64,000 nucleotides of DNA, taken from positions 55,554,001-55,618,000 of the forward strand of contig OZ076409.1 in NCBI GenBank assembly GCA_964187785.1, read 5' to 3'. The position numbers and the translations under genes are program-made. Each line of letters begins with the position of its first letter. Positions within the stretch are counted from its first letter, which is position 1. The notes under the pieces are model-generated. The model saw nothing but the letters and a program-made list of their open reading frames with translations. It made no database searches and was not told where the DNA came from. This DNA is from Amphiscolops sp. MND2022. Taxonomy: Eukaryota. This document shows positions 1-64,000 of the stretch, piece by piece.

Positions 1-799
1 ACCGCCACACCTGGAAACATTCCACCCAAAGGATAACAATGCAGATTACTACACGTCGCGAAAACGAGATCAAATCTCGACGCCAACTCTAAACAACTGA
101 CACGCCGTACAGAGTAATAACGGTTATGCTACACCTTCGTTACAACAATGGACCAGTTAGCTAACAGACCTACCAGTTTGGCTGTACACATAATTCCGGA
201 GCCCAGTCTCGACGGCACTCACGGGAGACGCACCTACTGGAGGCTCATTCTGTTGGAGCATTCGACGTAGAACGGCGACGATATCGGTCAGACTCAAAGC
301 TTCTGCAACACACACAGTACAACCTAACCTATGGGTATCATTAGCAATGTCTAAAAGTCTATCCAAGGTAAAAATTCCCGGGATGTTCTTTCAGTCGTGA
401 CGTTGGTAACTACACTACACAAATACCAATGCCACAAACACTCCAATTACCTTGACGAGCTTAGCCCTAATTAAAAATCACCCAATAACGAACTCGTAGA
501 AAGACCGTCTCAATAGCCAAAAAAAAATGACAACTACGGATTTACTTACGGAATTCGCTGGACAGAGCTATGTCCAACAACGTCAACAACGTAGTCGCAG
601 CCTCTACATTGGATGAATTCACACGCCGAGCCAACTGGCAGCATAATAATTGCGTCTCTCCTTCCAACAACGCATCAACTGAGGCTTGGAAATCCTCTTC
701 ATCGGATAACTGCTCCAGATTGGACATCTCAGCTAACACACCTTCTGCGGCTATCACAATCGATGCGACTTCTTCTTCAGATAACTCAGCTGATAACAT
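1..799 (-). pseudogene. 5' exons of the element A hAT-derived gene, copy 1 (partial)
   Basis: ORF pieces 542-799 and 157-366 end at GTAAGT (549) and GTAGGT (173) donors; TTTAG acceptor at 89-90. Confidence 0.6.
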
Positions 800-1831
800 T
801 CAAGTAAAAGCCGGAACTAATCATGAACAACGAATGGCGAACGAGACAAAACGGTCTATGGCTGTAGAATTCGCGATCAACCAGGCTTCAGCGTCTTTGA
901 CGATACGAGATGTGGACTAATCACCCACACCCTCTGTGTTCACAAGGCATCGAAATATCACAAAGAGAATTTTCAACCGAATTTACTCGAAAATAGTTCA
1001 CTCGGAAAAAATTCAGACTCAAAGAACGCTTTCGTTCGAATACTAAAGATCGCCGAAACCTACTCATAAACAAAAAAAGAAAAAGAACAACACCGAAAAG
1101 CAAAGTTAACAAGAAGACAAAATGCCAAATTCGAAAGTCTTAATACCCTGCAAGTGAGTTTCCACGCAGAGCAACCTAGATGCAGATAGTATCACTGAAC
1201 CGATTTCCTGCTAGTCAAGCTACATCCACCTGGTATACCGCTAACTGGACAATAACAACTTCAATCAACAACCAAATCAATCGCAACCAAGCTTACTTCC
1301 TTCTCTCGTATTTGGCATCGACGAAGATTTGTTTACAAAGCGCACGATGTTCCACTACATTCACTTCCAAACAGTTACCGAATTAGCCGAGTAATTATAT
1401 CACGCTGCCACGTTCGATTAATTTCCGGCAGATTCATTCTTACTTAAACTCTTACTGCAAACATCGCGCACAATTGGATGACGTGGCTACTCTCGCCACA
1501 TCGACTCTACATTTGCTCTTTACCGAAGTGGATCAATCAACGCGCTAATTTTATTCTCTTCCTCTCGCTTGCTGGACTGAACCGAAGTAACCGTTGGTTC
1601 CAACCAATCCGACTATTTCCAGCCATGAAGTCGACTCGTCTTTGCCGATGTGGTTGCTATGCCATCATCCGCAACAAACAATGCAAACGTAGTTGAAGTC
1701 ACTACATCAGCCGAATAACCTTCGCAGCAAGATTAGGCAGCTATCACTTACTGCACACCTGATGCTGCTACATTTACCACACCTCCCCGCTACCAGCCTT
1801 CTAAATACCCCTGCATTCCACTTTTCCTTTT

Positions 1832-1843
1832 AAGGAGGGGGAG
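1832..1843 (+). promoter_or_regulatory. Polypurine tract of element A (also 11509-11520 and 23961-23972)
   Basis: AAGGAGGGGGAG abutting the LTR start. Confidence 0.8.
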
Positions 1844-2780
1844 TGTCATGCCGGAAGCATGAATGAAACTGATAAAAAACATTCTAAACATTAAAAATTC
1901 AGTTAAATGTAATACTCTTGATATTTCAATAACCATGAATTACCATTGAACAATGACGGGCCTATCCTATCATCATCACTACTTTCCAAGAATAAAATCG
2001 ATTTGTTAAGGTTGGCATCATTTACTCATTACACGCTACGTACAAGTGCTTTCATCATATTTAACTTCATCAGTAATCTGTAGTTTTATATATAACAATG
2101 GTATGACACCATCATCATAGATTCAATTTGTATCAACCAACGCAATACTAAAGTGATAGTTGATTCATGTAACCATGGTAACATATCGACGCTATCTTTT
2201 GTACCAAACGCCATTCACGTTGCTACCAACAGGACGCACGATTTAACACCTAATCAATAGCGCAATACTATTGGTCAATGCAGTCACGTGACCAGCTTTA
2301 GTGTAAATTGCGACAAGTGTTGAAATACCTTCAGTACAATTTACCTTCAGCTAACGTAGTGTTGCTTACCTCATTGACTTACGCAAAACTTGATATTCAT
2401 ATTTTCAACTTGATCAATAAACCTTTAAAACAGCAATTCCTTTCGAAGATTTTGAAGATGGTCAATACTAGATCTCAAAACGTAGATAGTTACGCAGCAT
2501 GTTCCAGCGGAATGGAACAAAACAGTGACAATGAGAGCGAATATAATTTCCGTAACACGTTATCACGAAATCAAATGAACGAATTCGAGAATGGAGATTT
2601 GATCAACGTTAGACATAATTCCAACCTAAAGTTCAGTCGACCAGCGTTTCATGGAAATGAACAGACAAATCAATGATTTACCAAGTATTGTGTCAGCCCT
2701 TACTGAGAAAATTTCATCATCGACAACCGAATGTAGCGGACTCAACACCGTTACTAATACGAACGTGACCCGTTCTGACA
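1844..2780 (+). repeat. 3' LTR of element A (937 bp), containing a gag-like ORF start (MVNTRSQ...TRSD)
   Basis: TGTCA...TGACA terminal inverted repeat; PPT upstream; ATG at 2458 with a frameshifted ORF running to the LTR end, as in element B. Confidence 0.75.
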
Positions 2781-3805
2781 GTAACATATTCCAATATGAT
2801 CGTAAGTATGTCGTGGTAGTAAGAAGCTCAATTTTGACTGGCCATCGACTAGGATGAAAATCAAGACATGATGTTCCGTATTTCAACCTGAAAAACGTCA
2901 TCTTGTTGTACAATCGTCTTCGTGTAATATCATATAGACTCAATTGTGGTGTCTCAATTGGATGTCGAGGTATTTCACTATTGGGGCAGTCCCCTTAGTG
3001 CTCAAAAAGCGCAGTCTTTTATAATTGCTCGTGTACTTGTGTTTTAGATGGTTCTGTTATATTTTAGATTCGAGACCACGGCAAATAATTTACGAAAGGC
3101 GATGAATTAAAATGAGTCAAATCATCAGAGTGGATTTTGGAAAAGTTTGAAGCAGTGTATTAGGTTTTGTTCAAATTTTAAGTCGGAATAATCTTTAAAG
3201 TGGTGTAAAGTATCAAAAGTGTTTAGTTTACTTGTGGAAATGAGAATTGGATATTAAGCTCCTATAATCCACTTAGAGTGTTGTTTAAAATGAAGAGTTT
3301 ATAAATGAAGTTTGTTTAAAATGAAGATGTTTTCAATTTGCAAGTATAGAGTCTGTCAGTTGTTCAGAGAAGTATGTTGGTTGTTCATTTTGTTTCGAGG
3401 TTTTTGATTGGCAAGTCTTTAATTTAAATTTAAGAATTATTGAATTGACTTATCGAGACCAGTTTACGTTTAATTCCTGTTATTTCAGCACAGCGTTGTA
3501 GTTTTATAAACACACTCAAAAACAGATTTCATCGATGTGATCTAGGAACATTTCAAATTTTGAGTGTCATTGTTGTTCACAATTAGTTCACACTCGGCAG
3601 GTTCACACTTGTAGTTGCACTTGGCAATTAAAACTTGGAGAGTTGATATCCAGTTTTCATCCAAATGAGAAAGTTGAAAGAAGGTGAGTAAGCTCCTGGT
3701 TAGTTAGAAGACTTGGAATTTTAAATCCTTGTGGGACCAATTTGAAATATTCGAGAGTTTTTGCTTAGTGTGAATTTTCAATTGAATAGTTTCATTTTGT
3801 ATGTT

Positions 3806-6800
3806 ATGGCGAATGTTCGCAAACTACGGAACAACTCCAAAGCTTCATCTACTCTGTGCAAGGAATGCAACATGGCTGTCAAGGATGATGACAGATCAGG
3901 AATTTGCTGTCACTCTTGCAACGACTGGACCCACGGTGGATGTGTTGACTTGAGTGTCACTGATGTTGAATGGCTTGGATCCAAACCCAACTGCTTTTGG
4001 GTGTGCAATTCATGTGTGCATAATGAAGTTTTCACCAACATATCTGAAGACAAGTTGACATCGTTGTTTGATTCTTCTGTTGCTGAACTTATCCCTAATG
4101 CAATCGATGACTCTTTGCCAAAAATCATAATTGAATTAAATGAAAAAGTTAAAACTGCTGTCGTTGATTCGTTACCCTCATATAAAGACGTTGTTGTTAC
4201 GACTATTTGCCGGTGTTGTTTTTGAGTTAGTCGCAGTGTGTATCTTAACGGGAGTGGACGTCCTTATTGCGGAAACATTTTCAGGTTCAGAACCAGAGTC
4301 TTGGACGTTCACGTGGACCGTTTGTTTCTTGTTTAAAGGTGTTATCAGTTTAAGCATTTCCTTTTGGTTCTCCCCAAGTATTTTTGTTAAATCAGACATG
4401 ATTTCTTTTCTCAACGAAGTTTTAATTTCTTCGAGATTTTCAGGTTTTAGCCTAGCCGACTTACTAGGTCCAGCTATTAGGCTTTCACGAGGATTATTTT
4501 CAGCTAGGGAATCTTCAAAGTCACCAGAGACAAGCTCTGCTACAGCCTTCTTTTTCTGACTTCTAGTTGTCATTTTAGTTGAGAGAGAGAGAGAGTATCT
4601 TTGGAAAGATTGAATTCTTCAAAGATTTAAGTTTTCTTTCGAACACATTACGATAACGGAACAGAACTAATTGTTACAAAACGGTTTACAAAACTGAATG
4701 AATCACATGTATGTTTTACATATTTATACCTTCCCAGCATCATTTGTTCCTCACTTAAAAATTCCTAGGTATCACAAAATCGGGTTTGTTCAACAAAAAG
4801 CGCTAATGATTCAAATTATTTCAGCCCGGTGTCATAAATTCAGGTATCGAAATTCCTAGTTGCGTCACTATTCCGTAAAACTTTGTTGAAAGCATTTTTG
4901 TTCAGATAATCCATTTCCTGTTTGAGCTTCAAAATTGCGGCAAAATAGAAGTCTAGCTGACATTTTAATCAGCGTAGGCACGCCGGCGTGATCAATTAGT
5001 CAGGCGTGACGGAATTAAGAATTTCGGAGGAACAGTCTAGTTATTAGAGAGGATAAATGATGCTAGAAGAATTTCACCAGAACACCTTGAACTACTGTTA
5101 CACATCATGAAGCCACAACAATACTACTTATTTAGTACAAAATTACACAAACGTAAACACAACGGTAATTGTAGCGAAAAATAGGTTCGTATAAAATTTA
5201 CGCCTCATATAATATTGGAATCATTTGTGGGTTTTACATGATCATTATATAGGTCAAACTCAAACCAAACATAACTTGACTTCAACTAGATTACTACCTT
5301 AAAGTAGCATAAATTATGGACTTCCGGCGTTGTTACGCCAACATTAGTGTAAAGCATCAAAATGAAAGTTGTCCGTATTATAAAAAGGGGGGGGGGGAAA
5401 TTTCAGAGCACTCTTAACACTGGCTGCGTTGTTGATTATCATTGATAAGAATAACATGTGTGTTCTTAATTGAAGGGATTACCTAGGTACAACTAGCACC
5501 AAACGTTATCCTCACCTTGTCTTTTTTAACTACGCCAACGGAACGTAATAATATGATACTCAACATTATTCTTTTAAAAGGGAGTCTTATGCAACGTGGT
5601 GTTAACGTATTATCTTTACAATGCAAGATTAAAACACACGGTAAACTTTTCAATTCTCTCTAACAGTACAGCTTTTCTTATGTAAAGTTATTCCCGAAAC
5701 CTTTAAATGCGTCGATTCAGAAAGACCTCGTTTAAATTCCATTTAGAACAATACTTCATAGTTGCTATTTTCACAATTTGCTCCGTAGGCCTTCCGTATG
5801 TATTAAGATTGGTTATAGCTGAGCGGCGGAATACAATTTTACAATCCGCTCCGTAAGCGCTCCGTATGTAATAAGATTGGTTATAGCTGAGCAGCAGTAG
5901 CAAGCGGAGTGAAAACGGAGAGCGTAGGCGTTTTCATTCGCTTTTCTTAGCTAGTAAGCGTTGCTAAAGGCAATCAAGCGCAATTCTATTGGTATGAGCT
6001 AAAATAATTCCGCCAGCAAGCGACGCTATTGGTCCGTAAAAATAGAAACACCCGTTGCTAGCCTAGTTGAGTGACGCTGTCATAACGTTGTAAACAATTA
6101 CTTAAAATCACTTGACTGCGGTTTTAAGTGGATATTTAACAACTACTTTAATATTGGAATACATTTTCACTATATTTTTGTATGTTCTTTCATTTTAGAT
6201 TGTATGGACTCCGTTGTGATGTCGGAGTTAAATGTCGTCCCTGTGTTTTCATTTGAGTGTGGAGCAACAAAAATGATCCCATTTGCAAAAATGTTTTAGT
6301 TTTAGTATTTAGATTGGAATGGAAAAACTCAGAAGATAAAACCGGAAAAAAACGGGGTTGCGTGTGAAACATTAATCCGGAAGTTTTAGCTAGTTTAAAA
6401 GTCATTTCTGAAAAATCTTCCGTAACGCTTACGTTGAATTCTGTATCTGGAAAATTATTTGCACTTATTTAGCTGTACTGTAGGTAGAACTTGATTAGTT
6501 TAACAGAGTTTAAAGTTATTTACTTTGCCCTTGTCCGTGTCCTCTGCCGAATCCCGGTATTCCAGAGCAGCAAGTAAAATTACGACCGGGAGCGGGTCGT
6601 GACAGTTGTAACTGGCAAAAACGTAAACAAATTCACTACAAACTCTGAGTTGAACTTCATCTCACTGGGGCCAGCGAAATTGGATCAACTTACTTTCAGC
6701 AAGTTGAATTGATTCGGAAACTGTGAACAAAATCCCTGGTCACATGCGTCTGGAAAACGAAGGCAATGTCACTGCAGTGAGAAGGCTTGGCAAAAAATTG

Positions 6801-7816
6801 AATCCGGCCAATATCGCACCTAGAGGTTGTCGTCCCTTATTGATTACTACATCAAATAGTCATTTTCTACAAAATTGTTTCGCCAGAAGTCACTACCTGA
6901 AAACATATACTGATCCAGTGTATGTCAAGAAGTTCTTGATACCTAGAGAACGCAAAATTGAGAAAGCTGTACTGAAAAATGTTATTCTTTGGTGTCGGAA
7001 GGTAAAAAGAGAGAGGATTTCCGCATCAAAATTTTGCAGCTCTTCTACCAAGGCAAACTAGTTCAATCGCGCACGTACTGACTAAACTGTCTTTTGGTGA
7101 AATGTCAGTGAGTCTGTAGCATTGAAAAGAAACAACATTTGAACAAGTTATGTTCTGTCAACACTGTTTTTTTAGTCTTCTTAACAAAAACGTGGCTCTC
7201 AAATGATGTGAAGAATTCTGAAGTTTTGTGGGCAAGTCTTTCACTGTTATCGCTCGATCTGACCGTTCTTTTTGCTCTCATGGAGGTGTGCTGGTTGGTG
7301 CCTCAAACGATGTCAATGCGAATATTATGGATGTCACTATTGCAGACTACGAATTCTCTCTACCGTGTGTTGTTGTTGATAACAAACATATATGCTTCGT
7401 ACTTATTTATTTCCCACTTTCTACATCTGAGGTGACTGCTTCAATGAGTTATCAATGCGGTTTTGGCGATGATTATATTTTATACATTCACGGTCATTTC
7501 AGTTTTCCTGTTATCGATTGGTCCACACTATCATCTTCAGATACCATTGAGGAAACATTCATTGAAACCTTTGACTTGTTAGCGGTTTCGCAGTTAATCG
7601 ACCTCCCTACTCATAAGTTGGGAAATACTCTTGATCTGATTCTAACAAATGACACACTTGCCCTTTCAATGATCACAAACAGTTGTTTTCTGATCATTTT
7701 CCAATATTATTCCAAACATCTTGTTGCCTGCCTAAACCAGTTTGTAATGAATCGCTCTCCGAATCTTCTTTTGACCAAATCCTCTTCAATAGTAATCTTG
7801 AAACTTTATTCACCTT
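3806..7816 (+). mobile_element. Non-LTR retrotransposon (CR1/L2-group LINE), copy 1: PHD-finger ORF1 and APE endonuclease, cut off before RT
   Basis: ORF1 has a PHD (CKEC..CHSC..HGGC..CNSC) and C-terminal RRLGK..RPLL motifs. ORF2 has APE motifs LTKTWL, GGVL, PTH..GNTLDLILTN, SDH. Frameshifted and split by a solo LTR. 5' UTR boundary not defined. Confidence 0.85.
4195..6604 (-). mobile_element. Solo LTR (2410 bp) inserted in LINE ORF1, copy 1
   Basis: TGTTACGAC...GTCGTGACA ends; TSD GTTGT at 4190-4194 and 6605-6609. LINE ORF1 reads SYKDVV|TGKN across it. Carries a gag-like start MTTRSQKKKA (4573) running to the LTR end. Confidence 0.9.
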
Positions 7817-7832
7817 GAAACTTTATTCACCT

Positions 7833-10800
7833 ATACTGTTGCTGAACTACTCCGCCATCATCTAGCTCCACAAGCCCATGAGCAGTCAATACAGCACAAG
7901 TTGCTACTAAGGAGTCGACACGGCGATCATCCGACCCACTATGGATAAGGATCGGATCGAATGGAGTCCAACTCAAATGCTGGGGCCACGTACGCTGCCA
8001 CAATCCGCTCAATCCACGGCATATACCAACTAACATTTTCTGGACACATTTGTAAAAGAAAGGCAGTTGAGTACTGATTTCGAAACGGAAATACTGCTCG
8101 AAATGTAATCTGTACAAGTTAGAGTCTACGTCTGCATACTCCCGGTCCACATTCGTCAACAAGGCAGCGATCTCATACTCCGCTGGGACACTGTGAACTG
8201 GATAGATAAACCTCATTAGCCCACGCAAAAAGTGAGCCAGTTCTCTTTCCGAGACAATGCCATAATCACGTCCACGTCCACACAAACTAGGACAATGCTT
8301 CACCACTGCAACACAAATACCAAAGAGTCACCCTCCAAACTCTGCACACGGAACCTTAGTTCTATACCCCACCCATAACCTAAGTTCAGTCCATATATAG
8401 CCGAATATACAGCTACACGTACACCCAAACGAGTCTCCGAACAACTACACATAAATCCATACTCACTCAAATCTAGCACAAGGCGTAGAACAGCAAAACG
8501 AGGCCGAATCAATGCATCCTCGAACACCTGACTTTCTAGAAGAGTAATTGGACGCAGTTCGGATGTCACACCCGGTCTATGAGTGCCAAAGTACAGCGCC
8601 AAATCATTTCAGTAGTCCACCACTTCTGCGCAAACGAGTGCAAGTTGAGACACGTCATCTCCACCGAGTCGAATATACTACAAAACAAGAGCACAATCTA
8701 CCCTTTCACCAGAGCCAAACAACCGCAATCCTACACAAATGCTACGGCCTACACAAAAAAATTTCCTATACTAACCCGCCGCAATAAAGGCAACCGATCT
8801 AAGAAACCCTCTTGAGCCACAGACATCAGTCTCACACGAAAGTACTCCAAGACACTGAGGGGATCCAGACCCGCGAACTCTGCAAGAAACTGTTTCTGTA
8901 CCTCATCGAACACTGACCGCTGCGTTATCAACCCTACCACGAGTGGAGTCTTAGGCGATACCACTGCAGCTAATGCCCGCCCAACATGTACAACACCTTC
9001 TACCGCAGTCGTCTTCAATTGGGTCCTGTCTTTAAGACACGCAAGAATTGGGATGACGTTGTTCAACATACGCTTCTCCCATCCAGTTCCACCAGAAACA
9101 AGCACCAGAACCATTGACTTTATGCCATGGACGCCAACGATGTGGAGCTCACCACACCACCGCCAATCACACTGACGGATGCAGACGCCGATACAAGAGC
9201 TTGCTTCAATCAGTGCGTCTAACTGCTTCACTGCATATTGGTATAATCCATACAACACGAGACTCTAAACAGAATCAAACAACCTGATAAACTAGCGAAA
9301 ACTTAACCAAACACAACACTCATACCCAAAAAGCGTAACAATGAACCGATAACAACCACATCACTAGCAAGTTACCTAAGTCGCCCGTACCGTTTAAAGT
9401 AACTGCAAAATTCGATTTTACCTGACACCGAGTGTAGGTCAGGGTACGGCACTCAAAATGAAGTTCGTTTGCCATACAGTCCCTCCATGCGTCCAGCGAC
9501 CGGAGCACCCCATCAAAGGACGTCACGGTCAGAAAACTCGAAACGAAATTACTCAACCACAAGTAATTCACACTTTCGTAATGCAAATGTGGGCGTGCGC
9601 CTTCTTCAGCCTCTGCCTCTTCAATTGCTATTCGCTCCTCCACAGTTAGCTTTAGGGCAGACTCTAGGAAGACCGGCGGTTCGGTCAGCCGGGCACGTCT
9701 AATCCGTCGATCTTCTTCTGCAGATACTGGCCTGCAAGACTTGTCCAGTAATGGCTTGTGTGTCATAATTCTGTACTTTTGTTCTAATCGGGTATGTTCT
9801 ACCCCCTTCCAGTGATCCCATAGCGATGACAGCCGACGCCCTGCAATACTCAGGTCCGCCTGACAAAGCATACACCGAGCGTATCCGTCAATCACCCGCT
9901 TGTTTCGGGGGAAACCATTGAAGGTCCCCACGACGCCAGAAACAAAGTAGGAAGGCTTTAGCGTCTTGATCTTCCGGGCACGAGCTAGAACAAACACACA
10001 CAATGTGTTAAATAGTCCCACATAAACTCAAACTTGCAAAAAAACAAAACAAATTGTCTTGTCTCTTGATAGTCTTAGCATTATTGTTAACTAAAACCCC
10101 ACCCATTATCTTTTGAGATTCTTACCAGATTTAGCAACTGTCACTTTCCCCGCACTGGATGCTCCCGCTGTCGTCCCCTCTCCAAACATGGAGGGAACCA
10201 TCGATGCCGGCCGACTCATGACCGACAAGTCTTTTTGAGCGTCACTTCCACCTTGCACAACACCCACAGACGATGATGATATGAGGGGCACATCCTCCAC
10301 AGGTACGGCTGCTCTCAAGTCACCAGCAGGGACTAAACGGGAAACTGCTGCAGTCAGCTGCCCGACAAACTCATCCACAGCCATTGCACCAACTGTCCCT
10401 AGCTGACCAAGAGTGGATTCGATGGTAGCCTTTACTACGCCGGACAACTCTTTTTCCAGTCGGGCGATTGAAGCAACGACGTCGCTCAGAGTCAACACGC
10501 CCCCACCGCCACACCTGGAAACATTCCACCCAAGGATAACAATGCAGATTACTACACGTCGCGCAAACGAGATCAAATCTCGACGCCAACTCTAAACAAC
10601 TGACACGCCGTACAGAGTAATAACGGTTATGCTACACCTTCGTTACAACAATGGACCAGTTAGCGAACAGACCTACCAGTTTGGCTGTACACATAATTCC
10701 GGAGCCCAGTCTCGACGGCACTCACGGGAGACTCACCTACTGGAGGCTCATTCTGTTGGAGCATTCGACGTAGAACGGCGACGATATCGGTCAGACTCAA

Positions 10801-10850
10801 AGCTTCTGCAACACACACAGTACAACCTAACCTATGGGTATCATTAGCAA
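7833..10850 (-). pseudogene. Spliced hAT-transposase-derived gene of element A, copy 2 (truncated at both ends)
   Basis: Frame-preserving GT-AG introns at 10125-9985, 9421-9265, 8775-8678 and 8466-8306. Zn finger CMLC..DHWKGVEH. A TGG (copy 3) is TGA near 8610. Confidence 0.75.
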
Positions 10851-12456
10851 CCTAGATGCAGATAGTATCACTGAACCGATTTCCTGCTAGTCAAGCTACA
10901 TCCACCTGGTATACCGCTAACTGGACAATAACAACTTCAATCAACAACTAAATCAATCGCAACCAAGCTTACTTACTTCTCTCGTATTTGGCATCGACGA
11001 AGATTTGTTTACAAAGCGCACGATGTTCCACTACATTCACTTCCGAACAGTTACCGAATTAGCCGAGTAATTATATCACGCTGCCACGTTGGATTAATTT
11101 CCGGCAGATTCATTCTTACTTAAACTCTTACTGCAAACAACGCGCACGATTGGATGACGTGGCTACTCTTGCCACATCGACTCTACATTTGCTCTTTACC
11201 GAAGTGGATCAATCAACGCGCTAATTTTATTCTCTTCCTCTCGCTTGCTGAACTGAACCGAAGTAACCGTTGGTTCCAACCAATCCGACTATTTCCAGCC
11301 ATGAAGTCGACTCGTCTTTGCCGATGTGGTTGCTATGCCATCATCCGCAACAAACAATGCAAACGTAGTTGAAGTCACTACATCAGCCGAATAACCTTCG
11401 CAGCAAGATTAGGCAGCTAACACTTACTGCACACCTGATGCTGCTACATTTACCACAACTCCCCGCTACCAGCCTTCTAAATACCCCTGCATTCCACTTT
11501 TTATTTTTAAGGAGGGGGAGTATCATGCCGGAAGCATGAATGAAACTGATAAAAAACATTCTAAACATTAAAAATTCGGTTAAATGTAATACTCTTGATA
11601 TTTCAATAACCATGAATTACCATTGAACAATGACGGGCCTATCCTATCATCATCACTACTTTCCAAGAATAAAATCGATTTGTGAAGGTTGGCATCATTT
11701 ACTCATTACACGCTACTTAAAGTGCTTTCATCATATTTAACTTCATCAGTAATCTGTAGTTTTATATATAACAATGGTATGACACCATCATCATAGATTC
11801 AATTTGTATCAATCAACGCAATACTTAAGTGATAGATGATTCATGTAACCATGGTAACATATTGACGCTATCTTTTGTACCAAACGCCATTTACGTTGCT
11901 ACCAACAGGACGCACGATTTAACACCTAATCAATAGCGCAATACTATTGGTCAATGCAGTCACGTGACCAGCTTTAGTGAAAATTGCGACAAGTGTTGAA
12001 ATACCTTCAGTACAATTTGCCTTCAGCTAACGTAGTGTTGCTTACCTCATTGACTTACGCAAAACTTGATATTCACAATTTCAACTTGATCAATAAACCT
12101 TTAAAACAGCAATTCCTTTCGAAGATTTTGAAGATGGTCAATACTAGATCTCAAAACATAGATAGTTACGCAGCATGTTCCAGCGGAATGGAACAAAACA
12201 GTGACAATGAGAGCGAATATAATTTCCCTAACACGTTATCACGAAATCAAATGAACGAATTCGAGAATGGAGATTTGATCAACGTTAGACATAATTCCAA
12301 CCTAAAGTTCAGTCGACCAGCGTTTCTTGGAAATGAACAGACAAATCAATGATTTAACAAGTATTGTGTTAGCCCTTACTGAGAAAATTTCATCATCGAC
12401 AACCGAATGTAGCGGACTCAACACCGTTACTAATACGAACGTGACCCGTTCTGACA
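7833..12456 (+). mobile_element. Gypsy-type element A, 3' portion, copy 2 (LTR 11521-12456)
   Basis: Near-identical to copies 1 and 3; LTR start changed from TG to TA; 827 bp deletion at 10850. Confidence 0.75.
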
Positions 12457-14003
12457 GTAACATATTCCAATATGATCGTATGTATGTCGTGGTAGTAAGA
12501 AGCTCAATTTTGACTGGCCATCGACTAGGATGAAAATCAAGACATGATGTTCCGTATTTCAACCTAAAAAACGTCATTTTGTTGTACAATCGTCTTCGTG
12601 TAATATCATATAGACTCAATTGTGGTGTCTCAATTGGATGTCGAGGTATTTCACTATTGGGGCAGTCCCCTTAGTGCTCAAAAAGCGCAGTCTTTTATAA
12701 TTGCTCGTGTACTTGTGTTTTAGATGGTTCTGTTATATTTTAGATTCGAGACCACGGCAAATAATTTACGAAAGGCGATGAATTAAAATGAGTCAAATCA
12801 TCAGAGTGGATTTTGGAAAAGTTTGAAGCAGTGTATTAGGTTTTGTTCAAATTTTAAGTCGGAATAATCTTTAAAGTGGTGTAAAGTATCAACAGTGTTT
12901 AGTTTACTTGTGGAAATGAGAAGTGGATATTAAGCTCCTATAATCCACTTAGAGTGTTGTTTAAAATGAAGAGTTTTATATATTTTTTTCATATTTTACA
13001 TTCTTTCATTCTCATAGAGTTCGAGTAACAAATTTTCCATCTTCGAGCCAAGTTACTAATTGTGGAGTTCTAGTAGTTTCTGTCAAGGTTACAGTCAAGT
13101 TGAGTTGCTCGAAGGAATGTATTACCTTGAGAAAGATGTTTTCAATTTGCAAGTATAGAGTTTGTCAGTTGTTCAGAGAAGTATGTTGGTTGTTCATTTT
13201 GTTTCGAGGTTTTTGATTGGCAAGTCTTTAATTTAAATTTAAGAATTATTGAATTGACTTATCGAGACCAGTTTACGTTTAATTCCTGTTATTTCAGCAC
13301 AGCGTTGTAGTTATATAAACACACTCAAAAACAGATTTCATCGATGTGATCTAGGAACATTTTAAATTTTGAGTGTCATTGTTGTTCACAATTAGTTCAC
13401 ACTCGGCAGGTTCACACTTGTAGTTGCACTTGGCAATTAAAACTTGGAGAGTTGATATCCAGTTTTCATCCAAATGAGAAAGTTGAAAGAAGGTGAGTAA
13501 GCTCCTGGTTAGTTAGAAGACTTGGAATTTTAAATCCTTGTGGGACCAATTTGAAATATTCGAGAGTTTTTGCTTAGTGTGAATTTTCAATTGAATAGTT
13601 TCATTTTGTATGTTATGGCGAATGTTCGCAAACTACGGAACAACTCCAAAGCTTCATCTACTCTGTGCAAGGAATGCAACATGGCTGTCAAGGATGATGA
13701 CAGATCAGGAATTTGCTGTCACTCTTGCAACGACTGGACCCACGGTGGATGTGTTGACTTGAGTGTCACTGATGTTGAATGGCTTGGATCCAAACCCAAC
13801 TGCTTTTGGGTGTGCAATTCATGTGTGCATAATGAAGTTTTCACCAACATATCTGAAGACAAGTTGACATCGTTGTTTGATTCTTCTGTTGCTGAACTTA
13901 TCCCTAATGCAATCGATGACACTTTGCCAAATATCATAATTGAATTAAATGAAAAAGTTAAAACTGCTGTCGTTGATTCGTTACCCTCATATAAAGACGT
14001 TGT

Positions 14004-17000
14004 TGTTACGACTATTTGCCGGTGTTGTTTTAGAGTTAGTCGCAGTGTGTATCTTAACGGGAGTGGACGTCCTTATTGCGGAAACATTTTCAGGTTCAGA
14101 ACCAGAAACTTGGACGTTCACGTGGACCGTTTGTTTCTTGTTTAAAGGTGCTATCAGTTTAAGCATTTCCTTTTGGTTCTCCCCAAGTATTTTTGTTAAA
14201 TCAGACATGATTTCTTTTCTCAACGAAGTTTTAATTTCTTCGAGATTTTCAGGTTTTAGCCTAGCCGACTTACTAGGTCCAGCTATTAGGCTTTCACGAG
14301 GATTATTTTCAGCTAGGGAATCTTCAAAGTCACCAGAGACAAGCTCTGCTACAGCCTTCTTTTTCTGACTTCTAGTTGTCATTTTAGTTGAGAGAGAGAG
14401 TATCTTTGGAAAGATTGAATTCTTCAAAGATTTGAGTTTTCTTTCGAACACGTTACGATAACGGAACAGAACTAATTGTTACAAAACGGATTACAAAACT
14501 GAATGAATCACATGTATGTTTTACATTTTTATACCTTCCCAGCATCATTTGTTCCTCACTTAGAAATTCCTAGGTATCACAAAATCGGGTTTGTTCAACA
14601 AAAAGCGCTAATGATTCAAATTATTTCAGCCCGGTGTCATAAATTCAGGTATCGAAATTCCTAGTTGCGTCACTATTCCGTAAAACTTTGTTGAAAGCAT
14701 CTTTGTTCAGATAATCCATTTCCTGTTTGAGCTTCAAAATTGCGGCAAAATAGAAGCGTAGGCACGCCGGCGTGATCAATTAGTCAACATTCAAGTTAGG
14801 AAATTGAGATTCGAAGCAAAAAAATGACACTCAAAAATGACGACGGAAATGAAACGGAACTAAGAATTTCGGAAAATGGAAATGTCTAGTTATTAGAGAG
14901 GATAAATGATGCTAGAAGAATTTCACCAGAACACCTTGAACTACTGTTACACATCATGAAGCCACAACAATACTTATTTAGTACAAAATTACACAAACGT
15001 AAACACAACGGTAATTGTAGCGAAAAATAGGTTCGTATAAAATTTACGCCTCATATAATATTGGAATCATTTGTGGATTTTACATGATCATTATATAGGT
15101 CAAACTCAAACCAAACATAACTTGACTTCAACTAGATTACTACCTTAAAGTAGCATAAAATATGGACTTCCGGCGTTGTTACGCCAACATTAGTGTAAAG
15201 CATCAAAATGAAAGTTGTCCGTAATATAAAAAGGGGGGAAATTTCATAGCACTCTTAACACTGGCTGCGTACTTGATTATCATTGATAAGAATAACATGT
15301 GTGTTCTTAATTGAAGGGATTACCTAGGTACAACTAGCACCAAACGTTATCCTCACGTTGTCTTTTTTAACTACGCCAACGGAACGTAATAATATGATAT
15401 TCAACATTATTCTTTTAAAAGGGAGTCTTATGCAACGTGGTGTTAACGTATTATCTTTACAATGCAAGATTAAAACACACGGTAAACTTTTCAATTCTCT
15501 CTAACAGTACAGCTTTTCTTTTGTAAAGTTATTCCCGAAACCTTTAAATGCGTCGATTCAGAAAGACCTCGTTTAAATTCCATTTAGAACAATACTTCAT
15601 AGTTGCTGTTTTCACAATTTGCTCCGTAGGCCTTCCGTATGTATTAAGATTGGTTATAGCTGAGCGGCGGAATACAATTTTACAATCCGCTCCGTAAGCG
15701 CTCCGTATGTAATAAGATTGGTTATAGCTGAGCAGCAGTAGCAAGCGGAGTGAAAACGGAGAGCGTAGGCGTTTTCATTCGCTTTTCTTAGCTAGTAAGC
15801 GTTGCTAAAGGCAATCAAGCGCAATTCTATTGGTATGAGCTAAAATAATTCCGCCAGCAAGCGACGCTATTGGTCCGTAAAAATAGAAACACCCGTTGCT
15901 AGCCTAGTTGAGTGACGCTGTCATAACGTTGTAAACAATTACTTAAAATCACTTGACTGCGGTTTTAAGTGGAAATTTAACAACTATTTTAATATTGGAA
16001 TACATTTTCACTATATTTTTGTATGTTCTTACTTACTAGGTCCGACTTACTAGGTCCAGCTATTAGGCTTTCACGAGGATTATTTTCAGCTAGGGAATCT
16101 TCAAAGTCACCAGAGACAAGCTCTGCTACAGCCTTCTTTTTCTGACTTCTAGTTGTCATTTTAGTTGAGAGAGAGAGTATCTTTGGAAAGATTGAATTCT
16201 TCAAAGATTTGAGTTTTCTTTCGAACACGTTACGATAACGGAACAGAACTAATTGTTACAAAACGGATTACAAAACTGAATGAATCACATGTATGTTTTA
16301 CATTTTTATACCTTCCCAGCATCATTTGTTCCTCACTTAGAAATTCCTAGGTATCACAAAATCGGGTTTGTTCAACAAAAAGCGCTAATGATTCAAATTA
16401 TTTCAGCCCGGTGTCATAAATTCAGGTATCGAAATTCCTAGTTGCGTCACTATTCCGTAAAACTTTGTTGAAAGCATCTTTGTTCAGATAATCCATTTCC
16501 TGTTTGAGCTTCAAAATTGCGGCAAAATAGAAGCGTAGGCACGCCGGCGTGATCAATTAGTCAACATTCAAGTTAGGAAATTGAGATTCGAAGCAAAAAA
16601 ATGACACTCAAAAATGACGACGGAAATGAAACGGAACTAAGAATTTCGGAAAATGGAAATGTCTAGTTATTAGAGAGGATAAATGATGCTAGAAGAATTT
16701 CACCAGAACACCTTGAACTACTGTTACACATCATGAAGCCACAACAATACTTATTTAGTACAAAATTACACAAACGTAAACACAACGGTAATTGTAGCGA
16801 AAAATAGGTTCGTATAAAATTTACGCCTCATATAATATTGGAATCATTTGTGGATTTTACATGATCATTATATAGGTCAAACTCAAACCAAACATAACTT
16901 GACTTCAACTAGATTACTACCTTAAAGTAGCATAAAATATGGACTTCCGGCGTTGTTACGCCAACATTAGTGTAAAGCATCAAAATGAAAGTTGTCCGTA

Positions 17001-18224
17001 ATATAAAAAGGGGGGAAATTTCATAGCACTCTTAACACTGGCTGCGTACTTGATTATCATTGATAAGAATAACATGTGTGTTCTTAATTGAAGGGATTAC
17101 CTAGGTACAACTAGCACCAAACGTTATCCTCACGTTGTCTTTTTTAACTACGCCAACGGAACGTAATAATATGATATTCAACATTATTCTTTTAAAAGGG
17201 AGTCTTATGCAACGTGGTGTTAACGTATTATCTTTACAATGCAAGATTAAAACACACGGTAAACTTTTCAATTCTCTCTAACAGTACAGCTTTTCTTTTG
17301 TAAAGTTATTCCCGAAACCTTTAAATGCGTCGATTCAGAAAGACCTCGTTTAAATTCCATTTAGAACAATACTTCATAGTTGCTGTTTTCACAATTTGCT
17401 CCGTAGGCCTTCCGTATGTATTAAGATTGGTTATAGCTGAGCGGCGGAATACAATTTTACAATCCGCTCCGTAAGCGCTCCGTATGTAATAAGATTGGTT
17501 ATAGCTGAGCAGCAGTAGCAAGCGGAGTGAAAACGGAGAGCGTAGGCGTTTTCATTCGCTTTTCTTAGCTAGTAAGCGTTGCTAAAGGCAATCAAGCGCA
17601 ATTCTATTGGTATGAGCTAAAATAATTCCGCCAGCAAGCGACGCTATTGGTCCGTAAAAATAGAAACACCCGTTGCTAGCCTAGTTGAGTGACGCTGTCA
17701 TAACGTTGTAAACAATTACTTAAAATCACTTGACTGCGGTTTTAAGTGGAAATTTAACAACTATTTTAATATTGGAATACATTTTCACTATATTTTTGTA
17801 TGTTCTTTCATTTTAGATTGTATGGACTCCGTTGTGATGTCGGAGTTAAATGTAGTCCCTGTGTTTTCATTTTAGTGTGGAGCAACAAAAATGATCCCAT
17901 TTGCAAAAATATTTTTGTTTTAGTATTTAGATTGGAATGGAAAAACTCAGAAGATAAAACCGGAAAAAAAACGGGGTTGCGTGTGAAAACATTAATCCGG
18001 AAGTTTTAGCTAGTTTAAAAGTCATTTCTGAAAAATCTTCCGTAACGCTTACGTTGAATTCTGTATCTGGAAAATTATTTGCACTTATTTAGCTGTACTG
18101 TAAGTAGAATTTGATTAGTTTAACAGAGTTTAAAGTTATTTACTTTGCCCTTGTCCGTGTCCTCTGCCGAATCCCGGTATTCCAGAGCAGCAAGTAAAAT
18201 TACGACCGGGAGCGGGTCGTGACA
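14004..18224 (-). mobile_element. Solo LTR, copy 2, with an internal tandem duplication
   Basis: TG..CA ends and GTTGT TSD; 14265-16030 is repeated at 16042-17807. Confidence 0.9.
14265..17807. repeat. Tandem duplication, period 1777 bp, inside the solo LTR
   Basis: Identical ORFs at 15544 and 17321 (offset 1777); 11 nt filler ACTTACTAGGT at the junction. Confidence 0.93.
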
Positions 18225-19451
18225 GTTGTAACTGGCAAAAACGTAAACAAATTCACTACAAACTCTGAGTTGAACTTCATCTCACTGGGGCCAGCGAAAT
18301 TGGATCAACTTACTTTCAGCAAATTGACATGATTCGGAAACTGTGAACAAAATCCCTGGTCACATGCGTCTGGAAAACGAAGGCAATGTCACTGCAGTGA
18401 GAAGGCTTGGCAAAAAATTGAATCCGGCCAATGTCGCACCTAGAGGTTGTCGTCCCTTATTGATTACTACATCAAATAGTCATTTTCTACAAAATTGTTT
18501 CGCCAGAAGTCACTACCTGAAAACATATACTGATCCAGTGTATGTCAAGAAGTTCTTGATACCTAGAGAACGCAAAATTGAGAAAGCTGTACTGAAAAAT
18601 GTTATTCTTTGGTGTCGGAAGGTAAAAAGAGAGGATTTCCGCATCAAAATTTTGCAGCTCTTCTACCAAGGCAAACTAGTTCAATCGCGCACGTACTGAC
18701 TAAACTGTCTTTTGGTGAAATGTCAGTGAGTCTGTAGCATTGAAAAGAAACAACATTTGAACAAGTTATGTTCTGTCAACACTGTTTTTTTAGTCTTTTT
18801 AACAAAAACATGGCTCTCAAATGATGTGAAGAATTCTGAAGTTTTTGTGGGCAAGTCTTTCACTGTTATCGCTCGATCTGACCGTTCTTTTGGCTCTCAT
18901 GGAGGTGTGCTGGTTGGTGCCTCAAACGATGTCAATGCGAATATTATGGATGTCACTATTGCAGACTACGAATTCTCTCTACCGTGTGTTGTTGTTGATA
19001 TCAAACATATATGCTTCGTACTTATTTATTTCCCACTTTCTACATCTGAGGTGACTGCTTCAGTGAGTTATCAATGCGGTTTTGGCGATGATTATATTTT
19101 ATACATTCACGGTCATTTCAGTTTTCCTGTTATCGATTGGTCCACACTATCATCTTCAGATACCATTGAGGAAACATTCATTGAAACCTTTGACTTGTTA
19201 GCGGTTTCGCAGTTAATCGACCTCCCTACTCATAAGTTGGGAAATACTCTTGATCTGATTTTAACAAATGACACACTTGCCCTTTCAATGTTCACAAACA
19301 GTTGTTTTCTGATCATTTTCCAATATTATTCCAAACATCTTGTTGCCTGCCTAAACCAGTTTGTAATGAATCGCTCTCCGAATCTTCTTTTGACCAAATC
19401 CTCTTCAATAGTAATCTTGAAACTTTATTCACCTTGAAACTTTATTCACCT

Positions 19452-22400
19452 ATACTGTTGCTGAACTACTCCGCCATCATCTAGCTCCACAAGCCCATGA
19501 GCAGTCAATACAGCACAAGTTGCTACTAAGGAGTCGACACGGCGATCATCCGACCCACTATGGATAAGGATCGGATCGAATGGAGTCCAACTCAAATGCT
19601 GGGGCCACGTACGCTGCCACAATCCGCTCAATACACGGCATATACCAGCTAACATTTTCTGGACACATTTGTAAAAGAAAGGCAGTTGAGTACTGATTTC
19701 GAAACGGAAATACTGCTCGAAATGTAATCTGTACAAGTTAGAGTCTACGTCTGCATACTCCCGGTCCACATTCTTCAACAATGCAGCGATCTCATACTCC
19801 GCTGGGATACTGTGAACTGGATAGATAAACCTCATTAGCCCACGCAAAAAGTGAGCCAGTTCTCTTTCCGAGACAATGCCATAATCACGTCCACGTCCAC
19901 ACAAACTAGGACAATGCTTCACCACTGCAACACAAATACCAAAGAGTCACCCTCCAAACGTTGCACACGGAACCTTAGTTCTATACCCCACCCATAACCT
20001 AAGTTCAGTCCATAACAAAACATACGAATATACAGCTACACGTACACCCAAACGAGTCTCCGAACAACTACACATAAATCCATACTCACTCAAATCTAGC
20101 ACAAGGCGTAGAACAGCAAAACGAGGCCGAATCAATGCATCCTCGAACACCTGACTTTCTAGAAGAGTAATTGGACGCAGTTCGGATGTCACACCCGGTC
20201 TATGAGTGCCAAAGTACAGCGCCAAATCATTCCAGTAGTCCACCACTTCTGCGCAAACGAGTGCAAGTTGAGACACGTCATCTCCACCGAGTCGAATATA
20301 CTACAAAACAAGAGCACAATCTACCCTTTCACCAGAGCCAAACAACCGCAATCCTACACAAATGCCACGGCCTACACAAAAAAATTTCCTATACTAACCC
20401 GCCGAAATAAAGGCAACCGATCTAAGAAACCCTCTTGAGCCACAGACATCAGTCTCACACGAAAGTACTCCAAGACACTGAGGGGATCCAGACCCGCGAA
20501 CTCTGCAAGAAACTGTTTCTGTACCTCATCGAACACTGACCGCTGCGTTATCAACCCTACCACGAGTGGAGTCTTAGGCGATACCACTGCAGCTAATGCC
20601 CGCCCAACATGTACAACACCTTCTACCGCAGTCGTCTTCAATTGGGTCCTGTCTTTAAGACACGCAAGAATTGGGATGACGTTGTTCAACATACGCTTCT
20701 CCCATCCAGTTCCACCAGAAACAAGCACCAGAACCATTGACTTTATGCCATGGACGCCAACGATGTGGAGCTCACCACACCACCGCCAATCACACTGACG
20801 GATGCAGACGCCGATACAAGAGCTTGCTTCAATCAGTGCGTCTAACTGCTTCACTGCATATTGGTATAATCCATACAACACGAGACTCTAAACAGAATCA
20901 AACAACCTGATAAACTAGCGAAAACTTAACCAAACACAACACTCATACCCAAAAAGCGTAACAATGAACCGATAACAACCACATCACTAGCAAGTTACCT
21001 AAGTCGCCCGTACCGTTTAAAGTAACTGCAAAATTCGATTTTACCTGACACCGAGTGTAGGTCAGGGTACGGCACTCAAAATGAAGTTCGTTTGCCATAC
21101 AGTCCCTCCATGCTTCCAGCGACCGGAGCACCCCATCAAAGGACGTCACGGTCAGAAAACTCGAAACGAAATTACTCAACCACAAGTAATTCACACTTTC
21201 GTAATGCAAATGTGGGCGTGCGCCTTCTTCAGCCTCTGCCTCTTCAATTGCTATTCGCTCCTCCACAGTTAGCTTTAGGGCAGACTCTAGGAAGACCGGC
21301 GGTTCGGTCAGCCGGGCACGTCTAATCCGTCGATCTTCTTCTGCAGATACTGGCCTGCAAGACTTGTCCAGTAATGGCTTGTGTGTCATAATTCTGTACT
21401 TTTGTTCTAATCGGGTATGTTCTACCCCCTTCCAGTGATCCCACAGCGATGACAGCCCACGCCCTGCAATACTCAGGTCCGCCTGACAAAGCATACACCG
21501 AGCGTATCCGTCAATCACCCGCTTGTTTCGGGGGAAACCAACGAAGGTCCCCACGACGCCAGAAACAAAGTAGGACGGCTTTAGCGTCTTGATCTTCCGG
21601 GCACGAGCTAGAACAAACACACACAATGTGTTAAATAGTCCCACATAAACTCAAACTTGCAAAAAAAAACAAAACAAATTGTCTTGTCTCTTGATAGTCT
21701 TAGCATTATTGTTAACTAAAACCCCACCCATTATCTTTTGAGATTCTTACCAAATTTAGCAGCTGTCATTTTCCCCGCACTGGATGCTCCCGCTGTCGTC
21801 CCCTCTCCAAACATGGAGGGAACCATCGATGCCGGCCGACTCATGACCGACAAGTCATTTTGAGCGTCACTTCCACCTGGCACAACACCCACAGACGATG
21901 ATGATATGAGGGGCACATCCTCCACAGGTACGGCTGCGCTCAAGTCACCAGCAGGGACTAAACGGGAAACTGCTGCAGTCAGCTGCCCGACAAACTCATC
22001 CACAGCCATTGCACCAACTGTCCCTAGCTGACCAAGAGTGGATTCGATGGTAGCCTTTACTACGCCGGACAACTCTTTTTCCAGTCGGGCGATCGAAGCA
22101 ACGACGTCGCTCAGAGTCAACACGCCCCCCACCGCCACACCTGGAAACATTCCACCCAAAGGATAACAATGCAGATTACTACACGTCGCGAAAACGAGAT
22201 CAAATCTCGACGCCAACTCTAAACAACTGACACGCCGTACAGAGTAATAACGGTTATGCTACACCTTCGTTACAACAATGGACCAGTTAGCGAACAGACC
22301 TACCAGTTTGGCTGTACACATAATTCCGGAGCCCAGTCTCGACGGCACTCACGGGAGACGCACCTACTGGAGGCTCATTCTGTTGGAGCATTCGACGTAG

Positions 22401-22929
22401 AACGGCGACGATATCGGTCAGACTCAAAGCTTCTGCAACACACACAGTACAACCTAACCTATGAGTATCATTAGCAATGTCTAAAAGTCTATCCAAGGTA
22501 AAAATTCCCGGGATGTTCTTTCAGTCGTGACGTTGGTAACTACACTACACAAATACCAATGCCACAAACACTCCAATTACCTTGACGAGCTTAGCCCTAA
22601 TTAAAAATCACCCAATAACGAACTCGTAGAAAGACCGTCTCAATAGCCGAAAAAAAATGACAACTACGGATTTACTTACCGAATTCGCTGGACAGAGCTA
22701 TGTCCAACAACGTCAACAACGTAGTCGCAGCCTCTACATTGGATGAATTCACACGCCGAGCAAACTGGCAGCATAATAATTGCCTCTCTCCTTCCAACAA
22801 CGCATCAACTGAGGCTTGGAAATCCTCTTCATCGGATAACTGCTCCAGATTGGACATCTCAGCTAACGCACCTTCTGCGGCTATCACAATCGATGCGACT
22901 TCTTCTTCAGATAACTCAGCTGATAACAT
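19452..22929 (-). pseudogene. Spliced hAT-transposase-derived gene of element A, copy 3 (most complete; 3' end cut by the duplication breakpoint)
   Basis: Exons ..22304, 22218-21751, 21607-21045, 20887-20399, 20300-20090 and 19924-19452 join in frame through GT-AG introns of 85, 143, 157, 98 and 165 bp. BED-like CxxC..HxxxxxH finger; VCAEVVDYWNDLALYF helix. The first exons are less certain. Confidence 0.8.
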
Positions 22930-24909
22930 TCAAGTAAAAGCCGGAACTAATCATGAACAACGAATGGCGAACGAGACAAAACGGTCTATGGCTGTAGAAT
23001 TCGCGATCAACCAGGCTTCAGCGTCTTTGACGATACGAGATGTGGACTAATCACCCACACCCTCTGTGTTCACAAGGCATCGAAATATCACAAAGAGAAT
23101 TTTCAACCGAATTTACTCGAAAATAGTTCACTCGGAAAAAATTCAGGCTCAAAGAACGCTTTCGTTCGAATACTAAAGATCGCCGAAACCTACTCATAAA
23201 CAAAAAAAGAAAAAAACAACACCGAAAAGCAAAGTTAACAAGAAGACAAAATGCCAAATTCGAAAGTCTTAATACCCTGCAAGTGAGTTTCCACGCAGAG
23301 CAACCTAGATGCAGATAGTATCACTGAACCGATTTCCTGCTAGTCAAGCTACATCCACCTGGTATACCGCTAACTGGACAATAACAACTTCAATCAACAA
23401 CTAAATCAATCGCAACCAAGCTTACTTCCTTCTCTCGTATTTGGCATCGACGAAGATTTGTTTACAAAGCGCACGATGTTCCACTACATTCACTTCCAAA
23501 CAGTTACCGAATTAGCCGAGTAATTATATCACGCTGCCACGTTCGATTAATTTCCGGCAGATTCATTCTTACTTAAACTCTTACTGCAAACATCGCTCAC
23601 AATTGGATGACGTGGCTACTCTCGCCACATCGACTCTACATTTGCTCTTTACCGAAGTGGATCAATCAACGCGCTAATTTTATTCTCTTCCTCTCGCTTG
23701 CTGAACTGAACCGAAGTAACCGTTGGTTCCAACCAATCCGACTATTTCCAGCCATGAAGTCGACTCGTCTTTGCCGATGTGGTTGCTATGCCATCATCCG
23801 CAACAAACAATGCAAACGTAGTTGAAGTCACTACATCAGCCGAATAACCTTCGCAGCAAGATTAGGCAGCTATCACTTACTTCACACCTGATGCTGCTAC
23901 ATTTACCACACCTCCCCGCTACCAGCCTTCTAAATACCCCTGCATTCCACTTTTCCTTTTAAGGAGGGGGAGTGTCATGCCGGAAGCATGAATGAAACTG
24001 ATAAAAAACATTCTAAACATTAAAAATTCAGTTAAATGTAATACTCTTGATATTTCAATAACCATGAATTACCATTGAACAATGACGGGCCTATCCTATC
24101 ATCATCACTACTTTCCAAGAATAAAATCGATTTGTAAAGGTTGGCATCATTTACTCATTACACGCTACGTACAAGTGCTTTCATCATATTTAACTTCATC
24201 AGTAATCTGTAGTTTTATATATAACAATGGTATGACACCATCATCATAGATTCAATTTGTATCAACCAACGCAATACTAAAGTGATAGTTGATTCATGTA
24301 ACCATGGTAACATATCGACGCTATCTTTTGTACCAAACGCCATTTACGTTGCTACCAACAGGACGCACGATTTAACACCTAATCAATAGCGCAATACTAT
24401 TGGTCAATGCAGTCACGTGACCAGCTTTAGTGTAAATTGCGACAAGTGTTGAAATACCTTCAGTACAATTTACCTTCAGCTAACGTAGTGTTGCTTACCT
24501 CATTGACTTACGCAAAACTTGATATTCACATTTTCAACTTGATCAATAAACCTTTAAAACAGCAATTCCTTTCGACGATTTTGAAGATGGTCAATACTAG
24601 ATCTCAAAACGTAGATAGTTACGCAGCATGTTCCAGCGCAATGGAACAAAACAGTGACAATGAGAGCGAATATAATTTCCGTAACACGTTATCACGAAAT
24701 CAAATGAACGAATTCGAGAATGGAGATTTGATCAACGTTAGACATAATTCCAACCTAAAGTTCAGTCGACCAGCGTTTCATGGAAATGAACAGACAAATC
24801 AATGATTTACCAAGTATTGTGTTAGCCCTTACTGAGAAAATTTCATCATCGACAACCGAATGTAGCGGACTCAACACCGTTACTAATACGAACGTGACCC
24901 GTTCTGACA
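19452..24909 (+). mobile_element. Gypsy-type element A, 3' portion, copy 3 (LTR 23973-24909)
   Basis: PPT followed by a TGTCA..TGACA LTR, with the antisense gene upstream. Confidence 0.75.
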
Positions 24910-26067
24910 GTAACATATTCCAATATGATCGTAAGTATGTCGTGGTAGTAAGAAGCTCAATTTTGACTGGCCATCGACTAGGATGAAAATCAAGACATGA
25001 TGTTCCGTATTTCAACCTAAAAAACGTCATCTTGTTGTACAATCGTCTTCGTGTAATATCATATAGACTCAATTGTGGTGTCTCAATTGGATGTCGAGGT
25101 ATTTCACTATTGGGGCAGTCCCCTTAGTGCTCAAAAAGCGCAGTCTTTTATAATTGCTCGTGTACTTGTGTTTTAGATGGTTCTGTTATATTTTAGATTC
25201 GAGACCACGGCAAATAATTTACGAAAGGCGATGAATTAAAATGAGTCAAATCATCAGAGTGGATTTTGGAAAAGTTTGAAGCAGTGTATTAGGTTTTGTT
25301 CAAATTTTAAGTCGGAATAATCTTTAAAGTGGTGTAAAGTATCAAAAGTGTTTAGTTTACTTGTGGAAATGAGAAGTGGATATTAAGCTCCTATAATCCA
25401 CTTAGAGTGTTGTTTAAAATGAAGAGTTTTATATATTTTTTTCATATTTTACATTCTTTCATTCTCATAGAGTTCGAGTAACAAATTTTCCATCTTCGAG
25501 CCAAGTTACTAATTGTGGAGTTCTAGTAGTTTCTGTCAAGGTTACAGTCAAGTTGAGTTGCTCGAAGGAATGTATTACCTTGAGAAAGATGTTTTCAATT
25601 TGCAAGTATAGAGTTTGTCAGTTGTTCAGAGAAGTATGTTGGTTGTTCATTTTGTTTCGAGGTTTTTGATTGGCAAGTCTTTAATTTAAATTTAAGAATT
25701 ATTGAATTGACTTATCGAGACCAGTTTACGTTTAATTCCTGTTATTTCAGCACAGCGTTGTAGTTTTATAAACACACTCAAAAACAGATTTCATCGATGT
25801 GATCTAGGAACATTTCAAATTTTGAGTGTCATTGTTGTTCACAATTAGTTCACACTCGGCAGGTTCACACTTGTAGTTGCACTTGGCAATTAAAACTTGG
25901 AGAGTTGATATCCAGTTTTCATCCAAATGAGAAAGTTGAAAGAAGGTGAGTAAGCTCCTGGTTAGTTAGAAGACTTGGAATTTTAAATCCTTGTGGGACC
26001 AATTTGAAATATTCGAGAGTTTTTGCTTAGTGTGAATTTTCAATTGAATAGTTTCATTTTGTATGTT

Positions 26068-29000
26068 ATGGCGAATGTTCGCAAACTACGGAACAACTCC
26101 AAAGCTTCATCTACTCTGTGCAAGGAATGCAACATGGCTGTCAAGGATGATGACAGATCAGGAATTTGCTGTCACTCTTGCAACGACTGGACCCACGGTG
26201 GATGTGTTGACTTGAGTGTCACTGATGTTGAATGGCTTGGATCCAAACCCAACTGCTTTTGGGTGTGCAATTCATGTGTGCATAATGAAGTTTTCACCAA
26301 CATATACGAAGACAAGTTGACATCGTTGTTTGATTCTTCTGTTGCTGAACTTATCCCTAATGCAATCGATGACACTTTGCCAAATATCATAGTTGAATTA
26401 AATGAAAAAGTTAAAACTGCTGTCGTTGATTCGTTACCCTCATATAAAGACGTTGTTGTTACGACTATTTGCCGGTGTTGTTTTAGAGTTAGTCGCAGTG
26501 TGTATCTTAACGGGAGTGGACGTCCTTATTGCGGAAACATTTTCAGGTTCAGAACCAGAGTCTTGGACGTTCACGTGGAGTGTTTGTTTCTTGTTTAAAG
26601 GTGCTATCAGTTTAAGCATTTCCTTTTGGTTCTCCCCAAGTATTTTTGTTAAATCAGACATGATTTTTTTTCTCAACGAAGTTTTAATTTCTTCGAGATT
26701 TTCAGGTTTTAGCCTAGCCGACTTGCTAGGTCCAGCTATTAGGCTTTCACAAGGATTATTTTCAGCTAGGGAATCTTCAAAGTCACCAGAGACAAGCTCT
26801 GCTACAGCCTTCTTTTTCTGACTTCTAGTTGTCATTTTAGTTGAGAGAGAGAGTATCTTTGGAAAGATTGAATTCTTCAAAGATTTAAGTTTTCTTTCGA
26901 ACACGTTACGATAACGGAACAGAACTAATTGTTACAAAACGGATTACAAAACTGAATGAATCACATGTATGTTTTACATATTTATACCTTCCCAGCATCA
27001 TTTGTTCCTCACTTAAAAAATCCTAGGTATCACAAAATCGGGTTTGTTCAACAAAAAGCGCTAATGATTCAAATTATTTCAGCCCGGTGTCATAAATTCA
27101 GGTCTCGAAATTCCTAGTTGCGTCACTAATCCGTAAAACTTTGTTGAAAGCATTTTTGTTCAGATAATCCATTTCCTGTTTGAGCTTCAAAATTGCGGCA
27201 AAATAGAAGTCTAGCTGACATTTTTATCAGCGTAGGCACGCCGGCGTGATCAATTAGTCATTATTCAAGTTAGGAAATTGAGATTCGAAGCAAAAAAATG
27301 ACACTCGAAAATGACGACGGAAATGAAACGGAATTAAGAATTTCGGAAAATGGAAATGTCTAGTTATTAGAGAGGATAAATGATGCTAGAAGAATTTCAC
27401 CAGAACACCTTGAACTACTGTTACACATCATGAAGCCACAACAATACTTATTTAGTACAAAATTACACAAACGTAAACACAACGGTAATTGTAGCGAAAA
27501 ATAGGTTCGTATTAAATTTACGCCTCATATAAAATTGGAATCATTTGTGAATTTTACATGATCATTATATAGGTCAAACTCAAACCAAACATAACTTGAC
27601 TTCAACTAGATTACTACCTTAAAGTAGCATAAAATATGGACTTCCGGCGTTGTTACGCCAACATTAGTGTAAAGCATCAAAATGAAAGTTGTCCGTAATA
27701 TAAAAAGGGGGGGGGATTTCATAGCACTCTTAACACTGGCTGCGTACTTGATTATCATTGATAAGAATAACATGTGTGTTCTTAATTGAAGGGATTACCT
27801 AGGTACAACTAGCACCAAACGTTATCCTCACGTTGTCTTTTTTAACTAGGCCAACGGAACGTAATAATATGATATTCAACATTAATCTTTTAAAAGGGAG
27901 TCTTATGCAACGTGGTGTTAACGTATTATCTTTACAATGCAAGATTAAAACACACGGTAAACTTTTCAATTCTCTCTAACAGTACAGCTTTTCTTATGTA
28001 AAAATATTCCCGAAACCTTTAAATGCGTCGATTCAGAAAGACCTCGTTTAAATTCCATTTAGAACAATACTTCATAGTTGCTGTTTTCACAATTTGCTCC
28101 GTAGGCCTTCCGTATGTATTAAGATTGGTTATAGCTGAGCGACGGAATACAAATTTACAATCCGCTCCGTAAGCGCTCCGTATGTAATAAGATTGGTAAT
28201 AGCTGAGCAGCAGTAGCAAGCGGAGTGAAAACGGAGAGCGTAGGCAATTGCATTCGCTTTTCTTAGCTAGTAAGCGTTGCTAAAGGCAATCAAGCGCAAT
28301 TCTATTGGTATGAGCTAAAATAATTCAGCAAGCGACGCTATTGGTCCGTAAAAATAGAAACACCCGTTGCTAGCCTAGTTGAGTGACGCTGTCATAACTT
28401 TGTAAACAAATACTTAAAATCACTTGACTGCGGTTTTAAGTGAATATTTAACAACTACTTTAATATTGGAATACATTTTCACTATATTTTTGTATGTTCT
28501 TTCATTTTAGATTGTATGGACTCCGTTGTGATGTCGGAGTTAAATGTCGTCCCTGTGTTTTCATTTTAGTGTGGAGCAACAAAAATGATCCCATTTGCAA
28601 AAATGTTTTTGTTTTAGTATTTAGATTGGAATGGAAAAACTCAGAAGATAAAACCGGAAAAAAAACGGGGTTGCGTGTGAAAACATTAATCCGGAAGTTT
28701 TAGCTAGTTTAAAAGTCATTTCTGAAAAATCTTCCGTAACGCTTACGTTGAATTCTGTATCTGGAAAATTATTTGCACTTATTTAGCTGTACTGTAAGTA
28801 GAATTTGATTAGTTTAACAGAGTTTAAAGTTATTTACTTTGCCCTTGTCCGTGTCCTCTGCCGAATCCCGGTATTCCAGAGCAGCAAGTAAAATTACTAC
28901 CGGGGGCGGGTCGTGACAGTTGTAACTGGCAAAAACGTAAACAAATTCACTACAAACTCTGAGTTGAACTTCATCTCACTGGGGCCAGCGAAATTGGATC

Positions 29001-31614
29001 ATCTTACTTTCAGCAAGTTGACATGATTCGGAAACTGTGAACAAAATCCCTGGTCACATGCGTCTGGAAAACAAAGGCAATGTCACTGCAGTGAGAAGGC
29101 TTGGCAAAAAATTGAATCCGGCCAATATCGCACCTAGAGGTTGTCGTCCCTTATTGATTACTACATCAAATAATCATTTTCTACAAAATTGTTTCGCCAG
29201 AAGTCACTACCTGAAAACATATACTGATCCAGTGTATGTTCAGAAGTTCTTGATACCTAGAGAACGCAAAATTGAGAAAGCTGTACTGAAAAATGTTATT
29301 CTTTGGTGTCGGAAGGTAAAAAGAGAGAGGATTTCCGCATCAAAATTTTGCAGCTCTTCTACCAAGGCAAACTAGTTCAATCGCGCACGTACTGACTAAA
29401 CTGTCTTTTGGTGAAATGTCAATGAGTCTGTAGCATTGAAAAGAAACAACATTTGAACAAGTTATGTTCTGTCAACACTGTTTTTTTTAGTCTTTTTAAC
29501 AAAAACATGGCTCTCAAATGATGTGAAGAATTCTGAAGTTTTTGTGGGCAAGTCTTTCACTGTTATCGCTCGATCTGACTGTTCTTTTGGCTCTCATGGA
29601 GGTGTGCTGGTTGGTGCCTCAAACGATGTCAATGCGAATATTAAGGATGTCACTATTGCAGACTACGAATTCTCTCTAGCGTGTGTTGTTGTTGATATCA
29701 AACATATATGCTTCGTACTTATTTATTTCCCACTTTCTACATCTGAGGTGACTGCTTCAATGAGTTATCAATGCGGTTTTGGCGATGATTATATTTTATA
29801 CATTCACGGTCATTTCAGTTTTCCTGTTATCGATTGGTCCACACTATCATCTTCAGATACCATTGAGGAAACATTCATTGAAACCTTTGACTTGTTAGCG
29901 GTTTCGCAGTTAATCGACCTCCCTACTCATAAGTTGGGAAATACTCTTGATCTGATTCTAACAAATGACACACTTGCCCTTTCAATGTTCACAAACAAAT
30001 GTTTTCTGATCATTTTCCAATGTTATTCCAAACATCTTGTTGCCTGCCTAAACCAGTTTGTAATGAATCGCTATCCGAATCTTCTTTTGACCAAATCCTC
30101 TTCAATAGTAATCTTGAAACTTTATTCACCTTCATAACACTTGATAACATGTCTAACCCCTGTCATCCCTACGAATGGTATGAACTTCTGACCCAATCCA
30201 TTAGAAGCTCTTTTCCTACTCTTTTTCTACTCTTCCCATGCAATCCACCTTCTCAATCGTGTTAAAACTAACCAAACAAAGTTGAACAAAGTTGGACGCT
30301 TCACATTTCAATCAAGCACATTCATTTGACGCGTTTACTTTTTCTGAATCTATCGAACTCGGCAAACACATCTACATTGAGCAAAACGAAATACCGTAAC
30401 CCAGATGATATGATGATGTTATATCTTGATAAAGTCATTGATTCTAACGTACCGTCTTTAGCTGCATATTTCGACATCAGGAAATCTTTTGACTCAGTGC
30501 CTCATCATCTACTTCTGCAAAAACATGTGAATTTCGGTTTTTGTCCTGACTTCATTCGCTTGGTGTCTTCTAACCTGGATGAACGCTCTCAATGTGTAAA
30601 ACTCAATAATATCTACTAGGGTAAAATTTCCGTCTCCTCTGGTGTACCGCAAGGTAGTTTACTGGGTCGAATACTGTTTATCCTGTTTGTAAACGAAATG
30701 CGGAACTCAATAAATTATGGTACTTTTTTCTTGATTGCCAATGATATGAAGGTAATGTTTGAAGTTGATCCCCGCCAAATTCAAAGTGACATAGACAACT
30801 TGTATCTTTGGAGTATTGTCAATGGTCAGATCTTCCACCCTTCAAAGTGTAAAATTTTACCGTTTGGTACCTCGTCTTTCTATGTCTCATTCATCCTTGG
30901 CCACAGTGATCTTCATGTATTTGACAATATAAAAGATCTGGGCTTCATGATAACTCACAATCCCAGTTGGAACAGCCACATTGACCACAAATTAGCTACT
31001 GCTCGAAAAATATGTGGGTTTCTCCCAAGAAATGTTCCATTCAATTGTTCTATTGTTAGAAAGAAACTGCTGTATCAAAGTCCTATTTTGTCTGTTCTTC
31101 TGTACAGCTTTCCTGTGTGGTTTCCCCCTCCACGTAAATTGTAAAATTAGAAAAATTCCAATATGAGGTGTTGAAATTTATTACTTCATCAGTGGACTAT
31201 GTTCCAGGTTTACTCCAGCTACAGTTTCTTCCAATCTGCTACCAACTGTTCAAAGCTGACGTGATTCTACTATGGAAAAATTACAATGGTGATGTTGATT
31301 GTGTATATTGTCCTTCTAATGTCGCCTCATGTACACGAGCATCTTCGGCAGATCTATTCACTATCCCTGATACAAAAAAAGTTGGCTCTAACGCAAACTT
31401 CTTCGTACAAGCTACACGTTCTGTGAACTTTCTCTTGAGTCAAAATGTAATATCTTTAACCATGTCTCTATCATCATTGAAGTTTTCTCTTGACTGTTAT
31501 TTTAAGATGCTAACAAAGAATTTCAACATCGATACTTCTTGTTGCTTTTACCTCAAATGTATGTGCGCTTTTTGTAGGTCCTATATCACCTGTTTGAATT
31601 TTGTTTGCTATTAA
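26068..31614 (+). mobile_element. PHD-ORF1 LINE, copy 3, with APE and decayed RT
   Basis: RT motifs YFDIRKSFDSVPH, SGVPQGSLLG, LIANDMK (degenerate FADD), HPSKC and KDLG; Cys-rich end. Stops, frameshifts and an apparent deletion between APE and RT. Confidence 0.9.
26457..28918 (-). mobile_element. Solo LTR, copy 3
   Basis: TGTTACGAC..GTCGTGACA ends; GTTGT TSD. Confidence 0.9.
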
Positions 31615-31664
31615 AATTTTTGTTGTTAAATATATTCCGTATTTGGAATTGAGTCTTTTATTAT

Positions 31665-31954
<290 letters not shown>

Positions 31955-32049
31955 AACGTTGAAGGTCTAAATAAGCAAGTCGAAAGTTATTTTTCATTCC
32001 AATTTTAGCGGGATGGACCTAATAGAAAGATAACCAATAGATATGACAA

Positions 32050-33456
32050 TATAATGTAGGTCATTTGATTGTTGTATGAGTGGAGATTCCGATTCATGTC
32101 GTCGTATCTCCTACGAGAAAATGTATTGTTTCGGGGACGCAGCTTCAGTTGCATGAGATGTCTCGTGCGACGACGGTTTCCGGGGATGCTTTAAAGATCT
32201 GTTGTTGTGGCGATTGTTGTTTGTGGAAAAGTGAAAGACGATTCGTGTAGACGAAAGGTGGGTTCTGAACTACTGGCGGAAATAGAAGAAACGAGGGCAC
32301 ATAAGTTGGACGTTGAGACGTTGGAGGAACAAAGGAAGGTTGAGGTTTGAAGTCAACAGCGGTGTAAGCAAAGGGTACTCTGTGGCAAGGTCTGTGTATT
32401 CAGGAGTGTTGGTTGGAGAAGTCATCCGGAATGAGTTAGAAAAACAAATGAAAAACAAAAACAAAAACGAAGTGAATATATAAAAACTAGCTGTTTTCAT
32501 GATTTGTGTGACAAAAATTGTAGTTCTTCTGAAAGAGAATGAAGAGATGTTTTTTTGCAAAAGTTTATTGTTAGAAAAACAGAGGAAAGATTGTTAAAAT
32601 TAGCAAGAATTTCGATGAAATTTTTAATTGAGAGTAGAGAAACGCTAAAGATTCTCATATACTTTTGAGAGCCCATTTTTCTTGAAGAGCAAACTCTTGT
32701 AGTGACAAGTATAATTAGCCACAATCGTTGAGGATATTCACCTTAGTTGAAACTAAAAAAATGAAGTATTTATAAAGATGTTTGGAAAAGTTAACGGTTT
32801 ATTTGAAAATTAGGAAGAGTTATAAAAAAGAGAAGTGTTTTTTGTACTGTCTCATGATAAACGTTGAGTAGAGTCTAATACAAATGGGAGTGATATTGGA
32901 AATCTGGAGGTAGTTTTAGTCAATTAAGGATTTTAGAGTAATTGTAATGCTTAAAAGATAGTTTATTTATGGTGTCTAGTGTGAAAGTGAAGGAAAAGTA
33001 GATCAAATATGATATCGACCCACAGTGTAGACGAACTTGGTCGCACCAGTTACCTTCTTGTGTTTTAATAGAAGTTTTTGTTAGATTTCAAGATTCCAGA
33101 TGACTGCAAGTAGCTACTTCAGGAAGACGCTAACAGAGCTGCAGACATTATGTATCAAGAACAACTGTGGTGATGAAGAATTTTTTGTCCCTCCCAAAAG
33201 ATTACAAATTAAAAGGTGTTTACACTTTAGGTGGTTTAGATGGTAGACAGAGTATATACGTACTATGTGTAGACTACCCAAAGAAGGGAGAATAAAAGGA
33301 AAAGAGAGTTATATCATCAGTTTAATAAAACTCAATCGTTGACCCTGTCTAGATACATAAAACGAGAAATACATTTAGTTTTGGGCGGAATCCGAACCAA
33401 AAATTCGCTCAAGAAGCACGCATTCTAATCACTGGGCCAAGTGACGGGACGTTACG
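32050..33456 (-). mobile_element. Probable retroelement remnant with a tRNA-like (Pol III A/B box) head; left boundary approximate
   Basis: Minus strand reads GTAACGTCCCGTCACT-TGGCCCAGTGATTAG...GGTTCGGATTCC, with a downstream ORF remnant MTSPTNTPEY. No TSD found. Confidence 0.35.
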
Positions 33457-34189
33457 GCGGAAGTCTGCGCATAAACTGGATCATACAGTGCGAGCTTTCT
33501 GGTGAGAAAATAAAATGTCACTATGGTAGTCGGGTCCATTTTCTGAAAAAAAGGCAGCTGAAAAAACCAAAGGATGCTGACTCTCTGAAATATTGACAAT
33601 TTTCCGAAACAAAGTCACACATTGCCAAAAGAAACCATTTCAAATAATTTTCATTTTTAGAAATCTTTTTCCATAAATCCATAAAAGGATCACAAATCCC
33701 TTTTACAAAAATTAGGTCAGAATATGAAAGGGGACTTATTCAATCATTTTAGTAACATTTTTGTACACTTTTTATAGTCACTTCGAAGGGATTATAAATT
33801 ACAACGAAAAGCCAGTATAGTCCAACGCATACTTGCTCCAATATATTAATTGTTGTGTGTTTGCCGCCAAAGTCTGCTTGAAATGTTTGAAAAACTAGTC
33901 ACTGTAATAGTCAGTCACCTTGCTTTAAAAAATCAAATAATGACTACAAACAGTTAGTTATAACTATAGGTACTTGAAGTCTGATAGCACCCATATGATG
34001 ATTGCTTATTAAGTAGGGGCGACGAAGGTGTCTTTGCTTGGCAATTTCCAGAACCAACCACTTCATTAATAGACAACTTGCCAATTTTATATATTGGGTC
34101 GAAAACAACCAAGCTTCACCAATATACTTTGTTCAGTCTTTTGGTTCCTAATTGATGGTTCCTGAAAACGCTTAAAATTTCTGTTTTAG

Positions 34190-34312
34190 ATATGGAGAAA
34201 TGCCTAACCGCTGGAATCACATGTTCTGAGTTTGCCATTTGCGTCACACGAGATTTCATACACGAATGCTCTTGTATCAATGGTTTTGAGGGAGACGGAA
34301 CACACTGTTCAG
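34190..34312 (+). CDS. Host gene exon: one EGF-like domain (absent from ORF track)
   Basis: TTTTAG acceptor; 123 nt phase 1-1 exon DMEKCLTAGITCSEFAICVTRDFIHECSCINGFEGDGTHCS with six-Cys EGF spacing; GT donor. Confidence 0.8.
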
Positions 34313-34645
34313 GTTTCATTTTCTGGGAAATAATTTCAAAGGAATGGATTTTATGATGAGCATGAATTTTCAAAAACTTCAAAACATTTTTTAATTCAAT
34401 TTCATTAGTCTGAAGAAATCTTAGAATTGAACGAATGTAATTTTATCGTGAACTTGAACCGCCGGGGTGACATTTGCAGTTTTTATAATGGTAATATCAA
34501 TGTCTATCATGGAACCTCACATGGATTTGAAGCGCGTATTGAACGAATTTTCGCAAAGCCGTAGTGCGCAACCTCTTCACTGGAAGGGCAATAATTTGTC
34601 ACTAGAAAACCAGCGCTTATAGTTAGAATCTCCCCTAGTCGAGAT

Positions 34646-35174
34646 TGCTTGAACTTTTTACATGCTGCATGGAAACATGCAGGCTAATTTCTTTATAAAA
34701 CATGGAAAATTCCGGGACCGTGCATGGAAATATTTTGTAGGATTATAATGCAGTCTTCACTGTTTGAACTAAAACTGAAAACAATTCCACTTCTTCGCCG
34801 CAGCGATCACTTTGTTTTCACGCGTAAGTTTCTCATGTAAGTACTTTATGTAATCACCGTTAGCCAAATAGCACGCTGAATATGACGCTACTTTGAAACT
34901 TATAATGTGACTGCAATTTGTTTGCATTGAAAGCGCGGTAAATATGATTAAGGTTTCAGCTGCTTTCAAAATTAGAACGGCGTCTTTATGAAACCTGCAA
35001 AACGTCGCGGCGCAGAATTGCAGAAATTTAAGATGCATTTTACAGGCAGCTTGATAAAATTAAATCGAATCAGTGAAGATTTAATGCATGGACATTTCTT
35101 TGAGAATTTTATAAAATCATGGAAAATTAGCTTGGTAACCTACAAAAACATGTAAAAAGTTCAAGCAGGGTCTG
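34646..35174. mobile_element. MITE-like inverted-repeat element
   Basis: Perfect 19 bp inverted repeat TGCTTGAACTTTTTACATG (34646-34664) / CATGTAAAAAGTTCAAGCA (35149-35167), with further imperfect inner repeats. TSD not identified. Confidence 0.6.
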
Positions 35175-35424
35175 TATAAACTGAGTTATAAATGTTTTTT
35201 TAACACTGTGTACATAGCGGAGTCGAGACACAATTTACTGGAAAACTAATATGATTGCGTCAAAACTGTTTTTTGATTTTTGAAAAAAAGTCCACTGGTG
35301 GCAACTGAAGGTAAAAGTGATCAAAAGTTCGAATTTCTTCTGGTGATCATCGGTGTTCTATCGGCGGTTTACGGTGGACTGCCAGCCCGGATTTACTTTA
35401 CTGTCAACCAAATATTGTTTCCAG

Positions 35425-35697
35425 ATATTGAAGAGTGTGCCCCAAGTGCCTCAGATCTGTCTTTTGTTAACGTTTGTAATACAACGACTGAGGTTTGTCA
35501 GAACACATTGGGCTCATTCGAGTGTCACTGTCGGGAAGGTTATACGCGCACTGACAACCAATCGATTTGCAGCAATATCAACGAATGTGAAACTGAAACT
35601 CATTGTCAGGGAGCCTACGAAGAGTGTCTCGATCTTCAAGGAACATACAGCTGCGATTGTGTCACTGGATTTTTTCGTGATGAACAGCAATGCAAAG
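35425..35697 (+). CDS. Host gene exon: two calcium-binding EGF domains (fibrillin/fibulin-like extracellular protein)
   Basis: TTTCCAG acceptor; 273 nt phase 1-1 exon with DIEEC..CQNTLGSFECHCREGY and NINEC..CLDLQGTYSCDCVTGF; GTACTG donor. Confidence 0.9.
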
Positions 35698-36018
35698 GTA
35701 CTGTTTTTGTAATTACCATATCATGAATCTTCACTATTTTTGTTTTCCCCTTTTCTTGATTTATATCATCTAGCACACAAAAAACCTTACCTTCCTCCGT
35801 ATATTTTAGATCTTGCTATTCTTAAAAATGTTTAATCCCAGTCGGATGCTTTTTGAAAACTAACAAAAACCGTCTGATAGCTAACTGACATACATCCTTT
35901 TCACTAAAGTTCACTCTTGAGTAAAACTTCAAACGAACGTCGGAACTCGAAGACGATATTCATGATGGGGTTTGTTCATCATTGAGACTTTGAAAAATGA
36001 AACAGTGATATAACACAG

Positions 36019-37953
36019 TGTCATGAACATTACGATGTATTGTATCACCGTGTTCATTATTGAGGGTAGTTCTAGTTTTCGCATTATACTGAACTTCGGA
36101 ATAACTTTCCGGTCTCTCGTCGGATCTCCCCCATCCCCTTCTAGTCTCTTGTCCTGAACCGGCCATAATAACGTTTTGAATTTGTGGCAAAACTTGGTTA
36201 TTGATGGCATCACTTATGGCTCTCTGGATTTGAGAACTAACGCTGTTCATCATCTCATCCATCTCCCTAGATATTCTAGAGTTTAGTTCACACGATAACT
36301 TATTGATCTCAGCTTGAGAATCTATACTCGCTGTGGTTCGGTCGTAACCGGCACTAGTCCCAGTTTCGGGATTTCTATGATCAGAATGGAGATTCATTTC
36401 CTCATTTTCTAAGTTATTGCTTGTAACACTTTCCTGCCTTCTAATGGAAGTTCCATCGAGGCTTTCGTCTCTCCTCATGACATTGAAGTGATTTTCACCT
36501 AACATTATGTCAAGGTTTTCAATGTCAGAGAGAATCTCTAATCCTCTAGATTTCCTTGCCTTCTTTTGTTTTCTAGTAGTAGGCATTAAGACTAAACCGG
36601 GTTGAATAGTTAAATTATTAAAACCGGAAAACAGAATTGATGTTAACGAGAAAGTGTTATCAACTGAATATTAGGAGCAAAACAAAATTGTGTCCACCCA
36701 AAGGAAGTTGCCCCTATATATACTTCCTTGGGCGGGATAAACATGATGCAAACAGCCAAAAAATGTTACAAACACATTCCGAAAGCACCTGACTTAACTC
36801 GACTATGCAAGCATCAAAGTGCCGCCGAATCGTGATCGTAAGGTCACGCGGCTGATCAAATTCCTGTTTTGACAACTATAACAAGTATTCAAAAGGCACA
36901 CGGTACATCAAATAGCATCGATTAAAATGTTTACGCCGCTAATATTTCAGGAATGCTGACAATCTCGTGTCGGCACGTGCCCCGTTTGCAGGCTAGATCA
37001 ACTTGTATACAGCAATGTTACATGTAACAGCACATATTTTCCTTTATATAATATGCACACAGATTCCACGTGTCAACTAGTAAATATGGTCAGACATGTC
37101 CTTTGGACTAATATTGGTAGCAACATCATACATTGGTATTGATTACACCAATTAATTTCAAAAGTTACATGAGTCTTTACGACGTACTTGTAATTATAAA
37201 TGACATTTAAAGTACACTAAATGATTGTAATTAGCATCTGAATAATAGTATTGAAAAGGGGCCTCAACCGGCAACTGTCCAATTGGTCACAGCAACAGAG
37301 GATAGAAGTCAGGCAAATGGCCTTATTCGGCCTAATATTGGAATGGATAAAATAAAGCGCCAATTAGCTAAAATGAACGTTTAATTAGTACAGCAACGTG
37401 ATTAGACTACTATTGAACGAAACACAACAGTGCTCGCTTTAATATTCTTTCATCTGAACATTAAGGCCGGAACCGGCCGTTTGACTAAAGCGCCAATAGA
37501 TAAAGGTGAAATTCCGGCATATGGCCTAAACCGGCCATTAATTAAATACAGCACTACTATTACTCAAATGGATGAATATGATTGACTAACAGGTTGTGCT
37601 CAAGTGACGTCTCCGGAATTGGAGTTATGTTCACTTGAACTCGTTTCCTTTACGCTTTCTAGCTGCCTATCTATTGCTATAACAGCGTGTTCATACTGCA
37701 CTTCTAGCTCTTACAATTATCAATACAGCATCTGAATTTTCAAATGTTGGCATTAACGGACTAATATCAACAAACTATATACTAAGTGTAAAATTCGCAA
37801 CGATAACAGGTACAACTTGTAGACTAAAAAATAATAGCAAAGTTTGTGTTTTTAATGTTTACCTCTAATATATTGGTAGAGTTCCGGCCGCTATTTCCTG
37901 TCCTTCTGCGGTAGTAGTGATCCTTGTACCATCACAGGCGGCAGCCTGCGACA
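36019..37953 (-). repeat. 3' LTR of element B (1935 bp)
   Basis: Matches 50417-52355 with about 18 substitutions and one 4 bp indel by manual count (~1%). Confidence 0.97.
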
Positions 37954-38650
37954 CTGCAGGTGTTAGGAAAAGTAAGCTTCCTGCGTTCAAGCCATTTTCA
38001 TAAGCCTCTCGTCGTAGGGCGGTAATATAAGCGGGCTCACTGCTAGGTGTCGATCTTTGCATGTACCAGTTCACCTTTTCTGCTTTTATTTGATCTCTCG
38101 ACTTGCCACATACCATACAGCCTGTGTGCAAATTTTGGCTCACATCCTGGTAAGGCTCGATATTTTGCACATGATAGGACGCATAGAAAGATCCAGAGGT
38201 TGACTGCGCAAGAGGGGTGTCAATGCTCGGTCCTCTTTCATGGTCAGGAGGAGACTGTGGGGACTCCAGAACGGGTAATGCAGTTGCACAGAGCTCGACT
38301 TTTGATTTTCTTTGTTTTTTCGATGGGGCCAAGCACATTTCCTTGTTAAAATACTCGAATCCCAGTTTAGGGGTAGAGGGCGGAACAGGCCATGCACTGC
38401 TTGGTCCAGCTGTCATCTCGTCATCTAAATCTTCTGTCGTCATCCCGCGTCTCGCTATAGGGATTGGAGCTGCTTTCACCTCTCGTTCTATTCTTTCTAT
38501 GATCTCTTCTGTATCCGTGGACCAGTCTGAGTCCCAGGAACTTGAGACTTCATTCTCACTGTCACTTGAGATGTAGATAACTGAATCCGCTGAACTTCCT
38601 GAGTCTTCTTCAAGATCAAAGAGCTTTTTAGTTAGGTTATACCTCTGCAT
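37865..38650 (-). CDS. Element B sense accessory ORF, 261 aa, function unknown; ends inside the 3' LTR
   Basis: Uninterrupted ATG ORF; acidic N-terminus with VIYISSDSE, basic KKQRKSK, and CMVC. Confidence 0.65.
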   Translation of the reverse strand: MQRYNLTKKLFDLEEDSGSSADSVIYISSDSENEVSSSWDSDWSTDTEEIIERIEREVKAAPIPIARRGMTTEDLDDEMTAGPSSAWPVPPSTPKLGFEYFNKEMCLAPSKKQRKSKVELCATALPVLESPQSPPDHERGPSIDTPLAQSTSGSFYASYHVQNIEPYQDVSQNLHTGCMVCGKSRDQIKAEKVNWYMQRSTPSSEPAYITALRREAYENGLNAGSLLFLTPAVSQAAACDGTRITTTAEGQEIAAGTLPIY

Positions 38651-39530
38651 TATGAGTTTCTTAGCAATTTTGCTGATTGGGAAAGTTAACTAGCTTGAGT
38701 GAGATTTCAAAGTGGAATGAATTTACCAACTCAAAATTTTAGTCGACTCGGGCCTTTTCCCGGCAATTCGTTTTTGGCGGTCGAGTTATCGGTAAATTGC
38801 CCTGATCCGACGTAAACATTTCTGAATGGAATTTTATAAGTAGTCGGCATCCTTTGATAACTCAGTGTTTACCCCCCATCAGCACCATCACTCTGAGAGG
38901 TGTTAATGACGCTTGAGTTGTAAATATTATCTTCATCCGTTTCAAGTGGGTAATTAACGGTTTGCCTGATAGCAATTAACGACACGCGACGCGGAATTCT
39001 TTCAAAATGACTTCAGCCAATCAGCGTTAAGCTTCGATAAGTTGTAAAATTAAATAATAAAAAATGGCGAAACTAATAAATCCAAATAATTCAAGATGGC
39101 GAAAATTCTAGCTAAGGGTAACTAGGGTAACTGGACAAAACGGCAAAACAAAACAGGGTAAACGGCCATAACCGGCCTCTAACTAAATAAGCTGTAAATA
39201 ATAAAGTTCTTTGTACACTTCGCTGGCAGACTCCATGTACAGAATAAATATGTAGATAATCCATAATATTAGTCTGGTAGTAATCTTCAGCCACGAACTC
39301 CAACTTTCCAATTTCTTCAATTCTTCTACCCAATTTTAATTCCATTTCAATTCTGATTATCTTCCATTTGTTTCCTCTCGACTGATACTCATTTTCCCGT
39401 GCGAGTCACTTCTTAGCCGATTCTTCGTCCCAGAGCAACCCTTGATCCCCTTCTCCAGCCGCTTTCGGCCATATCCATCAACTTCTACAGCCGGACAAGG
39501 ACTCGTTCCCACATCCAATTCAGTCCCAGG
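38651..39530. promoter_or_regulatory. Putative divergent internal promoter region
   Basis: Lies between two divergent ATGs. CCAAT box AGCCAATCAG at 39015-39024; YY1-like AAAATGGCG (39061) and AAGATGGCG (39093). Confidence 0.4.
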
Positions 39531-42500
39531 ATGTCTTCTTCTGAAGGTTGGTTTGTTTTTATTCCGAACTAAAATTTAACTTGATCAGGGTTAAATCCGT
39601 TCACAATATGCTTCCTGTTTCCATTAGTAAACGCGTGATAACACGTTTCGTTCAGATTTTCAAACACTTCCGGAAGTTTTCTAATGCGGTAAAATGGATT
39701 TTTTTCAAGGAAGCTCACCGTCAAATTTCATCTCCTTTTGTTTAGCAAACCAGCCAGGAGACGAACCGCAAACACAAACCAACTCTGCAGCGGACATTCC
39801 CGACCAACATACACAAACGATTGTTTCTGTGGGTACGTCCTCCACCGTCCGTGGATCACAATTGTCTCCTCCTCCTTTTCCTCCAATAAAGCCACCAAGG
39901 TCTCCCAGCAGTACAGACAGCAACGTCGACGTAACATCTTATGCCGACGAAAAGCTTCAGCTCCTCGAACAGGCCCAACAGCAATCAGAGGGACATACTG
40001 CGGAGAACTCTGAGAGAGGAGAACAAGAGACTGGGAGAGGTATAACTGAGGGTCCTTCTTCCACGGGGATCGAGGCACGGGTTACTACGCCGCTCTTTCG
40101 TACTAGTACCCCTACCCCAGGCGTAGCCGGTGAGACCGACGAGCTCATTTTGACTCAGTTAGAGACTGGACTAACGATTGCTCCTTCCTCGAGGACTATA
40201 TTACCGGAATTGTTGCCCACTAACGTGACTCCTGCCGAAATGTCTGCAGCCTCATTTCTCCAGATTGAAACGGACGAAAGCTCTTCCCTATGTGATGTCC
40301 CCAAGCTGCCAACAGGAACACCAAAGGTCAGGTGGTTGGGCGATGAGACTGGAACCGAAGAAGCCGGTGACACATCTAGCCAGGCTAGTGCTCCTCAATT
40401 GTACGCCTACCTGCCAATAGGTAATGTAGCAGACACAGCAGGAGAAGGGTCATCAACTGATACTTTCGCTGCAATTCCTGATTCCATGCGTCCTTCCACT
40501 TCAGCAGCTCAGGACCCCAAGATCAGGGAGCTTTCCGGCCGTAGTAGGGCCATTTTGAAACAGTATTTCGATGATGATGCCAGCACTATCACCTTCCCGC
40601 TCGGTCATAGAACTGTGGCGTTCACGGAGCCACAAATCTATCATCTCCTAAGGGTCCTTACAGACGAGACCTTGAAAATGTCCTACTCCACCATGGAGCA
40701 GATGGTAATCGGAGCGGTTAGGGGGGCCCCCGTCACTTCCAGTACCCGAACTGACCACTTCAAGATCCGACCAAGGGCTCAAACTCCCGGCCCAGGGCTG
40801 CAAAGTGATTCGGAAGATAGTTCGCGGGCTGAATACTGTTCTGGATCAGGGACTGACACCTCTGAAGGATCCAGTGCTGGCCAAGAAAGTAGAGGGTTAG
40901 AATCTTTCAACGAAACTGACAGTTCTGGTGAGATGGCACTCATCTCACAGGCTTTCAAGGAACCTTTCAGCCGCGTTCCACCTTCTCGAGCCGACCCTAC
41001 CCAAGCAGGTTTTGAGTCCACTGATCAATCCAGTCTCGACGCCACGCTCTCCGAATTACGTACCCAGACGGCCCCAGCACAACCTCTAGTTTCGAGTTCT
41101 GGCAAATTGCCCAAGAAGAAATGGCGCGGCCATACACGGGGCATTCCCATGAAGGAGGAATTCTTCTCCAAAATTGGCTGGACCCGATCGTTCATCTCCG
41201 GGCCAGCTGATCCCCTTCACAATCCTTATATGGTGTGGTGCCATATATGTAAGAAGAATATTTCTGTGAAAACCAAGGGTACACTGGAGATTCTGCGTCA
41301 CCACAGAACTGAAAAACACCTCAGACGTGATCAAAGGTGGCGCTATGAACACCTCAAAAGCGTTGATCCAGTGACTGGGAAAGTGCAGCATCGGGTCAGA
41401 GGGCGGAACGGCAAGATCCTCACCAAGATTGAGCTGGCGAAAGAACTCCCCAAATTTATACACGTCGAACTAATAGACATCGGAGAACGCTTCCCATTCT
41501 ACGACGACTTCGTGAAAGGGACGTCAACCACACTCGTCACTCCTGCGTCGAGGGCCAAGACACAAATACACCTCATTGGAGACTTCGTGCAAACTCACGG
41601 TGATCTTGGAGTACTCCGCAGACTATGGGCTCAGATAGGATCTCTGACGAACTATCAAACTAGTTACTGCGACTTTGATTGGGGGGAAGAACGAATTTCG
41701 GTAGGTTCCCTTTCAGGCTAACATTTACTCAGGGAGGGTATAGATTCCCTACACATTTCATAATTGTCTTTTTCTTCTTTAGACCATCTTCCAACACATT
41801 TTCAATTGTGCCATGAGTGAATTAGCAGAGCAAATTGCTACCACCCAATGCTTCGTTATCGAATTTGAGAATGTGGGCGTGAATAGGCTCATGTCTATCA
41901 AGTTCTGGAAAGGCTATTCTCTTTGTCGCGTCTTTGTGTGCCGAAGTGGGCTTCCCTCCGCTGATCTGACTGGAGACTTGGGTTCGATATCCAGACTACT
42001 ATCTGTGGTTTCAACCAAAGCCGATATCGTCGCCTGTTCGGGATGTCCGGTAGAGTTGATCCAAACCATAGATCACAATGAGTTCTTTCCCCGAGCAGTA
42101 CAGAGTTGCTTTCGTTTTGAGCAGCTGCAGCTTCAGAAGATGATGCACAAGCCCACCTACAGCGTGTTTGGACGAATCGATTTTTTCTCTGTCCTAAAGT
42201 GCCTGATCGTTTCATTGGGAGCTGCTACTGGTGAGGACTGGGTTCTGGAATCTCCTGATCTGGGAAGAGTAAGTATATTAAGTTCACTCATGTAGTTAGA
42301 GGTTTGAAGGTAGGTGCAGTTGAGAGACAATTTGATTCATTTAAGGCCATCGACACCTGCAAACTAGATTTGTCAAGCCTCCCCAGTCTTTGCCGAGAAC
42401 TTGTGAAGAATTGGAAGGCAATCAGACAGTACTTGACTACGCACACCCCTCACCAAGGAATGCAAGGAGTCCACAATCAGGTCCAAAGCTTCGAGTGGGC

Positions 42501-43854
42501 CATCATCTGTGACTTCTTCTTCGTCGCTAAATTGGAATTCTTCCAACGTATAATTGGCGATTGTGAGTATACGGTTTCATTTCACGTCAGTGCACTAAGA
42601 CGTCGTTCTGATAATTTAGGTCCTTGAGTTGTTGAATCACTATCAACATTGTCTCGTTTGTATATCCTATTCCTCTCATAATCACGACTGTTGTATTTCA
42701 GACGTTACCAGTTTCGCCATCAATCTGCAGGGCCGCCGTGATGCGTCGTTCTTCCTCTGCGGGGAGGTTTGCCGCTTTGTTTCAAAACTGTGCGCCCGAT
42801 GTTATTTGCCAGAAACCATTCCCCTCGAGAACTCGTGGTTCCTTCTTCTCGGGTTTAAGGCGAGCGAGGGCAAATTCATGAGTGAGGAAGACTTCCTTAT
42901 CCGGCACCGTCTCACAAACCGGATAGCTACAGCTAGTAAACAGAGTGCAGAAGTCACACACCTGAACAAGAAATCGGAGAAGGCTGCTATCGAGAAGACG
43001 GCTGCAGAAACGACCAGCAGCTTTGTCAAAGAGGCGTTGCAATTCATTCAATATCTAGTCAAACAAGTCCTTAGTCAAGCTGGTCTGAGCTCTGAAGTGA
43101 TAAAGGGGTTGGCTGCTTTTGATCCCTTCGTGCTTTTCAAAAGGCCTTCTGAGGTCGGGCTCCGGCACTTCGATGTGCTATATTCTACTTTCCAGCTTCG
43201 ATCATGGGTCACTAGCGCCAACGAGAACAGTTGTCGAGACGAATATCTGGCTCTGTTGGACTACCTCCGAGTCAACTATCCTCCAGATTTCGATCTGATG
43301 GAGAATTCCGTCGATCTTATAGACTTTTTAATGGGGCTTAAGTTTTTCCAAACTCATGAGCACTTGTTCTATCTGTTCAAACTCTGCTGTGTCTGACTAG
43401 TGTTAGCCCCCAATATCCCCCAGTACTGTTCGGGAGTGTTGACACAACGGGGTGTCAGGGCCGTTTTGCCGATCTAGTGGTGCCTTGCCAGAGTTACCTT
43501 TCCTGTGTGCCCAATTCCATTTCCCATTGCTGCTCGGATGTCAATTTAGAGAAGTTCTCAGTTCTCAGTTCCTCTTTCGAGCGTTCTGCTTTCTCTGCTG
43601 ACTACGATCCGTGGACCCTTGTGGATGAGTTTGGTAGGTCTAAGATCTACAAGAGTCTTCTCACTTCCTATAAGGCCGTTACTGCTGTTCCTTCTACTCG
43701 TTCTGTCCGGATAGAAAAGGATACTGCCTCGTCCATCCCTGATGATTCAGCTGTAAAGGTGCCTTCCAAGAAGCAGAGGAAGCGAGCAGGTAGCAGCAGT
43801 TCTACAATTTCGTCTGCATCCAAGAAAGCCGTTCAAGGGTCCTCTAAAGACTAA
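39531..43854 (+). CDS. Antisense five-exon gene of element B: inactive hAT-transposase-derived protein, ~1275 aa (one frameshift near 43391)
   Basis: Exons 39531-39546, 39746-41700, 41783-42268, 42346-42562 and 42702-43854 join in frame through GT-AG introns of 199, 82, 77 and 139 bp. Zn finger WCHICKKNISV..RHHRTEKH. hAT-like blocks LCRELVKNWKAIRQYL, AKLEFF, LSSEVIKGLAAFDP. Confidence 0.8.
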
Positions 43855-44085
43855 ATGTACATATGTATTTATGTACTTTCAGACTGTAAACTTTGTTCAT
43901 TTCTTTCATTGTTTTCTTTTCTCATTTGTTCTTGATTTTGTTTCTTCGTTGCCTTGATCCCATATTTATTCCCTTTTTGTATGGGATCCTTTGAAATGCC
44001 CCAGTACTTATTCAAAAGAAATTCTCAGAGGGGCTTAAAACAAAGATAAAAGAAAAGAATTCCCATTTCCGGGAAAATTCAATCC

Positions 44086-47000
44086 TTAGTATCTGAAGTC
44101 TTCTGAGTAGTTTGGGTTAGGGTTAGGTCTGAGGTTATATTTCCCTCCTCTAGGGCTCAGACTTTCAGTTCTAGCATCGTTTTCAGATATTTCGGGCACG
44201 ATAATATCATCCCTCCTTTTCGGAGAATTTTGTGCATCGATTTCAGTTCTAAAATTTTCATCGGGTAAAATTTCTTTGTCTTTTAGGCTCTCTGCCGTAT
44301 CCGGCAAAGATTTTTCATGGCTTTTTGGGGAAATGGCCGGATTCGGCCAATCAGGTTCTTTATTTCTAGACTGTTCACTAGCTTCATTTCTTGTAGTGAC
44401 GTCATCAATTAATCGTTCATTCCGGCTATGCGACGCACGATCGGCAAGATTTGATTCATCACTCGTGATTACATAATCCACTTCATTCTCGTGTGCGTGA
44501 CTTGTATTCGGTTGTGCCGCATTCGGTTGTTCGCCATTCGGCACGCTAGTCGGAATAGGCTCGTTGTCTCGTGTACCTAGCTGCTCGCCAAAATCTGTTT
44601 CCCACGCTATGACGTATAGGTCATCTTGCGGAATGACAATTTCTTCGTCTGACTGCAGACGTTGTTCTCGGAAATTATCCTCAAGCGGTTGATTGGGGAC
44701 GAACTTCTTAAGGCGAATGCGATGCAAAATTTGAGTTTTGTTCGTATTGATCCGTCGTACTATATAGTTTTCATTTGGCAAAACTTTTTGGACTACAAAT
44801 GGTCCAACCCAACGGTAATCGTGGAATGGAATTTTTGATCCCTGATGATCCGCTTTTGGCTGTAAGACGAAACAGTAATCATTCTCCTTCAACGGAGCAG
44901 CTTTTGCTTTGCGGTCGTAATATTCTTTGTACTTGATATACGACTGCATAATGTTCTGCTTCGTTTTGTCAATTAGGATTTTTGTCCGGTTTTGGACTTC
45001 TTCAGCAAATTCGGTTGTGGGGTTGATCTGCTCATTTGGATTATTTCCAAGTTTGTGATCCAAGATATTAAATGGAATTCTTCCATGGAATACTCTCGTC
45101 GGTTCACAACCGATGCTGGCGTGATAACTAGTATTATGATTCAGTACTGCTAATGGCAAGTATTTGTGCCATTGTCGGCGATATTCCCCACATGCCATTT
45201 TGAGATTTGTTTTCAATGAGGCATGAGTTCGCTCCAATTTCCCAATTGTCTGCGGGTGTTTTGTCGTTGCACATTTGAGTGTGATGCCCAAAATCTGCGT
45301 AACCTCCGCAATAATTGTAGAAGTAAATGCAGTACCTTTATCAGTGATAAGAGTCGTTGGTAGATATGAGTGTTTAGTCATGATGTCCATGAGCGCTTTT
45401 GCTACATTGATCGCTGATGTGTCCGTAAGGGGATAGGCGAACAAATATCTGGAGAATACATCAATTGCTGTTGAGACGTTTTCATACCCACCACTTGGGG
45501 GAAGATTCGGCAATAGGTCTATTTGCATGGCGTCTTCAGGTCCGAGGTCCCATTCGGGCAAGTTGAGCAGCTCAGGTGTGATCGTTGCGTTAGGGACTCT
45601 TTTGTCTCTGGCACATTGTTCGCACCCTTCTACCCACTTTTTGACGTGTTTAGCCATGTTAGGGTAGTAATACCTCTGTCGAATTTCCTGCAGCATTTTT
45701 GAAATCCCAGGATGTTTATGCGCTGTCCCATGAAGGGATTGGAGCAATTCCTGGAGTAAATGTTGCGGGAGTAGAATTTGATGGTATTTAACATTCCCTG
45801 TTTCATCGAAATATTGCCTTGTCAGGATTTCGTCCTTTAGTACAATTCGTTCCAGATTGTTTGCGTAATGTCTATATCGGGCATCCTGGTGTAGTAGATT
45901 TTCTGAATACTCTTCATGAAGCAGTTTTGCTTTCAATTGTTGTAGTACCGCATCCTTGGATTGCTCGATAATGATCTGGTTCGTTCTCCTCAATCGGACT
46001 TGTATATCGGGGTGTTGCTTGACCAGATTTGTTGACAGAGTTTGTATAGTAACAGTGGGCTCATCAGTTGTTGGATTTTTCCTAATTGCTTCTTTTCTTG
46101 CCCAATACTGTTCCTCTGTCTGGTCGTCGTCATTGGTGTAGAAGATTTGTTCTTCTTGCGTCACACCTGCGGATTGGACGTTGATTTCGATTGGTAGTGT
46201 TTGTACATCTTCACGAATTTTCATCACCAATTTGTCCTTTGGATCTGCTTCCAATCGGGACAAATAGTCGGCGGCTGTATTTTGTGCCCCTGGGATGTGT
46301 GCTATGACAAAGTTGAACTGAATGACATAATCACACGCGTTCCACAGGGCTGGGGGTATTATTTTCGTTTGGAAAAATCTCGTGACAGCTTTGTTGTCCG
46401 TAAGGATGATGACCGGTTTCGGCGCACCCCAGAAGATATGTCCGAATTCTTTGAATGCAAAATAAATTGCAAGGAATTCCTTGGCATAAATTGACATCTT
46501 GATCTCTGCTGGGGTGAAAGTTTTTGATCCATATGCGACCGGTGCATACGATTTTCTGAGTGATGTAAATTTCTGACTTGGGTCGTCTTCAATTAGGACC
46601 GCGTACCCGGCTGCACCAAAACTTGCATCAGTCATTAGTGCTATTTGTTTGTTCGGAATGGGTTGTTGTAGGGCCAGGTCGCAACATTTGTCTAGTGCTC
46701 TATTGATTTCTTCGAATTGTTGGACTAATTCTTTCGATACTAGGACCTTTTCGTCACTTTTGAGCATCTTGTAGAATGGAGCAAGGCGTTCGGAGAGTCT
46801 TGGGACATAATTCCTGTAATAGTTTAGGAATCCCAAATAGCGCTGTAAAGCCTTTTTCGACTTCGGGAATTTGGTCTTTTCCAGAAAGTTTTGCACGTTC
46901 TGTTTCTGAGGTTTGACGCCTTGTGGGGTAATAGTTCGTCCGAGAAAATCAATTTCTTTTGCACCGAAGTGACATTTGTGCATTGTCAACTTAAGGCCTG

Positions 47001-49300
47001 CTTCCTGAATGCATTTGAACGTGGCTCTCAGGTTCGTCATGAGGTGGTCGACATCACTGGCTGCGATGCCGATATCGTCCACATACTGGGCACACTGATC
47101 CGCTTTAATGACTTTGTCGAGGTATTCCCTCATGAAACTCGAGAATGCGGATAGTGACCGACTAAGGCCTTGTGCCAAGCGTCGGTAAGCGAATGAGCGA
47201 CTGGCAAAATTGAAAGCCAACATTTCGATTGAGCGTTGGTCGGCCATTGGTAGGCAGTGGTATGCCTGCGAACAGTCTAATTTACAGAACAGTTTTTTGC
47301 CTGCCAAGTGTTGGGCGGCATCAACTAGTGTACTGACGGGATGATTGTTGTTGATATAATCATCTGAGATGAGGTTGTTGATTTTTCTCAAGTCAACCAA
47401 GAGTCGGAGTTTCCCGTTCGGTTTCTTCTGTGCAAATATTGGACTCGCATATTTTGAGAACGGTAGGGTGGTGATGATGCCATATTTGTGTAACATGGCT
47501 AATTCGACTAGGATGTCCTCCTTCAAATTGATAGGAGCTGGAAGGCTTTGACTATAGGCTGGGGAATTGTCCTTAGGTGTCAGTTTCACTTTGAATTCCT
47601 CGTTCATGCCTATATCAAATCGGTGTCGTGCAAAGATGTCATGGAATTCCACTAACAATTCCTCAATTTTCTCCTTTTCTTCAGGAGTAAGGGTGGAATC
47701 TTTCCAGTCGAAGTTTTCTAAGAATTTTGCACGTGATTCTGCATCTGTGGTGGGGTCGAGTGTCTCCAGGTTCTGTAAGGCCTGTAACTCGCGTAGGATT
47801 CGTTTTTGTATAGGTGTGTGTTCCTCAGGATTTCCAGGGTTTTCTGGAGTTGGGAACCAATAATTTTCGGAGTTTTGTGGATTTCTATTGGTTTTGATGA
47901 GACTGCTGAAATAATGGGCTGCTTGCTCCTGGTCATTCTGCAAAAGGTGCCAGGTTGATGCCGGGTCTACCGGTTTGACATACTTCATCTGTTCTGGCGT
48001 CATGACAGAGAAATTGGCAATATGTAGTCCCTTTTTGAGTTTATAAGGGTGGTCTGTGAAATTGTTCACTGGTATCAATATATTGCCGTCATTCAGAGTG
48101 ACCAAAGCTGGGCAAAATGTGATGTCGCCTTCCTCATGTAGAAGGTCGCTCGGCTGCAAAATTCCAGTGACAGCATTCTCAGGGTAGAGTAGGGAATTGG
48201 TCCTAATTAGGACTTTATCATTTGGTGGAATTGTTATCTCAATAGGGTTGAGAATTGGTTCTAATACATTTGAGTACTTATGGTCAGCCGTTTTGAGCTG
48301 CATTGAAAAGAAGGGGAAATTCAGTATCCCTTGTCTCATGTCCAGCACTGTATGATTTCTCTGAAGGAACATTAGTCCAATGATTGGTCCTGTCAAATGT
48401 TCCATTACTATAAAGATTTCATGGAACTCAATGTCACCAACTTCGAATTTGAGCTCGATGGTACTCTTAGGAGTTTCCAGTTGCCCATTAGCGACCATGA
48501 TTTGGAAGTTCGGAGGCGGACCTTCTCGGATAACAGATTGTGGAGATAGAAGGCGGATTTTCCGGAGGTCCATTTCAGGGATTGCACTGGACAGTGCTCC
48601 AGTGTCTATTAATCCATCAATGGTCAATTCCCCAAAGTCCATTGGGAAATAAAGCATGCGTTTCTTGCATTTGAGGTTGATGTTGGTTGACAGGGGTATA
48701 CAGTCTGGTTCACCATCTCTGGTGATGAGTACATTTTGGAATTGTTTTTCATCTAATAATGATTGTGGCGTGGATTCACCACTGTTTTCAGGGTTCTCGG
48801 TCCCCAATGGGTTTGGGAACACTGGGTGGTTTGTACCATCTTTCATTTGCCAGTTTTCGATTAGTGCTCGTGTTTTCTTGTTATGGGTAATTGGGGGGTT
48901 CTCGTGGACTGTTCTGTTATAATAGTCAATATCGTCCAGGACATATTGAAATTGCAGTGAATCTTGGTTGTAAAGCTCGGTGTCCCAATAGGGATCTCTG
49001 CCGTAGTCTGGATCGATGTATGTTGGATTGTAATCATCGATTAGGGGAATGGGCCTGAAGCGGGTGGTGAAGGTAGTGGTGTAATCAGGGTCCCAAACAG
49101 GAATTGGTTTCTGGAATAAATGGGTGTTTTTTGTAGGTGATGATGGTAGCTTTTTCCATCTGCTGCTGCCAGACAACAGAGTGATAGCCCATCAATTGCT
49201 GATTGTATTGGTGGAAGGTTTGCGTTGGAGGGTCCGATCTGATGTATTGTCGGACAGATATTAATTCGTTATATTGGAGTCGTGGCGAAGTTAGTTTTTT
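44086..49300 (-). CDS. pol: Pol polyprotein of element B (protease, RT, RNase H, integrase)
   Basis: LIDTGA; QYVDD; MTDASF..GY; integrase H..H..CEQC, IDL, ITDKG, LERTH and GPF. Open for 1696 codons. The -1 frame upstream is offset by one base, probably at the homopolymer 49127-49132. Confidence 0.97.
49294..49300 (-). promoter_or_regulatory. Predicted -1 ribosomal frameshift heptamer A AAA AAC
   Basis: Directly before the gag TAA; the -1 frame is open (KLTSPRLQYNELISVRQYIRSDPP...). Confidence 0.7.
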
Positions 49301-50402
49301 GACTCATCATTAGGATATGAGGATTGGGAGCTCGATGATGTCGGTTTGGTCTGAGGTTTCTGAGCCTTTGGATTGGGCTTATTTTCAGTTGAGTCATCAG
49401 GTCTAGTGCGTTTGGGTTTAAGATGTGCACCAGCACCTTGCCAACATCTCTCCTCCGGGTGGTTCTTTTTCCCACAAGTGCCACACTCCGGATATGTTTT
49501 CTTCTGTGTCGACTTGCCTTGTTGGGCATCTTTTTCTTTTTTCTTTTTCAGTTTTTCGCAGTCCTTGACCATGTGGCCCTTTTCCTTGCAGTAATTGCAA
49601 GTGATATCGGACAGTTGCCCTGTGGACAGAGGAGTTTTAGGTTTTGTAGATGAGGAGGTCATTGTGGCCATTGGTAGGTCATCTGATTCCTCAAGGGCAT
49701 TGAGTTCCTACTCTCTCTCCAAATGAGCAACAATTTCATCATATGAGCCATTTTCTAATCTGGCCATGTTGACAGATCGCTTCAACTTAGGTGGCAGCTT
49801 TGCGTAGAGCAAGCTGTCAATCATTTTCTGTGCATGATCGCCAAACGCTTTCTCGGCTCCCCGGTTCAATTCTTCGAGACAATCAGGCAGTTTCATCGTA
49901 TTGGGATCGAAGACTAGACGGTGCCATTTATGTTTGGCAGTCGCCTGTGACTCGGGCTTGACGTATTTCCGTCTAAAGATGACTAATACGTCCTCTAGAG
50001 TTTGTCGGTTGCTTGAGCTGATATTTCTGAACGTCTGGAGAGCATTCTTCCTCAATAAAGAGTGGAAGTGATTGATCTTCATTTGCTCAGTCATTTCTGG
50101 CTGCATCTTGATCATAGTGTGAAATAGGTCTTCGAACAGCTCGAATTTCTCACTTTTGCCATCGAATGTCATGGTATTTGAGTTGACTGGGCGTATGGTG
50201 AGTTGTTGGGCTGTCGGTCTATTTTGCATTGTAGTCAAGACGTCTGCCAGTCGGGTGATGGGGTCGGAGTCAGCAGCCGTAGCGATTCTCTCTTGTGCTG
50301 GGATCGTCGTGTCGAGGTTGATGTCCTCGAAGGACCTGTCGAGATGATTTCTGGATGAGATTCGTCCTGTGAGAAACTCAGGAAATGATTTGGAGATTCG
50401 TT

Positions 50403-50416
50403 GTCTCCTGTCACCA
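50403..50416 (-). promoter_or_regulatory. Primer binding site of element B (TGGTGACAGGAGAC)
   Basis: TGG immediately after the 5' LTR CA; priming tRNA not identified. Confidence 0.75.
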
Positions 50417-52355
50417 TGTCATGAACATTACGATGTATTCTATCACCGTGTTCATTATTGAGGGTAGTTCTAGTTTTCGCATTATACTGAACTTCGGAAT
50501 AACTTTCCGGTCTCTCGTCGGATCTCTCCCATCCCCTTCTAGTCTCTTGTCCTGAACCGGCCATAGTAACGTTTTGAATTTGTGGCAAAACTTGGTTATT
50601 GATGGCATCACTTATGGCTCTCTGGATTTGAGAACTAACGCTGTTCATCATCTCATCCATCTCCCTAGATATTCTAGAGTTTAGTTCACACGATAACTTA
50701 TTGATCTCAGCTTGAGAATCTATACTCGCTGTGGTTCGGTCGTAACCGGCACTAGTCCCAGTTTCGGGATTTCTATGATCAGAATGGAGATTCATTTCCT
50801 CATTTTCTAAGTTATTGCTTGTAACACTTTCCTGCCTTCTAATGGAAGTTCCATCGAGGCTTTCGTCTCTCCTCATGTCATTGAAGTGATTTTCACCTAA
50901 CATTATGTCAAGGTTTTCAATGTCAGAGAGAATCTCTAATCCTCTAGATTTCCTTGCCTTCTTTTGTTTTCTAGTAGTAGGCATTAAGACTAAACCGGGT
51001 TGAATAATTAAATTATTAAAACCGGAAAACAGAATTGATGATTGTTAACGAGAAAGTGTTATCAACTGAATATTAGGAGCAAAACAAAATTGTGTCCACC
51101 CAAAGGAAGTTGCCCCTATATATAATTCCTTGGGCGGGATAAACATGATGCAAACAGCCAAAAAATGTTACAAACACATTCCGAAAGCACCTGACTTAAC
51201 TCGACTATGCAAGCATCAAAGTGCCGCCGAATCGTGATCGTAAGGTCACGCGGCCGATCAAATTCCTGTTTTGACAACTATAACAAGTATTCAAAAGGCA
51301 CACGGTACATCAAATAGCATCGATTAAAATGTTTACGCCGCTAATATTTCAGGAATGCTGATAATCTCGTGTCGGCACGTGCCCCGTTAGCAGGCTAGAT
51401 CAACTTGTATACAGCAATGTTACATGTAACAGCACATATTTTCCTTTATATAATATGCACACAGATTCCACGTGTCAACTAGTAAATATGGTCAGACATG
51501 TCCTTTGGACTAATATTGGTAGCAACATAATACATTGGTATTGATTACACCAATTAATTTCAAAAGTTACATGAGTCTTTACGACGTACTTGTAATTATA
51601 CATGACATTTAAAGTACACTAAATGATTGTAATTAGCATCTGAATAATAGTATTGAAAAGGGGCCTCAACCGGCCACTGTCCAATTGGTCACAGCAACAG
51701 AGGATAGAAGTCAGGCAAATGGCCTTATTCGGCCTAATATTGGAATGGATAAAATAAAGCGCCAATTAGCTAAAATGAACGTTTAATTAGTACAGCAACG
51801 CGATTAGACTACTATTGAACGAAACACAACAGTGCTCGCATTAATATTCTTTCATCTGAACATTAAGGCCGGAACCGGCCGTTTGACTAAAGCGCCAATA
51901 GATAAAGGTGAAATTCCGGCATATGGCCTAAACCGGCCATTAATTAAATACAGCACTACTATTACTCAAATGGATGAATATGATTGGCTAACAGGTTGTG
52001 CTCAAGTGACGTCTCCGGAATTGGAGTTACGTTCACTTGAACTCGTTTCCTTTACGCTTTCTAGCTGCCTATCTATTGCTATAACAGCGTGTTCATACTG
52101 CACTTCTAGCTCTTACAATTATCAAAACAGCATCTGAATTTTCAAATGTTGGCATTAACGGACTAATATCAACAAACTATATACTAAGTGTAAAATTCGC
52201 AACGATAACAGGTACAACTTGTAGACTAAAAAATAATAGCAAAGTTTGTGTTTTTAATGTTTACCTCTAATATATTGGTAGAGTTCCGGCCGCTATTTCC
52301 TGTCCTTCTGCGGTAGTAGTGATCCTTGTACCATCACAGGCGGCAGCTTGCGACA
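50417..52355 (-). repeat. 5' LTR of element B (1939 bp)
   Basis: Direct repeat of 36019-37953; adjacent to PBS and TSD. Confidence 0.97.
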
Positions 52356-53428
52356 CACAGATTGCAGATCCAAGGAAACAATCATAAGTCAATATAATAC
52401 ATTTTTAAATTACAGTTTAACTGCTGACTGGTCCACAAAAATTTTAGTTCGATACCCATGGATATCCAATGTGACCTTATAGAGCGGCATCGCCTTTTCA
52501 GAAACAGGCTGATCATTGTCTGCCATAATAAATACCGTACGACTTCACGTTGATTGTAGTCTGTCAACATAAAACAGTACGATTCAATGCTGATCCTAGA
52601 CTGGCAATATAGGTTGATGGCTACAGACTACGGTCCGTCATTCTTATGAAAGACGCATTAAAATAACATAGCCAATACTTGCCAACAAAAACTAGTTCAC
52701 TGAGTCTTTCTAAATAGTGGAGCAGATTTTTATCACAAAACAGTAAACATGTTCCACTAAACAGTGAACAGTTAGATACTTGATACTGCTAACTGACCTG
52801 CAGCGAATGTCACAGTCGGCGCCCGGACTGGATTGCGGATGCAGAGGACGATGTCATGGCTGATCCACGAAACAGTTAAGATTCTATTTTAACCATAAAC
52901 TAAATTAGGAAATGTACCGACCTACATTAATAACCAATAGTATTTAGATGTTTGTAGAATGTTCTAGAATGTAGATTTATTCAATATTGAATGACTGTAA
53001 AACTCTACTCCTTCAGAGAGAGAAAACTAATAATCAGTATTTGGTCGACTTCCTTTTTGTTCTACTTCTACCATCTCATAGCTAGCTAGCCAGACCTCGA
53101 AGCAGCCTTTCTTAGTAAGCCTTTAAGTAGCCACCACCACCTTTCAATAAAATAAAAGGCATACCACCCAACAAGTATTTAAGGCGGCACAATTTGGTGC
53201 GACTTGTAAAAATTTTTCTTTTCACAACTGATGCTTTCTCTTCTCTCAACAATAATACAACTACCACTCCTCATTTTTGAACTTCTTTGGGATTGCAGCG
53301 AAATTTTTCTGGATTTTCTTGAAGACTTGACCTGTGACTTTCTGAATTTCTTCAATAAATACATCATTGTTCGACAAACAATTTCTCCAATACAAACATC
53401 ACTTAAAATAAAACAAATTTTCTTCACC

Positions 53429-53704
53429 GCCGGTTTATCACGTTTTCTAACACGTTGACACGGTTCTTCTTCTGCTTCTCTTGCCTTGCCGGTTTATCAC
53501 GTTTTCTAACACGTTGACACGGTTCTTCTTCAGACTGATTTATCCGTAGTGACACAGTTCTGCTTCTCTCTTCAGACTGATTTATCCTCAGTGACACAGT
53601 TCTGCTCTCTATACGGATTTATCACAGCTATCCTGAAGCTCGTTGAAACAGTGATTCTTTTCTCTTTGTCTGGTTTATCAAGGTTTTCTAACACCTTTGA
53701 CTCA
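53429..53704 (+). repeat. Short direct repeats in the element C leader
   Basis: 43 bp GCCGGTTTATCACG..GGTTCTTCTT at 53429 and 53488, with a variant near 53670; ~38 bp TCTTCAGACTGATTTATCC..GTTCTGCT at 53527 and 53569. Confidence 0.85.
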
Positions 53705-54589
53705 GCAATTTTCTTCAATCCTGCTATCTTGAACGTCAGGTGGACTCCTGGTGTAATAGTTGACTGAGTGCATGTCAGACTCTGCTCACCTATAAGCACA
53801 TACGTTTCAAGATCAACTTCGTGTTGGCAGAAATTCTGGATTTTCTATATTTACGTTTTCGATCCATTTTCTACAAAAAACCTATATAACCTAGCTTTCA
53901 GAAATAGACTCTGAAAAAAAAGGAACCAAGAAACCCAATAAAATCAACCAAGTTTTATCCTTCTTCATTTTCCCATTATGTCGTCGACAACAATACAAAA
54001 ATTTTCCACATAAAAATACAAACATTTCCAACACACTTTATCGTTTTAAAAATAATTAACAACAAAATTTCAACTCTTTCCCTAATTTAAACTTATTTCC
54101 AATTTACAAAACATTTGTTTTAACAAAAACACACATATAATTTGAACGCACTTTTTTTGCCCTAAAATCTAAAATAAGGCATGCAAATAAAAAAACACAC
54201 TGTAAAGGTAGTTTTCTACTTTCAGGCACCCACAATTCCTATCCCCTCCCGTAAGACTTAGACAATCAGACAGCTCTAACAGCTAAATCTGATTCTAAGA
54301 CTGACTAAACACCTTAGTTAAGTTTAAACGTCAGTAAGGAGAATCTAGAGGACACCGAACAACGTTCGAATCTTCGAAGTTCTCAGGAAGTAAAAGTAAA
54401 AGTAAAAGGTGTAAAGATCAAAACTTTGATCTTGATCAATATTGATCAGACTTTGGATAGTGGACGTTGATTGTTCAGAGTTCCGCTCCCTTAGTCTTAA
54501 AACACACAAACTCCTAAAAATTAAAACACTTGTAGCTTTTCTGGACGTGTCAGTAACCTTATGTTAGACACTTTACAGTAATCCAGACT

Positions 54590-57500
54590 TAAAATCACAA
54601 TTAGTTTCTGTTAGCAATCCTTTGAGGTTGAATACAGATCCTACTGCATCCGCTTCTTTCTTCTCTATCCCAAAACATACAAATAATTCAAACAACTGCA
54701 AATCCACTCTATATTATACAATATATGAATTCCAACACACACCACCAAAGATCAGATAATACATTTTTTATACTCTTATAACATCTGCTTCTATGCACTT
54801 AATTATAAACCAAATTAACTTCCTTCAAAACCCCACCACTGAAGATTTTAAAAGAATAATCCAACAATTTCAACAATATTTTTTCCATATTATAGCACAA
54901 CAAAGATTTTACCCCAGATCTCCAACTTAAAAGTTTTCACATCAAACTTCACTTCCAACATTGAACCTTCACATCATAACATGTGGAAAAAGGTTACCAC
55001 AGTAGTACTCATCACCACATACACATTTTGTGTCTTATTTATAGTTTGCATCCTGTTGGAAAAGATACTTACAACAATAAAAGATAACATCTAAAATGAA
55101 TCCCTCAACAGCTTCCCTTTCACCCTTCCAAATACCTTACTTTAAAAATGCAAAGATAGTAAAACGTGAATTTTATAATATTATATATTGTACAAACTAT
55201 TATACAAAATATTATATATAATTTCACACAACCACTTCTATTTGAAAATGAGCTTTTTACAATTGAAACAATTCCTCTTATTAGAGAACATTTAGATACA
55301 TGTCTTCTCTATATTAGACATCGAAATACAACTATTACTACAGAATACCCAACTTTTAAAATTTCTTTTCCTCAACAAGGATCTTCTTCACATCAAATAT
55401 ATAGAAGAACCCAATAAACTTTCTAACTCCTATAAAAGAAGTTTTCCAAACCTTCCTAAATCACGTAAAAGAACACAATTGAGCAAATGAAACCCCAAAA
55501 TTCAGTCCAAAAGCACTTGAAGAACTTGATCAACATGTAGGTAACTTCGAAGTAAAAAGTTATAGAAAGACTAGTTGATCCTCAAAACAATCCTCATCAC
55601 TTATTACAAGCTGATACCTTAAGAAAAGAAAACTTCCTATATCATTATTTCAAAGACCTAACCTAGAATAACCAAACAATACCTCAAATTCAAGTAATCT
55701 CTTTATTCCTTCGGAAATATTTCCGGTTCAACTATCAACTATTATGGTCACCACACGATCAATCTGCTTTTACAGCATTTCCAACTTATTTTACACCAGA
55801 TGAATGTTTACCATTCATCATAAATGAACAGAATGAACATCCTTACTTCTTTAGACCAGATTCAATTATACAACATAATATCGACCGTATAAACTTTGAT
55901 CCTCATTTGATAACAGACAATAACTTACTTGATGATAATAGACTTTATCACTATCAACGAAATACTCCAGTTCAACAAGATCCACGTATCAACTTTGACA
56001 ATAATGATAGAGATAACGAAACAAATAATGAAGACCTACTTCAACAACAAGGAGGTAATAATGAAAACATACCTCAACAACAACATGAAAATGAAAATTA
56101 TAACGAAGATAATCAATTAGATGAAAACAATACAAGTGAGTACAATACTCAAGAATCTACAACTTCCGCACAAAATGCATCACAAGCTGGAACATCGACA
56201 AATGCTGGAACATCGACAAATACCCAATCTTTCAGAATTCCAACTAAAAGTGTCAGTCCAAGACAAAATACGCTTGATCCTCAATCTAATTTAGATATAC
56301 TTCAAAACCGAAATATCACTTTTAACTTTCCACCTCACCCAGATGAAACCACACAAAACGAAACTCAAAGTACAATACAAGAAGAAACTCAACCTATAAA
56401 TTCTATCCGTAATACCTCTGTTAATGTTTCATCACCTACAAGAACTACTTTTAATAATCCAATATACATGTCTCGATCAAGATATGATCCTCCATCAATT
56501 CCTTCTGCTTTTCAATCAAACAGATCAATTCAATTAGACGATAATCTCAATGATAAACAACCTTTTTCTAGTCGTTACTACGATCCATTCAATTATTCCT
56601 TTTTTCCATCGTCAGATACAAATACTAATACAAATAAAATTCCAAATTATTCTCAACCAAATCTTAACTCAAGAACACAAAACCCACTTACAAATACACA
56701 ACCAATAAATTGTTCAAGAAATGAATTTATTTCTCAAAGTCAAGCAACCTCTTATACAACTTCTTACTCACATTCAACACAACCTTTTCAAAGGAGACAT
56801 CAAAATCCTCCACTCACACATATACCTGCTGATCCTTTATATCAAATAAATCAAAATATAAATTATAACCCTATTACAAATCAACTACCAATAAATACGC
56901 AACCTGTAACACTTCAACACACACAATCTGTAGCTACTCCACTCCAATACATACCAGTACAACATGATACATTTATGAATATGTCTGCCTCAATACCAGA
57001 ACCTATGAAACCTTTTGACGGTTTAGATCATTCCTATACCCCAGAGGAATACTTTCAACCAATTGAAGCAAGATTAACCTTCGCCATAGGTGAAGAACTT
57101 CTAAATAATCCCATCAAATATAGATCCTGGCATAATAGACGCATGGCATATATACAATGTTCTTTAACTGGAACCGCCCTTGATTGGTATACAATCCTCC
57201 ATATATCATATAAACAACAATGGAATTCATTTGTACAACTATTCAAGAAACAATTTTCATCTCAAAAAACAACTTACTACGCACAAGTAGAAGCTATGTC
57301 ACTCATGAAAAAGGACAACGAAACAGTACGTCATTTTGCACTTAGAGTACAACAACTAGTTAAAAAGGGATGGTGCAATGAAAATGCAGCCACCATAAAC
57401 CTCAAAAACAAAGAAATTTTCACAAAATGAATACCCAAAAAATTAAAAGACTTTGCTCACAAAAGACAAGTCAAACATGTATCAACGTTACTTGAACCAT

Positions 57501-60500
57501 CAATACCTTTCCATACACTTGTTCGACATGTTGATTCTGAAGACATCGCTAATGAAAAAAAAGGACAAATGACTTAGCTTTAGAAATAAACAAAGTATCA
57601 CTTGAAGATGAAACAAATACTAAAGTATTAGAACACGAAGAGCATATAATGGTTACTCAATCTGGAGACCCAAATAACAAAAGCAAACAAGCTTATAAAA
57701 AGTATTGTTCATACTGTCACAAAGACAACCATAGTATTTCAAATTGTTATCAAAAACAACGTGATGATGATTACCAAAGATATACGAATCAAAGATCAAG
57801 AACTCCTCAACAATCCTTTGTACAATACTTTCGTAGTAAACCCAATAATTCACAAGAAACTCGAAATGAAAACACAAATGCTTACTCTTCTAATGACAAT
57901 GATCGTAGTAAATGTAACCAAAATTACTACAATGATAGATACAGAAATAACGATAAATATCGCAGTAACAGTAGAGATGATTCCCAAATAAGTTATAGAT
58001 CTAACTCTCGACAAAGATATTACAATAGCTCTCGAAGTCCATATAGATCTCGATACGAAAATTATTACAAACGAAGAACTCCATCTCGATCTCCATATAG
58101 ATCTCCATACAGGAATAACTCTAATTACAGATACAATTCTCGATCCAGATACAGATCTCGTTATCAATCACAAGGAAATTCCTTTAAACGATACAATTAC
58201 ACATAAAGATCTGCATCTAGACCAAGAGATTTTAGATCACGATCTAGAACACCTCCACAAAACAGACAACAAAATAGAATAAACCAAGTAGATGTTCAAT
58301 CTACAAACGACAAAGATAGTACCAAATTTGAAATCCATACATGTCAAGTAACTGAAATTGCAAACACAATTACTCCTTATAGTTGGTTTTACCCACTATA
58401 TGTTCAAACCTTTGAAACGAAAGACAACGTATTACCTTCAAAATTAGAAATTCTATTTCTTCTAGACACTGGAGTCTCCATATCTGTTTTGAACTTACCG
58501 ACATTCCATGTAATTTCTAAACAACTAAACCTCAATGTTCCAAAGAATATCGAAAATAAAAGAGCTAAAACTCTTACAGTTGCAAATCAAACTGAAAAAC
58601 CAATAATACACTATACTTCAATGACATGTTTCACCGAAGCAAACCATCAAAATCGATCGTTTAATATTGACTTTGCTGTTGCAAACATTAAATACAACAT
58701 TCTTGGAACACCTTTCTTCAAAAGACATATTCAAAGTAAAGACTTTCAACAAAATATTATGACTTATAAAGAACAACATTCAAAACTTCCTACAAAAACA
58801 CACTTCTCCACATTTACAGAAAAGGACTATCCATATGTGTCATACATTTACACTATTAAATGTAAAGAACCAATTCACTTTAAACCAAGATCAGGCAAAA
58901 CCATACATTTCCCAATCAAAAATTATCTGAACTTACACTTTGAACTAGAAGATAATACAAAATTCTACCCATCAACTCCATACACATATTTCTTACAAAA
59001 ATTGAAAGATATTTTTCATTTTCTAGACATGATAATTAACGATAAAAACAAAGACTCATGTGCAACAATAATTCAAAATTTTACATCTCACCCAGCTACA
59101 TTACCACGAGGAATAATTGGTTACATAGAAATTCCTATAACTCAAACAACTCCTCCTCACTAGAGAGTGCATGATGTAAACTCTCTAATTCATTCTGCAA
59201 TACATGCTTATCATACCGATACCACTATTCCAATTAAACAAAATGAATATACCGATATGAATTTATGTACTCGAGTAATTCCCAAATCATTATTAGAAAT
59301 CAACAAAATAGAAATAAATGATCAAACACTTCAATTACCAATACCTTCTGTTACTGGAAATCTTCGACCTTCCGATAAAATAAGAAAAGATTTTCCTCTA
59401 TTACCATATTCTACAGAAAACCAGCAATTTATAAAGAAATTCAACTTTGAATACTCAGGTTTAACTGATACTGAATATGTAAACCTCTGCAATATCCTTA
59501 TTAACAATCAAAATTGTTACGCTAAACACAACAACGACGTAGGAAAAATTTATACTCCTTTCAGAATTAGAATTAGAGAAAACTGTAAACTTCAAACACA
59601 GAGACCTTCTAAAATACCAATACATTACAGAGACCGACTCAATAAACTCTTATTAGAACTCAAAAAATATATTATAAAAAAAAACAAATTGGTTCCACAC
59701 CAGATGAAAAACATACAATTGGAACAACATTCTTAAATCCTTTAATCATTATTCCCAAAGGAGACGCGATAAAAGTTGTCCTAGATGCTAGACGTCTTAA
59801 CTCAAATACAAACCAAGAATTTGAATCTTGGCCTAATGAACCTTTAGCTCCTCAATTAGCTAGAGCTAACAAAAAATACAAATCAACCATTGACCTAATG
59901 TACGCATACGCTCATACCCCTTTAGACGAAGAAAAAATTTAACTTACTGGATTCTCATCCGGAGATAAATTATATGCCTTTATCCGTGGATTTTATGGAT
60001 TAAAAGGACTTCCAATTTTTTTCACAAAACAACTGTCAACTTTTTTCAGACCACTTATAGACAAACGTTCTGCGTTAGTATATATTAATGATATTCAACT
60101 ATTAGCAGACGAAAAACAAGAAATGTTTGAACTTATGAAAGAACTTCATACAATAGCAAACAGAAAAAACCTCAAACTTGCACCTGAAAAATCATTTTAC
60201 ATATTACTCAAAGTTAAATTCCTTGGACATGAAATAGGGAATAACACAATAAAACCAATTCCATCAAAAATTGAAGCCATCAAAAGAATTGCCTCACCAA
60301 AAGAAAAGTAAGACGTTATGCAATTTTTAGGCAGTGTTAACTTTTATTCAGAATTCATCGAAAAAGTTCATATAAACCTTAAACCACTGTATACTTTATT
60401 ACATGACGATATTAAATTTCAATGGACACCCGAACTAGAAAAAATATTTCAAGATGTCAAAAACGCAATGACAGCAGATACTGAATTAACTATACCTAAT

Positions 60501-62548
60501 ACAAAACATCCATTTTTCATAACAGTAGACGCTTCATTAGTTGGTTTAGGCGCAGTCTTATTCCAAATGAATGAAGCAAACAAAATGAAAGTTATTTCTT
60601 ACAATTCAAGAATTCCTAATACACAAGAACAAAAACTTTCAACTTTAGACAGAGAACTCCTCGCAATAGTTTATGCATTACAAATATACGAATTTCTCAT
60701 TATTGGATCTCCTCATCCAATATACATCTTTACAGATCACAAACCTCTACTACATTGTTTCGCAAAAAAGGGAAACCTTAGTCCTAGATTTAATAGAGCA
60801 CAAATGCAATTAACAAAATTTTTCAAACTGAAAAATATCCATACTCCTGGAAAAAATTTAACTGTAGCAGATATGCTTTCAAGAACTTTTACAAAAGAAC
60901 AACTTCAAGTACATCAATTACGACACAAACAATTACCACCCCAAATAGATTTCTCGATAATGAAGGATAATCAACTTAAACCAGTACACTATTTACTGAA
61001 ACACGAAGAAATCAAATTTAATCAAAAAAATGATTGCCATCCAATTCTTTCTGATTATGGAGACGATCAATTCTCCATACGTATAAACAACAAAGGAGAA
61101 GACATTCATAAAAAACACTTAAACTCATTCTTTTTTCAATCTATTGTTCCCTTTGAATCCAAATATAAAAGACCTACAAAGAATCAAACAAAATCACTGA
61201 CAACAATCAGCTATTCATAATGACACTGATATTCTTAGTGATGACGATGAACCAAATCAATCACAAAATGTCAAGAATCTAAATACAAACATATTGAAAG
61301 AACAAACGTTGGCAAAACAATATCCCACTAAATCTGATTACTGTAATCAACAAGTTCCATTTTTTGACCCCTCCTTCTTCAAATATAAAAGATACTTTCA
61401 TTACTTTTTCTTACCAGAAAACACACAAGTAACAATTGAAATAATAAAATCTCAACAAAAAATAGACCCTGTATTACAAAAAGTTTTTCATTGGTTAACA
61501 ACTAAAGACAAACCCTTACAAATAGACCCAATAATAGCAAGTAACTCTTTCCTCTTAGTATACTACAAACTCTTCAACCAATTATATATTAATCATTAAA
61601 CAAAAATCATTCATATAGATTACCCTAATCTTCATGATTCAAATCCAAGCCAAAGAGACAAAATATGCTTATCATTTAAACTATTTCATGCAGCTTTCAA
61701 CAAACTTCACGCACATGGACATTCAGGAATTAAAATATCCATCAAAACTTTTAACCAATTTTATTTCATACCATATTTAAACAAATGGATGTCGATATTT
61801 ATCCATGATTGCATTGAATGTCAACAGAACAGCTACTGAAAGTGCTATGATGCAATTATACCATACAGTTTACGAAAACACAAAAAGAAAAAATATTTCA
61901 TTCGCTTATTTTAACAAAACCTACCATAATCCAAGATCCTTAGACATTGGTACATTCGTACCAAAAAGACATTTTCTTCATGTTCACTTTTCAGACAAAT
62001 TGAAACCTCTCAGAATTGGACCATTCAAAATAATAAATAAAATTTCTGATATAACATATGAAATTGTTAATCAAGATGGTTACACGTCTCAAATTCATAG
62101 AAATCATTTAGTTCTTTATTATTCAAAAGAACCAATCATTTTTCCTTTTTTACAACAGTATAATCCTCATTCAATTAACAACAATTATAATAACTCGGAT
62201 CTAAATGACCCACTACAATCTTTTGACTTCTTATCCGACGAAGAACAATTAATTGAAGACGACCAGTTCACACATTCAAATTCTAATAAAGAAACGGATA
62301 TACCATCCACAATTGATTTCCAACCAGAACCATTTAGTCAATATTTTTCATTTCCGTACCAACAAAATACACCAAAAACCAATTACAGTAAATCAGAAAG
62401 TCAAACTGATATTCACGATTACGATAATTTTATTAATCCCCGAAGACACTCCTATAATAGAAATAATTTCCGCCCACAACCACGAAAAGACTATCGACTT
62501 TTCCTCGGTGAAAAGGATATAATTTCACTTTCTCAAAAATCTTGCTGA
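54590..62548 (+). pseudogene. gag-pol of element C with many stops and frameshifts; start approximate
   Basis: KPFDGLD capsid motif; CSYCHKDNHSISNC knuckle; LDTG protease (58462); RT YIND (60081); RNase H TVDAS..GLGAVL; integrase HAHGH..CIEC and GPF, with the DDE core missing. Confidence 0.9.
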
Positions 62549-62683
62549 AAGAAAGAAAGTTTTGATTTCGAAACCGATTGTTGAAAGAAAGAAAGTTTTG
62601 AAACTGAACGTGAAAATCAATAAAAAACAATACAAAACAAAGCAAAATCTGAAATAAATAATATAAGATAAACACATTTCAAA

Positions 62684-64000
62684 ATTGACCGAAATACACA
62701 CTCTTCTTCATCTAGCTCAACATATTCACTCCAAACATTACCCGTATACACAGCATTTTTAAACTCAGATACTGACATACTGGATTCCTCGTCCTCAAAC
62801 CCCAGCCCATCTGCTCCATATTCTCCTGATAGAGCACCAGCTACACCCACTAATACACCTATACTTCAAACTCAAACTTCAGTAAAAACAACTCAACCAC
62901 AAGCAATTCCACAAAATTTGTTATTTTTAGAAACAAGTTCACCAACAAGTGACTCTTGTGATGAATCAAATACAACACAAAATACTGTACAAGATACCTC
63001 AAGTATCCTAAATAGACCCCCTCTTCCTCCAATTCCTACCACCCGTACTGTTCATATCCCTGATCCAAGTTCTGTTGTTCAATATATTTCTTCTGGCCCA
63101 CATAAAAAACCAACAGCAACCAAAACACAAAGAAAAACTCCTTTACCTACACTGCCAAAAAATCTTACCTTACCATCAAGTCAAACTCCAATAACTACTA
63201 TACCAGAACATACAACTAAATCACCAATAAAGAAATTACCAGAACTCCCAAGTAAATCACCATCAGAACTAAGTTCATTCACAATTTCTCAATTATATCC
63301 AAGATTAGAACTACAACGTGTACAATCAACAACTACTTCTTTTCTAACAGACGTATATTGCAAAGATAAAGACTCTGATTCAACTGCCAGTACTAGAGTA
63401 CCACGACATAGTTACAACCTAAGATCTCAACCAAGACGAAATTCTCAAGAATTACAATCTTTAATTAGTTCTAGTACTAACTCTAGACAACTAGTTAGAC
63501 AACAAGCACAACCCAGATTAGATACTCCTTCTCTTTCCTCATCTCATCCTACAATACCATCTTCTTTATCACTACCATTTCAAGTCACATCAGGATTTGA
63601 AACAGCATATCTTCTTTCTGAAGATCCACAAACTATATCAGACAGTGCAGCTAACTATTCACAAACTTATTCACCTAGTTCAATACAATCTAACTCATCT
63701 ATACAGTTACCTGAATATTTCTTAGAAGATTATTCAAGACCTCCTACACCAAATCCACACGAATACCCTATCCGTGTTAATTCAAGAATTATTCGTAGTT
63801 TTAACGAAGACCCTCGATATACTGTACTACCTATTAGATTTATAAACAATAGCTCTCTTTCAAATCCAAGAAAACAAAGAGAATTGCAAAGATTACAAGA
63901 AGACCATATAATTTTAAAATTTGAAGTCGAAGTTACTTTCAACTCATTTAGACCTCATCCAATTTCGCTTTCAACAAGGGTAGCACATAAAACAACTCCC
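62684..64000 (+). CDS. Element C post-pol ORF, at least 439 codons, S/T/P-rich, no ATG (absent from ORF track)
   Basis: Manual translation shows no stop from 62672 to the window end: (I)DRNTHSSSSSSTYSLQ...RHSYNLRSQPRR...ILKFEVEVTFNSFRPHP. Confidence 0.65.
   Translation, partial: MDRNTHSSSSSSTYSLQTLPVYTAFLNSDTDILDSSSSNPSPSAPYSPDRAPATPTNTPILQTQTSVKTTQPQAIPQNLLFLETSSPTSDSCDESNTTQNTVQDTSSILNRPPLPPIPTTRTVHIPDPSSVVQYISSGPHKKPTATKTQRKTPLPTLPKNLTLPSSQTPITTIPEHTTKSPIKKLPELPSKSPSELSSFTISQLYPRLELQRVQSTTTSFLTDVYCKDKDSDSTASTRVPRHSYNLRSQPRRNSQELQSLISSSTNSRQLVRQQAQPRLDTPSLSSSHPTIPSSLSLPFQVTSGFETAYLLSEDPQTISDSAANYSQTYSPSSIQSNSSIQLPEYFLEDYSRPPTPNPHEYPIRVNSRIIRSFNEDPRYTVLPIRFINNSSLSNPRKQRELQRLQEDHIILKFEVEVTFNSFRPHPISLSTRVAHKTTP

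Follow-up and report, generated by a model that had tools for sequence, protein, structure and literature searches.

A spliced antisense gene of probable hAT transposase origin in Ty3/Gypsy retrotransposons of Amphiscolops sp.

Two Gypsy elements and their antisense genes

The window, that is, the whole stretch of 64,000 nucleotides analysed here (Amphiscolops sp. MND2022, contig OZ076409.1), contains two Ty3/Gypsy elements, A and B, each with a multi-exon gene on the opposite strand. Element A lies on the plus strand, and its antisense gene runs on the minus strand from 22929 to 19449 in seven exons, with GT-AG flanks at all of them and 836 open codons. The features of both elements are as follows.

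22680..22929, minus strand: A exon 1, with the start codon at 22929 and a phase-1 donor (supported by donor and acceptor counts in 20 copies)
22304..22432, minus strand: A exon 2
21751..22140, minus strand: A exon 3, the low-complexity N-terminal part
21045..21607, minus strand: A exon 4, with a C-x2-C-x9-G-x6-H-x5-H finger at ~21417-21497; its end is shared intron 1
20399..20887, minus strand: A exon 5, 489 nt, aligning with the RNase H-like core of relatives; its end is shared intron 2
20090..20300, minus strand: A exon 6, 211 nt; its end is shared intron 3
19449..19924, minus strand: A exon 7, truncated, where the element breaks off and adjoins LINE-like sequence with a 15-nt duplication
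23961..23972, plus strand: polypurine tract of element A
23973..24909, plus strand: 3' LTR of element A, TG...CA
7830..10850, minus strand: second A gene, partly deleted, within the tandem array
36019..52355, minus strand: element B, a full-length Gypsy element with a 5-bp target duplication
39685..41700, plus strand: B finger exon, a long low-complexity N-terminal frame followed by the finger; 5' limit undefined
41783..42268, plus strand: B exon of 486 nt
42346..42562, plus strand: B exon of 217 nt; in most relatives a phase-0 intron divides it 135+82
42702..43854, plus strand: B last exon, with a frameshift near 43390 in the window copy
37865..38689, minus strand: second accessory frame in element B, in the same orientation as pol

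The window copy of A is a fragment that ends at 19449 against LINE-like sequence, within a tandem array occupying the first 30 kb. Position 19452 is accordingly a break point rather than the end of the gene, and full-length A copies have a last exon of ~450 codons. The segmental array (window 1-30132) is built of units of ~10-12 kb with 97-99% identity, which contain the truncated A element and a LINE-like fragment; within it there are also a frame encoding a PHD finger (26008-26598) and the LTR/gag start of another family (26440-26931). A long trinucleotide-type repeat is present where the LINE-like sequence ends (window 31593-32012).

The preliminary description had paired three introns of the A gene (21044-20888 and 20398-20301, both phase 0, and 20089-19925, phase 1, on the minus strand) with three of the B gene (41701-41782, 42269-42345 and 42563-42701, on the plus strand). 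The six junctions that it quoted are all present in the sequence, and its lengths for the internal exons are right, with 489 and 211 nt for A against 486 and 217 nt for B. Upstream of these, the A gene has three more introns, all of phase 1, whose donors read GT at 60/60 sites and whose acceptors read AG at 57/60 across 20 copies of the family.

In a DNA search the A region had 45 matches. When the 10 kb upstream of 20 dispersed near copies of A were searched, gag-pol was found on the strand opposite the gene in 18, with colinear pol matches (tblastn); one of the remaining two had an LTR and gag only, and the other had neither. Likewise, pol was detected in 14 of 15 divergent A-type loci (L045 having none within 7 kb), in 12/12 B-type loci and in 10/10 loci belonging to two other families, D and E. 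The proposed linkage of the A gene to Gypsy pol is thus borne out in the fuller A copies. Across families A, B, D and E, 54 of 57 copies have the gene on the strand opposite Gypsy pol, a count that is uninformative on gene-less elements because the 57 were picked by presence of the gene. The families bearing it have at least 150 scored matches each.

The features found are those of Ty3/Gypsy elements, namely a PR-RT-RH-IN pol, TG...CA LTRs, a primer-binding site, identical in A and B, and target duplications, of which a 5-bp example surrounds the dispersed A copy L028/L039. A polypurine tract precedes the 3' LTR in A, whereas a purine-rich tract is absent at this junction in 13/13 B copies (37953-37975; L096-L107); there the sense frame's coding sequence takes up the junction. 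The antisense gene lies between pol and 3' LTR, where additional ORFs are found. An env-like ORF was rejected as an identity for it, since it is on the strand opposite gag-pol in all linked copies.

The LTRs of element B (50417-52355 and 36019-37953) are 98.9% identical, and its pol (44086-49191) forms a frame of 1,701 codons in the order PR-RT-RH-IN (Pfam). Unlike the window copy of the antisense gene with its single frameshift, L060 and others have an open last exon. The second accessory frame of B, of 270-300 codons, is head-to-head with the antisense gene and extends into the 3' LTR; it contains a C-x2-C motif and has no Pfam match. It was found in 13/13 B and 4/4 D/E copies examined (L096-L111 and the window) and was not found in A. 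The gag frame begins within the LTR (window 50417-51044, minus strand; 24431-24909, plus strand), its start preceding the primer-binding site by ~200 codons in B and by >100 in A-type elements, so that each LTR copy contains the beginning of gag. Just outside element B lies a piece of a host gene, an exon with two calcium-binding EGF domains (35277-35726, plus strand). A third, decayed Gypsy element, C (55667-62548, plus strand), has an RNase H ~27% identical to that of A-type elements; C, taken as 55667 onward together with L044, gave no match to the accessory gene profile.

Common origin, selection and inheritance

No A-gene/B-gene pair was listed in a self-BLASTN of the window, and the spliced window proteins are 23% identical over 472 columns, in agreement with the earlier impression of absent DNA similarity and low protein identity. 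The protein alignment, which had been suggested as a check, is nonetheless significant by BLASTP (E 4e-10), by Smith-Waterman score (132, against 38.8 +/- 4.8 with a maximum of 62 in 300 shuffles) and by profile comparison of 17 A-type with 22 B/D/E-type rows (541 columns, probability 97.9, E 6.7e-13), the reversed-sequence and integrase controls for the last giving E 0.29-0.88. Mapping of the introns onto a 16-row alignment in three MAFFT modes gave identical columns for introns 1 and 2 of A and B; intron 3 is offset by one codon, with equal phase. The finger spacing C-x2-C-x9-G-x6-H-x5-H is common to both, and its Cys and His residues are invariant across all families. These comparisons support descent of the two genes from one ancestor.

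Intron length and sequence vary between copies, and exon lengths are invariant. All splice sites are canonical in 11/15 A-type and 11/12 B-type loci, and in the D/E loci intron 2 is canonical in 10/10 and intron 1 in 9/10. For the core, with non-canonical or frameshifted loci excluded from the spliced profiles and from dN/dS, the median dN/dS was 0.05 in A (9 measurable among 78 pairs) and 0.03 in B (4 measurable among 55), most remaining pairs being saturated at synonymous sites. These ratios of 0.03-0.05 show, at the level of codon substitution, that the gene is under strong purifying selection. Together with the canonical sites and fixed exon lengths they uphold the view that splicing and translation have been selected for. 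One apparent loss of intron 1 (L087) turned out to be an imprecise deletion that removed the acceptor.

The number of introns varies, where three had been supposed: A has six, and most B and D/E genes have a fourth. This fourth intron, of phase 0, is present in 9/12 B-type loci and in D/E loci. It is missing to the base in window B, L060 and L062, which cluster (support 82) inside intron-bearing B rows, and it is missing in A-type genes too. From this distribution, the fourth intron is judged to have been lost precisely in the window's B lineage. Exact intron loss normally requires a spliced RNA template, and the loss would therefore indicate, indirectly, that the gene is spliced.

Trees of RT and of the accessory gene were built with FastTree; in these unrooted trees, from which gene-less relatives are absent and in which joins among families may be affected by long branches, A, B, D and E each occupy one side of a branch, with support of 94-100 for RT and 99-100 for the accessory gene. 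The A vs B split received 100/100 in IQ-TREE as well; window A and L045 were left out because they have no pol. Identity falls from D/E vs B (pol ~70%, finger 45-52%) to A vs B (pol 43%, finger 22%), and the total divergence of the accessory gene is several times that of RT.

Within families the two genes part company. L068 and L069 have an accessory dS of 0.09 against an RT dS of 1.96; conversely, window B and L070 have an RT dS of 0.23 and a saturated accessory dS; and L061 and L063 share 99% of the accessory protein with LTRs at 55%. Over 78 B pairs, the rank correlation (Spearman) was 0.03 between accessory gene and RT and 0.35 between accessory gene and LTR. As far as these divergences tell, the gene is exchanged among subfamilies independently of RT and LTR, and between families it is vertical. 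The proposal of vertical inheritance consequently stands between families, where RT and accessory splits are congruent, and fails within them, where dS values do not match. A single capture defining a clade of elements fits the data, as tested from gene to pol. The simplest reading of the sequences would be one ancient acquisition with cassette exchange afterwards.

Relationship of the protein to hAT transposases

No Pfam family was found for any exon, and the finger has no PF02892 match; the best PDB sequence match of the finger profile was the BED finger of ZBED2 (E 0.77). At E 0.001 the finger-exon profile retrieved 480 protein clusters, and most full matches stop at the position of intron 1; P0146, P0232 and P0254 read through it and stop at the position of intron 2. 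Homologue searches gave only unnamed proteins of the same kind. In a search of the genome P0147 had no match at E 1e-60 and P0254 had one, at 28%, which suggests that these two proteins come from other organisms. One scan of JGI metagenomes returned no relative.

The relative P0232 was placed by the ESM Atlas with DUF4371 / FAM200-ZBED5 RNase-like families (0.90-0.95, 10/10 in one clan), and the window B exon alone with the same group (0.81-0.85). A structure model of P0254 had a mean pLDDT of 68 and a pTM of 0.38, with pLDDT 70-80 over the core. Its five best Foldseek matches were all Hermes transposase (E 1.7e-3 to 5.3e-3), and a segment of it, residues 204-292, can be overlaid on RNase H-like cores with Z up to 7.8, an rmsd of 2.8 and 80 aligned residues; these fold matches are weak (TM ~0.2, Z <8) and were obtained with a relative whose identity is 24-35%, so that the RNase H-like fold is seen in P0254 rather than in A itself. 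The last-exon model (pLDDT 53) had no meaningful fold match, and no Pfam match to the PF05699 dimerisation domain was found in 10 last exons.

Profile comparisons with hAT proteins were without significance beyond the finger: against five hAT transposases of the genome and the core of P0261, E was 0.09-0.42. A search for a donor among 14 hAT loci of the genome gave no match. Open Ac/Hermes-type hAT transposase frames of 597-697 codons are present in the genome (L088-L092). The unnamed protein P0261 (1,059 aa) has, ahead of a hAT-like region, five fingers with the spacing seen in A and B, and searches for its relatives returned P0261 alone.

In a register set by known hAT motifs and by superposition on integrases, the first and fourth core strands end in Glu/Val/Thr and Ser, not Asp, in the 16 rows, and the protein is read as catalytically dead. 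With no conserved Asp of the DDE triad at the expected strand ends, it falls outside the active hAT transposases. The same alignment has several invariant acidic residues, and the active site may have been remodelled. Structure-model and language-model leads, on which the hAT link rests in place of a significant sequence alignment, indicate that the protein is probably a hAT derivative that has retained the zinc finger and fold and lost catalysis.

Proposed role and wider context

The overall explanation that we favour, and hold to be reasonably likely, is that a captured hAT-type gene has been kept as an antisense DNA-binding helper of the element. An ancestral Ty3/Gypsy element would have acquired a hAT-type transposase gene, reversed, between pol and the 3' LTR, and retained it. 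An antisense promoter of its own, within the 3' LTR or close to it, would drive the gene, and the host would splice the resulting transcript, which would then be translated. Splicing acts by strand, and introns read on the opposite strand are not removed; since the genomic RNA is the other strand, the introns would outlast retrotransposition.

A nuclear factor binding DNA or chromatin would fit the invariant finger, the kept fold and the lost catalytic residues; it would promote transcription of the family or shield it from silencing, in trans. We regard this role as a serious candidate with a little less than an even chance of being correct. Action in trans on related copies would allow alleles to be swapped between subfamilies. 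Binding to subfamily-specific LTRs is not supported, given the modest accessory-LTR correlation and the lack of motif arrays in B LTRs or spacers (k=7, without a shuffle control). A more detailed version is offered tentatively: the retrotransposon lineage may, as hosts do, have domesticated a DNA transposase for its own use, the spliced antisense gene serving in transcription or against silencing, being traded as a cassette and having its mRNA occasionally copied back. Such copying of spliced mRNA into the element would then account for the loss of an intron to the base in the B lineage of the window.

A role in integration is an unlikely alternative, with the protein as a cofactor attached to integrase or the ends of the cDNA and guiding them into the nucleus or to target sites; a transposase-like fold would suit the holding of DNA ends, basic clusters provide candidate nuclear signals and the gene co-diverges with RT and IN at the level of families, but it reassorts freely against both within families and has diverged far more than RT. 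We find it rather doubtful that the protein or an antisense RNA acts as a brake, repressing the element or its competitors in the manner of retroviral antisense proteins or of a dominant-negative transposase directed at hAT transposons. The antisense position would permit double-stranded RNA (PMC7264820), many diverged alleles exist side by side and the genome contains hAT elements; against this, the carrier families are abundant, the protein is unlike the resident hAT transposases examined, and the strong selection is at the protein level, for which RNA alone is insufficient.

The origin itself could be read differently, as another RNase H-fold protein such as a duplicated integrase or a host gene. 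The highest Z scores belong to integrases and actin-fold proteins, Hermes being missing among 50 rows, and a significant sequence link to hAT is lacking. We nevertheless consider such an origin improbable, as the finger is C2H2 and BED-like rather than HHCC, the profile gives E 0.29-0.42 with the elements' own integrase, and Atlas and Foldseek both indicate hAT. Full transposase-like length and some invariant acidic residues might recall an active DNA transposase providing a second way for the element to move, but this is very improbable with expected strand ends devoid of Asp and with element ends that are LTRs with 5-bp target duplications, not hAT-type ends. Independent chance insertions or a functionless passenger, for which the low A vs B identity might speak, are refuted by the dN/dS values and by the shared introns, site and orientation being likewise equal in four families.

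In layout, the antisense gene described here has counterparts. Antisense ORFs between pol and the 3' LTR are known in plant Gypsy elements, including Retand (TRP28/PF04195), Grande (gene23) and RIRE2 of rice; their origin is stated as unknown, without similarity to other transposons, and gene23 of maize Grande has been reported as nuclear with its own promoter (PMC7264820; PMC11963269). The present gene resembles them in position, antisense orientation, presence in most copies and a proposed nuclear regulatory role, and differs in its 3-6 introns, its hAT lead and a host that, as the EGF exon indicates, is not a plant; the word 'intron' does not occur in PMC11963269. In Botrytis, brtn is an antisense gene in the 3' region of the Gypsy element Boty/BcGypsy1 (cited in PMC8365987 and PMC7264820). 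The protein there is a small zinc-cluster one, in contrast to the ~1,100-1,300 aa, BED-like finger and RNase H-like core found here. Among animal Gypsy elements with captured genes, bdelloid LTR elements carry extra ORF3s of DEDDy and GDSL type (PMC5408684) and Burro carries accessory domains (PMC6431247); in the sections of these papers available, neither is described as a spliced antisense gene or as transposase-derived. The multi-exon antisense transcripts of Arabidopsis Copia elements are non-coding, according to the part consulted of bioRxiv 2024.04.02.587720.

With DUF4371 / FAM200-ZBED5 hAT transposases the protein has finger spacing, RNase H-like core and overall size in common, and it differs in having no catalytic Asp at the expected places and no Pfam match. 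ZBED, GTF2IRD2 and DAYSLEEPER are catalytically dead host derivatives of hAT transposases; here, by contrast, the gene is kept by a retrotransposon in many copies, not by the host. Our literature search, with subscription journals and Repbase outside it, turned up no LTR element whose antisense gene is spliced and derived from a transposase. The layout is known from plant and fungal Gypsy elements; what would be new is the probable DNA-transposase origin.

The origin and job of antisense accessory genes are open questions in PMC7264820 and PMC11963269, and a class II transposase is a candidate origin. The present case offers hundreds of natural alleles under measurable selection, a record of intron gain and loss within a retroelement and a protein with a putative DNA-binding finger. 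If the regulatory role is true, transposase domestication would not be limited to hosts.
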